Positions 1 through 64,000 of a stretch of 64,000 nt of DNA are shown here, in pieces. Positions within the stretch are counted from its first letter, which is position 1. Each line of letters opens with the position of its first letter. The translations under genes and the position numbers were made by a program. Below the pieces are notes generated by a model, which saw only the letters and a program-made list of their open reading frames with translations, was not told where the DNA came from and searched no databases. Source of the DNA: Asterionella formosa (lineage: Eukaryota); assembly GCA_002256025.1 (NCBI GenBank), contig NKIB01004673.1, forward strand, positions 62,001 through 126,000, given 5' to 3'.

Positions 1-1634
1 TGCTCATCGTCATTCTATCATACTTAGCCATCACATGAGTATACGGTCAGTTCATAAACTGGGGAACAGATAATGCGAACCCTAAATTCGAAATACGAAT
101 TGTTGCGTTGGAGTACGTATGCAGGGCAATTGCTATAGGAACTCAAAATCTCCCTCTGCTCTGACGGAAAAAGTAATCATTTTGCATCTGCCAATTCTCC
201 TTAAGGTTGATTCGTCATAGTGTCTAAAGTCGTATCAACCTTGTTCCTCGTGTCCCACCATTGCTACTGGTGAATCGTGAGGAAGCAGTTTCATCACAGA
301 AGTATTGCCAGGTACCCTGTAACATCATACAATCATTGGATGATGACCATAAAAGTACAATTGTGGTTCCAATCGACCAAAAAAGAAAATTAATTCAAAA
401 TGTACTTCTCCGGAATGAAGCGATCGTTGCCTTGCCTTGAGCTGACGTCCATGGAAGACATCGATTCGAATCCGCTTCTGCAAATGGTCAACTCTCGATG
501 GAATTTGAAAGAAGAAAACACCTCTGCCCTCGTGGAGTATTCTTCTGTTTCAAAGAAGCAGCGTTTATTACCATCGAATACTTGCCCTGCCTCTTCTGCC
601 CTCGAGTCGTTCTTGCGTTTTGCTGTTGAAGACTTGGCACCATTGTCTGACCTCCTCCATGGAGATGACTGCCTGCCGTTATCTCAAAGACAAAAAAAGC
701 CTTGTTCACTTGTCCTTCGCAACCTTGAACATCATGCTGGGATTCCTTCCATCCATGATGTCACCAGAGGGATGGCTAGAATCTCAGCATCCAACTGAAA
801 TAAGTGCTTCTCTTGTTTCTACCTCAAGCAGTGTTGTACATACTCCAAGTGTTAGGTGATTTCCATTTGTACATATCCAAAGAAATCATCATGCATTCTC
901 AAGACACAACATCGTCGTTAGAATATTTGACAATGCCTTTATCCAGAGTCGAGCACCGCTTCTGTACATATATGGAAGAGCCGCGGGTCTGACCACTCTT
1001 CCTGTTTATAAAGCTTCATTGCTACTCCCTCCTCGCCCCCTCTCTCTTTAGTGAGTTCTGTCTTTTGCACATATATGTAACTACTCTTTAAAACTAGGAC
1101 AACAACTACATCAGGAATCAACACCATTCCAACAACATTTATTTGTTAATGTAAAATTTTGTTTCTGTTTTCTCCCTTCTTGAGCTTGGTATGTGTAGAT
1201 TACCACTGCTCAAGTGCAGATAGGCAGACTACTGGTACCTGTTACTACCATGGGCGAAAATAATTGTATCAATTCTTACATAAAAGTTCTCTGGGGCCAT
1301 TTTTGAGTGTAATGTAGAAAAGGTTCAAGTAATAAATTCACATCTGCATAATGATGGTTCATAGCCATGCCTGGTTGGGACCCTCCAGCTTTCCCCTTTT
1401 TCACCCATCTATTGACTATGTTGATATCAATTCCACTGACCCCTTTTGACACCATTGAGAATCAGATCCTCCATGAAATGTGCGGAAGACATCATGCTTG
1501 CTTTCGATGTCATATCTGTTTTGAATGTTCTTGAGAAAGAAGGAAGGGTTTGTGGAATAAATGCACATAAGTGCCTCATGTAAAAGCTAATTTACAGATC
1601 AATGTAGAATGCGACTGTTCTCATTGCAGATGAC

Positions 1635-2497
1635 ATATTACTTACCTGTGCTCTCATGGTTGATTGTTGCTTCCATTAAGAATGGTAGCAAGCCACATTC
1701 TCCAAGGTTCCTGTATGATTTTGAGGAGATAATATCAATGTTAGCAAAAGTGTTGCAATGATTAAAGCATCTCCAGCCACACATGTGCCACAAACTGATG
1801 ACCAAAACAATCTATATAACTTCACATTCCAATCTCGACATAACGAGCATCAAATGAGTGTATAGTAACTTACCGATGCTCTCACTGTTGATTGATGGGT
1901 GACAGGGTAGCGTTGTTAACCCTCACATCTGCATATATGGAAGGGAAAGATATTATTAATGTCGAAATCCTAATTAATGGACACAGACGCTACAACGCCT
2001 CTGCAGCATTGTGCACAAACATATTAAGTGCGGTTTCTTACCTCGTAATTAGCTAGGTTGATTTTTATCGTTGGTCCTGAGGAAGTGTAGAAACTTTGAG
2101 TGGCAGCAGCGCACATGAACAGTGATACAATTTTATAGTTTTCTTCCAGTCTCACATGGTACTGATCATAAGCCCCTTGGTAGCCACAGTTGAGAAGCAA
2201 AACAATCATATAACTTACCTGTTCCCACCGGTTGGTTTGATACCGGTAGAAGGGTCTCTATCACCATTCCCTCATCAGTTTGTTATGTGGAATAGAACGC
2301 ATTACCGGTATGATTTTCTAACAATATCTCAACATTTCCTCTTCAAAAAGTGTGTATAACATGCATCTCTGTATATCTAGTAACTTTTTCGAAGGAACAT
2401 TTAATACCTTACCAGTATGTATGATTAGATAAAATATTTAAGACTTGACAAGAATTCGAATACGGTACCTGATATACTTCCAGGTATCATATCCTAT
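1635..2497 (+). repeat. Dispersed repeat, paralogous to 30114-30705
   Basis: Near-identical blocks (e.g. catattacttacctgtgctctcatggttgattgttgcttccatt; taactttttcgaaggaacattt) occur at both loci. The second copy has internal deletions. Confidence 0.9.
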
Positions 2498-2998
2498 ATG
2501 GTGAAGAGTGGACACTATGTATCATAGGTACATATACATACCGTCAACTTTTACTGATACTTACATGATGGAGGAATACTGGAACTTACATGATGCTCAG
2601 AGTACAGTAACAGGACCTCGTACGTCACCGTTATCCAAGTGGGAACTACCCTGGTACCAGGGGGTACCATACATTTTGTCTATGTTCCTGTCGGTTCTGT
2701 TCTAACGTTCAAGTTTGGCTACGGAATTGATCAATACTACCGGTAGGTATTTGAACATGATTGAAAACACTTGAAGTGCATTATTATGGTAAAATGCCGA
2801 AGTACTCAGATTATAAAATATAACATAGGTAGTGAATGATAAAATATCATTTCTGTATGATCTAGTAAGAGACCAACTCCCTTTTTAATCTTGGCGTGCC
2901 AAAAAAAAATCAGACTTTTCCCTTTTATTATTGTTTCATTCTTTGATTTTAAAGCATCAGTGGCCCGTTTATCTTGACTCCTGTACATTGTTATCGTC

Positions 2999-4017
2999 AT
3001 GTCCGGTAAAGGAATAAAAAGAAGCGATAATTCTAGAGTTGAGATCTTGTCTGAGAAGAAGTACCGCAACAGTAACCAGGATGAAAAGACTCGGAAAAAA
3101 GGCCTTCCTACTATTCATGTCAAACATAGAAGTCGTTTGGTTACTCCTGTGACGAAATTGTTGCATAAGTACGAAGAGTTTGTAACAAATACAACTGCTT
3201 CAACAAAGCAGCAAGATCATCATCAAGATTTGGATGCTGACAATGATGATATGTTGTCAGAACTGTCCTCTCCTGGTAACAAGAAGGTGCCGCCTTTTCA
3301 TCCAGCATTCAAGGAAGGAGTGACGATTCACCAGTCACTGATAACAATCCAAAGACAAATATTATGGAGTTACATCTCGATAATGGCGACGATCTCAAAT
3401 ATATATCACAGTTCCGCCTTAGTCGTGAGACAGTGATTGATCAGAAGCATCATTATCCGTTGTTGTTTTATGGTCAACAACTTCATAATAAGATTGCCCT
3501 ATTGGAACGCAAAATTTCCCTGAATAACTCTTCTATCAGTGGATACAAAGATTTCAGCCTTGCCACTACTGTTTATACAAGACGAAGGGATATAGTTGCA
3601 TCGATAACTTCCTGTCATGCAACCGAAGTAGTTGGTGAAATACTTCATACTAGAAAATTTTGTCACACCCAGGTAAGTTCATTTACACATTTAAATCTCC
3701 TCGAATCAACTTGTTTTTGATATCGTTACCAGCCATTTTTACTTTTATTGTCCTTACAGTCTTACAAACATCCTGCTGAAACATGTGTGCTGAGTAGTAT
3801 TGGAATATCAAGTCCAACAAGTCATTGGTATGCAAGATTGTGCATTTCGTTCTTGTTGAAACGTCATCCCGAAATCGCTCTTGCCGTTAAGGATGATTCT
3901 GAATTGGCGGATTGCATCTGGAATGGTGTTGAAAGAGCTTCTCATAGAGGAACCGATTTCCTATCGGTAAGAAGTGCTAAGGAAAGAACTTGTACTTTGA
4001 CCATACGTTTAGAGTAA
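2999..4017 (+). pseudogene. Fragmented gene of unknown function inside the insertion
   Basis: Consecutive same-strand ORFs (2999-3436, 3364-3720, 3748-4017) with a frameshift and a possible GT-AG intron (~3672-3759). No recognisable motif. Confidence 0.3.
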
Positions 4018-7000
4018 TGTGCATTAAACGTATTTGTTACTTCCAATTGACATTGAACCATTTCATTCGTTCAGTTTTGAGTTAGTTTATTTTGATTCCT
4101 TAATGTGTGTTTTTTGATTATATTTGTTTGAGAGCATCAGGCTAGTTGCCTGGTGCTCTCCTTTGACAGTACCAACCAAGGAGGGAGATGATAACATATT
4201 GATGAGGTTCTTGACCAATGTAAATTCTCAGACCTCCTTTCAGGTCCAACAGAAGGCCTTCGGGCCCTTGCAGCAATACCATATTTCAAATTATAAAGCA
4301 TACTCCTGCTGTAATCCATTTTGATGTTTCCTCACTTGGCTGTTGTTGAATGCTGAATCGACTCTTTGATTGTGGAAAACAAACCTAAAATCAATGAATA
4401 AATAATGGCTCTGGTTACTAGTCTCCAATCTTGACCCCCCATATAGCGTTTTGAAGCCCTGCATGAACCTCAAGGACCAGATTGATGAGCAAGGGTCTTG
4501 AGAAATACTTGAATGTTGCACTTCATCATCACCAATAAACCATGCCATCCAGTTAGCACTGGTGGCTGAGGAACGGACTTGATTAATTTGTGTATAGTAT
4601 CATCCCATTGCATATAATATACAGATGTATATTGTTACTACTGGTGGCTGGTACTATAATTCCTTATGCACAATATTATTTAGAGTACTGGTTGTAGTTC
4701 TTGCCATATCCTCAATGTTATGCAAAAATTATATGGTACTCTAGCATCATTAGGGGATTATACCGTCAACATCATGAGTGACCATTTCTAACGCATGCAT
4801 ACATTAAAATCACTTGAACTTGTCCCATACAACTGGTTGCTGCACCGGCAGTAGCTGTCCACCATGGCGGAAAGCCCATCCATCTGTTAACAAGTATACC
4901 AGCACATGACAACAACATCCCAACCGCGACTGCAACAAGCAAAAAATAATAGTTTGAAAGAGACCCATCATCGAAACAATTTAACAATCAGAATCACTAG
5001 CTGTATAAGTTCGTAGACAGTCTATCGCTTTTTCGTGCCTCCTTATTACATTTTTTTGTTTGAATTCAGGATGAAATCATGAAAATTCATAATGTTGTCT
5101 AAAACAGTTCCATTGCTTGTTGGGTAACAGAAGCATTGTGTGTATGTTATGCGCTGTATACCGGAATTTTATTTCTCTATTCAATCATCATGGAAGGCCT
5201 GCAAACTTGCTATAGACTGCTGTGTGTTACTAATTGAACAACCAAATGATGATAGCTTAAAGAATCATAATTGAACAAGCTTTCATCAAACAATCATTCC
5301 GTTCAAAAATCGTTGTTTCTGTGTTGCAATAGGAGCGAATGATGATGATTATGAACTAAAACTCCCATTTCTTTTCCTGAACATCATCCTACAAGGAAAC
5401 GTAAAAACAAGAACAAATGAGATACAATAGATATAATTGTTGAATACGCATACTAGTCAAAAATGGCTACTGTTTAATTTATGGTGATCATTATCATTCT
5501 TATTAGATGATTTATATCTAATAATATAATCAGATGATAATAATGGAATGATGCATCATACAAAGGTGATGGTTTCTATTTACAGACGAGATCACCTGAC
5601 TCGTTGCCACTGCTGCTGTCACTCTCTTTTGCCAGGCCCTCATGACTTTTGTCAAGTTATATTAATCAAGTAGACATGTCACTCATCAATTAGTTTCTTT
5701 GTATCAGACGACTTTTTTTGTGCAACCCAAACAATCATATTGACTTTGGCCATCTCAGTCGCCATTTCTTTCATCTTCGCCTCCATAGCTTTAAGCCAAA
5801 ATTCATGCTGCTTGACCTGTTCCTTTTCAGAATTTGATGCTAGGGACTTGACATATTTGGAAGCAATCCATGGGTGCCTTTGCGATATTTCATCATGATT
5901 TTGTGGGTACAACAGAAACCCCCCCCCCAGTACATGACCACAGATGGAAGCATTGTCACCTACTTTGAAGGACTGGGACAATCTCAAGCATGCTACTTAC
6001 AAGTCATAGAAAATACGATGAAACAATTTTGTTTTAAGAGCCCATGCAGGTGCTTTGCATAATCTGCTTCTGGTTAAGGATTTGTATGTTTCTTCATTCA
6101 TCTCTTTAATTCTTTCCATTAGGCTTGATGCAAGGAACTCTCTGACTGCTCATGATGGTATTTGCATCATTCCCTCCCATGTTTTTCAATTTTTCCAACA
6201 GAACTTTGATGTTACCAGGCAAGCTCCAGTTCTTGTATCAACCACAATGCTTCTTCTTTGAAACTCACTAAAATTTCAGCATCATTCATTTCCTCTGTAA
6301 TCACTGAATGGCTCCATTCCGCCTTGGTTGCCTTCATCGTTGTTGTTATTGCTTTTCTGTAACTGGCTGTGACTGCTTTTGGGTGAGACAAATCAGAATG
6401 ATCCTATGGAGGTCATCCATGCAATGAAGTAATCCATCTAAAAGAACAAGTAAACAAGAAAATGAGCACATTGCAATAACTCTGGATGTCAATTTTTACT
6501 GGCATTGTTACTCATCCTTGCATGTCACCAGACCCTTTCAGTCTTGCCTGTTCTTGTCTAGTCTTTGGCCTCCCAGACATGGTTTGATTGTTGGAATTGA
6601 ATGAGCAGTGAGTGAGAAGAGTAAGTGATGCAAATTAATGAAGCTGATCAACAAGCATCCATCAGAATGCAAAAAAACTGAGTTCGCAATGTAGATCAAA
6701 ATTGTTGTGCTGCTATTGAGTACCTTTTTACGACGGATTAGGGTAGTGCGTGCCAGCAGCATTCAAAATCATTTATGATCATGAAAAACTCCTGTCCATA
6801 AATGAGAGAACTACAAATAATACTAGATCCAACAGAAGTCCTACTGGGGAGTGTACCACAAGGTCAAATCCAAAATTGGTCAGGGTGCCGGTTTGGTCAG
6901 GTCAAAACTATACATCTAATTTTTTATGTATATATATATATAACACAAGGGCGGCAGAATATACGTACATACCTTCTTACCGGTACCAGGTACCCCTGGT

Positions 7001-7536
7001 GCCACCAGGGTACCGTTATATTGTCGAATTGTTTTGAAATTCATACATACATTCATGACGGCACTACATAGCTAATAATACCGACGACTTAAAATGCCAT
7101 GCACGCGTTTATGTTTCAATAAAATGACATGTAGGATGAAAACGTGATGTCTGAGGATACCATTACTGGTATTCATTTCGCCCATCACCTCTCCGACACT
7201 TCGTAGACGGAACTCCGGAGTAAAGTTTTCCTATATATAGATAGAGCAATTAATTTTGGCGAAAAGCTGTAGATGGGTATAGCGGCATGTACGTACATCA
7301 TCGCCAAATCCTCTACAAATAATTCTTTATTTATCCTGGTAGACCTTACTGTACATAATGCAGTAAGTTTGAAGTGGTGCATATATGTTCTATGTATATA
7401 GCATTATTTCCGCTTTTTTGTGTACAGTACCGGTATTTGAATAACACGGGAAATGCGGGATGATTCTAAAGGACTGGCATCAGCTACAGTAACCTATCAA
7501 TCACATCACCCCAGCTTTTTCGATGAATCGACCATC

Positions 7537-10500
7537 ATGGTGGACCTAGTCAAGAAAGGGGATCCGACCTCGATGAAACCTCGAAAGCATGTTCGCATCA
7601 ATACTGGGCTAGAGTGTATCTCTGACCAGAACCTTCCCCTACAAGCTACTTCAAGCGCAATGCCGCCTCCGATACAACCTTTGAGAGTTGACGACGAACA
7701 ACAAAGCTTCGCGAGTCGCCTCAATCAAATGCGAATAGCTCAAATAGAATTCCGCAATCAAAGTGGGCCGGTCAGTTTTGAACAACCTGCATGTTCTTAT
7801 ACCCAATCCCCGATGAACATCCATAACTCGAATCCTATTACCGAGTCAGTTGAGGACGATTGTCGTGATATCTCAAGTACCTCACAATCTCGTGATGATA
7901 CAGATGCATCCCAATCCCGAGACGAAATCCAGCGTGCGCTCAGAAGTGGATCTGAAGCAGTGGGAGAACGACATGAAGAACTGATGACAGACCAAATTTC
8001 AGTTCGGGATTTGACGATGAAGCTTTCCAAGTTTATAAATGAAAACGAATTGCTAAGAAAAAATGTGGCCAAATTAACCCAGGAGAATGTATCATTCAGG
8101 TCAGCCTATGATAACGGTGAGCTCGTGCAGGACCTCCGCAATGCGGTGACACGGGAACGAGAGTTTTGCAAGAGTCAAATGAAAGACCTAGAGATGAGGC
8201 TAGCGTCAACACAAGACAACCTTTCGGAAACCGAAAAGAGACTCCAGTCCAAGGCGAATGGGGAAAAGACACTAGCTCAACGGATCAGTAAGCTTGAGTC
8301 CCACTTAGCTGGACAAAAAGCCGAATACTCTTCGATCAAAGCTGCTCTCGAAGGAGAAACTGCTGCCAAAACATTACTACAGGCTGATCTTCAAACAAGA
8401 CTTGAGGAAATCGATATTTTAACAGCGCGTGTGCGTCAAGCCGAGTTGGAAGTCGAAACGTCATTATCGCGATACGATGACACGATGAAGGAGTTAGAAA
8501 CGATGCGGGAGATTGATCAAGCACATCGCGGAAAAATCAAGGAGCTGCAATGCAATTTGGATGAAAGAGAAATTCAGGTACGCGCAATCACCGAATCAAA
8601 AGGAATAAGCGACAAAACAAACAAGAGGCTTGACCAGGCTAATGAATCGTTAACGGTGAAGTGCAACCAGTTGAAGGAGATACTAGAAAATAACTCAAAA
8701 TCATTTGAAACCCATGTCCAGAAATTGGAGAAGACAATTGCCGACCTTGTTAGTGATCGTGATACTCTAGTCAATGATACAGGACAAATGGTTTCGGAAA
8801 TAAAACAAAAAGATATCGCAATTCGGGACATGACCGAGAAAAATAGCACTCTTATCCTTAAAATCCGTGAAGCTGAGGAAAGAGAAGTTAATTTGGTAGA
8901 GGACGTCAATGAGAGGAATCGATTACATGGACAGAACGAGGTGCTCCATGTAAAAATTGAGAGTCTCGAAGAAAAGGTTGTTGAGATTACATTGGCTGCC
9001 GAGAGAAAAACTAATGATTTCGATATTCTTCAAGAATCGTTCCACGGTATTCAAGCAGAGCTTGCTAGCGCAGAACAGTCTGTAGAGAAGATTCAGGAAA
9101 AGAGATCTGAATTAGAAAAAAAGTTGGGTGCCGTCATACTTGAAAACGAAGGGAAATCATCACTAATACAGGTTCTGCAAGGATCAATTAGTGCCTACAA
9201 AAGCGAGCTGCAGCGATTGATCACAGCGCAAGCTAATGAGGAAAGAAGCTATGCCATGGCGTCAAATCGTTTAGTAGAATACGAGTCAAGATTGGTGACA
9301 TCAGAGACTATTCGCGACGAGCTTAAGAAACAAGTCAATGAATCAAGATTGCAAACAAAGCAGATTGCTGAGGTGACAACACGCTTTCAAGCAAAGGTGG
9401 CTGAACAATCACAGATTATCGAGGCTCTAAATGATGAGAATCGTAGATTGGTCGAGAAGAATGCTCATCTTTGCGAAGCGTGCATTCAATTAAAGGTGCT
9501 TACCGAACAGTGCAAACAATCAGAAGAAAATCAAAGGATAAATCTGGATGAGCTTCGTGGGCTGCAGATTCATAAAGGTGATTTAATTAAAGAGCTGGAG
9601 AGCCTCATTTGTGTGCTACGAGCTGAAATTTCAGCTTTGCATGACAAAATCAAAGATACCACACGACGATCCCTTGATTCTGAAGCAGCAGCAAGCAAAG
9701 TTGTAGCCGAGCTTGAAAGAGATAAACGAAATTTAGTTAATGATGCAATGTTGGCTGAGGAGACCATTGAAACACTTCAGACCGCCAAGCATATACTCGA
9801 AGAAGAGAATTTGCAAATGCGCCAAGGAATTGCTAATGTTAATGATAGAACAGCGGACAATTCAGTCATCACTGAGTTAGCTCAAATCAACGCCGAAAAT
9901 CTTCTTCGTATCTACGAACTTGTAACTTTGCAGGTCGAAGAAATTGCAAGGGGGGAGGAAGCTTCTCGTTTAGCTGAGGACGCCAAGCTGGCAGCTGCAA
10001 AAATTATTGATTCGCTTTCGGCCAACCTTAAGCAATCGTTAGAGAATAACGCATTACTTCAGCATGACTTTGATGAGGCCCATGAGAACCCAATGGCCCG
10101 AATAAATCGGCAACGTGAGATCGAGGCTGAAATTAAATCAGTTCAGGCTATAAAAGATGATGAGCTTCGAACAAATATAGCTGAAAAGGCAGGATGTGCT
10201 CAGAATGAATGTGTTCTCAACAAATCATACCAGACTGAAGTCGTGAGACTCCTGAAGTCAAACTCTGTTTTAGAACACGATCTATCGGAAATTGTTGGCA
10301 ATAACAAAAAGGAATGTCGCCTCAACAAATCATGCCAGATGGAAGTCGCGAGACTCTTGAAGGCAAACTCTGCCTTAAACGACGATCTACTGATAGCTGA
10401 AAAGGCGGGCAATACAGAGAAGGAAGGTCGCCTCAACAAATCATACCAGATTGAAGCCGCGAGACTACTCAAGGTGATCTCTTCTTTAAAAGTCGAGCTA

Positions 10501-11526
10501 GATCGACTGTATCTTCAAAATGAAGACCTTCAAAATCAAATCATGAAAGCCGAACAAGTCAAAACAATGTATGAGCAATGCGCAAGAGAAAGCTCAGCCA
10601 AAGTAGCTAATATATTGTCGAAGATAGCCTCGGATCCTCGTGTTGAGGACAAACTTGTTAGAGATAATGATACATTTTCTCGGGAAAATCAAAGCGATTT
10701 GGAAGCCAAAATTTCCAACTGTTCAAACATAGAAAGCTTTGTGAAGAACATGCAGATTCTGGAAGAGACGATATTGTCTTTCTTTTCTATTCGTCGACCT
10801 CAGCTGGCAACGAATAACGGTATCGGGAATCATGGAATGGAACATAAAAATAGCATCACTGAACTCAATGACGCAGTTGAACGGCTTGAAAGTGGGCGCG
10901 AAAACATGGAGATAGATAAGCCGACTTGGGTCGACGAGATTCTTGGAATTGTCGCTGAGTATGATACGACGCAACGAGTATCTCAAGAAGGCGATCCAAC
11001 GTTTTGTGATCTCCGTGAAAACATTATCAAGAGAGTGAGAGATACATTTCAGAACCAGCATTCTCGGATCGAGAAACTCAGAGAAAATTTGATCATTGGT
11101 GTCGGAAAGGTTGCGGAGTACCACAGCGAGCAAAACAAACTCATTGAAACTGTCCGGACACTAAGATTGGAAAACAAGATCCTCAAGGCTGCGGGCAAAG
11201 AACGAGAAAAAAGGGCAACTACGGCTCAACAAACGCTCTATAAGGAGAACAAGTTATTGCGGGAATCTGTTGGAAATCTGAGGCAACAAAGGAATGAACA
11301 CAAGTTGAAAATAATGAAAATTGCCTCGAGGCAAGCAAGATTGCAGGGGGAAAAGGGTGATGATCCCCATGTCGGAATCAAGGAGATTATGGATAAGTCT
11401 ACATGTGATCGACCACCTGAATACAATGACCTCTTTCCCACACACTCTGAGGGATCGAGATCTGCGGAGGCAGGGAGCGTCGAGGTTGTACTTGTCGACG
11501 AAACAATATGTGAAAAATCTGCCTAA
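7537..11526 (+). CDS. Large coiled-coil protein, function unknown
   Basis: Intronless ORF of ~1330 aa, E/K/L/Q-rich with heptad character. Likely start at ATG 7537 (ORF open from 7453). Three internal LNKS(Y/C)QxExxRLLK repeats. Confidence 0.8.
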   Translation: MVDLVKKGDPTSMKPRKHVRINTGLECISDQNLPLQATSSAMPPPIQPLRVDDEQQSFASRLNQMRIAQIEFRNQSGPVSFEQPACSYTQSPMNIHNSNPITESVEDDCRDISSTSQSRDDTDASQSRDEIQRALRSGSEAVGERHEELMTDQISVRDLTMKLSKFINENELLRKNVAKLTQENVSFRSAYDNGELVQDLRNAVTREREFCKSQMKDLEMRLASTQDNLSETEKRLQSKANGEKTLAQRISKLESHLAGQKAEYSSIKAALEGETAAKTLLQADLQTRLEEIDILTARVRQAELEVETSLSRYDDTMKELETMREIDQAHRGKIKELQCNLDEREIQVRAITESKGISDKTNKRLDQANESLTVKCNQLKEILENNSKSFETHVQKLEKTIADLVSDRDTLVNDTGQMVSEIKQKDIAIRDMTEKNSTLILKIREAEEREVNLVEDVNERNRLHGQNEVLHVKIESLEEKVVEITLAAERKTNDFDILQESFHGIQAELASAEQSVEKIQEKRSELEKKLGAVILENEGKSSLIQVLQGSISAYKSELQRLITAQANEERSYAMASNRLVEYESRLVTSETIRDELKKQVNESRLQTKQIAEVTTRFQAKVAEQSQIIEALNDENRRLVEKNAHLCEACIQLKVLTEQCKQSEENQRINLDELRGLQIHKGDLIKELESLICVLRAEISALHDKIKDTTRRSLDSEAAASKVVAELERDKRNLVNDAMLAEETIETLQTAKHILEEENLQMRQGIANVNDRTADNSVITELAQINAENLLRIYELVTLQVEEIARGEEASRLAEDAKLAAAKIIDSLSANLKQSLENNALLQHDFDEAHENPMARINRQREIEAEIKSVQAIKDDELRTNIAEKAGCAQNECVLNKSYQTEVVRLLKSNSVLEHDLSEIVGNNKKECRLNKSCQMEVARLLKANSALNDDLLIAEKAGNTEKEGRLNKSYQIEAARLLKVISSLKVELDRLYLQNEDLQNQIMKAEQVKTMYEQCARESSAKVANILSKIASDPRVEDKLVRDNDTFSRENQSDLEAKISNCSNIESFVKNMQILEETILSFFSIRRPQLATNNGIGNHGMEHKNSITELNDAVERLESGRENMEIDKPTWVDEILGIVAEYDTTQRVSQEGDPTFCDLRENIIKRVRDTFQNQHSRIEKLRENLIIGVGKVAEYHSEQNKLIETVRTLRLENKILKAAGKEREKRATTAQQTLYKENKLLRESVGNLRQQRNEHKLKIMKIASRQARLQGEKGDDPHVGIKEIMDKSTCDRPPEYNDLFPTHSEGSRSAEAGSVEVVLVDETICEKSA

Positions 11527-11595
11527 AATAGCATGTCGAAACGATTTCTGAGTACACCTTTATTTGCTAAGATTAGTGCACCAAGTTGAGGCCGA

Positions 11596-14500
11596 TTAGG
11601 CACCGAAAAGAAGTCGAGTTGGGGGTTTCATGGGAGACGTCAGAGATGCTGGAGCCGTGGCCTTTTTCAAAAGCTTAAATAATCCAGTTCCCAGTGGAAT
11701 CGGAATTCCCATAATGATGCATTCACTTACGCCAACAATTGCGTCAGTTCGCCCATGAACTGCTGCATCAAACAGGTGATCAGTAGTTTTCTCAAATGAG
11801 GCTAGCATGAGTACACTTTCTCGCATTTTGGAAACGCCAAATCGAGTGATTCCAAGAACTTCTCCCTTAAATGTCATGACATCTGATAGCAGCAGAAGAT
11901 GGCGGCTATCAATGCCAATGCCATAAGCGTTCATAATATACGATATCTCGGAAGAAATTTGCGTCCTGGCGGCCTCGACGCCCAATGTCTGCTCAACCTC
12001 GATTATATGATTCGTAGTGGTGTGGCAGCCATCCACTCCTGGTGACCCCATCACTTCGGCTAGACCGCATCCTTCAATGAGTAAATGGTATGATGTTCGA
12101 CCACCCTTGTCTTCTTCGTTGATGACTGCGCGATTGACGGTTGCAATACCCTGCACAATTACTTGGGGCAACGTTGCTTTAAGCGCCTGCATGATAAAGA
12201 ATGTAGTAGGTGGTGTTGTTGTCGATCTTGAATCAGTGTGGGATGGAATGTAAACCCTTAACTTTGAGTTTGATCCGTGCTTGACCTTGACATGTTCGTC
12301 CTTTAATATTCTCAGTACAGCTGGTCTAGTTTGCCCTCGAGCACCCTTGAGAATTGAGGTGCGAACAGTCAAGGCATTGATATTCAGCTTCAATTGATCA
12401 ATAGTTTCTAGATCAAGTCGAACTGATACATAACATTGTCCTTTTGAGTAAACTTCCTTTATTTGTGACGATATCTCACCAAGGGTCGTCTTCTCTATTC
12501 CAGCTTTAACAATACGTGCACCAACTTTGTTGTCGTCTTGCTGCAGACGTGCAGTGATGATCGGGGTTGAGATTAGCTTCGATGCATTGATGATCTCTTT
12601 TAGCCGAGGTACACCGAGTGTGACATTCATGGACGAAACACCAGCGAAATGAAATGTTTTCAGAGTCATCTGAGTCCCTGGCTCACTAATACTCTGGGCT
12701 CCCATGGCACCTACAGCCTCACCAGGCTGAACATGTGACTTTTTAAACACAGCTAATGCCATTTGGAGAAAGAGAGAAAGCTGTGATGGCGTAAATCTTG
12801 AGTTATTCCATGTAAGTCGGTCAACTTCAAAACGAGAGAGCCCCGCATTACCGAGCAAACTTCTCTGCTTACCCGCCATCACTTTGAAGAAATCATGGAT
12901 TTCCTTATGGAACATGCGGCCATTCGGTAGAAGATTCTGGAAATCCTCACCTTCCATGATGTCGTTGACTGCAGCAACGAGATCATCGGGGAGCAATGCC
13001 AATTCTTCGCGGGCTGGAAGCATTTGACACACACGTAATCGTAGTCTGTCAAAGTCAACCGGGCGGTCGTTATTCTCCATCCTCTCTGGATTGAGATTAT
13101 CATCACCATACACAAATTGAACAACCGTGTTCTCGCTATTACGCACAGAATTGTCATATTGAAGCGAGAGATCCTCGAGAGCTTTCATTAATCGTCTAGC
13201 CATGTATCCAGTTTCTGCTGTCTTGACAGCTGTATCCACAAGACCTTCACGTCCACCCATGGTATGAAAAAAGAACTCAGTGGCAGCCAGTCCAGTATAA
13301 AAGGAATTCGCAACAAAGCCCTTTGCGGCAGGCGTGAGACTATGATATTCAAAATGAGGCAATGTTCGATCGACAAAGCCATCTTGAATACGTTTTCCTC
13401 CAACAGCTTGCTGTCCAACGCACGCTATCATCTGCGAAATATTGAGAGGACTTCCCTTTGACCCACATTCAGCCATGATACGGGGAGCGTTAGACCATGG
13501 CAAGGCTTTCATGGCCTCTTGACCAGCCGATTCGCGAAGTTTTCCAAGAATCCCATTTAGCATCTCTTCCAGAGACTGCAATAAATCACATCCCGGTCGA
13601 AGTTCAAGCTCTTTCTTGTTGTACAAATCAATGTTTCGTTCTGCTTTGACGAATCCATCTGTCAATATGTTATATTTCATGGCTTTCAATTTGTCAGATG
13701 GCGCCACATCTGATATTCCAATCGAAAACCCACGATGAAAACCAAACCAGCGGGAACAAAGCTTGGCCCATCGATCCAGCATATGGGCTGCCTCGAGCTG
13801 GCCGCAATCACGCATGAGAACATATAAAAGACCGGCCTTGCTCCCATCTCCGATAGTTTTCTTCGCCACGTTTCCACTGATTAGCTCGCTATCACGAAAT
13901 GCAACCCACCCATCGTTCGGACAAAATTGCTTTGCATTGAGATCAGAGACATAATTCTTTTCTTTCAAATCGAAGCTCACACGTGTATTTGAGTCTTTCG
14001 TTGGACGAATCATCAAGGAGAAAACTTGTTTGCCAGTCCACAGAGCGACAGGTTTGATAATGGCTGGGTATGGCAAATCAACTTGTTCATCAGCCGCTGC
14101 AAAATAGGCTACTAAGCGACAGAACTCCTCACGGGTGAAGAATTGGTCCCTTTGGGTCAGTAGATAAGAGGCAGATAGAAAATCTTGACTAGCTGCCACT
14201 AAAGGTTCTCCATTGCGAGGAGTTATCAAGTTTTGGTGAACACCCATCAGAAGTATCGCTTCAGCTCTTGCTTCTTCCGTTTGCGGCAAATGCATGTTCA
14301 TTTCGTCTCCATCAAAATCTGCATTGTAGGGTGCGCATACGCAAATGTTAAATCGGAAGGTTCTCCATTCCATTACCTTGACCCTATGAGCCATGATGGA
14401 AAGCTTGTGAAGGGACGGTTGTCGATTGAACAAGACGACATCACCGTCTTCCATGTGGCGCTCTACCACATCACCAACACGAAGAGATTTTGCTGCCTTT

Positions 14501-15873
14501 TCTCGATCTCCAAATGCCAGTGACTTGACAAAACCACCGGCCAAGCGAATCATATTGGCGCCAGGATGAACGCATGGTCCATTTCTGACACACAGTCGGA
14601 GTTTCTCCAAATTGTACCTACTAACAGATTCTGGATATGTCATAACTTTAGCGACTCGCTCCGGAACACCAACTTGATCGACTCTTAGGTTTGGGTCAGG
14701 TGAGATCACTGTACGAGCGGAGAAGTCAACGCGTTTACCAGATAAGTTTCCGCGAAAACGTCCTTGCTTGCCTTTCAACCTTTGACACAGCCCACGCATT
14801 GGCTTTGTTCCGATAGGACGTGGCAGTCCAGGCATTTCCCCATTGATGTACTGCGCCACTTGGGTCTGAAGGAAGTCCCATTCTTCCATGATTGTTCTAG
14901 TATGTGGCCCCTTGGTGAGGGCCAATTCAAGCGCGACGTTGACATCAATGATTTCTTGCAGTTTCACAGTGAGATCATCTTCGTTCGACCCCCCTCCAAG
15001 ATCCATGGCCACCGAGGGTCGAATAGGCACCGGGGGAACCAACAAATGTTGAATGATGAGATTTTCCGGCCGACCAAAGAACGGATTCGTCCATATGGTT
15101 TCACAGTCGTCGTCCGGAATTTTCGCGAATAGTTCCAATACTCGAGTCGGAAGCATGTCTTCCATAGGAGGTGAGCTAGCCTTGATAAGGGGTTGAATCT
15201 CCTTGTTGAGCTCCATGGCGCTTTCTAGTGAATTGTATAGTTCTTCGAGTTCATCCTCCATATGTCTGCCTTTGTATCGTTCATGAACAAGTTTTAGCGT
15301 GGGGGCACCTGCAACTTTTTTGACAGTTCCATTTACTGCGTGGCAGTGTGGACAATGCTTGACCTTCTTGCACTTTTCAATAATCTTCTTAAACTGCGAC
15401 GACTTCGCCAGCACGTCGGACCTTGGATGACGCATTTTCCGAAGGTACTGCTGTGCTTCACTTTCAACTAGTAGCACTCGCGAGCAAGTCTTACAGATAC
15501 ATTGCAGGATATGAAGCGTGTGTCGAATGTATCCAATGTGAAAAACAGGAAGCGCCAACTTGATGTATCCATAGTGGCCTGCGCAATCCACAAGCTTTCG
15601 CTTGCAAGTCGCACAACTCGATATCTTGTCCGACACTCCCAGCCTTGGATCCAAGCAACCGCCCTTGGCAGCTGTTCGGGATGGCATAGAAAAGAGCTCT
15701 CTGGTACACACTTGAAATTCTGCCAGGCGTTGCACTTCATCCGAACTAAGCAAGCCAAATTGAAGGTGCGAGATTTTCTTAGGCGCAAGGTCCTCCTTTA
15801 CGAGGATCTTTCTTTGCGTTGGATTGTCCTCGTCATCCTCGAAGCCGCCATTCGATGATCCCCCAGACATCAT
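11596..15873 (-). CDS. RPC1: DNA-directed RNA polymerase III largest subunit (C160)
   Basis: Catalytic YNADFDGDEMN, CAGHYGYIKL zinc motif, RFRGNLSGKRVDFSARTVI, TQMTLKTFHFAGV, and LASFEKTTDHLFDAA. No heptad CTD. Probable start MMSGG at 15873. Confidence 0.95.
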   Translation of the reverse strand: MMSGGSSNGGFEDDEDNPTQRKILVKEDLAPKKISHLQFGLLSSDEVQRLAEFQVCTRELFSMPSRTAAKGGCLDPRLGVSDKISSCATCKRKLVDCAGHYGYIKLALPVFHIGYIRHTLHILQCICKTCSRVLLVESEAQQYLRKMRHPRSDVLAKSSQFKKIIEKCKKVKHCPHCHAVNGTVKKVAGAPTLKLVHERYKGRHMEDELEELYNSLESAMELNKEIQPLIKASSPPMEDMLPTRVLELFAKIPDDDCETIWTNPFFGRPENLIIQHLLVPPVPIRPSVAMDLGGGSNEDDLTVKLQEIIDVNVALELALTKGPHTRTIMEEWDFLQTQVAQYINGEMPGLPRPIGTKPMRGLCQRLKGKQGRFRGNLSGKRVDFSARTVISPDPNLRVDQVGVPERVAKVMTYPESVSRYNLEKLRLCVRNGPCVHPGANMIRLAGGFVKSLAFGDREKAAKSLRVGDVVERHMEDGDVVLFNRQPSLHKLSIMAHRVKVMEWRTFRFNICVCAPYNADFDGDEMNMHLPQTEEARAEAILLMGVHQNLITPRNGEPLVAASQDFLSASYLLTQRDQFFTREEFCRLVAYFAAADEQVDLPYPAIIKPVALWTGKQVFSLMIRPTKDSNTRVSFDLKEKNYVSDLNAKQFCPNDGWVAFRDSELISGNVAKKTIGDGSKAGLLYVLMRDCGQLEAAHMLDRWAKLCSRWFGFHRGFSIGISDVAPSDKLKAMKYNILTDGFVKAERNIDLYNKKELELRPGCDLLQSLEEMLNGILGKLRESAGQEAMKALPWSNAPRIMAECGSKGSPLNISQMIACVGQQAVGGKRIQDGFVDRTLPHFEYHSLTPAAKGFVANSFYTGLAATEFFFHTMGGREGLVDTAVKTAETGYMARRLMKALEDLSLQYDNSVRNSENTVVQFVYGDDNLNPERMENNDRPVDFDRLRLRVCQMLPAREELALLPDDLVAAVNDIMEGEDFQNLLPNGRMFHKEIHDFFKVMAGKQRSLLGNAGLSRFEVDRLTWNNSRFTPSQLSLFLQMALAVFKKSHVQPGEAVGAMGAQSISEPGTQMTLKTFHFAGVSSMNVTLGVPRLKEIINASKLISTPIITARLQQDDNKVGARIVKAGIEKTTLGEISSQIKEVYSKGQCYVSVRLDLETIDQLKLNINALTVRTSILKGARGQTRPAVLRILKDEHVKVKHGSNSKLRVYIPSHTDSRSTTTPPTTFFIMQALKATLPQVIVQGIATVNRAVINEEDKGGRTSYHLLIEGCGLAEVMGSPGVDGCHTTTNHIIEVEQTLGVEAARTQISSEISYIMNAYGIGIDSRHLLLLSDVMTFKGEVLGITRFGVSKMRESVLMLASFEKTTDHLFDAAVHGRTDAIVGVSECIIMGIPIPLGTGLFKLLKKATAPASLTSPMKPPTRLLFGA

Positions 15874-17639
15874 GATGGATGCTTGTGTGGCTAGATGTGA
15901 AAAAGAGTTTGAGCGGGTGTATGGGGACGAGGGACAGATATAGCTATGTAAAAGGCAGCCATCAGCCAACAGGAGAGAATATATTTTATGATGATTTTTA
16001 GGTTATTATCTTTGCTTGTGTTTTTTTGTTGACTATGATATTATTTCCCGGTTATAATAATAAAGTTATAGAAGCTATACCGGGTATTGTAACCATGAAT
16101 TCGAACCAAATTACAAAGCTGCCGGTAGTACCGGTATTTCCTTGGATAAATGAACCGGTATGCTTTCTACATTACACGTAAAAAATATGCTGTGTTACCG
16201 GTATGCATGAGGAGGAAAATAAGAAGCACATTTTCGTTTATCACATTTGGACCGAGCGAACAGATCCGAGTTGTCTGTATGGCTGCTGTGCACCACCCAT
16301 GTGTTTTAGCTAGTAATACCGGTAGTATGAAATATTTATACTTCTGTGGGTATTTTCGATGCATAGCAATACAAGCAAAGTAGGGGGCACGAGCTTTAAT
16401 ACTTTCATAAATAACCAGAAGCACCTCTTATATTCCATTTATTTCCGTGACGAGAGGAAAAATCACTATCCCTCAAACCTTTGCTTCAGTGATGTAAATA
16501 TGGTACCAGGTACCAGGTACCCTGGTACCTATAATGTTGACTGTTACTACAATAATATGTGAAATAATTTAGATGAATTCAATCTTGTTCTCTAATCTTG
16601 TTGGAACCATACTATAATTGTTACAGCATTTTCAGGATGTAAGGGTTCCCAAATACAAACATCATTATCAAACCCAATATTTTACCAATTTTCTTACATG
16701 ATTCCACTCCTACTGCAAACAATGAGGGTTCAACACTCGATTTCCGAAACCATTCTATTCCTTGCTGCTCAATGTTAAAAATAGCCCTAGCTAGGTCAAA
16801 ACTTGAAGCAGGGATTATGGAAACATTTTCAAACTTTCTTCATGAAATCATTATCGAAATATTTTTGAGGCTTGCCGTCATCCATGAAATCAACATTGAA
16901 AAAACTTTTGAACATGAAATGGTTGAACAGAATGACACCCTTGGGTTTTACATCCAGAAACCAAATGATCCACCCATGTTATAGCTAACAATCATAGTAC
17001 ATTTAGAATGGTCCTGGCAATATAATTTGCTAATAAATATGACACTCTTTGCATTTTGATGTTGACCCACTCACAACATTAAGCATGCCAAAGACAAGAA
17101 ATATCATGTTGCTTTCTCTTGGTGATGTTATGAATGAAATGATTGACAGCTGCTTGCTTGCTTGCCGTTGCTGATGATGATATAGAACAATGAAGGCCCC
17201 CAACAGCAGGGGTAACAAGCCCAACATCTAGCAAGCTCATGGCAGGCATGACAGGCAAATTGTACTGCTTGCATTGATGTCAGGAAGCGTTTTGGGGAGA
17301 ATTACACCTGATAATCTGTTGTCAAGCAATTATTTGAAGCTTTTTACATAATGCTCTGACTTGTTCACTCCAAGCAGTTCTTATCCATGATGCTGGAATG
17401 TGAATGTCATCTGAGCGAACCACACCTTCAATAGGTCTAAGAACAATATGTAACATTACAATGCCTTCTCATATCAATCCCAACACAAATAAAGTTTGAC
17501 AATGTTCAAAGCTATAATATATATATCTTCATTTTTATGGCGTCTTGAAACTGTTCCACTGAGATAGAATAAGTCTTATGACCCCCCCCTTGCAACATAG
17601 TTAGCAAAGATCAGTCCAAGAACAAACTTGGTTACGCCT

Positions 17640-18260
17640 GCCGTATTAATAACTGAATTTATTTCATGCCTTTATGCTACTCTGTAGTGGGTAGAGGAAC
17701 CGTCACGGCGTTCCCTCGAAAACTAAGTCTGAGTTTTAAGATAACAAGAAAAGTCACCCAGTGGCAGCCCAACATACATGGTGACTCTAGGCGCTAGTCG
17801 GGCGGGGGCAGTGGTGTATACTCTCTCAAATGAGGGGAAGTGATGAACATTTGTGATCCATGTTGGCGTCACGTATGGAAGCGCTATGCCAGGGTAGAGC
17901 AAGATATCCTCGGACCGCCCAGATTCCAGTTGAGTAGCTCGAATAGAGATTTTCACCAAATCAGAGATACTGTCGTTCATATACAGTTGATTTATTAGAT
18001 GAGAACTGCCCCTAATGCATACCCTGTTCTATGGTTATGTCATCCATGTTGAGGCCCCCCTTGGATTTTGGGCCATAAAGAACAGAAAGGGGAAAATTCT
18101 GGTTGCAGCCCATAAATGAATTATTTTCAGACGTGACAGTTTTGGAATGCCTGAGTCTTTTTCGAGGAGAACTGAGACTGCGTGATGCCATCGGCTTTGG
18201 TGCAAACCCCTGTTGGACGGAAATGTTCAGCACTGTTGTGGATCGTTCATTCTTCATATA
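17640..18260 (-). mobile_element. Non-LTR retrotransposon (LINE) 3' fragment
   Basis: MGCNQNFPLSVLYGPKSKGGLNMDDITIEQG followed by ISIRATQLESG..PYVTPTWIT resembles the post-RT region of LINE ORF2. A GC-rich, hairpin-prone tail ending in AATAAA follows. Confidence 0.6.
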
Positions 18261-19419
18261 GCTAATTACTGATCGGTGTGGGACAGTAATTTATGGTGTC
18301 TTTAAGTAATTTTTACTAAGGGGCAATATAAGGGAAGCAATGGCTTAGTGGTTAGCAAACTTTCTATAGTGGCGGGTTTGATATTGCTCTGCATGGTTTA
18401 CCAGTCTTTTTTATGTAGTCCCTAGGGTTCTGGGGTGTGTGGCTGCCTGATGAAAAGACAGGTCCCATTGTACAATACAGATTAATAAAACTGGTACTAA
18501 TTGTTTTCATTCATATATGGGCATAGATAGCTTTAATGTACTATAAGATTTTATTTCAATCTTAGTTAGGGGCATAGTGGATTTGTTGCTAGTACAGCCA
18601 ATTTTAGGTTTGAGGAGTGCGGAAACCATTTTCTCACTTTTTCACTCATCTCCAGCAGCTGATCAGGTAGTGCTCTCAATCAGAGATAAGGCGCCATGTT
18701 TAAGGAATTGAAATTGTTTTACGCCAAAGCATGAAGGTGCGTCCTGCCACTTTCTTAGACTTAACATAAACTTCTTGCCTGTGCATTATTTCTTACCTAT
18801 CATCGTGATTCTGTTTATTTCAGGAGTGCTTCTTCAGAGACACCATCGCTGTCTCAATGCTCTTTTTTTACAATTGAAGGATCAGTGAATTGTCGAAAGA
18901 TTGGAAAGGAAACAGTCAGATCTGGTTCTTGCATGCAAATGATGTAAGTAGCCCAAGTTGGTGAAGGTTTTGTTGTTGCATTGTTTATGCATGCTATTTC
19001 TCAACTGTTCTCTTGCTTCTGTCATTGAAGTGCTTCACTGTCAACATCGTTCAGAGCGCTCAAATTCTCATTGATTGGTAAAGGATTGGAGAATTGCGAT
19101 GATGGCAATGCTTGGGCTCGATTTCCAACAGATGATTCAAACATTTTCAGAAATTCTATATTGCTGTAGGACTCAATAATGTATTCGTTTCTTGTTAAAA
19201 TAGCAACAAATTAAATATTAACGTTGGTAAAAGAATATAGTATTATTGCTATTAGTTTTGCCATAACCATAAAACGATTATCCTCATGCTGTATTACTCC
19301 TGGGTTTCACAAATGAGTTATTGGGTCCCATTCAAGGGCTACCTTCTTTTATTTTGTCCAAGTCAAGGTACACCTTGGCTGTATGGGCATGTCCAAAACA
19401 TGGTACTATACCTTACAAC

Positions 19420-19620
19420 AAGGTGCACCTTGTATTGGATATTAAAATCTATTTTGGAGAAACTATTCATACCTTGTATTGGAAAAAAATTCTAGTCATT
19501 TCGTGAAATACCTTGTATCAAATAAAAGAGCCTATGGTATTTCCTTGTATTGGCAAAAGCACGGATTCGCAACCCTAACGATGATGCTAGTACCCAATAC
19601 AAGGTCAACCTTGTTTTGGT
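19420..19620. repeat. Cluster of ACCTTGTATTGG motifs in both orientations (subterminal-repeat-like)
   Basis: Copies near 19427, 19471, 19510, 19543 and 19608, with an inverted copy near 19595. Confidence 0.6.
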
Positions 19621-20558
19621 AAATTACTTTTTCACCTTTGGGTCATTCTTCTCATTTTCGATTTGGTATCATATTTTTTGAAAAAGTATCATGCAACCAC
19701 GGCTACTCGATTTTTACCGAAAAAATCCATTCTCCACAAAAACAAAATTAAAATTGTATCACCAAAAAGTATCACGACCATTCAACGGTTAAGTTAAGGT
19801 CTTGCTTTGATACCATCAAGTTACCGTTGCTGATACCGTGTTTTGATACCAACCGTCACTTTTTGCCCGCATCATCCCGGAAACAATTTATGTACAGTAC
19901 CAGGTAGTACAGCAGATTCGGAATGATAAGAACGGCCCTTTTCGTAGTAGCTAAACAAGGTTTTTTCGTTTCCTGTGTACTCTGGGACCAGGTACCAGGT
20001 AGGGTACTGGTACCAGGTACCCTGGCAGGGGGTACCGTTAGCTGATCATGATGCTGTGCTCTCCTCTATTATAATAGCCACCCGGCACCAGGTAGTAGTC
20101 TACCGGTATATAAAATGTATATGCATCGTACCGGTATATGATACTGAATACTGAGTATCACACCGTCTCGCAATCGATTGACGGGCGAGTAATATATTTA
20201 CATACATATTACCGGTACTATGTTTTCCCGGTATCTGGTACCGGGTAGTTTAATCGCCATAATCGCTTGCTTTTAAAAAAATATTCTTTTTTTCTTATAT
20301 TGGTAGGTAGCTTCATTCATCCTGCAATGCCTTGGTCATCGCACGATGTCATTAATCTCATCTTAACTTGTTGCTGCCCCTCGATCTGAAAGCCTTTCAA
20401 ATTGTCAATAACTCAATACAGAATCTTCGAACGAAAACAAATTGGAATTGATTCACACGAGTAGTTTATACATTAGCTGAATAGTCAAGCACACAATTTG
20501 ACACCTAAACTGACACCGATACAATAAGCAAACTCAAACGAGAATACCGGTAATCTCG

Positions 20559-23541
20559 ATGAAGTCAATTCTCTTCCTACTTTTCCTTGTCACAAGAATA
20601 TCCAGAAGCGATGTTAATGTTCAGTTTGATATGAACCGGGGCTTGAAACCTGTAGAGCACTCTCCTCAAGGAAAAACAACTCTTCAAATCCTCACAGAAG
20701 TGTTATTCGAAGCTACTTCGCCTTACACGGACGTTTCAAGCAGTAAAGGAAGCAGCGAGCAAACAAATAACTATGTGGTCACCGGCACAAAATCGAAATG
20801 GAGAAGGAGAATAAGACAGTCTCTAGGAAGTGTCGCTACTGCACTTCGATTGACTACTGGACTGGCAATAGATGTTATATCTACCACGATTGCTTCGGCA
20901 GCCATGGCAGCAGCATCTTTGGAGCAAGAATCACGATCATTTACTAGCGAGACATGCCCAGTAGTATCAGAACTTGCTACGAAAAAGCCAAAGCTCAGAG
21001 CAGAACGAACAAGCTCTCAACAAACCGAACGAACAAACTCTCATGTAGAGGTCGACGACATGTCCTTCGATTCCGAAACGATTCAAGGAGCAAAACTCAT
21101 AGCCGCATCATTTGGAATCCTTGGTAACACGCTTGGATTAATTGCTGATAGTATTCGAATATCTGGCGATACTGCAGCAGGGATTCTTGGATCCACTGTC
21201 AAAGTAGTCGGCAGCGCTGTACAAACCTTAAGCACAAGCTTTGACAATGCAGGAAGACTGATTGAGCCTCACGAATCTCACAAAGGTCGCAAGAGACTTA
21301 CTTCTGAAAGATTACTGTACAAAAAGGAGCGAAGATTGGCTGGAGGCGAAGATGAGAATTTCGAGCGAAGAATAAACGGATTTTTCCTTAACAGTAGGCA
21401 CATCACTTCCAAAGGAATGAGGTATGATATCATTTTCGAGTTGTTATCTTTTGTGCTGTCGCATCAATATGATTGATACTCGATCTGACTTTCATGATTT
21501 GATTTTTCCAGATTGGTTGGTAATGTTGTGCGAGGACTAGGGGACTCGTTAGTGCTTGTTGGCGGTGCAACTGAGTCATTAGCATCGTCTACGGTCGGCC
21601 TAGCTGAAGACTCGGTACGAATGTTCGAAGACGTCGCTGGATCAATCGCCGCATCTCTGATTCCGATGGATCCAAAAACTCCAATGAAAGTTAAGCTGAA
21701 GGAAGGGACGATAGTTGAAGAAGATGACGATCCTGGTCCGGGTACAAATTCCTTATTTTCGTTCGGTTCGAACGACGACCAGGAATATCTATTTGGAACC
21801 AACACACCCATGAAGACTGGTAATGTTCTCATCAATATCCTGGAGCGCTACCAAGCCCATTTTATTGAGTTCATTGTTTTTGTTTTTGATGAGATCCATG
21901 GAGTGCCAAGCCTTGCACCCGAGATATTTGGAATTCTTGGCATCTGCTATTTCACGTGTCTGTACTGGATATCAAGAGCTATGCGCGAAAGAAATATGAA
22001 AATCCATAGCCATGTTCCTAAGCTTCCTGCTGCAGGCCCACGTGGCGGAAAACCTTTATATTGTCCCCAGAAATCTATTCTAACGAAAATCAGTCCAGTA
22101 CTCGTTCTGCCCTTCAAGGGCACGTTTTTGGTCGTTGGTTGCATTTATCGAGTTGTCTTGGATCGACGTATAGTCTTATTGTATCTTTTCACTTTTGCAT
22201 GGGCATATCTTTCGTGGGCTTCACAGATTCGATCGTTTGCGATCCAACGACATGCGGAAGGCAAAGGATTCCGCTCCGCAATCGCTTCGATTGGAACGAC
22301 AGTGCCTTCGCGATCTGAACCAGTACTTTGGGTGAACGCGTTATTTAATCAAATCTGGCAAACTCGTGGACCTGAAAGCAAGAAACCAACGTCTGGGAAA
22401 ACACACCCAATCTTTGTGGATCGAGCTATGAAGCGGACAAATTATGAAAATCAAACCTGTCATACCTGCCCACAAGAAAATGGAGAATGTCCGGAAGAAT
22501 GTTTCATCGTTTTCGGTGGACTAGAGCCTATTATTGCAGGAATCATTGGAAATTACTTTATGGAAGTTTTTCAGGCCTCCAAGTCATCAGGACCAACAGA
22601 TGTGGCTTACGTGTCAATACACTCAATCACATTAGGGAGTCAGCCTCCCCTGATTCGTGGTGTCGAGTTATTGGGGAAAGAGAGAGGAGGGGAGCGATAT
22701 GAGTATGAACTGGACGTTCTTTTTCTATTTGAAGATATGGAGATAATTCTTGGTAAGTTGATGCCACGCTATTGCGCCTTCCTTCCTATTTCAACTCACA
22801 AGACCTGTAGATGTGAAACTTTCGAATTTGGACTACGCACTGTTACCGACCACCAAGATTTCTGTCCACTCGTTCGAAGCCGTATTGCCATTGAAAGTGT
22901 CTGTCGCATCAACTCATGAGTATCCATATATTTCTACCATAGACTTTTCCCTCAGTAAATCACCTGAGTGTAACATACGTATCACGCCTTTGAGCGATGA
23001 CAGCGGTCTCCGTGGAATTGACTTGGGATCTCTTCCTGTGATTCGAGAATGGATCCAGCGAGTCATCCATGACACTTTTTCTGATTATGTGGCACCAAAA
23101 TTCGTGTCATTTGATTACGCCGCTTGGATGACATTAGTACCCGAAAATTCTGTTTCCCCCGTAACCGACATAAGTCTCGTTCGACAAAAGGCGCAGTGTC
23201 CTGTGAATTATCAAAGCTCATCCCATGGCGCGACCATTACCAGCAAAGCGATACAGTCTCGGCAACCGGCTGGCCACACCGCATTTTTCAATGACAAGCA
23301 TGTTTCTACTTCGCTTGTTCGCCCAAATACAGAGCTTTCAAAACTCGGGATGGAGCGCTGGTTGGCCAAAATTGTAGATCCTGAAATTTCTACCGATAAG
23401 GACATCACACAAGAAAAGGAACGAACAAGCCCGCTGCCCAGAATTCTTGCTCAACCCCTTGCACTTTTATCTCCCATTTTGCTTGCTGTGGCAGCAGTAG
23501 TTTTACGTGCCAATACTGCTAATGATAAGTCAGAAGCGTGA
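20559..23541 (+). CDS. Membrane protein with an SMP (synaptotagmin-like lipid-transfer) domain; 3 exons
   Basis: Three consecutive ORFs joined by GT-AG introns (~21422-21511, ~22753-22810). Hydrophobic N-terminus and TM segments, followed by SMP-like EPVLWVNALFNQIW, ITLGSQPPLIRGV and LPVIREWIQRVI..YVAPK. Confidence 0.7.
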
Positions 23542-23913
23542 TTTCATCATACCCTTTAAGCGAACAGCAATGACAGAGGAAGGGTAAGTTTTCCGGCGTA
23601 TATGTTTCATTCTCCGACTCGTTAATTGTCAACATTGATTGCGCATCTAGTCGCACATTCCTTTGCTGTCTTCGTTCGAGCAAGAATGTTCATCCTTTTA
23701 TGGAATACTTCCCATTACATGATCTTACCATGTGCATGTTGACAATTACTTGAGCTATCATGCACAAGTTGGATTTTGGGTATTGCGATGATATCAATCT
23801 GTATGGCAAAATATTGATGTGCTTTGACAAAGGGAACATGTTGGATCAGCAGGGTCAGGGTAGGGATTGTCACACATGGTCTCAGTCAATTGCTGGTAAA
23901 TAAATTCAGCAAT

Positions 23914-24200
23914 AAGCTGAAAATATATTTCACTTTACACTTTGTAATATTGTGGTCTATCTGTTAATAGTCTATCTAGTCTTGTTCTTGCCTGATCATT
24001 CATGTAATCCTGACCAAGACATCTCACACTTTCCTTGATCTTGTCAATATGATCTTGCTTGATTTGACAATAAGTAAGCATATTCACTTGTCAATAATTA
24101 AGCATCTCAAATCATTTGTCAATAAGTGTCAAAGCATGTCTTGGTTTCTAATCACTAAAAATATTGATCCTTGACTCATTAAATTCCATATAATTTATCA
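23914..24200 (-). repeat. 3' LTR (alignable part)
   Basis: Aligns with 26918-27244. Begins TGATAAA on the minus strand right after the PPT. Confidence 0.85.
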
Positions 24201-26917
24201 CCCTTCCCTGATCTTGAAACCAACAATCCATAGTCCCATTCATAATGTGGGTTGCATGAGTGTCATGAATTTTCTGAGTGACATTCAGTGGGAGTAGGTC
24301 TGCAAGATTCTTCAAAATATTCACATAATCAAGTCTAATATCCCCAGCCTTCACCTTTCTTGAATGAAATGATATCTCATACTATCAATGTGTTTAGGTC
24401 ATGAACCAAGCTGTTGATTCTTTGATAAAAATATTGTACCTTATTGTCTTCTGCAATGATGCTGGGCATTTCCACATATTCAACTTCATTGAGTAGATTC
24501 ATTATAAAAGCAGTTTCCTTTGATCCATCTTAAAAGAGCGACATACTCTGCTTCAGTGCTGGAAACAGTAACAATCTTTTGTCCTTTAGAAATCTAATTC
24601 ACGAGAGATGAACCACCAATGGTGCCCAAGTATGCACTTGTCGATTTCCTGGTATCTGGATTGTCCCCAAATGAGCTGTCTACCGCATCTTGAACTCATA
24701 ATTCATATGGTTGTCTCATTTTCAATTTCCTGTTCCTTTCATCAGTTCCAATGAAACCTGACAAACGTTCAAAAGCACACCAATGAGCTTCTCCTGGATT
24801 CTCTAAATGTTAAGAAAGTTCCCAACATGCATTTGCGCATACTGGTCGAACTTTCTTCACAAAATACAACAATTTTCCTACCATTGAACGATATTCTTTA
24901 TGGAGAGTCACTTTGTCTGGATTCTTTCTGAGAACAATTCGTGGCAATGCTGTGGTTGATGCATCTCTTGGATACTTTCCAAAATTATCATGATAATCTC
25001 TGAGCATAACATCCACACAATCCTCCATGCTCAACTCCAAGTAGCATCACTTTATCTTGGCCCCAATTGTACCACACTCCCAAATGTTTCTTCTAAGGGC
25101 CCTCCTCCTTCATTGTGACGAGTTTCTTGATTTCATTTTTGAAGCATTTAACATCGTTTGGCTTTTCAGCAATTGCACAATCATCGACATGTTTTCCTTG
25201 ATGAAGAATACACACGGAGCTCCCTTGCTTTGCCGCAATCCGACTTTGGTTAAGTTTTGAGCTATCTTCTTGAAGAATTGTAGCGCTGCTTGAACTGTGC
25301 CATACATGGCCTTCTCCAACCTAATGCATTTGTTTTTCATTGTTTCTTGTGTTTCGAAACCAAATCATTTCCGCCTGGGCAAATTCCACAAGTTCCTTGG
25401 AAACAGAACAACACATCCGAATGATTGCATTTGAAATCTAGCATCTAAGTTTTTCCCGTTTTGTCAAAGTCATTTTGTTGTGCTTCATTTCAAGTTCGAG
25501 TTTACCATCATGTACAAAAGTACCAAGGCTGATGATATTCTTATGAAAGGTAAGTGTGTATAGGACATTTTTCAGCAAGAGTGTCTCATTGGTCACTTTT
25601 TTTCACACACAGACAACTCCGCATTCCTTGCAAATGAATTCTTTTCCATTGCCTACAACAACGCCTACATTGACTTCTTTCATATTTGTCTTGTAATTAT
25701 TGCACATAGTTATATGACTGGTAGCGCCTGTATCTGTTAACAAACGTTCATTTTCATCACTTGACGTGCAGATTTTACTCTCACTGTTTTGGATGCTTTC
25801 ATGGTGTGCTTGATTGATCTCTTCACCCACAATTTTAATCATCACTCCAACAAATGCATATTCTGTTTCCTTGTATGTATTTTAAACCTTGGTCCATAGT
25901 CCAAAAACGTCTTGTTGTTTGTTGTCAATTCAATTTTTCAAAATCAACATCTGTATTTGACTTTTCTTCATGAATTTCGATTGTTTCAACAGTACCAACA
26001 AACATGCCAGTTTCTTTCTTTTCCTTCGTTTTCTTTTCTTTGGAGCAATCCTTAGCAATGTGTGCAGCGTACGTGCTGCACTTGAAACATTTGACACTGT
26101 GTCTTTTGTTTCTTTGTTTGCACCTGCCATATTGTTCTTGGATCGGCACCAGTTGGCTGCCTTTTGTTCTTGATTTCCACAATTCTTGCATAGTCCCTTG
26201 AATTTATTATTTGCAAACAAAGCAATATCGTTGGTATTTGCATCCTTGAACTTCCTTTTGTAGAATGCACGAAGTTTCGATTTCAATTCTGATAAAGTAA
26301 TAGTACCCATTCCTTCAATAACAGTAATGTCTTCACTGTATTCTTAAGGTAACTTATTCTCATCAGGTACATAATGACTTCAACCTCTTTCTTTTTGAAT
26401 GATAAATCAATTTGACGCATCCTGTTCCTGATGTTATCTAGAGCAATGAACCATTCATCTGAGTCTGCTTTAGTACTATACAAAGTACAAATGTTGAATT
26501 CGCCTTTTAGCTGAATCAAATCAGTAACTTGATGAGGAGCATATTGATCCTCCAAATACTGCCAGGCAAGAAAAGCATCTCCATGCATCAAATTATCTGT
26601 CTTGGCTGAGATCGCAATCCCACTGACATCAAGAATCAATAGCTGATATGCCTTGATCAGTAAACACCAAATAGGCATCATCATCGATTTGCTTTGTATC
26701 TTTGACATACACATGCCTAAAACCTTTAGATTTCGCAAGCTGAAGAGTCTTGATACTCCGCTCATGCCAAGCAGTCGCGCTTCCATCAAACTTGATCAAG
26801 TGAACAGTCTAACCTGATTTCTCATCGGCCATAACCATGTCTCTAGACCTGTAGGTTTTTTTAAAACTTGTTAAATTGTTAGTTGAAATATCGCTCATCT
26901 TATGTTTAAGATCACTA

Positions 26918-27244
26918 AAGCTGAAAACGTATTTTCACTTTACACTTTGCGATATTGTGAGCTATCTGTTAAAAGTCTATCTAGTCTTGTTCTTGCCTGG
27001 TTACTCATGTAATCCTGGACAAGAAATCTTACCCTTCCTTGATCTCATCAATATGATCTTGCTTGGTTGCATATTCATTTGTCAATAAATAAGCATCGCA
27101 TATTCACTTGACAATAAGTGAGCATCTGATTCATTTGTCAACAAGTAAGCATCTCAAATCATCTGTCAATATGCGTCACTTGTCTTGGTTTCTAATCACT
27201 AAAAATATAGATCCTTGACTTGTTGGATTCCATATATTTTATCA
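26918..27244 (-). repeat. 5' LTR (alignable part; may extend to ~26840)
   Basis: Aligns with 23914-24200 and carries extra copies of an internal tgtcaataagtaagcat-like repeat. Confidence 0.85.
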
Positions 27245-27646
27245 GACATCAAACTTGGAGATGATGACAATGGACACAAACAGCCAAGGCGATCAGAACT
27301 GAACAGGTCGACTGGGAGATTGAGTTTGACTTGAGCTCACTCATGTGCCTTCTAGAAGCAGTTGAAAGGGCAACATTATTCTGTTTAGTGAAGACCACCA
27401 AAACGTCTTTCTATCTGCATTTGTGTCTTCATTAAACAAGTGCAATTTCATGATTAGATTTAACATACTTTAAAAAAATTGCCAACCTCAATAAAAAACT
27501 GATACATGATGAAGAATGTAGAAATTTGTACTTTGTAGTATCGCAAATTCCCTTTCCAGACAAATGGTCATCACTGTACAGAGAAAAACACTTAACCTCC
27601 CTCTCCTGTCAAAAAGTAAAAAGTTGAGCTCAATTTCGCATTACAA

Positions 27647-28624
27647 CTAAAATTGGACATCATCTGCATTTACTTGGTCCTCTTCATCCTCAACTCTGAC
27701 ACGAAGTCTTTCTCCCAATTCCATGAATTCTCCGGGGGCAACAAATCTTTCCAATTCCATGAAATCCATGGGATTGGGTACATCGAGAACTAAGAAAGGA
27801 TGTGCAACAAACCTTTGATTCAACTCATGATCACTGGTAGGATTGCGTGATAGGTGATGGGAGATTAGTTCACTGCTATTTCCAAGAAATGCATCGCAAA
27901 TTTCAATCAAAGCTCCAAGAGAGACAATGTCAATGGATATTCCAATTGATTTAAAAAGTTGAACTAGGTGTACGTCTAGTGCAATGTCACTTTCCACTTG
28001 AGTTCGGAGTGCCTGAGTCGTTGCTTTGAGTACATTAAAGTGAAACGGAGTCCCATCCTTCAAGGCTCCTTCCTGCCCCAAAGCTTCAAAGTTTTTGGCA
28101 ATGCGCTTGTCGGAAATGTCGAATATGACAAGATGAGCTGTCATGTCCTTTACATTCAGCGAGTGCCCTCCACCTCCCCCAGATTTCTGGAAAATATGAT
28201 ACGTTTCCGATTCAATCGGATTAAAATATAGGCGAAGATCAGTTTCATAGTGTTCAGCAATTGTAGATTCAAACACGATTCTATTGGGCTGGTTGCTTCG
28301 TTTCGCTATGATGTATACTTGGCCTTTACGGTTCCCCCAGCCCTGATCGACCCACCTGGCCCGAATAATCACACTGTGGACTCGATTGCAAAAGGGCAAC
28401 GGCAAGGACCGAACCAATTTATGTAAGTCGCCATTTTCTACATCCCCGTGCCATGTTGCATTCAATATGAGTGGAACCGATAAACTTAAAAAGGAAAGGG
28501 ATAGGTTCGCATGAATCTGTTTGCTGCACCGCGAGAATCGCGAGGCGTCACGATGGTTTAGAAAGGTCACTAGGTTCTTCTGCAGCTCAACCGGAAGACT
28601 GCAGCAACTTGGTTCTTCGTCCAT
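27647..28624 (-). CDS. F-box-like protein
   Basis: Probable start MDEEP at 28624. N-terminal SLPVELQKNLVTFLNHRDASRFSRCSK is F-box-like and is followed by a WVDQGWGNRKG motif. Confidence 0.7.
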   Translation of the reverse strand: MDEEPSCCSLPVELQKNLVTFLNHRDASRFSRCSKQIHANLSLSFLSLSVPLILNATWHGDVENGDLHKLVRSLPLPFCNRVHSVIIRARWVDQGWGNRKGQVYIIAKRSNQPNRIVFESTIAEHYETDLRLYFNPIESETYHIFQKSGGGGGHSLNVKDMTAHLVIFDISDKRIAKNFEALGQEGALKDGTPFHFNVLKATTQALRTQVESDIALDVHLVQLFKSIGISIDIVSLGALIEICDAFLGNSSELISHHLSRNPTSDHELNQRFVAHPFLVLDVPNPMDFMELERFVAPGEFMELGERLRVRVEDEEDQVNADDVQF

Positions 28625-29175
28625 CTGGAGATAAGTCTGCTTGCTCACGTGCTGTTTATTCAATGTGATGTGGTTGAAACGCGTTGGTTTATCTTTAGCA
28701 ACACTGTGATGCGGATACAACAAAAATAAGTCATGATTGACGAAAGAAACAGCACACCGGAACGACATACCGGTAACGTCAACACACTACCAGGTACCTG
28801 ATACTATTGTCTCGTTGTCCGTTTCGTCGTCCTTCACATGTAGCGGGTACCGGTACCTGGTACCAGTACCCTGGTACGGTACTGGTAGTCCTTGTAGCTT
28901 CGTAGGAACTGAGCGGGAATTAACTCATGCGAAAGCATAGAATGATAGAATAGCGAGCCAAGAATAAAGGATAAATTGCATAAATGGCTTTTTAGTTCAG
29001 TGCTACATATAGTTTTACGTGTCCCATTCCTGAAATCTGGGTCCGTATCCAATCTCCGGGTTTCACGGTTATCGAGATGCACTTTGCGTTGGCCGGGGTG
29101 ACGCTCAGACTGCTTGTCTGAATCTGAATCAAAGAATTGTGCCCTTCACCCTTGTGCTATAATCACTGACGATTT

Positions 29176-29387
29176 GGGAATGGCTTACCGGTAGTGGTTA
29201 AGCACGTTGCCTTTGATCTGAGGTTGTAAGGTTGGGTTCGACTCCCACACTCCTCACTGTCCTGCACGGTCTTGCGTGGTGGACAAGAAATAGTGGGTTG
29301 CCCCCCTACAAGCAGCTTGTGCCACCTTCCTAGGCACTCGGAGTTTCCCTAATGCTGTGGCTAAGACAATCACCTTTTGCAAAAGTT
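29176..29387 (+). mobile_element. tRNA-derived SINE copy 1, 5' part (interrupted)
   Basis: A-box-like TGGCTTA[CCGGTA]GTGG and B-box GGTTCGACTCC. Body aligns with the reverse complements of 44950-45296 and 56143-56509. Confidence 0.85.
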
Positions 29388-30113
29388 CGTCTGTAAAAAA
29401 AACCGTTAGGCCTAACACTTTTGCTGTAAGACCCACTGCCCCAAAAATTCTCAGCATGATGTATTATCTTTTTATTGATCATAAAAAAAACTGATTGATC
29501 ATACAGAAATACTGATTGATGTTGTTTTGGTGTTTGATCTAAAGATAGTAATCATGAGATCAAGTCAGTTATTGATTTGGTCTAACCTTTCTTGGAATGC
29601 TAATATCAAATAAAATTCTTAGCTTTTGATCTAACATTCATTACTACTGATCTAACTTATTTCTCGCATTGATTAAACCTACTATTATCATGTTCGATCA
29701 ATGATGAACACAAATCGAATTATATGGATTGCTATTTAATACTCAAATATTCTACTTCTGGTCACCCATACTTCCCACTGTGCATCCTCTATCAGAATGA
29801 GCACACAGTGCTCTTCAATACCTTAATTTTCACTTCCGGTAGCTAGCTAGTATGTTTAGATCATTGCCTCTTCAAAATGAAATGAGAGAGTAAACGAAAT
29901 TGATGATGCTTGTTCGAACCTCTACCATTGCGAATGGCAGCAAGTCACATTCTCCAATGTTCTTGTACGACTTTCCTGTAAGAGATAAGAAAAACAATCT
30001 TAGCAAAACTGATGCATCAAGTAAGCAAGGCAGCCATCTAAACGTAGATATGTGCAACGAAACAATCACATGAACAATCCATCACTCCAATTTCCGTATG
30101 AGCAGGCAATGTG

Positions 30114-30705
30114 CATATTACTTACCTGTGCTCTCATGGTTGATTGTTGCTTCCATTCAGAATGGTAGCAAGCCACATTCTCCAAGGTTCCTGTATGATT
30201 TTGAGGAGCTAATATCAATGTTAGCAAAAGTGTTGCGACGATTAAAGCATCTCCCCCAGCCACACATGGCTGTGCCATGAACTGATGACATAAAAAAATT
30301 TTATAGTAACTTCATGTCGTTCTAATCGACATAACGAGCATCAAATGAGAGTATAGTAACTTACCTATGCTCTCACTGTTGATTGATGGGTGACAGGGTA
30401 GCCTTGTTAACCCTCACATCTGCATGTATGGAAGGGAAAGCATTGTGCACAAAGATATTACTTACGTCGTAATTAGGTTGATTTTTATCGTTGGTCCTGA
30501 GGAAGTGTAAAAACTTTGAGTGATAGCAGCGCACACGAACAGCGATACAATTTTATAGTTTGCTTCGGGTCTCACACGGTACCTAACTTTTTCGAAGGAA
30601 CATTTAATACCCTACCAGTATGTATGATTAGATAAAAAAATACATGACTTGTTAACAGGAATTCGAATACGGTAGTACCCGATATACTTCCAGTTGTCAT
30701 ATCCC
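30114..30705 (+). repeat. Dispersed repeat, paralogous to 1635-2497
   Basis: Direct sequence identity with the copy at 1635-2497. Confidence 0.9.
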
Positions 30706-30713
30706 TATTTAGT

Positions 30714-31086
30714 AACTGTACCTATTACTACTCTGGAACTGTGAAACTGTAGGTTTGCCTTACCAGCATTCCCTTCTTCCCCTTGTCTCAATACCCGGTC
30801 GGAACATGATGTGGTTACTGTGAAACTGTACCTATTACTACGCTGGTACTGTGAAACTGTAGGTTTGCCCTACCAGCATTCCCTTCTTCCCCTTGTCTCA
30901 ATAACCGGTCGGAACATGACGTGGCTACAGTGAAACTGTATGTATTACTACGCTGGTACTGTGAAACTTTAGGTTTGCCCTACCAGCATTCCCTTCTTCC
31001 CCTTGTCTCAAAACCCGGTCGGAACATGAGGTGGTGGCTACAGTGAAACTGTACCTATTACTAAGCTGGTACTATGAAACTGTACC
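30714..31086 (+). repeat. Tandem repeat, ~110-bp unit, ~3.3 copies
   Basis: Unit starts AACTGTA(CC/TG)TATTACTA at ~30714, 30824, 30934 and 31047; each full unit contains TACCAGCATTCCCTTCTTCCCCTTGTCTCAA. Confidence 0.95.
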
Positions 31087-33400
31087 TTTGCGCTACCAAT
31101 CTAATGTCCATTACTGAGTATGTTGGTGCTGCATCGCTTCTGATCCAGCACTTCTTGCCCACTGTATAATCCAATAGTTGACAGACCATTATCCCTTTTT
31201 GCTTCCTTGTTCTGTCACAGTCATGTTTTTCTTGACAACTTGACATTTGCACGCTATCGATAGTGCAAAATATCACTTGTTATCTGGAATGGCAAATGTT
31301 CCGAGTGCTACAAGGAATGGAACAATCTTGGTTGTGAAGGAGATACCAATCGCAGATTTTTCAATCAGGAAAAACGTGTTTCTATGGCGTATTTCATGTC
31401 TGTTCAAGAGACAACGGAAGAGTAAGGAACGACTCTTACTGGTTAGATACTTTGATCATGATGACAAAGGCAAGGAGAAGAGACTAGATGACAGTGTCCT
31501 GGATTTCGTTCTCAACAAATTCTATGTGGTCCTAGAGTCTGGCTTGTTTAACAAAACATCATTTGAAACTTCAAGGAAATATCGGAATCATATAGGACCA
31601 GCAGGGATGATTTTATGGAAAACTCACTTGCCTCAAGATTTTAGACTACATCAGAAAGACAACAATATGCCACCAAATGCACTCATGAACTACATCCAGA
31701 CTGGCGACCATGTCCTGTTTCAATATTTCCAACTCCTTACTGGGCGGATAAATGGGACAAATCACTTTCCTCCTCGACCTGTTTTTTTTACTTTCCCAAT
31801 CACTCCTACAATTTCGGAACTTTTTGGTGACAAGTCATGAACTGCTTCTTCCGTATCGGCAACCATGTCTGGAGTTGCCTTGTTTAATTTTGCATTTTGC
31901 TTTTGCTTTGGAAGGGGAGATTTTATATCAAGTCTATCAGATTTGATAGACTCAATTAGACGCTCTAAGGAAGTAGAAACAAGATCTACCATGGGCATAC
32001 AAGCAACACAATCTTTACTTCTTGGAATGGTATTGGGAGAAGATCAACTGGCATCAACTATTTCGTTTTCACTCGCCTGTGTCAATGCATAAATGGAGAA
32101 TACACGACGTCAGTGATCTTTATTTGGAATGACAGGTATGATGAATTCCATCGCCTTGTCAGGAAAAAAAGTTTCCCAATATTGGCGATGCTTCTCAAAT
32201 GTGACCGTAATGGTTTACAGAAGCTTGTTCCTCTTTTCTTCTGTATCAATACCCAGCACCAACAATATTAGTAAAAATACAGGAATCATTTGAACGCCCC
32301 AATAACGGAGAAGTTAATCAACATCATTGGACTCATTTCGACAACCATTGTTGCTGTACGACATTGGAATCAGCTATTTATTGAATAATGGTTCTGGTAC
32401 CCTCATAAATATTTTACACTACTTCAGAGTGGCGAGAAGATATGTGTGGGACAAGCTACACTACGTATATATAAGCTATATAAATATAGCGGTCCCTTTG
32501 TGGAAAGTAGTATTTGTGTGGCAATGGGGTTAGGCTGTCCTATATATTGCCTCTGATGTTTCCAATAAAGATATTTCTTAAAATAATGGGATAGTACAAA
32601 GTTACAATTGTTATTTCGAACCCCCTGCTATTCAAGGTTCATGTGGTGCTACTATTTCCTGAATGAAATGAAGCTACTTCCTGATTATTGATGTTGCGGC
32701 TCTTTTTCTGCAGCATACAAACGTGCTCGCCAATAGCTAGTCAATGAGAATGTAAGACCCATGGCTAATTAAGGCCATGAGCAACAAAATGCATCGCCAT
32801 CTGGTCCATCTTCACTTTGATCCAAATCTCATCTTGAAGAACAGATTCGAAATACGGATCGATGTTCGCAATTGGCGAATTATGATCAAAAGGTATTATC
32901 TTCTTGATTTCAGTTGGAATTGGAATCGGGTATGACCTTCAATGCATCGCTCTCCAATTCTGCCGTATAAATTGACCAAAGCTTTTGATTTCGAGTAACA
33001 AACAAGCAATCAGACTTCGCCAGCATAATTCCCCATCAATATCGAGACCATATCATTCGTTATAAGACTGAGATCATCGTCGTCCCTGCACGAAGGTAGC
33101 TCGTACAGGATTGTTCAACAAACGCACATGATGGCTTGTAAGAAATTCGATTACTGATATGCAAATGGAGAGATAATGACGAATACTACCAGTACAAGAA
33201 TTGGATCAAAGCATGTACCGGTAGAGCATTCAAATCGGAATGGCAACAAGGAACGCACCGTTGTTGCACAGAATTCATTCTGATAGCATCGTTGGGTACA
33301 AGGTTTACATACACGTAAGGTGATCTGTGTTAAGTCATAACCTTCGCTAAAACAATAATTGATCAAAGAACAACAGCTATTGATCAATCAAACAACGTAT

Positions 33401-33735
33401 CAATATATCAGAGCATTTGGTTAGCATATCAAATTTGATAACTAATTTATATGACTTCTATCTATGCGTAACCTGACGTGTGTAAGAAAGCAATCTGACA
33501 AACAAAGTTGATTGACCACACCAACACGATCATTGATATATCAAAATTATCATCAGCATAACACAACATTTGATCAATATATCAACAATTTTGGTTAACT
33601 GATTAGATTTGGTAGCTAATATATACGAGTTCTTGTATACGCATAACCTAACATGTGTATGCTACTAACCTAATGTACAAATTTGATTGATCATACAGAT
33701 ACTGCCGTTGATATATCAAAATTATCATCAACATG
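33401..33735 (+). repeat. Diverged ~175-bp tandem duplication next to the right TIR
   Basis: caatatatca...taacct..gtgt...ttgattga...ttgatatatcaaaattatcatca occurs twice (from ~33401 and ~33575). Confidence 0.75.
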
Positions 33736-33817
33736 TCAAAATATTTGAATAATCAATCAGTTTTTTAACGTATGCTGAGTAAAACGTTAGATCTAACGGA
33801 AAATCTATTCACAGACG

Positions 33818-33900
33818 GTGGTTGGGGACTCACCTATGCTAGCAAAACTAGGAAAGCACAGTTCTTGTCTGCAGGTACCAGGTAGCACAATGGAACTTCA
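33818..33900 (+). mobile_element. tRNA-derived SINE copy 1, 3' part
   Basis: GTGGTTGGGGACTCACCTATGCTAGCAAAACTAGGAAAGCACAG continues the family sequence from 29387. Confidence 0.85.
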
Positions 33901-34093
33901 CAACCTCAACAATTGTCGAGTTCTTTAAAAATAGCGAATTTACTTCATAATTTTATGTGTATACACTGATGGTAGACCGGTATTTATTTTTGCCATGTAT
34001 ACCGGTACCCGTATGGGTTTCTGGGAATCAGTGAAATTATAGTAACAAATGTATTCATCACATCAATTCTTTCTTACGTAAGTTGAAAGCACC

Positions 34094-34492
34094 ATGAACC
34101 TAATCTACAAAACAATTCTCGCATTGCACATCATGTCTTCCTCAGCTTTCCCCCCGACAAGCACGCTTGCATTTGCTTCTGCCAATAGTGCCAGTAACAG
34201 TGGTGATTCCAGAGAAATTCCCCTTCTGCCCGGAGCAGACCCCGACTCCAAACTTCCCACCATCCAGCTGGGCGAAACTATTAGCTTTCAAGAAATGGGC
34301 CCTGTGATTATCAACGCTGATGGTACTACGAGAAGAATCAGTAATTGGGATACGCTGACTGAGCACGAAAGAGAGGTTTCCTGGCGACGCATCGCTAAGC
34401 GAAATGAGGAACGACGAGCGAAACTTCTCGAGGAACAAGCCCATCAGCCACCAAATGAGGGAACGATGGAGCAAAGTGAGATTGAAAAATAA
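34094..34492 (+). CDS. Small conserved-looking protein, possibly plastid-targeted
   Basis: 132-aa ORF with a signal-like N-terminus, SSA|FPP and a Ser/Thr-rich stretch (ASAFAP-like). Core MGPVIINADGTTRRISNWDTLTEHEREVSWRRIAKRN. Confidence 0.7.
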   Translation: MNLIYKTILALHIMSSSAFPPTSTLAFASANSASNSGDSREIPLLPGADPDSKLPTIQLGETISFQEMGPVIINADGTTRRISNWDTLTEHEREVSWRRIAKRNEERRAKLLEEQAHQPPNEGTMEQSEIEK

Positions 34493-34595
34493 TACTTCCA
34501 TCACGCATCGTACCTATCGTTCTGCACACTGGAAGCTGAGAAAACATCTGCAGAAAGCGAATAATTTCTATCGAAGCTAAATTAGATTGTTGCTT

Positions 34596-36749
34596 TTAAG
34601 TCGTCGCAGTTCGTAATATGATAAAGTGAGCTCCACCAGCAGCCATAATTATTTTCCCTTCCTCATTGGATAGAGGCGGGGTGACTATTCTTGCGCCAAC
34701 AATTGAAGTGGGTTCGAGAACATCGCGGTCATTTCCAAGTGCTAAATTTCCGTGTTCATTCCAGCCACAGCTACTGATTTTCCCCGAGCAGTCGAGAATC
34801 ATGGTTGATTCCGACCCACAATGAACTGATTCAATCCCGTACATGGGCTCAAACAACCTTTTCGGAGTTTCAACTTCTTCCGTCGAACCAGTACCAAGTT
34901 GACCCTTATCGTTTCGGCCCCACCCATAGACTTCAATTGTACCATCGAACGATTGCACTGTAGCAACAGTATGGGACCAGCCGCAATCAACAGCAACGCA
35001 TCCGGATCCCAACTCTCCAAGAGAGCCATCAACCACTGATGGAGTACAACATGATTTCCCCATAATAGACCTTCCAAGTTGACCATATTTGTTTTCGCCG
35101 ACTGTCCATATCCTACCGTGCTCGTCTAGTAAGACACTATGTCGCCTCCCACATGCTACTTGAACCACTCGACTACCATCAGCTGGTCGCCATTTCCCAA
35201 AGTTGGCGCCCTCATCTGGCTGTAATATTTGACCAAAGCGTCCGCACCCAAAAGTCAATAAATCACCGTCTGCGGTGATTGCTGCTGAATGAAAGAGACC
35301 TGCTGCTATCGCCACAACCCTTTCGTGCTTCACAAAATCGGGGGTCATTGGATTCACTACAGGGGTACTGGATGCAACTCCGGAAACTTGTCCCCGTTCA
35401 TTATCACCAAATGCAAACAATCTCCCAGTTCCCTTCTCAATCACCAAGGTGTGAGAAAATCCAAATGCGGCATCTTCGACCTTGATATCCTGCAGTGCCC
35501 GAATGATGGGAATTGGTGTGGTGGCATTCTGGTCCTGTCCTGAAGTTCCCAACTGGCCGTGAGCATTCCAGCCCCAAAGAAACAATCTGCCATTTTCTTT
35601 CAAAAGACCACTGTGCCCTCCTCCACAAAATATTTTCTTCACCTTCGCTGCATCCTCTCGCGTTGTACAAAGCACCATTTCTGTGAGTTTATGAGCGTCC
35701 TCTTTATTCACCAAACCAGCATTGTTTTGGTCCGACGCAAGCAATAGTTGATTGTGCTGATTGGATCCACTTCCAAATAAGAAATATAAATCATACTTTT
35801 GAAGCTCTTTTGTCATTTTCGCTAACGAGCTCGTACGAGTATCGCCTACATGATGATCAAATCTTGACTGCCGCGAGACATGTGGATCCTGCATGAATGC
35901 ATCCAAATGGAAGAGGTATTCACTATTCCTTCCACTTGGACCAATGGACACAGCCATAATGGCAGCAGCAAACGGCAAGTCCAATAGCGCACGAGACCAA
36001 AAGGCGGGGTTGTCTGGAGTTCCTCGATATATCAATGCCTTGAACGAGAGTCCGGTAGTGCATTCCACAACCTCAGCGACGTCTCTTGCATAGCCCCCCT
36101 TTTCACGGAAATCTAATTCTTCCAAGCAATGCTCTACTTGATCTGATGGAATTGTATATATGACGCCTTCTGTCATGCTCGGTTTTTCATTTTGTTGTGA
36201 AGGATCGACTTGTGCGGCTCGTACGCTATGCACTTCGTTGTCAGTTAGAAGGGTACAGACAATTCCAGGGAAACTGGGCGTTCCTCGATGGTCAGCACTC
36301 TTTTGGGCCCAACACCGCTGATATCCCATGGCTCGTCCGGGCACCTTAGTGACGCCGTCTTTGGCCAGAGCGCCAGTTCCTGGACTCCAACAAAGTGAGC
36401 CGTACCCGAAGATGCGGAGCGCGCCTTTGTTGTCCTTCAACAATGATTCGATTTCGGAATTATCAGGAACAACTCCGCCGAGGTAAACTTGTTGTTCTGG
36501 ACACCATGTCGGTCCGGAATCTGCGTCTGACATGGACGACATGAAGCTTTTGGGCAGGCGATACCGATGCTGTCGAGATGACGGATGCCGATGGAGGATC
36601 CAGCCAAGTGACGGACAAGTCAACGCCAGGAACAGAGGAAGCCGGAGAATCACGTTCTTGCGTTGTGAGCTGACAACAAGCAGCATGCAAACAGTCACTG
36701 GGTTTCGCTGCTGTGAGCACAACAGGGTTGCTATTGGGGTGGGAGTCAA
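34596..36749 (-). CDS. ChaC-type gamma-glutamylcyclotransferase fused to an RCC1-repeat propeller
   Basis: ChaC motifs IFGYGSL, DHRGTPSFPG, LDFREKGGY and GPSGRNSEYL. Multiple RCC1 repeats (WGWNAHGQLG, GENKYGQLG, WGRNDKGQLG, CGRRHS). Single ORF; true start probably ~36686. Confidence 0.88.
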   Translation of the reverse strand: MTPTPIATLLCSQQRNPVTVCMLLVVSSQRKNVILRLPLFLALTCPSLGWILHRHPSSRQHRYRLPKSFMSSMSDADSGPTWCPEQQVYLGGVVPDNSEIESLLKDNKGALRIFGYGSLCWSPGTGALAKDGVTKVPGRAMGYQRCWAQKSADHRGTPSFPGIVCTLLTDNEVHSVRAAQVDPSQQNEKPSMTEGVIYTIPSDQVEHCLEELDFREKGGYARDVAEVVECTTGLSFKALIYRGTPDNPAFWSRALLDLPFAAAIMAVSIGPSGRNSEYLFHLDAFMQDPHVSRQSRFDHHVGDTRTSSLAKMTKELQKYDLYFLFGSGSNQHNQLLLASDQNNAGLVNKEDAHKLTEMVLCTTREDAAKVKKIFCGGGHSGLLKENGRLFLWGWNAHGQLGTSGQDQNATTPIPIIRALQDIKVEDAAFGFSHTLVIEKGTGRLFAFGDNERGQVSGVASSTPVVNPMTPDFVKHERVVAIAAGLFHSAAITADGDLLTFGCGRFGQILQPDEGANFGKWRPADGSRVVQVACGRRHSVLLDEHGRIWTVGENKYGQLGRSIMGKSCCTPSVVDGSLGELGSGCVAVDCGWSHTVATVQSFDGTIEVYGWGRNDKGQLGTGSTEEVETPKRLFEPMYGIESVHCGSESTMILDCSGKISSCGWNEHGNLALGNDRDVLEPTSIVGARIVTPPLSNEEGKIIMAAGGAHFIILRTATT

Positions 36750-37297
36750 CGATGAAAGGCTCCATCAAATTACTAGTTATGATACCAGGACTACCAGGAT
36801 ACCTTGTGGGAAGTAACTGGGTATCTGGTTACCAGGCAGGTTCCGCTATCAAACACTCCCATTATTTTTGGATTGCTTTTTATATACACATGTAGTATTT
36901 TTTATATAAAAATATACGACATCAAAATGATTCAACATTTTTCTCGTTGCTTCTTGCTTGTTCTTGTGAGTGCTGTGAATTTTTACTGGTTGTACATAAG
37001 ATCGATAGCTGTGCTGGAATACATTTATTTAACTCCAGTACCGGGTAGATATAAATAGATATACCCCCTGGTATACCGGTACTCCCTGTACTGTTTATGT
37101 ACATACACACAGCTGAAGTGATGATAATTTTCGATGTTTCTGTTGAATGTACGGTACCCCCCTGGTACTCTACCGTAGGCACTCTTGTACTAGGTACCCA
37201 CAAAACAAGCATCCATGACGGTTGCAGAAACAGAAATGTTCAAATAATAGTGTAGTCATTTCATGCTACTCCTGTCGTCAAACCAGCCAACCATTTG

Positions 37298-38530
37298 ATG
37301 CGCGTCTACTTGTCCTATATTCCTCTATCTCTACTGTATCGCTCATCCCGTGCGATCCCAGAAAAATCTACGTCGTTTGAGGTCAGAGCTGCTTCTTCGA
37401 TGACCTTGTCGTCCTGTTCCGTTGGAGGTGGTGCCATTAATGAGAAGGAACGAAGCCTCACCAAACGAGAAAACCTGGAAAGATTACATACAGATTATGC
37501 GTTTGATCCTTCCAATCAACGATCTCATCTTTGGCACGCGTTGGAAGGTCTCCATCGATACCCGAGCTACCTTTCGCGATGGCAAGAAGCAGACATGGAA
37601 GCGTTGGAGAAGGCTCTGGAGGAGCAACTTCAACAAGTCAGACAGCAAAAGAAGGAAGTTTTGGAGAGACGTGGGCGTATTGAAATTATGATGAAGCAGC
37701 TCGATCAAACATTTATGCTCTTTTTTCCGCAAAGCTGGGACCAAGTTAAAGAAATACTAGATCCAATAGCCGCCGACGCAATCTTCAAATCAAAATGGTA
37801 TCGAACAAATCCTCCGACCATAGATGAAGTATTAAGCGGACGATATCAGGTTGAACTAGATTCTCACTTGTTAGAGGCATTGATGGAGCAAGAGCTCTTT
37901 GATGTCTATTCTATGCCACTGCTCTCACAGAGATTTTGCGATAAACTACGAGGGTTTGTCAAGGCAGTCGCAGAGTTGGGAGAGTCCGAAGAGTTCGGTG
38001 ACCTAAATGTAGGCAAACAGCCAGTTGATTTGGATACTATTGGACTCTCGTGGATCAATAACCTACTCTTCCATCTTGTCATTAGACCCATTTCTCGACA
38101 TTTATACAAGGATATAGAAACAATTGATGAGCTCGATTGGCGACAAGGCTACATCGCAGGATATTCGGCCAAACCAGCTTCACAAGGTGCAACTCCTAGA
38201 AAAAGACTCGTCTCACATACGGATGACTCGGAAGTTACCTTAAACCTTTGTATTGGTGAAGACTTTGAGGGAGGCGCTCTTCAATTCAGGGGCTTGCGAG
38301 GAACGGATGAAGGAGGCCAATTGATTGGGGCTTTTCAGCCCATTCAGGGGACAGCTCTTATCCACGCTGGACGTCACTTTCATGAAGTTACTGAAGTTAC
38401 GCAAGGAAATCGATACGCATTTATTATCTGGGCAAGATCTTGGAAAGGTTCGAGGAGGCAGACTTGCCCATGTTGCTGGTTAAATCGACGCCAAGACGAC
38501 TTGTGTTTATGCGGTTGGCGATGGAATTAA
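37298..38530 (+). CDS. 2-oxoglutarate/Fe(II)-dependent dioxygenase (prolyl/lysyl hydroxylase-like)
   Basis: HTDDSEVTLN (HxD), FEGGALQF, HAGRHFHEV and GNRYAFIIW. Cys-rich C-terminus. Start uncertain. Confidence 0.85.
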   Translation: MRVYLSYIPLSLLYRSSRAIPEKSTSFEVRAASSMTLSSCSVGGGAINEKERSLTKRENLERLHTDYAFDPSNQRSHLWHALEGLHRYPSYLSRWQEADMEALEKALEEQLQQVRQQKKEVLERRGRIEIMMKQLDQTFMLFFPQSWDQVKEILDPIAADAIFKSKWYRTNPPTIDEVLSGRYQVELDSHLLEALMEQELFDVYSMPLLSQRFCDKLRGFVKAVAELGESEEFGDLNVGKQPVDLDTIGLSWINNLLFHLVIRPISRHLYKDIETIDELDWRQGYIAGYSAKPASQGATPRKRLVSHTDDSEVTLNLCIGEDFEGGALQFRGLRGTDEGGQLIGAFQPIQGTALIHAGRHFHEVTEVTQGNRYAFIIWARSWKGSRRQTCPCCWLNRRQDDLCLCGWRWN

Positions 38531-38661
38531 AGATTGATGAACATGTGAATCATGTAGAAACATTTGTACATTGAATTCATTGGTACTGTGTCCACGACTC
38601 CTATCGTACAACTCTGACTGGGACCTTGAAATCGCGAAGCATCGGGACGAGTGGAGTCATT

Positions 38662-41283
38662 TTAAGGAGGAACGACCACTTTGATGGGACCTGCTTCTTC
38701 GACGAGTGCCACTCGAAGGACTTCGGTTCTATCAATGTCCTTTTCATCCTCTACTTCGCTCGATGTCAGAGAAATAGGTGGCAAGGGTCGACCCGTTATA
38801 TTCGAAGGACTACGGTTTTCATCCTCCTCAAACTTGGGGTACGTGACGTTGCCTGAATCGTCAAGGGCAATATTATCACTATTCTCGGAGGACTCATCCA
38901 ACTCCTTCACGCTCCCCATTTCGTTTCCCCTTCGATTCAGCATGTTGAACCTGTCGCCACATACGTCACTGATACTTGTTTCAAATGATCGTTTCACAAC
39001 TCCAGCCCCAAATAAATGTCGAGTTTGACCGTGCATACTCGCAGTCGAGTTTGTTGCTGAGCCGCCGCCGAAAGCTGTGGTTGCTTTTGCCCATCTTGAA
39101 TCCCCGACAAAGACACGTTCATTTCCTTTAAAGATCGATTGTGAGTCCATCCATTGATCGTCTCTATCCAACACGTTGATCCTTTGACCAGTTTGGTCAA
39201 ATTGATGCACAGCTTTAACAGTTTCCTTGCGCCTCTTTTCAATTTTCGGCTGCAAATATCTGATCAGGAGACCGATAAATGCAAATCCGAAACTGACAAC
39301 CCATATTCCAGTAAGTTGCGCAATAGAAAGAGCGCTTCCTTCTTCCTGTGATGCACTTTTGGGACAGCTCTTCATTGGCTCGGCATCTTTGATCAGTCCA
39401 TCGTACAACCCATCGTTTTTTAGCTTGAGAAAATATGCTATCAGCTCTTGACTAACTCCTTCGAAAATGGGTATCCCAGTCTGAACTTGACCAATTCGAG
39501 CTCCAACGATAGTTTTATTACAATGAAGGCCATTATTTTGCTCGACTACTAAGTCTTCTTCTGGAGCAAAGGCTACATGGCAAAACAAAGGGTTGCCGGC
39601 ATTGGCTTCGTGTATGTCAAGAAAGTTGAACACCCGGACTCTCGATGAACAATTAGCGCAGTTGAATCCGGGAAGACCTTTAGAAATGAAAGTAGTCAAT
39701 GTTTAGTATCAAGAAATGTCCCTTCCCAGGTGACACGCAATGTTCTTACCGTCGCCTCCAAGTTCTATGGGATCAACAACCAAGTTACTGTCGTCAATTT
39801 CAGGATATAAGGCCCTTATGGTCTCTAAATTCTTCCTTTCAGAGCAAATGCGGAGCTTGGCTGACATTACATCGGCGAGATTGCTAATTGAAGATTTTTG
39901 TGCTTGCTGTGTAAGAATGGCGGCTAAATTCGCCGTATCTGTGTAGCATGAAGAGCACGAGGTTAGATTTCTTGACTTGTGGCCGAGCTGGCGACAAACT
40001 GTTAACATCATGTACTTACAAACAGCGATAATTGTAAGGATGAAAAAGGAAATTCCGAGAAGGTTCATCATGGCACCGTAGCTTACTACCGTATGAACAT
40101 AGTTTTGCTGGAGAACAGAAAGAAGGTTGATGTAGATGGCTCTCGTTATGTGCTGATAATACGGCACCCGCCTTTCTTCGACTCGTTCTATCGATCGCCT
40201 TTTATTTTCTTTCACAATCACATTATGTTTCGCTGGATAGGAACTTCCAGGATGGTTGTACTCGTGAATAACCATTAAAGCTCCAAGAAAGGGAATCACA
40301 AAAAAAACTACAAACAGCCAAGTCTGAACCTGGAATGGAGCAAAGACAAGGGAAAGACTCTCTTTGAAATCATCCCAGTTGCTAAGCTGCGTTTGAAGTT
40401 GGACGACAAGGTTCAGCTCCTGACTGTTGAGAATCAACCAATCAGCGGTTATCGCTCGTTGATCCGTAATGGTATACTGTGCCAAACAAAAATCCAAATA
40501 CCCAAGCGAAGTCGCATACACACAAAAATCAAAGGAGCTTGAACCAAAGTAAATCAAGCTTCGATTAGCCAAAAACGATGGGGGAGTAGTTAACTTGATC
40601 TTAAAGTTGCCTCTAGAAGCAGCCGCAATTGCAAAATCTACAACAGGACCAAACCAAAGGGATAAAGGTCCCTCGAATTGCTGTGGAGGGTGTCTGAATG
40701 CACCAACCCATCCGCCACTGTTTGAGTTAAGGCCAACTTTGAAAGTTCTGTTTTCAAGGGATCGAATTCGGGAATTCGAGACAAAGGAATCCACATCCCA
40801 ACAAGTAGCATAGGAATAGAATCGCTGGCTGTTGGGAAAGAATTGAGATCGCCGAAAAAGCAGTGAACAAGTGTTTGGATTGACGTAACAGAAAGATCGT
40901 TCACAGTATGCCCTATCGCAACTTTCTTTTTGTGGCGCAATGTTAGGATCGAACGCGCAGGAACCATCAGTACAACTAGCTGTCTCTGCATCATGTGTGC
41001 CGCAACCAATACCATATGAATAGGGGTTTACAGACCCAAGCAATCCCAGCAATGTGTCAGTCAAGTCTTCTGCAGCAACATCTGTAATTGTATCGTTCGT
41101 CAGACAGGGACATGCATCATTTCCGTTTCTAAAAAAGTCTCGCTCCGTCACATTTTGGCCTTCGACGATTAACGCTGCCATTGACGCCAGCCAAAGAAGC
41201 AATCTAAGCCATCTCAACCCTTGATAGCCCATCTTACTAATACAGGAAACAAGAACCAATAATAGAGTGGCGTTGATATTCAT
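38662..41283 (-). CDS. Ionotropic glutamate receptor-like channel; 3 exons
   Basis: Splicing an intron at ~40018-39939 restores the M3 gate motif YTANLAA. Also YTITDQRA (S1), APFQVQTW pre-M1 and LSIAQLTGIW pre-M4. Second intron ~39749-39679. Confidence 0.8.
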
Positions 41284-44200
41284 GTAAAAATGCGTCAGAA
41301 TTGCAAAACATTTTCAATGCATTTATTTTTCATATCGTCATCAGCATCATCCAAAATCAGAGCAGCAAGCCGTACATAGAAGCAATTCCCGCTCCAGGTA
41401 TACATGAATCGTCTTTCCATTCGGGTACTTTTAAAGAAAATTTGGGGCTCTAAGAAATTTCTTAAGTAATTTTTATTTAGGGGCAATATGGCACATCGAA
41501 TTTTTCGGCATGAAAATTGCCGATTTTAGCACGACAGCCAGAATAACAGTAATATACCGGTACATGTATAGAAATGGTAAAACAAGAATGATTGTACTAG
41601 CATGAAATATCAATGAAAATTGAACATAATGTTTCAGTGGAGACATGTGCATGGTAGTACTTTCACACCAGGCAACATTGACTTTGTTCCATAATGCAAT
41701 CGAAGAGCGAGATAATACAGAAAAGAAGAAAAAACCTCAACCCCATTGAAATCTGCATCGTTATGTAGAGTAGATAATCTGGTTACTGCAACCATGTACA
41801 TAGCTGTAGTAGCCTGACACAAGTAGCAGGAGTGCTTCCACCCACAGTTGTTCGTACCACCAAACAACCCTGATCATTCCATTCTGAGCAAGCATGATCG
41901 TCAGGCTGCTCCAGCACTATTGACTCCCTATAGCTGAATATTTTAACGTAGCTTGTGATACAAACTCTGAGTAGAAAGGTAGCAAAGCGCATTAGCTCAA
42001 GAAAAGCATGATTGCTTGCTGGCAATGTTGCTTGAGGACATCATGGTCAACAACTATACAAATCAACAAATAAGATTAACAACAATATATCTTCAAAGAT
42101 TCTCATTGATTCATACATAGGCCATTGTGTAGATGATGTAGATAGATTCAATTGAACAACAACAAACAACAGGAGCGATCAAAACGGACAATGGAAGCAA
42201 TCAAGTTGCAAATTGGACAAATAGTATCTACATTCCACATGCAGTGTTTCACTGTCATACTCACCAATCCGCTCTAATTAGCATGACAGGCAGCAGATGA
42301 TGGTATCAAAAGAAAGTCGCTCGAAAGGTCCCTGTTGCAAGCCTGAATTGAGCAACGGCAGGCAGGATAGAGTGAGATTTATAATTGTCCGGGCATAGCA
42401 CGTAGCATCAATGATAATTTAACATACTAGTTCAAAGTACGTGTTAAAGTTTAGCTTAAGCCGCCCATGCATGGTTGCTTGTTTAAGTACCATGCACATA
42501 TGTAGGCTACATGATCAGAATATTCACTAAGCACATAAATGACCAGCGCAAAAACTTGCCGCCATCATCAGATATATTGGACTCGTCGTTTGTCCTAGTA
42601 AGAAATATCTAGAATGCGACTACATGTTTCCAACGTGAAGACGAGCAATCCAACAACCAACCGGATCCATTTGACTACAAATCGCTACAGGAGTCATCAA
42701 TGAGCTCATTTCCCTTCAGACTGAGCATGATGGGGGATGATGATCGGCATGGTGAAAGATTAATTGCCGCAGTCACTTTTCATGGGATGAACAAAAACGA
42801 GGTGAATACTAGATGTATTTTAATCAAATCTGTAGAGTTTATAAAATGGTTTCCTAAAGTACTAGATTCCTTGTCGATGTCAGCAACATGAGGGGCAATT
42901 TGCGTAAACTGTCTTGCCAAAATGCAAACATATAAAATATTCAAAATATATTTAATGATGGGCAATATTGGACCTTTGGCAAGATTTGATGAGAATATAG
43001 GAAATATACAAAATATATTTTATATGATGGGCAAGCAAGCTAAAAATGACGTTGTGCTGTATTTGTGGGAAGCACGTAAGCAAATGGCGCGACATTAGCT
43101 AGTTTGTGAATCGGCTCAACAATACCCTGCCCCTTCTTGGTGGCCACATGCCTTCTAATATACACATGTATACTCACACGCAAGAGATCAATTCGGGCGT
43201 GCGTGTCTTGTCTTCAGCAAACGACAGGTTGGGCAGGGGGAAGTATTAAAAACAATTTGGTAGTTCATGTGGCACATAGAGTCGTAAGTAATAGGTACCT
43301 ACTGAACGCACTGGTTCATCTTTACTCCCGTTCATGAATGATAGTTACAACACGCTCAACAGCTCGACAGCTCGATCCACTTCCCTTCAAGGAAGCCCTC
43401 AGCCAGAAGCAATATGCATTTTCAGCACGATAAGACGATGCAGGCGATGAGTACATCAGTTAGATAGTATAATTAGGAAAGTTTAATGCTAAACAGCAAT
43501 GCATGTGGATCGATTAGGGCCATTGATTTTCGTTGGCCAGCATACTGCTGACCTTCATCAGCATAAATTATAATGGCTATTAGTCTCAATGAAAAAAAGC
43601 TACATTAATTATGAGCATGCGTTTCCGGAAAAAATGCTCCGCAGACGTCTAAGAACATACTACTAGCTTAAGTTTGTGCATGTCCGGAACTATGACAAGC
43701 TGGCAATCCACATCTAAGACGCCATTTACGGAGCGCACTTTTTCGGATTTATGTCTAAAGTGATGTATTTATGCTCTTTTCTAAAATATTATGCTTCTTC
43801 TTTGGGAATTTATTTGGGTCAAACCAAAATTTATGTATTATAAAACAAAATTTGCTTCACTTATCGATTAATTATGTGATCACATCGCACAAATCATAAT
43901 TATGTGAGTTCGCAACAATATTGTTTAGCCATCAAAACATTATTATGGTGAAATTACATCACTTCATGCTGGCAATAATATGCTGGTCTCACTACATCAT
44001 TAAACAAAGATTCCCCAATTTCGATTCATTTATTGTTTTTTCCGCTTTCACATTTGTCTTTGATATCAACCAATACCAAAGAGCAACACATTTGTTTGCG
44101 CCAATACCTGCATCCACTGCTACAAAAATTGTAGGCTCCTCAGTACAATCAATCAATTCTCAGTTGATAAATAAATATTTTAGTATCTTTTAATTCAACT

Positions 44201-44949
44201 AATCATGTTACTGTTATATTTGTTGTCTAATTAATTGCTCAGCTGCTACACACGAAAATGTCAAATCGGTTTGCAACGGCGTCGTTTTGAATTGTGCAGC
44301 TCTAGATTCTACTCCATCAGAATTCTATTATGAATGTATTATCTTTGTTGTGCTTGATATATGTACCAAATTGCAAAGCGTTGTTTTAAATTTTCGCAGA
44401 GATTACCGCTATTTTCGTCATGGTCAAGACTGAGACAACATGATGCAGGATGCTCCAGCCGATCACAATGACTACAGCACTGTATTGTTTTGTACATGAA
44501 AAAATCCCGCATTATCTCAGCTAAACAATAGTTTGCTCTGTAGCTTTTTCAACGGATACCTTGGGTACCGTAGTAACCTGAGCATGAATACATCAATACG
44601 TGTTTTCCTTATGATTCTATTACTGATGGAACAGGAATGAACCAGGCTAACATGGTGGTAATCAGCAAGAAACTTAAATGAAAAGAAAGATGAGCAGAAA
44701 CAATTCCAATCATCAGATCAAGAGTTCATATCGATTTTAAATCGACCAGACAAACAACGAGAGTCGCTATCCAGCATCAAAGGCTCACGTATCTACAGGA
44801 TGATAATGGATATCGACAACGACATAACATTGCCTCAGCAAATGCCAAAACGACAAACTAAGACGAGCAGCCACCCAACAGGAAATGCTTGGTAAGTTTG
44901 ATTTTCTTTCTGAGCTTCTCCTTATCTCAGCTCAACCTCCTTTCTAATT

Positions 44950-45296
44950 TAAAAATTGAAACCCACTTATAACGCGCTGTCTAAAACCACGGAATTACAT
45001 GTGGAATTTCATAGCACGGCCTGACAACAAGTCTGTGTGCTTCCCTAGTTTTGTTAGCGTAGGTGAGTCCCCAACCATCTTTCGTGAAAGTCGATCATCT
45101 TAGCCGCAGCGTTAGCAGGAACTCTGACTGCCTAGGAAGACAGCACACTGCTTGTAGGGGGGCAACCACTTTTCTTGCACACAAGGCAAGATCACGCAGA
45201 ATGGTGAGGAGTGTGGGAGTCGAACCCAAAAATTGCGGGAATCAAGCCACACAACTTCAAATAAAAGGCATTGGGTCCAACCAACTGATACATTCC
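44950..45296 (-). mobile_element. tRNA-derived SINE copy 2
   Basis: Family sequence flanked by a 14-bp direct repeat CCTCCTTTCTAATT (44936-44949 and 45297-45310). Confidence 0.88.
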
Positions 45297-46896
45297 CCTC
45301 CTTTCTAATTAATACTTTTTATGATAAAATTCAAGATTCAACCAAGAATTGGTGTCGTTTTCAAACCTTAATTGTCGGATGTTGGTATTGTTTATTTCTT
45401 TGTCTTTCTCTGTTTGCACTAACAAACTACTTCTTTATCTTGATACCATTCAGTGATGTGCCCCGAATGCGATGTGCGGTGTAAATAGTACATCGACACA
45501 GAGAAAATTAAAGGTAAGAATCATGTATGCGATGTTGATGTGGTGATAGATTTTTAATTTCTAAAGCAACACAAACTCACTTTAATCTCCTCACCTGTTT
45601 TTCTCAGATACATGAAACAATGATTGCTTGTTGCTAAGGTATATTGCTACTGAAATAGTGGTATAACTTTTCCTACATGAAGAGCCTGTCAAAATGAGTT
45701 GCTGTATATCCCTTGACACTATTATGCCACATAGTGTTTTCCTGTAGAGCACTGGATGGTGTTCCAGGAGAGCTTCCCACTTCTACTACAGTAAACTAAG
45801 AGGAGCACAAAAATCAATCTGGAAAGAGTCTCCGAACATATATTTTTACCTGTGTAAAGCTAATAGGCAGTTGATGCTCCCTAGTAGTAGTTCTGGCAAA
45901 GGAACAGGAATAATATGAAACACCAGCACACTGGCTGGATTCTGTAGAATGACAGCGATAATTGTCTGCAAGATAGTGTCTAAATCACTGATTTCCTTTA
46001 GTACTTCAATCAAGATTGCCTCGTGCTCCTCCTTGACTGGTACCTGATCCTCAGAGGCCTCAGTAATTTCCAGCATGAAAAATTTATCTTCAATGCACAC
46101 CTTCTCTACAAGCATGGGCCAAGTGCAACTTCACAACCTCCACTATTGTTGAGTTCTTTAATATTACTAGCATACTATAAAATTTACTTTAAAAAATTTT
46201 GCAAAAAAAATATTTAATAAATATATATGACAACTAGTACTATTCCATATTTAGATACTTAACCTTATAGTACCTTATGGTTTCACACAGTTCTCATCAA
46301 GCCGGCAGGTAATTCCTTTTTCACCAAGTTGGATTTTTCTATGCAATATTTTACATTTGGTTTAGCTACTAAGAAAAGGATTTATATAGTATTTCTTCTT
46401 TTTTTGGACAATACAAATAATAATATCTACCTATGGTTTTCAACAATCTTCTGATATCTCTTAAGTAACTATAGAAGATCATGTTCGCTATGATCGTGAG
46501 GAAATTGTGATTTGATGATGCTGGTAATTTTTCAATTGATTACACTACATACACATTTATAGAACATTTGCAGGTCTCCACTTGTGAAAGGTCATTATGC
46601 TATGTTATGGTGGACAACCACAAAAATTGCTTCAGGACACCAAATGTTAGTAGTACTGCCATCATTTGATCAAGCAGGGTAAAGCACTCTTAAATGCAAA
46701 AAGCAAAATTCAAATTATCGCTATATCCTTGATCTGCTCAGTTTTCGAAATAGTCCTTTGACTATGGACCTGATCTCGGAATCACTATTTTTCACTGTAC
46801 TGATCTAAAAATCTGTAATGAGATGTGGTGGCGACTATTCACTCCTTGTTGTTACCCGAGAGACAGAATAATTTCCGTGTTGAATTGCATGTCCTT

Positions 46897-47871
46897 CTAA
46901 TCTTGATGAAGGTGCTCGTCGTGAAGGTGAACTCGCTCCTCAATAAAATCTCCACATATCCACTGCAACCCACGTGGTGGTTTCATAATGCGCTTTAGTG
47001 GCCATCCCCTCACTTCAGCCAATACTGGATATACGTATTCCAAAAAGAAATAAGTATGGCCCACCACAATACCGATCAAATCCATAGTTACGGCATTGCC
47101 AATTAACACTGAAAAAGTGAGCATGACCCAGGGAAGGTATGGAGCATGAAATGTGAAAAATCCTAAAAAGGACATATTGACATCCTCATTTCGCCGCCCC
47201 CAAACATAGACCATCATAAACGTCAAGGCAGAACCAAGAAATTGAACTCCAGTATAACAGGCAACCAATGTCATGGAAGCAATGCCGAAAGCGAGCATTA
47301 AGACAAAGTCGGCAGTTCTGCCTCTGAAATCTCCTTCCTCCAAAAGTCGGCTGTACCTTGACTGATGATGTCGGTCGATTGGATTGATTGGTTAGAGCAG
47401 CTGTTCCTGAACATATTGCATCAACATTTGGACCAAAGTAAAAAAGTACTTGAACGTACCAAAAAGTACATGCGAAACAGAAAATCAACGCTGAAGACTC
47501 CAAAGAATAGCTGTGAAGTATAAGGCATCAATGAGAATAAGTATGCATAAGAATCAAGAAACCAAAAAATGGAATCAAACTTACGTAGGTAGTCAATAAT
47601 CTCCATACTTGTCCCTTTTGAACAATTAAATCCCAGTTGAAATATAGAGAAAAGGGTGTCACGATTTCGACTGCGCATGCCGCTGTTGTCAGAAATGCTC
47701 CAGTTAGATAAATGCGTGAAACGACGGGAATCTCCATGTACCTTCAGATGTGAGCAAGTGTTAGCTAGATCGAAACACAAGTGGCCGTCTCACAAAAGCG
47801 AAAAACCCGTCCTTCAGCGCCTACCATGACATTAGATCCATTCCCCCGCCTGCTGCTCCACCGAAATCCAT
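46897..47871 (-). CDS. DER1: Derlin (ERAD membrane protein); 4 exons
   Basis: MEIPVVSRIYL, GQVWRLLT (WR motif), LEEGDFRGRTADF, YVWGRRN, APYLPWV and GIVVGHTYFFL. GT-AG introns join the exons. Start ATG at 47871. Confidence 0.93.
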
Positions 47872-49312
47872 GTCTCGTCCTTCTTGAAAGATGCAGACTT
47901 GTGGCTGCCTTTTCGCGATGCTCCGAAAGACTGTAAAGCACGTAAAGAGTGGTTCGAATGGGTATGCTACGCAGATATACCCACTGCAAGAAAATGGTGA
48001 ATTATGAACAGGCAATAAGTATGAATAGAAGTTCATAAGCAGGAAAGTCGTGCAGCAATTCTTGTCGGGAACACCATCAGTACCGGAAATACAATGTCCC
48101 ACCCAAAGCGCCAGAACCCCAGTATTAAGTTTACCTGGGACACTACACCATGCAACGAATACCGGCGTGTACAGAACAATGAGAATGCTTAATTAATTCA
48201 GTGCATACATAGTGGATATCATTTATAGTTTGTAGTTTACATACATTGTATACCGGTAGCCTAGTCAATTATCCCCTTTAGATTGGTACCAGGTACCAGG
48301 GGGTGAGGACCGGCACATCAAGTGTATGTAAACGTTCGTAGTCCTTATACTTTGTCTTTTAACAAAGGGTCTTGTGGCTGACAAATTCACAGCTACATAT
48401 ACGCAAGCATTGATGTGGTTGGTGATAGTTTGCTCTGCTGAGGGGGAGAGTTGAAACAGATTAGTCAAATGAATCTGTTTTTATTTTCAAAATCAGTCCA
48501 GTCATGATCTTTTGATTCTATGGCTGGATGCATCATGAAACTACATTGGGTACCGTAGCCATGGTAGCTACCAATACAACATAATTCTAGCTTACGTAAA
48601 ATGTTCTATATAAATAACATACATATGGATAAATTTTATGTACACACGCATCCGCGATCTTGTTGTTGTCATCATTGCATTCATTCATGATGAACACGAA
48701 ATATAAGTCCATTGTGCAGCGATGGGTGTGAAATCGTTGTTGTATCTTCATTGCAACTACTATATGAACTTATTTGAGACATTCCTCTACAGTTTCAACT
48801 CCAGCTTGCCCAGTATCAAGCTCAAGAGTGTGAAACCATTGGCAATGTAGGCTTGGATCTCCATGCCCAACACAAAATAGTTCATATATAAAGCAAGTTG
48901 TGTCCTGCAACAGAATAATAACAACTTGGTGGATGTGATTATAACATGCCAATCCAGGCGCAATATATTACGTACCATAGGTTTAGGGTTTATGCTAATA
49001 CTAGGCCTACAAGGGCCTACCCGGTGGCCCCAAAAATTGCATCCAGCCATAGTTGTGAACATGATGATGCAATCTTAAGGTTCCTGCATTTGAACCCCTA
49101 GCTCGAGGTAGGGTTAAAAAACATATTAAGTCAGAGTAGTCAAACATAAACTTCATACAACTAAAAATAAATGTATATCACTAAACAGAGCTTTCACCAA
49201 TATACTCACTAAACAGAGCTTTCACCAATATACACACTTTCCATATGCTTAGAAACAGTCATTGATCAAAGTAGGGGTATAGGTCAATGATTTATATTGT
49301 CAGGATATAGGA

Positions 49313-49413
49313 TTTGGCGAGAAAGTGCAGAAGGGAACTTCGGTTTTTTAACTATGCTGAAAATAGTGGATTTTACCTGGCCAACTAGTTCCTTTCTGCA
49401 TTTTCTCGCCAAA
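49313..49413. repeat. 27-bp inverted repeat with a 47-bp spacer
   Basis: TTTGGCGAGAAAGTGCAGAAGGGAACT ... AGTTCCTTTCTGCATTTTCTCGCCAAA, 2 mismatches. Confidence 0.85.
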
Positions 49414-50484
49414 AGTTAACTTCTGGGGCTATATGAAGATTACCTAGTATGTACTTCACTCTTCTTGAAACCCTCCCAACGTTGAGCTATTGTCATCCCA
49501 AAATTCGACAATATCGGCCTTTTCAATGGTCACCAGAATGTCGGAATCAGAATCACTAATCGCCAAAACGTCAACATCGGAATGGTAATCTTGTGCGAAA
49601 ATTTAAAGTCCTAAAATCTCCTCTACAAAAAGTTCCATTGTCATTGCCCAATGTATTATTCATATTCTGATTGCTTTTACTTACATCCGTTTGATTGGCA
49701 CGGCTTGCAAGGTCTTACAATTCCACGCCGGCCACACTTGATGCACATGCAACATTTTTTGGGGTGTTGGCCGACTGGTCATAGTACCAGGGTTGTGCAC
49801 GCATACCAGTACATTACTAGGAAACATATCGTATGAATCAATCTTTGTGTCTTGTCGTGAACATGACTTGATTTGCTCATTTATTACTTAATTTTTTTTT
49901 GCTAAAAGATAATTCTATAAGCTCACTTTATTTGGAAATACCAATAGAGTCAAATCTTTCTACCAACAGTCTCCTAAATTCACTGTTATCCTTCAATCCG
50001 CTGCCTACTAGTATATTTACTATTTTTCAATAAGTTGAACTTCTTTCAGGTTAATCTATGACTTCTCTTTCAAGAAATATGATTCAAAGTAAAAGCATAT
50101 GAAGTATAGTACCAGTATACTATTGGTACCAGGGCACATTGAAAGTGAAGCAGGAGGTGAACCCAGTATACCTACCAGTATTTATGCAGTAGTTCAAGTA
50201 GATTTTTTGTCGAACACTACGTAGATTGTGGTCACCATGTTGCAGTGAAAACTTCTCATTTGCCAATTGAGAAAGTGAAAAAATTAGCTGCTTGAAGATT
50301 GTCTCACATATTGTAAGAGTCATGCCAAAGAATACATGAATTGTTTGAATCGAGTTATTACAGCATGATAATGTACAGGGAGCATATGACCTCCCTTCAT
50401 GAGGTATGGCCTTGGATCATCCAGCCATAAATTGAAATCCCAATTTGAGTGCAACACCAAATTTTTTTCACAATAACCTACTTT

Positions 50485-51942
50485 CTACTTTGCAGAAGTG
50501 CTGTCTGTATTGTTGTGCATTTGTTGTAATGCCAACTTTAATGTCATTCTCAGTGCCTTGTCTCGCTTCACGGATGCCCCACAAAAATCTATGAATATGC
50601 TTGCAACAAAAACTTGGTAGGCCAGGCATTGGAAGAAAATAAAATTCGCATTTCCTGATCCAGTCTCAAGCCACATCCAACAGTCAAGCAGGTAAAGCAG
50701 CATGGGAACAGGCAAGGCGCAAAGGGAAACAACACTCGGCAGTGATGTGCGTGCAAGGGAGCGAGGTGAGAGCGTCATGAGGGCTAGGGCTATGGTAAAG
50801 TCTTGTGTCGTTGGGTGGCTATGAAAGCTTGTGAACACACACCAGTAGCATGTTGCCTGATGATGATAGACGGAAGATGCTGAGTGAGTATTAAGCCCTT
50901 CAGGTAGTATTTAACACATTACAGAATTCCTTACCAGCACAAGTGGATATCGGTACAATCTGATTGCCAATGGTATCACCAATAGATATGGCAAACCAAA
51001 AAACATGATTTGGAAATAGGGCCGAAAGCGTGGAAAAACTTGCATGGCGAAGTACCACAAGGGTCCCAAGTTCGGATGAGAGTAACTGGGTAGCTCAATG
51101 TTGAATGTCAAGGTTCCCACCAAGAGAAAGGAAAGCATGTGCAGTAAAATAAAGTATCCAGTCACACAAAGTGCATAATATTTAGATTCATTCATCAATA
51201 GGTAGCATGGGATGACCATGACAATGACAAATGGTTCGATGTAAGCAGTGCTAGCCAAAACAATTGCAGCCCATGACATGTTTCCCTTGGGTCTTGAGCA
51301 TTCGTAACAGCTCCAAATGGCTCCAAGATAAACAAGTGACTGAAATGATAGCTGCGTTCCACTTAGAATCGTGAGCGGACTGCAAAAGTATACGAATGCA
51401 CCTAATGTAGGAAATTGAGTGCGCGATATGGCCGCTGTGGTGTGTTCTTTCCATGAAACGTCAAAGATGGCAGCTCGATTCGGTCGAATTGGTAGGGGTG
51501 TATTGTTCTGAATGATTTCTTCTCGGTCCATGTGTTCAAGTTGCAGTAGATACATGCCAAGCTGTTCAGTGAACCATGCGATGAGAAAGTCCACCACAAG
51601 GAGAGTGATTGCCAGTATGATGGATGTAAATGAAACAGTTAATTGTTTTCCTAGCTGCGCGATAAATGGAACTATAAATTGATAAAGTATCGGTTTCCTC
51701 TTGAACTCTTCTGGAATAGTCTCCAATAGCGAGTATTGTGCTTGCAACTCTTGCCAATAGTCCAACGTTGAAGTGGGTCGCACCAGAATTGATTGGAGGG
51801 CTGGGTTGAATAGAACATTCTCTATCCGCGGTTCATTCCATTCGACACGACTGAACAAGAGAGCTAACCGAATCAAAGCTACCAGAATGGTCCATTTCGA
51901 CGACAAGAATGAAACGGGAGGGGACGCATCAGGCGCTGGCAT
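50485..51942 (-). CDS. PIGU: GPI transamidase subunit PIG-U; 2 exons
   Basis: Polytopic membrane protein with PNLGPLWYFAMQVFPRFRPYF and GSGNANFIFFQ motifs. Intron ~50934-50857. Confidence 0.88.
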
Positions 51943-52011
51943 CTTGCATCAACAATCATTGTCAAAATAGCACTTTCGACTTTTGATGGTTCCTCGTACG
52001 GAGTACCGGTA

Positions 52012-52211
52012 CCTGCAGGTTGTGGTCATTTTGCTTAAATAAAAAATTTAATATGGGATAAAGAAAGATACATATTTAGCTTCAGCACAATTATCGGTAC
52101 CGGTACCTGGTAGTACCAGCAAGTTGCGGTCATTTTGCTTAAATAAATATTTTAATCTGGGATAAAGATAGCTAAATCTTTAGTTTTAGCAAAATTACCG
52201 CAACTTGCAGG
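52012..52211. mobile_element. TA-flanked MITE (52116-52211) with a tandem truncated copy (52012-52095)
   Basis: TA|CCAGCAAGTTGCGGTCATTTTGCT ... AGCAAAATTACCGCAACTTGCAGG|TA, i.e. 24-bp TIRs with 2 mismatches. The upstream copy starts TA|CCTGCAGGTTGTGGTCATTTTGCT. Confidence 0.82.
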
Positions 52212-52287
52212 TATCTCGTTCATCATCGGTACAAATACATGATACCTGTATGTGTGTACCGGTAGTCTAGTCAATTGATTCGCAACG

Positions 52288-52823
52288 ATGAGCAAACAAC
52301 GCTCCAACAATGAGCCTCTGGCTATCTTCACGCGTCAAGCCAACATTCTGCGCAAGAATCTAAGTGAATGGGATCGAATGCTGAGAACGCCACGAGGAGA
52401 AGAGTGGCCGACCATGGTGGGGCGCCTTAATGCATCGTCGGTGCGTACAGTACCTGCTAATGTGCAATCAGTAGACTAATACTGTTCTATCTACCAAGAA
52501 CATTACGCTCACATGCTGTCCTCCTATACTGTATATTATGTGTACCTGCGTTCTTGCAGAACCAAATTGCAAATTTGGACAAGAGCATTGATGACGTTCT
52601 TGAACACTTTGTGTATTTGCCCAAACAATCCACTGCCAATCCACAGGACATCCCGTTTTTCCTCTCGACGCGACTTGAGGATGCCACCACAGCTACAGAG
52701 GACACAGCTTATGATAAGGACGCATCTCTAGCCATTGCTGATCCTGTGCAAGTTCTGAACAAGTACGAGAATAGGGCCATACAATTGGCTGAAGAGTATG
52801 CTGAGAATATGATTCGATTCTAA
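52288..52823 (+). CDS. MED8: Mediator subunit 8-like protein; 2 exons
   Basis: EEWPTMVGRLNASS, an intron (~52441-52559), then NQIANLDKSIDDVLEHFVYLPK..IPFFLSTRL, resembling the Med8 N-terminal domain. Confidence 0.6.
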
Positions 52824-52865
52824 TTAAGATCGTTCGTGTGGTGCATTCAACAATATCACTTTAGT

Positions 52866-54891
52866 TTAAAGGGACGGCAACAAATTTCTCGACACCAACT
52901 GCGACATGACTCGTGCCTCTTCATCGCCCTTCTTCTTGAACAATTCTTCACTCATGCTCCACACATGGACTACCGATCCGCTACTAATGACCAATCGACG
53001 GCCGTCCTTGCTCCACTTCAAGGATGTTATCCCATGTTCAGCGGAGACGACAATCGATCCAATCGGTTCTTCCAACGAAATGGCCAAGTTCCAAAGACCA
53101 ACACTTCCATTAGAGGAAGCAGTGGCGAAAAGGGATTGGTGTGCGGGATTCCTAAATTTGGAGAGTGAATAGTGTAAGTACAACTGAGCAGGTTGCATGA
53201 AACGATGTAAATAGTAAATGCTCCGACAGAAAACATACCATTGAACGTCTGACATGTAATCGTAGGAATGACTGACCAGACTCAGTAAAGGAGTATCTTT
53301 ATAGGCTGGTGCCCACAATTTTACCGTCCAGTCCACTCCACACGTCAAGACCAATCCACCAACCCCGCGCAAAAAGCCCTTGGCCAGTCCTGCTCGTCCG
53401 TCCTTGGGACTCATGGTCGAAATGCTAGTCACCATTCCAAAGTGTGACTCTTTCAATGACCTGATTTGTCGCTTGCGGGGACCGCCTGCGGCAGCTGGAG
53501 GAACAATAAAAAGCCCTCCCGCTTCGTCTCCACACAACAGAGTGGAAGACTCGGGAGCAACTGCCAAACTGGAGAGGTTGCCGTCGACTGTTATAGACTC
53601 AGCGGGATCTCGAAGATTTCCCAAGGACCAAAAATTGATTTTGCCGTCGGTTCCCGTTGTGACTAACCCGGACTGTAGGGGGAAGGGATTAAAATAAAAG
53701 GGTGAATTAAGTTGTAAATATTGGAAAGCAGCACTCACTCAACCACTAAAAGCTTACTCCTCCTTCAATAAACTCCATCCCAGAAATAGGATGTGCGTGA
53801 CCTTGACCTGATCGCTGCACTGGCAATCGTCCCGCTCGAATGTCCCAAATGACAAGTTGGCCTGATTGGCATCCACCAATGACCAACGGCGCTTCTGTGG
53901 GATGGAACCGAGCCTTCAGCACAGGACTTCCACAAGCAAAAATGTGTTCTGGCCTACTCGGCATCGCCAAGGACCATACTAATACAAGACCGTCGGATTG
54001 CAGCTCTCCACTTCGGGGCACCATAGATGCAGAGGGTGTGTCATCGGGTGAGACTGCAGACAAGGCAGCGGAACCAAAAGTAGACCCAGAGGATGATGGC
54101 ATGTGATAAGACGAAAGCATAAGCTCACGGTGCAAAGGAGACCAATCCATATCAGTGACATCGCGAAATGCAGTCCATTTGGGACAGTCAAAGATTTCTT
54201 GCGCAGAGACGAATCTGGATCCGTCAGATTCTGCTTCAACGCCAGATTCCAATCCATCGTTCTCGCCGACGAAATTGACAAGCAAATCAGCCAAAACAGG
54301 TGCTCCAAGCACGCGTTCAACCTTTTTGGAAGCTGTATTGAGAAAGGATGAGAAAAGAAGGGATGTGACAGCTTCTTCGCGCTCTTCCTGGGTCAAGACT
54401 TTGGGTGCAACCAGTTGCTCTTCCGTCAGAAGTGCGTCATTGTCTTCCGTGCTTTCTTCAATTGGTGTAATTACTTGAGCTTCTCCTTCCTCATGTTCGC
54501 CTTCGGGAAAGTCTTCTTGAGATGTCTGAGTTCCCGCTTCAAATGTAACAACCTGCCTGCCTGGCGGACCTTCCTTAGCCGGCGCAGCAACTGCAATAAC
54601 ATCACCATTGTCAAGGTCAGTGTTTGGTGCCGCCTCTGATGGAGCTGTTAGCGTTGGTGTGTTTGCTTCTGAAGCTGTATCTTGAGGAGGCGATTCTGCT
54701 TGGCCATTAGTAACAGCAGCGGGGGCACTGAGTAGTCCGTCAATGTATTCATCGAGATTGGACGAGGCAGCCGTGCGAGCGGCCGTCGTCGAAGCATCAC
54801 CTCGTTGGTCTCGTCTAGCTCGCATTTCCACTAGTTTTCGCCTCTTTTCTTCTAGCGCTGACGCTCGGGCAGTTCGAGATTCGTCCGCCAT
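52866..54891 (-). CDS. Cytoplasmic dynein intermediate chain (WD40); 3 exons
   Basis: N-terminal ALEEKRRKLVEMR coil, EAGTQT light-chain-binding-like motif, FLNTASKKVERVL, VTDMDWSP, DGLVLVWSL, DWTVKLW and YDYMSDVQW..P. Confidence 0.9.
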
Positions 54892-56142
54892 GATGAACGA
54901 TGGATCGGACGAGTAATAAAAATAGGAGGAGCCACAATGACGGAAGTTATCGAAATGCCATCGTCGCCATTATTTATACCGAGAGGTTCAGGCTTACTTA
55001 TTACTATACGGGTACAGCACGCATCCTACAATCCTTGCCCTGATAATTCGTTGGTCTGCATAAGGGTTCTAGTTAGGGTTAATCGAAGCGTCTTCTTGCC
55101 TACATTCCTGTGTAAACGCAACAGGTACAAGCAACAGGAGGAAAACCGTACCAGGTACACAGGAGCCGAAAAGTACCCAATTTGGACTCAAAATTGGGAT
55201 TTTGAGTGTTTTTCGGGGGGTTTTCAATGTCCGAAATCCAAATTGGGATTTTTGCCGAATCGGTATTTTTGATAGCAATTTATGGTTAACCTTAATGGAG
55301 ATTTTTATTTAACTTTGCAGAAATACCAAATTGTTATCATTTGCTATCGATTTGGATCCGAATTGGTATGGCATAAACAATGTCGGTTTTGATGTCAGCC
55401 ATGAAGGGGCTGACCTGATGGTGTGAGATACCGATAGGCAGACAAGGCGTGAGATATCGATAGGCAGACAAGGCTCAGCTGTTGGTTAGTTGCATCGATT
55501 TGCTGGCATCACTACCAGTAGTGTCTTTACTGATCGCATATTAAGGAATACATATCAAACATACTATCTTTCTACATGAGGGTTGGCATACTCGAAAAAA
55601 TGCGTTTTTTACTAGTTACATACTAGACGTGAACATATACTGCCTCTTTTTCTGGAATTAAATAATTAGCTAGTATCTAAATATATTAATCGAAACAAAT
55701 TTAAAATATATTCATACATTGGGTACATACATGATTAAGTAAATTTTATAGTATGCTATTGTTAAAGAACTCGACAATTGTGGAGGTTGTGAAGTCGCAC
55801 TTGGCCCCCCAGAGGGCCTTAGACCTGGTTGTTGTCTGCCTCACCACCCGGAAGCCAAGGGACTACATAAACAAAGCAGGTGGACAATGCGGGAATCGAA
55901 GGTGCAGAGTTGGATATCTTTCCAGTAGAATCGCGCATGACAAAGCCGAGGAGGCAGCACAGTACTATGTTAATTGTACTGCTGTAGTTATTGAATTGCT
56001 AAAAGACTCTAAGGAGCAAACAAAAAGAAGAATGAATATGCGAGCTTATGGAGTTGCTCTTTATAAATTTCTCGATGTTAGGGTCAAATTCGAAGATGGT
56101 GTTAAAGAGGAAATGAGGATCACTTAGATAACAGCAATTCTA

Positions 56143-56509
56143 AAAGTTAGTATGTTTTATAGCCCATTCGTACTCCCCTCTTTCAAGGCAAATATTTCAT
56201 TGTGCTACCTGCTGACAAGACCTGTGCTTCCCTAGTTTTGTTAGCATAGTTGAGTCCTCAACCACCTTTCGCGAAAGGTGCTCGTCTTAGCCGCAGCGTT
56301 AGGGGAAACTCCGACCGCCTAAGAAGGCGGCACAAGCTGCTTGTAGGGGGGCAACCCACTATTTCTTGCACACCAGCCAAGACCGTGCGGGACGGTAAGG
56401 AGTGCTGTGGGAGTCAAACCCAACAATTGCTTCTCAAAAAAATTGCGGGAATCGAACCTCACAACCTCAGATAAAAGCCGACGTGCTTAACTACTAAGCC
56501 ATTCCCTAC
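56143..56509 (-). mobile_element. tRNA-derived SINE copy 3
   Basis: Head GGGAATGGCTTAGTAGTTAAGCACGTCGGCTTTTATCTGAGGTTGTGAGGTTCGATTCCC (A and B boxes). 18-bp TSD TAGATAA(C/T)AGCAATTCTA at 56125-56142 and 56510-56527. Confidence 0.9.
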
Positions 56510-56749
56510 TAGATAATAGCAATTCTACTTCTGTCTAGATAAAATATTTTTGAATAACCTTTAACAACCAGATCTAGTAGTATATACATAATTTGAAAAA
56601 GGGGGAATGTCTTTGATCCAATGTAGCTAAAATGGCGCCAGAGACGAAAAGACTTTTATCATCAAAGAAGGACACAATAATATTAAAACCGATCATATAG
56701 GAATTTGTGGGCCAACTCAATTGCTCCTTACCCAGCTGCTAAGAACCCA

Positions 56750-57345
56750 TCAGGTAAAATCCCCGCCCATTCCAGAGCCGCCTTGTTACCAATGTGAGGT
56801 ATATCACAATTCTTGTCGCCATTAACGAAAATGATCGCCTCCAAGCAACTCTGTAATGTCAAGAAAGAACAATTTCATTTGGTTGGTACAATCAAAACGA
56901 CTGCTGCCTGCACTGCCTCTATCAAACCATCAACATCATTGTTGTTGGCTTCTTACACAGCCAGCGTCCCAGTGACCTGACTGTAATTCCCTAAAAAAGA
57001 TAGATCGTTAATATTTAAATCAGGACTGTTCGCTGGTTGCTTAGTAAATGGAAAATCCCATTCTTTATCTATTAGCGCTGCTACAAAGGGAGTAAAATCG
57101 GAACCAAAATTGTCAAAACATTTTCGTGCTGTAGATATACTTGTTTGTTTCCATCAGGCCATCACTTCGTTTGATCATAGGAAAAATATTATAAAGAATC
57201 CTGTCAGCATATGACTGCCTGTTTTGTCACTGGGAGTGACTTTGTTTTCATTGTCCCTGCTGGTCGATAAATTGAACATCTGTGCACTTCTACTTGGTGC
57301 ACAAATGGACAAATTCCAATTTTACCATCAAACATACATCTGCAA
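56750..57345 (-). mobile_element. Decayed DD39D (plant-mariner-type) transposase
   Basis: Manual translation gives FDGKIGICPFV..RPAGTMKTK, KQPANSPDLNINDLSF, DGLIEAVQAA and FLTLQSCLEAIIFVNGDKNCDIPHIG. Frameshifts and stops present. Confidence 0.85.
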
Positions 57346-60300
57346 ATAAAAAGTTTCATGCATTTATGACCAAGGGTATCTTACGCTAAGTGGCACAGGA
57401 TTTTCAAATATATGACAGTTTTTGGATCAAAACTATGATCAATTTATCCTACAACTATGATGATTTATTAATATTTTACTGAACTTGAAGTATGATGATC
57501 ATAAGATCAGTATAATCATAAAATGTATATCAACTGATCCACATCATTTCTTATTAATATCATAAACCTTCTCATTTTATTTTCACTTCTCGTGATTGCC
57601 AAATATAAATGTTACTACAATGCATCCTCAAATTAGATAAACTCTATGCTAGTATCATATGAATTGTTTCATCGCATATCTACCTTTAACATGATCATAA
57701 TTCTAATCACAAGCATTATTCATAATAGATTGAAATGGATCGTAATTTAAGTATCAAATTTAGCAATGCTATCTATGATTCTACAGCTACCTAATGTTTC
57801 TCTCTCCACACTTCTCAATGTATGTTGTTCCTGTCTTGCCCATTTCTTCCTCTATTCTGAAGCTTGTGTCATACAGTGCTTAATGTCTTGTCTCTCTCCC
57901 TGCTGTTAGTGACCCTCTGAACTTGCCGACTATTCTGTTGTTTGATTGGTTTTATTGTCCTATAGGTATGCAGTTCCTACAGTAGTAATAATGAGAAGGA
58001 ATGATTTGTTAGCTAGTGATGTTACACTGGCACACCACCACAAAATTCCATTCAATCCTCTTGCTTCACTTATCACAAATCAAAGCAACGGATGCATATG
58101 TCTGTAATATAAAATTTTCAGTCACTTCTTTAATTATTAAATATCAGGTAGTATCCAATGTTGTCGAATAAAACTTACCGATTCATTTTCGTTAGTTTAA
58201 GTTTGAAAGAAGGAAAAAGTGTCCATCAGTTATGATGTTCCAACAGAAGTGAATAGATCCAACGACAAGAGCACTTACCAATATTGTTTTGTTTTACATT
58301 GGTGCTCCCTAACAAGCGAAATGAGCTATTGAATCAACTGAGAAAAAGGAAATGTGCGTTTAGTTTACAATTTGTTGTTTTCCTCCTCCCAACGATTGTC
58401 ATCTAAGTTCCACCACATTATGGCTTCATTACCTTAGACATAGCTACTCCATCCTTCGAAGGCGCAATGTGTCGAAGCCACAATGTTTTTCGTTATTGCG
58501 TAAACTTTCCTTGTCATATACTTTACTACGATATTTCTTTTCACGAAGCAGGCATGGATTATCAACATGTCAGAATAATTTCAAATATATTTGCCATGTA
58601 TATTATAGTTTCAACATCGCAACATTGAACTTTCCTGGTTACAATCTTGACTTTCCTCTATTTTTCGCTGCTGCTGACACCCTCCTCAGTCACCACGTCC
58701 TCTTTGGACACTGCCGCTTCTTTCGCTTACCCCTCCTCCACTCTTTTTCATGCTCAACATTCACTGTTAGACCTGCTGGTCACTCCACAGCAAAAATCAG
58801 TCAAATTCACCTGTTCCTTCCTAAGGAAACGACTTTCGCCTACTTTGCGCGGCTCTGACAGTACATTTGTCAGACGAGTCTACGGACTAACCTACACGCT
58901 GCTTCTGATCCTCCTCCTGTGCTCCAAGCCTGTTTCGGACACCTTTGCTGCCGCTCTTCCACTTCATTTCCCTCCACCACCAGTGTCTCATCCCCGCGCT
59001 GCCCTTAAAAATTCAAAGAAAAGCTACGGAATCATCCAGAACCCCTCTCTCTACACTTCAAAAGAAACCCAAACCCGCAGAACCATTGGTTGGCGCATAT
59101 TTCATGCACCATTCTCCAATCCCCGCATTTACCACCAGGCTCACTTCTCCTTCCCCTCGAATGACCCCTGCTTCTCCTGAATATCATGTCCTGATCATTT
59201 TATGGTCCGCACAGCTATTCGAAAAGAGGCATCTACCGCAGCCAGCCCCAATCCCTCCATTTTTCCGGCCACCAAAAAAGGCACCCTACCTGCTACATCT
59301 GACAAAGTCTCCTCCCCCTATCAAGACCACCCCCAAACCCAAGAACACAGCGCCTAATGAGACCACTCTTACAACTCTGTAAGGCTCCATTTCAGCCTAG
59401 CATTCAATTATTTGATTCCTATTCAGCAAACAATTCCTCTGCCCAAGATTGCGGATCCAGTTCACTCCTATATCACTGCATTATTCTTTCATTCCAGGCC
59501 TCCTTTCTACAATATTTTTATTCCACGTCTTTGCGCCAGTGTTTATCCCATTCATTTGAATAGCACCAGCTAACTGAATACTTTGCCTTCACCATCTGAA
59601 CTTTTCTAGCTGCCACTTCTTAATGTCCATATTCTTACTCCTAGCATCCAAGATAATCTCACATCTCTCTCTCTGCCTTCTGAGACCATTTGTCATGACC
59701 ATTTGTTTCTCTATATAAATTTATCAAGTGTTGTACATTTATATAATTCGAAGGCACTTTCAATATGGCTATTACCCAGGATCATCTTTGCATATACATA
59801 ATTCGGCATGCATAATGTGTTCCCTGTCGAAAATGTAAGTACATCTGATGCATTATGCATCCGATTTCTTGACAAAATATACAGTAGTACAAATGTATTT
59901 TTATTTTTCGATTTTCAATATACCAATTAAAAAGAGTCATTGAAAATTTAATTGGGGAAAGTTTCTATCATTAATAGAAATTAATAATGATTTGCTACAA
60001 ATTTAGTCAAAAGAAAGTAATCCCGAATTCCCCCGACTAACTCATTATGCATTTTCGACACTTTTATGCAAAAAGTGTAATCGACCGTAGCAACTCTTCA
60101 TTTTAAGATCATCGAACTTTTGAAAACGACAACAGCAGTGCAATGTCTTAAAAAAAACCATTAAGAGGTTCATGGAAACAAGTGACATGTGGCAAATACT
60201 GCGGGTATGGAACAAAGAAGCAAGTACCAAAATGAGTTATCAAAGAAAAAGCGAATTGGTGACTTTTCAAATGAACCCAATCAGCGACAGGGAGTTAGTG

Positions 60301-61852
60301 GGGGAACTACCCCATTGTCCACAGGGACACCATCAGCTGCACAGGATCCCCTAATTGATACTGAAAGCGATGATGACATTTCTTCTTCAGTTGGTGCTGC
60401 TACAAAAAATGGCTCCTGTCGACAATACCATTAATAACTCCTGGATGCAGATGGATGACATGGTTCCATATCATGTATTTTCTAATTGTACAGACCAACA
60501 AGTACATAACAAACTAAGGGAAAACACTTTGCACTTGCCAAAGGATATTATCAATTGGTCAATGAACTCAATCACTACAAAGGTCGTAATTCGGTTCGCA
60601 GTTATCAAGAATTTTCTATTTCAGCAGCCTTATCAGAACGTCATTCCCGCTTTTAGCTAAAATTGATCCAAACCATCAATTGTCAAAAAGGTTGTGAATT
60701 TTATTTTCAAGACCAAGAAGTTTTGCTGTGAACATGTAAGTTTGATGTTAAAGTTTGTCATTTGCAGGTTCTGTAAAACCGAATATCAATCAAATGTGCT
60801 TTTTCTGGTCCCAAAAGAGAATCAAAATTGCATCCCGCCCTGCTATCTGGTCCAAGTAGTATGAAAGGTATTTCCAATCACAAACAGGATTGGTTTGCCC
60901 ATTGTTGCCTAACTCGGCTATACACAGTGAAACCGGAGCTATTCAAAGAAGTGGAGAGTGACCTAGCCAGAGCTTGCCGATTTCATATGGAATGGTTCTG
61001 ATGCACTATTTCCGATGAACCAGACCATTGAACATATCAACAAGGTACATTTAGATTACATCAAATGAACATTTGGTGGCATGTGCATTAAAAAGTTGAG
61101 AGAAAGTCAGAATGTATTGAATAATCAATTTAAAGGAATCTTGGGTAAGTTGCAGGGAGATACTCCCAAAGCATGATGTTTTGATTTGATGATTATATTC
61201 TTATCAAATATGTTTCAATTTAAAAATGCTAACAGAATTCGTGACACGCCAGCTGATCAACCAGAATATAACTTCCAGACTATGGATATTGATGACTTAA
61301 TTAGATGGGCATTCATGCTTTATAGTTTTGCGCAGTCAAAGGAACTCATCAAAAAAGTGTGAGGGAAGAAAGTTCAGTTTCAAATGGTCTCACTGATCAA
61401 TGGACTGATGATTTACTTGCTTATTATAGGCATATCTACAGTGGACTTTCACAATAGAATTCATCTGAATATTAATGGAATCCTAGTGGAATTGCTACTT
61501 CCACCACAAAAATCATCTACCCAAACTCATACTTCTCATTTCCCAATGTAAGTGAAGAGTAAATGCATCAATATGTTGAAGCACTCCTGGAGGAATGACC
61601 TGTCAAGATCTTTCTCTTGCCTCTCGTTTGCGTATTATTCTGCTATATAAATACTGTTGTCCATTTCTATTTAGACATTCCTCAGACTACATCTAGTCTT
61701 CGGACACCTGTTGACATCAACAGCCTAACAGACACAGCTTGACCTGGGATCAAAAGCAATATTCTTTTCTCACTTACTGGTACCTGGTACCGGGTAGTTC
61801 TTAAAATAAATTCGTTCATGTAAAGTAACTTTTGACCCTTAACAACATCGGT

Positions 61853-62677
61853 ATGTCCCCCTCTGCTGCCTGAACCAACTTGTCATCTCAAAGCGTCAGG
61901 ATCTCCAATTCAGTACTTGGCGAAGGGGTTTTCCGTATCTGTCTTGCAGGAACTTATGTTGGAGGCAACCGCAACCAGCAAGAAGCTGCTTGCAAACACT
62001 TCAAGCCACAATATCACAGAATGCAGGATGAATACTTTCGAGCTGACTTTCAAATTGCTGACAAAACTATTGAATTTGCAGAATCTTGGAATAAATTTTG
62101 TCGCAAAAGTGAAAAAATTCTTGTCTCCCGAGGTGTCGTCAAGAATACGTAGTCGGGAATCAAGTACCTCGTCGAACCCTTGATCAGATTCCACACGAAG
62201 TTTACATCGAATACAGGGTGGATTGCTGATGAAGGTGACATTGGATGGCCGGCCTTGGCCATGGAAGCTTTTTCTCATTTCACCTATCATCAATCAGGTG
62301 ATCAAATGATTGTTTGTGATCTCCAGGGCCGCCACCGCAACAATAAATACAAAAAGTCCCGATTTGAATTGTCAGATCCCGCCATTTGCAGCCGCCGCCG
62401 ATCCTACGTGCCAACAGATCTTGGCGAGCAAGGGATCGAAAACTTCTTTGTCAACCATCACTGCAATGAATATTGTCAGGACCATTGGACTAGACCATGG
62501 CAGCCCCGCCAGTGGTTCCCCGTATCGCACAATACATCCATGTTGTCTTCACGGGTATCTAATCAGCTCAAACTTACCAGCGCTTATACCTTTCGAATGG
62601 GGTCTGCACGAGTGCTTCAGGAGGACGAGTACAGACAGATGTACGACGACGACGACGACTGGGACTCTGATGAGTAG
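61853..62677 (+). pseudogene. Alpha-kinase (eEF2K/MHCK-like) with two in-frame stops
   Basis: LGEGVFR, YLVEPLI, KFTSNTGW, AFSHFTYH, VCDLQG, LSDPAI, TDLG..GI..FF..H.CN..C. All in one frame with TGA at 61871-61873 and TAG at 62150-62152. Confidence 0.85.
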
Positions 62678-62845
62678 TAACCGCTGTTCACGTGAATGCT
62701 TATTGTACACAACATATATAAGGTCGAACCACGTTCAGGTGAAAGCAAGACATCCAACGTGTATATATCAAGGAATATAGTAGTGAATTAGGTAAATCTT
62801 GCAAATTCCTCCAAAATTTCTTGAAATTTTAGATTTTACTTCAGT

Positions 62846-62933
62846 ATGGCACAATCTCAAAATCGGTTCTTCAAAGCCAGCACGTATGCTGGGCTGGCTC
62901 ATCATTCACCAGTCAAATCGAATTGCATGCCAT
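62846..62933 (-). promoter_or_regulatory. Candidate SECIS element in the msrA 3' UTR
   Basis: Minus strand AUGAU-GAGCCAGC-loop-GCUGGCUU-UGAA, enclosed by GGU/ACC and AUGGCA/UGCCAU helices, just downstream of the stop codon. Confidence 0.6.
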
Positions 62934-62943
62934 TCTCAAAGGG

Positions 62944-63769
62944 CTACGATTTCTTGCCTCCTCGCTTGGTCAAAAAGTTTTGATGATATTCCTCCGCCTT
63001 GTAAAATTTCGTCACTCGCTCAATGTCTACATAAACTGTCTGGTTTCGGGGGGCACTTACCCTGATACCAGCCACAACCTCGTTTGCCATGTCCTCCTGC
63101 TCGTCACTCAAATACCAAATTGCACTCCTGTATTGTGTCTTGTCTTTGACATACGGATAATTCATTCTTGACCACTGCAAAACAAATGCATTGTGTGTGG
63201 TGTAAGCAAAAGCGGCTGACTAGATAGGTGCGATGACAACTAAACAAGAATCATAAGGAAAGGGGATAGTACTCGAGGTGTCGAGGGAACATACCTCCAA
63301 CAGAATATCCTCGTAAGTAATCACCTTGGGATCAAACTCCACCAAGATAGCCTCTGTGTGATCTTTCATGACCCTGTAGGTTGGGTCGTTCTCGTGGCCA
63401 CCGGAATAGCCTGTAACACAACGAGACGACGACAGAAATGGTCAGAATGATGTTCGGTTATAAACCCCTCCTGATCACATCGTTCGGCACGCGGATGCTT
63501 GAATGCTGACCTACCTACCAAACATCTCACAACTCCTTTCACCTGTCAAATAGTGTTAACGAATAATAATCGAGTCAATCAGGACGAAATGCAGCACAGT
63601 GAATTGATGAATACTATCTTACCTTAAGAAACTTGAGCTGCGGTCCCCAAAATCACCCACACGCGACAATGGCAACCTCGTTTTCAGGTGAATTCTGGGG
63701 AGTCACTTTGACTTCAGGACATTCATCATTGTCCTGGCGCGCTTCGAGCCACTTATCCACGGAAAACAT
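62944..63769 (-). CDS. msrA: Peptide methionine-S-sulfoxide reductase, selenocysteine form; 4 exons
   Basis: Exons 63769-63623, 63542-63515, 63410-63295 and 63174-62944, all GT-AG. Product VACG[TGA]FWGPQ..GYSGG..PTY..DHTEAILVEFDP..QYRSAIW..FYKAEEYHQ. The TGA at 63655-63653 occupies the catalytic position of GCFW. Confidence 0.92.
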
Positions 63770-64000
63770 GTCGTTTAAGTTGTGTGTATGCAGGGAATTG
63801 TGTCAGACAGGCGAAGGTTTTTTCTTTATGCACCTAACATAATTCTCCTGTATCATGTCATTTACCGGTAAATTGTGATTGACGTTTCGCAGTGGTATGT
63901 ATACCGGTATCTACATTATCCATACATTAATACCGATTTCTTTCAGTCCTCGAACAGTAGCCAAAACTTTCTTGTCGCTTGGGTCATTTGGCGTGAAAAG

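Follow-up and report, generated by a model that had tools for sequence, protein, structure and literature searches.

TA-flanked CC..GG words in a 64-kb window are probably excision scars of Tc1/mariner-type elements

The window, by which we mean the whole 64-kb stretch of DNA that we analysed, contains many short words in which a C-and-G core lies between two TA dinucleotides. We think it likely (a probability of about 0.7) that TACCGGTA and the TACC(A/T)GGTA words are scars left by the excision of Tc1/mariner-type elements. The source elements would mostly have been short, non-autonomous MITEs with ends of the form 5'-CC(A/T)G... The words are flanked by TA on both sides, they follow a single grammar, they are derived insertions at TA wherever the ancestral state can be read, and a MITE in the window has ends that match them. 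It is the insertion state, the TA flanks, and the MITE that lend this degree of support to the original prediction, which held that the GGTACC-type motifs throughout the window are excision scars.

The motif words whose ancestral state is cleanly readable are at two sites, and both are in copy 1 of a SINE. This copy has the word TA-CCGG-TA in its A-box region (29186..29193, in the context GGCT-TACCGG-TAGTGGTT, which contains TACCGGTA) and the word TA-CCAGG-TA in its 3' half (33876..33884, in the context GCAGG-TACCAGG-TAGCAC, which contains TACCAGGTA). At the matching places, copy 3 has GGCTTAGTAGTT and GCAGGTAGCAC and neither insert. As had been claimed, both words are extra in copy 1 relative to copy 3, and the copy alignments give a clean insertion at TA of 6 nt in the first case and 7 nt in the second. 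These are two of just five indels that separate copies 1 and 3. The original prediction left it to be checked whether the words are ancestral or derived, and they prove to be derived insertions at a single TA, given that other copies lack them. Besides copy 3, copy 2 is without either insert. Also, 133 contigs from other copies (104 from X1 and 29 from X2, which are two public sequencing runs) are without the 6-nt insert and have ...GGGAATGGCT immediately 5' of TAGTGG. For the second site only, we have the independent metagenome contig L002 (1,110 bp), which is 5'-truncated, so that the first site lies outside it, and which does not have the 7-nt insert.

Both sites belong to one SINE copy, which a 4.4-kb repeat (29391-33816) splits. 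By alignment, its 5' half, with a tRNA-like head, is at 29170..29390 and its 3' half is at 33817..33900, both on the plus strand, and contigs from other copies join 29315/29377 straight to 33817/33819 (seen in as many as 4 runs, among the joints listed). The alignments place copy 3, which is full length and is our reference for the state without inserts, at about 56130-56520 and the more diverged copy 2 at about 45036-45270, both on the minus strand. The depth of the SINE in X1 is about 150 times that of single-copy DNA. The SINE appears to be tRNA-derived. GGCTTAGTAGTT and GGTTCGATTCC of copy 3 resemble the A and B box consensus of the pol III promoter, and ARAGORN and Rfam gave no match on it.

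A smaller insert is in a high-copy repeat, where the copy at 30670..30679 reads CGG-TA-G-TA-CC and has 3 extra nt relative to the paralog at 2464 and most other copies, which read GGTACC. Among the indels listed, the absence of these 3 nt at 30672 is supported by depths of 6912/10335 in X1, 87/87 in X2, and 27/27 in X6. We also considered a 218-bp difference between the paralogs (2163-2380 versus 30583) as a TA-flanked element and rejected it: it has no inverted repeats and it holds a splice-donor-like site. High-copy repeats lie between 23.3 and 34.0 kb of the window.

Across the 64 kb, TACCGGTA is the most over-represented 8-mer, with 25 occurrences versus 0.25 expected under a dinucleotide model. 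Under the same model, TACCAGGTA is observed 10 times versus 0.12 expected and GGTACC 39 times versus 5.6. The pattern TACC-N0-1-GGTA occurs 42 times, whereas 100 first-order Markov simulations averaged 0.53 and never exceeded 3. The flanks of these 42 words have no mutual relationship, so the words are not a single dispersed repeat. That the words arose by replication slippage (a microsatellite-like expansion of GGTACC), by chance, or by assembly error is disfavoured, and we give it almost no credence. An expectation of 0.53 against 42 observed speaks against chance. There are some tandem arrays, as slippage would produce (16502-16530 and 28846-28890), but the units within them differ in length (6, 7, or 8 nt) and in sequence, and most of the words stand alone, each in a context unrelated to the others.

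As for assembly error, independent assemblies reproduce the words. The public runs that contain DNA of the window come from at least four studies and are labelled as algae, lake-water, or freshwater metagenomes. Contigs from X1 cover 16094-16527 and 19845-20567 with 0 differences from the window, and over 27186-28999 X2 differs by 7 substitutions, without a gap. Because word clusters recur in contigs of independent runs, they are not an assembly artefact. The single-copy contigs of X7 have 14 gap letters somewhere within 28420-29211, a span that includes a word cluster. Among the indels and joints listed, none shows a locus that carries the element in one allele or strain and the scar in another, which counts against the excision reading. 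Also, the X1 contigs break at 16502-16527, within a word cluster upstream of the RPC1 gene; the words disrupt short-read assembly at promoters. Scanning metagenomes with a 20-mer from the SINE core gave two loci. One is L002, which carries the same SINE and three more clusters of these words; the other, L001, we rejected as a chance match in GC-rich DNA that has no SINE. A degenerate motif-array pattern matched 7 viral and 109 prokaryotic loci, which we rejected as well: a 17-mer should match about as often by chance in 596 Gb, and none of these loci has a density of words like that of the window.

The TA flanks were part of the original prediction, in which a TA duplication bounds each core, and the counts bear this out. 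TA is found on both sides of 25 of the 95 CCGG cores, 13 of the 92 CC[AT]GG cores, and 4 of the 26 CC[CG]GG cores, and a comparable bias was absent from the 11 other 4-nt palindromes that we tested. More generally, the window has 98 tokens made up of TA, a run of C, an optional A or T, a run of G, and TA, versus a mean of 18.4 and a maximum of 28 in 100 simulations. Mirrored control tokens, with the G-run before the C-run, number 37, of which 23 are TAGCTA. The TA flanks are constant, but the core between them varies from 1 to 9 nt (variants are CCGG, CCWGG, CCAG, CTGG, CGG, G, CCGGG, and CCCTGG). Because one grammar describes all of these tokens, variable end joining fits them better than a fixed binding site does.

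The words are concentrated upstream of genes, which goes beyond the original prediction. Of the 42 words, 34 are located no more than 700 bp upstream of one of 12 gene starts, in 7,789 bases that make up 12% of the window; these starts are our own first-ATG calls and were picked after we noticed the pattern. Almost every gene start that we examined has a cluster, and few words lie in TE-derived and other non-coding stretches. This amounts to about one putative scar for every 1.5 kb of the window, with several in each promoter. For example, the array TA-CCGG-TA-CCAGG-TA-CCCCTGGTGCCACCAGGG-TA-CCGT-TA (6978..7016) is about 440-470 bp upstream of a coiled-coil gene whose first ATG is at 7453. Six words at 16078..16530, including TA-CCAGG-TA-CCAGG-TA-CCCTGG-TA-CC-TA, are upstream of the RPC1 gene (minus strand, first ATG at 15873), and eight words at 19893..20552, including TA-CAG-TA-CCAGG-TA-G-TA and TA-CCAGG-TA-GGG-TA-CTGG-TA-CCAGG-TA, are upstream of a gene that starts at 20559. 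The cluster at 28768..28890, which includes TA-CCGG-TA-CCTGG-TA-CCAG-TA-CCCTGG-TA-CGG-TA-CTGG-TA, is upstream of the minus-strand gene at 27650-28786. Finally, TA-CCGGG-TA, TA-CCCCCTGG-TA-TA-CCGG-TA, and TA-CGG-TA-CCCCCCTGG-TA are at 37039..37198, between a ChaC-RCC1 gene on the minus strand and a divergent OGFOD2-like gene on the plus strand. From this concentration, it follows that either the elements target promoters or the scars also act in promoters.

The words might instead be a functional promoter element without any transposon origin, in which a dimeric or general factor binds TACC/GGTA half-sites and selection maintains the copies. The upstream clusters, the paucity of words in other non-coding DNA, and the perfect palindrome of the main word are all in its favour, and such an element would likewise predict the 34 of 42 words within 700 bp of gene starts. 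Nevertheless, we consider it unlikely. The words have no fixed position relative to the ATG, with distances between 14 and about 660 bp; a core that changes in length and composition between constant TA flanks is the reverse of the pattern expected for a binding site; and where the ancestral state is known, the words are clean insertions at TA. They are also found inside SINE and TE sequence (29186, 33216, and 33876), and one cluster holds a MITE with matching ends.

This MITE, which is 96 bp long and is on the plus strand at 52114..52213, has TA on both sides: TA is followed by CCAGCAAGTTGCGG... and ...CCGCAACTTGCAGG is followed by TA. Its ends are CCAGCAAGTTGCGGTCATTTTGC and, reverse-complemented, CCTGCAAGTTGCGGTAATTTTGC, which agree at 14 of the first 16 bases and have the termini CCA and CCT. 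With terminal inverted repeats, a TA duplication, a length below 500 bp, and no ORF, it fits the description of a Stowaway-like element. A second, degenerate copy on the plus strand (52010..52099) starts with TA and CCTGCAGGTTGTGGTCATTTTGC and is truncated on the right, where it ends in ...ATTATCGG before TA. Between the two copies is the scar array TA-CCGG-TA-CCTGG-TA-G-TA (52098..52115). Source elements with CC...GG ends had been proposed, and here one sits beside such an array: the MITE ends are CCA... and ...AGG, both adjoin TA, and they equal the termini of the scar cores. This is a single family, and its two adjacent copies are the only elements in the window with the predicted ends, as compared to at least 42 scars, so the ratio of scars to elements is very high. 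An autonomous partner would be expected to encode a Tc1/mariner DDE/D transposase and to have inverted repeats that match CCWGCAAGTTGCGG. Pfam found no Tc1/mariner transposase in the 64 ORFs that we searched (the window has 94 ORFs that are at least 90 aa long), and a degenerate pattern for the MITE's inverted repeats had 0 matches in viral contigs or genome contigs.

Another explanation is that the words are what remains of the elements themselves, from families whose inverted repeats begin CCAGGTACC or CCAGGGGG. They would be either terminal stubs of these repeats, left behind when an element was deleted internally or gap repair was aborted, or templated insertions, each from a single event of error-prone end joining. 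Consistent with this, GGTACCCCTGG-TGCCA-CCAGGGTACC at 6989-7014 is a small inverted structure that looks like paired end-stubs, some longer tokens recur (TACCAGGGGGTA, and CCCTGG...CAGGGGGTACCGTTA at both 7005 and 20025), and the MITE copy at 52010-52099 has a truncated right end. But with 25 copies, the minimal TA-CCGG-TA, which can hold at most 2 nt of any inverted repeat per side, is the commonest form, and the inserts in the SINE measure exactly 6 and 7 nt. We regard this explanation as quite improbable.

Returning to excision, we infer that it made the words by a staggered cut, and that the elements preferred DNA upstream of genes and reused scars as targets. Following the established mariner model, an element would insert at TA and duplicate it. 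The transposase would then cut the element exactly at its 3' ends, but 2-3 nt inward from its 5' ends, so that each flank would end in TA plus CC or CC(A/T), left as a 3' overhang. End joining of the flanks would give TA-CC+GG-TA, which is TACCGGTA, or, with a one-base overlap, TA-CC(A/T)GG-TA. Trimming or filling would give the rarer CCAG, CTGG, CGG, G, CCGGG, and CCCTGG. Because the MITE has A as its third base at one end and T at its other end, the tips of the overhangs can pair, which would give CCAGG directly. Arrays such as GGTACCAGGTACCAGGTACCCTGGTACC may have arisen by templated repair, or because elements inserted and excised time and again at the TAs that earlier scars provided. Simple end joining does not account for tokens with long runs of C or G (CCAGGGGG and CCCCCCTGG). 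We also considered a hairpin origin for the palindrome, as in hAT or P-type excision, and rejected it, as P-nucleotides from a flank that ends in ...TA should yield TATA and not CCGG.

Similar footprints are known from other members of this superfamily. Sleeping Beauty leaves TAC(A/T)GTA, and the footprints of Tc1 and Tc3 are a duplicated TA around 2-3 terminal nt of each end; the ambiguous A/T at the center comes from joining two 3' overhangs. The usual scar of Mos1 retains 3 nt of one end only. The words in the window likewise have a duplicated TA around terminal nucleotides of the element, with a central A/T, but their core is CC..GG, while that of Sleeping Beauty, Tc1, and Tc3 is CA..TG or C(A/T)G. 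One account gives the size of Tc1/mariner footprints as 2-4 bp (PMC7913693). Unlike the canonical footprints, our scars are about 100 times over-represented, form tandem arrays, and are concentrated upstream of genes. Mos1, a mariner from Drosophila mauritiana, has a 5' inverted repeat that starts with CCAGGTG just after the TA, as given by an oligonucleotide in a report which also states that Mos1 duplicates TA and that mariner footprints in vivo are consistent with cleavage at the 3' end and, for the 5' end, a break 2-3 nt within the element (PMC2642840). Going by that oligonucleotide, the first five bases of the Mos1 repeat (CCAGG) are the same as a scar core in the window, while the inverted repeat of our MITE (CCAGCAAGTTGCGG...) matches Mos1 in the first four bases only.

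In grasses, Stowaway-like MITEs are derived from mariners, and their excision is described as recognisable by genome comparison (PMC4423477; PMC1925063). Like them, our MITE is short, non-autonomous, and associated with TA duplications. In the rice data of one of these reports, the plain duplicated target was left after 8 of 94 excisions, and deletions and filler DNA accompanied most of the events (PMC4423477). The window differs from rice, as reported there, in that one uniform type of scar dominates and scars far outnumber the resident elements. We counted the uniformity of our scars, given how rare such canonical footprints were among the rice excisions, against the excision reading, and likewise the high ratio of scars to elements and the absence of a Tc1/mariner transposase from the 64 ORFs searched.

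Scars from cut-and-paste excision are usually rare and messy, and they are visible only by comparing genomes. We searched the literature for the word, the inverted repeat, and genome-wide scars, and found no report of such scars accumulating on the scale of a genome. A broader scenario, which we offer as speculation and would bet against, is that one or a few mariner-type MITE families cycle through TA sites in the presumably nucleosome-free DNA upstream of genes, so often that their scars become the genome's most over-represented word. Old scars would be preferred targets and would grow into arrays, palindromes such as TACCGGTA and GGTACC would have become building blocks of promoters, and excision, rather than insertion, would rank among the main sources of promoter sequence turnover and perhaps also of sites for factor binding. 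What we can say is that a single genome sequence appears to hold a dense and legible record of transposition. If this pattern extends across the genome, then excision events, the choice of targets, and the outcomes of repair could be counted directly in a natural population of a microbial eukaryote, and one would learn to what extent excision can generate promoter sequence.

The TACC-N0-1-GGTA words occur 42 times in the window, as compared to a mean of 0.53 and a maximum of 3 across 100 first-order Markov simulations. Under a dinucleotide model, no other 8-mer in the window is as strongly over-represented as TACCGGTA (25 observed in 64 kb versus 0.25 expected), and TACCAGGTA (10 versus 0.12), TACCTGGTA (3 versus 0.12), and GGTACC (39 versus 5.6) also exceed expectation. 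The words are not pieces of a single dispersed repeat, as their flanking sequences, compared over 30 bases to each side for all 42, show no mutual similarity. The word clusters are seen again in contigs from independent public runs: X1 contigs over 16094-16527 and 19845-20567 do not differ from the window at all, and contigs from X2, a separate study, have 7 substitutions and no gaps over 27186-28999. Also, single-copy contigs across clusters contain 14 gap letters (X7, 28420-29211) and 8 gap letters (X2, 16500-18438), which is a hint of possible indel polymorphism. Three more clusters lie in L002, an otherwise unrelated 1110-bp metagenome contig with the same SINE; in this contig, TACCGGTA (895-902) follows the SINE copy's 3' end after 2 bases (...CTAACTTTTAC-TACCGGTA-TACG).

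The window has three copies of a tRNA-like SINE. The original prediction had pointed to words at two SINE sites, and both are present: TACCGGTA at 29186-29193 (context GGCTTACCGGTAGTGGTT) and TACCAGGTA at 33876-33884 (context GCAGGTACCAGGTAGCAC). Both sites belong to a single copy, because copy 1 is interrupted at 29391-33816 by a 4.4-kb repeat that has inverted ends of its own, leaving a 5' part (29170-29390, plus strand) and a 3' half (33817-33900, plus strand); in contigs of the other SINE copies, 29315 or 29377 is joined straight to 33817 or 33819. Copy 1 reads GGCT-TA-CCGG-TA-GTGGTT and GCAGG-TA-CCAGG-TA-GCAC, while copy 3 (56130-56506, minus strand) reads GGCT-TA-GTAGTT and GCAGG-TA-GCAC; of the five indels between them, two are the motif inserts. 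Copy 2 (about 45036-45270, minus strand) has neither insert, and L002, which is 5'-truncated so that the first site lies outside its span, lacks the second. At both sites, the word is an insertion at TA, as had been proposed. The alternative raised with the prediction is that the motif was ancestral and was deleted elsewhere. This is excluded by 104 contigs from X1 and 29 from X2 that represent other SINE copies: they align from 29192 (TAGTGG...) on, and just before TAGTGG they read ...GGGAATGGCT, without the six letters TACCGG.

We found a third insert at 30672, where one copy of a high-copy repeat reads CGG-TA-G-TA-CC. Three of these letters are missing from most other copies (depth 6912/10335 in X1, 87/87 in X2, and 27/27 in X6), and the paralog has GGTACC at 2464. 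The evidence is less clear-cut for a fourth case: 15 nt at 19886-19900, including TACCAGGTA, are missing from a 45-contig X1 consensus of another repeat, in an alignment made by eye with two more indels close by.

The 4.4-kb repeat has GTCTGT..CCGTTAG..CTAAC at both inverted ends, 110-bp tandem repeats at 30701-31100, an X1 word depth of up to about 1000x that of single-copy DNA, and a partial second copy at 1634-2434 (97% identical). A second tRNA-like head (TGGCTTAGTGGTTAGC), from another SINE-like repeat and without an insert, lies at 18340-18400; X1 depth over 18002-19335 is about 25-30x single copy. A 40-50-nt segment (ACTTCACAACCTC..TTGTCGAGTTCTTTAA) that occurs three times with differing neighbours (33891-33933, 46124-46166, and 55755-55807) resembles the terminus of yet another repeat family.

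An element with the predicted CC...GG ends is present in the window: a MITE of 96 bp at 52114-52213, with inverted ends of about 24 bp and a flanking TA at each end (TA|CCAGCAAGTTGCGGTCATTTTGC ... GCAAAATTACCGCAACTTGCAGG|TA). Another copy, which is degenerate and truncated at its right end, starts at 52010 (TA|CCTGCAGGTTGTGGTCATTTTGC). The two copies are separated by TA-CCGG-TA-CCTGG-TA-G-TA, and TA-CCGG-TA lies to the left of the first. The two ends of the MITE differ at their third base (A at one end, T at the other), so 3-nt overhangs CCA and CCT could pair at their tips without mismatch to give CCAGG (CCTGG on the other strand), and two 2-nt overhangs would give CCGG. We infer that such joining produced the cores. 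This agrees with the mariner model as set out in PMC2642840, in which the cut is at the element's 3' ends and the 5' break is 2-3 nt inside. The same paper includes an oligonucleotide in which the Mos1 5' inverted repeat starts TA|CCAGGTG.

The grammar of the words also bears on their origin. CCGG is flanked by TA on both sides in 25 of 95 occurrences (the next commonest flank pair has 4), as are 13 of 92 CC[AT]GG and 4 of 26 CC[CG]GG; a comparable bias is absent from all 11 of the other 4-nt palindromes that were tested (GGCC, CGCG, GCGC, CATG, and others). The clusters can be read as short tokens separated by TAs, such as TA-CCGG-TA-CCTGG-TA-CCAG-TA-CCCTGG-TA-CGG-TA-CTGG-TA (28846-28890) or TA-CCAGG-TA-CCAGG-TA-CCCTGG-TA-CC-TA (16504-16530). 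TA-bounded tokens with a C-run, an optional A/T, and a G-run number 98, versus a simulated mean of 18.4 and maximum of 28; there are 37 mirrored tokens (G-run then C-run), including 23 unrelated TAGCTA. A constant TA frame around a core of varying length is expected from the end-joining of two short overhangs and is the opposite of the pattern for a protein-binding site.

Other tokens stand apart. The long-run tokens TA-CCAGGGGG-TA, TA-CCCCCTGG-TA, and TA-CCCCCCTGG-TA recur (2655, 37065, 37160, 48294, and 20025) and are not explained by simple CC(W) end joining; they could be inverted-repeat stubs of another element or untemplated additions. The Sleeping Beauty scar is TAC(A/T)GTA. TA-CAG-TA adjoins TA-CCGG-TA or TA-CCAGG-TA at 7421-7435 and 19891-19915 and may mark another family that is Tc1-like and has CAG ends (TACAGTA, 8 versus 2.8 expected; TACTGTA, 4 versus 2.8). 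Across the window, TAGTA (TA-G-TA; 76 versus 40 expected) and TACTA (TA-C-TA; 72 versus 42) may include minimal scars as at 30672, or their excess may be a mere effect of composition.

Genes are densely packed in the window, and its long ORFs include those for the largest subunit of RNA polymerase III, ChaC-RCC1, Der1, PIG-U, a WD40 protein, an alpha-kinase, and others. Using our own first-ATG calls, and in a test that was framed after we saw the pattern, 34 of the 42 words lie within 700 bp upstream of the first ATG of 12 ORFs (at 14 to about 660 bp); these upstream stretches add up to 7,789 bases, which is 12% of the window. The other eight are at 2241, 2303, 2738, 28768, 33216, 33876, 34000, and 63902. 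There are no words in the short gaps between convergent genes (11526-11599 and 38530-38665) or in an LTR-element remnant (23928-27244). This concentration would be explained if the elements prefer gene-upstream DNA, and also if unique upstream DNA is older than the young repeats or if the words have a function. The idea that the words are palindromic promoter elements without a transposon origin draws its main support from this concentration. Because that idea accounts for neither the insertions nor the TA frame, and explains neither the variability of the core nor the MITE, we think it improbable as the sole origin; the scars may have a secondary use in promoters.

The LTR-type element is degenerate; its direct repeats span 23928-24200 and 26933-27244, and its ORFs have no Pfam domains; an X1 contig that joins 24044 to 27096 suggests that solo-LTR forms exist elsewhere. 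The CT-rich, low-complexity stretch at 58364-59382 contains open frames that overlap one another and has a GC skew of -0.31, with no Pfam matches and no words.

A Pfam search of 64 of the window's 94 ORFs of at least 90 aa (the other 30 are nested in or overlap longer genes) identified no transposase. A metagenome scan with a SINE core 20-mer found two loci only. In scans of viral and genome contigs, the MITE's inverted-repeat pattern had no matches, and in contig scans the motif-array pattern had chance matches only.

Overall, we put the probability that the words are excision scars of mariner-type elements at roughly 0.7, with excision itself inferred from scar anatomy. The words share with Tc1/mariner footprints a frame of TAs, a derived state, and cores that match element ends, as well as the proposed mechanism, and these features support the original reading. 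We did not find a published report of this word or of a comparable accumulation of scars. Tc1/mariner footprints are usually 2-4 bp, according to PMC7913693. The present case departs from those already described in its scale, in how uniform the scars are, in their tandem arrays, and in the way they concentrate upstream of genes. In rice, just 8 of 94 excisions left a plain duplicated target, according to PMC4423477, while the scars here are uniform. Both this uniformity and the ratio of at least 42 scars to two elements are unusual.
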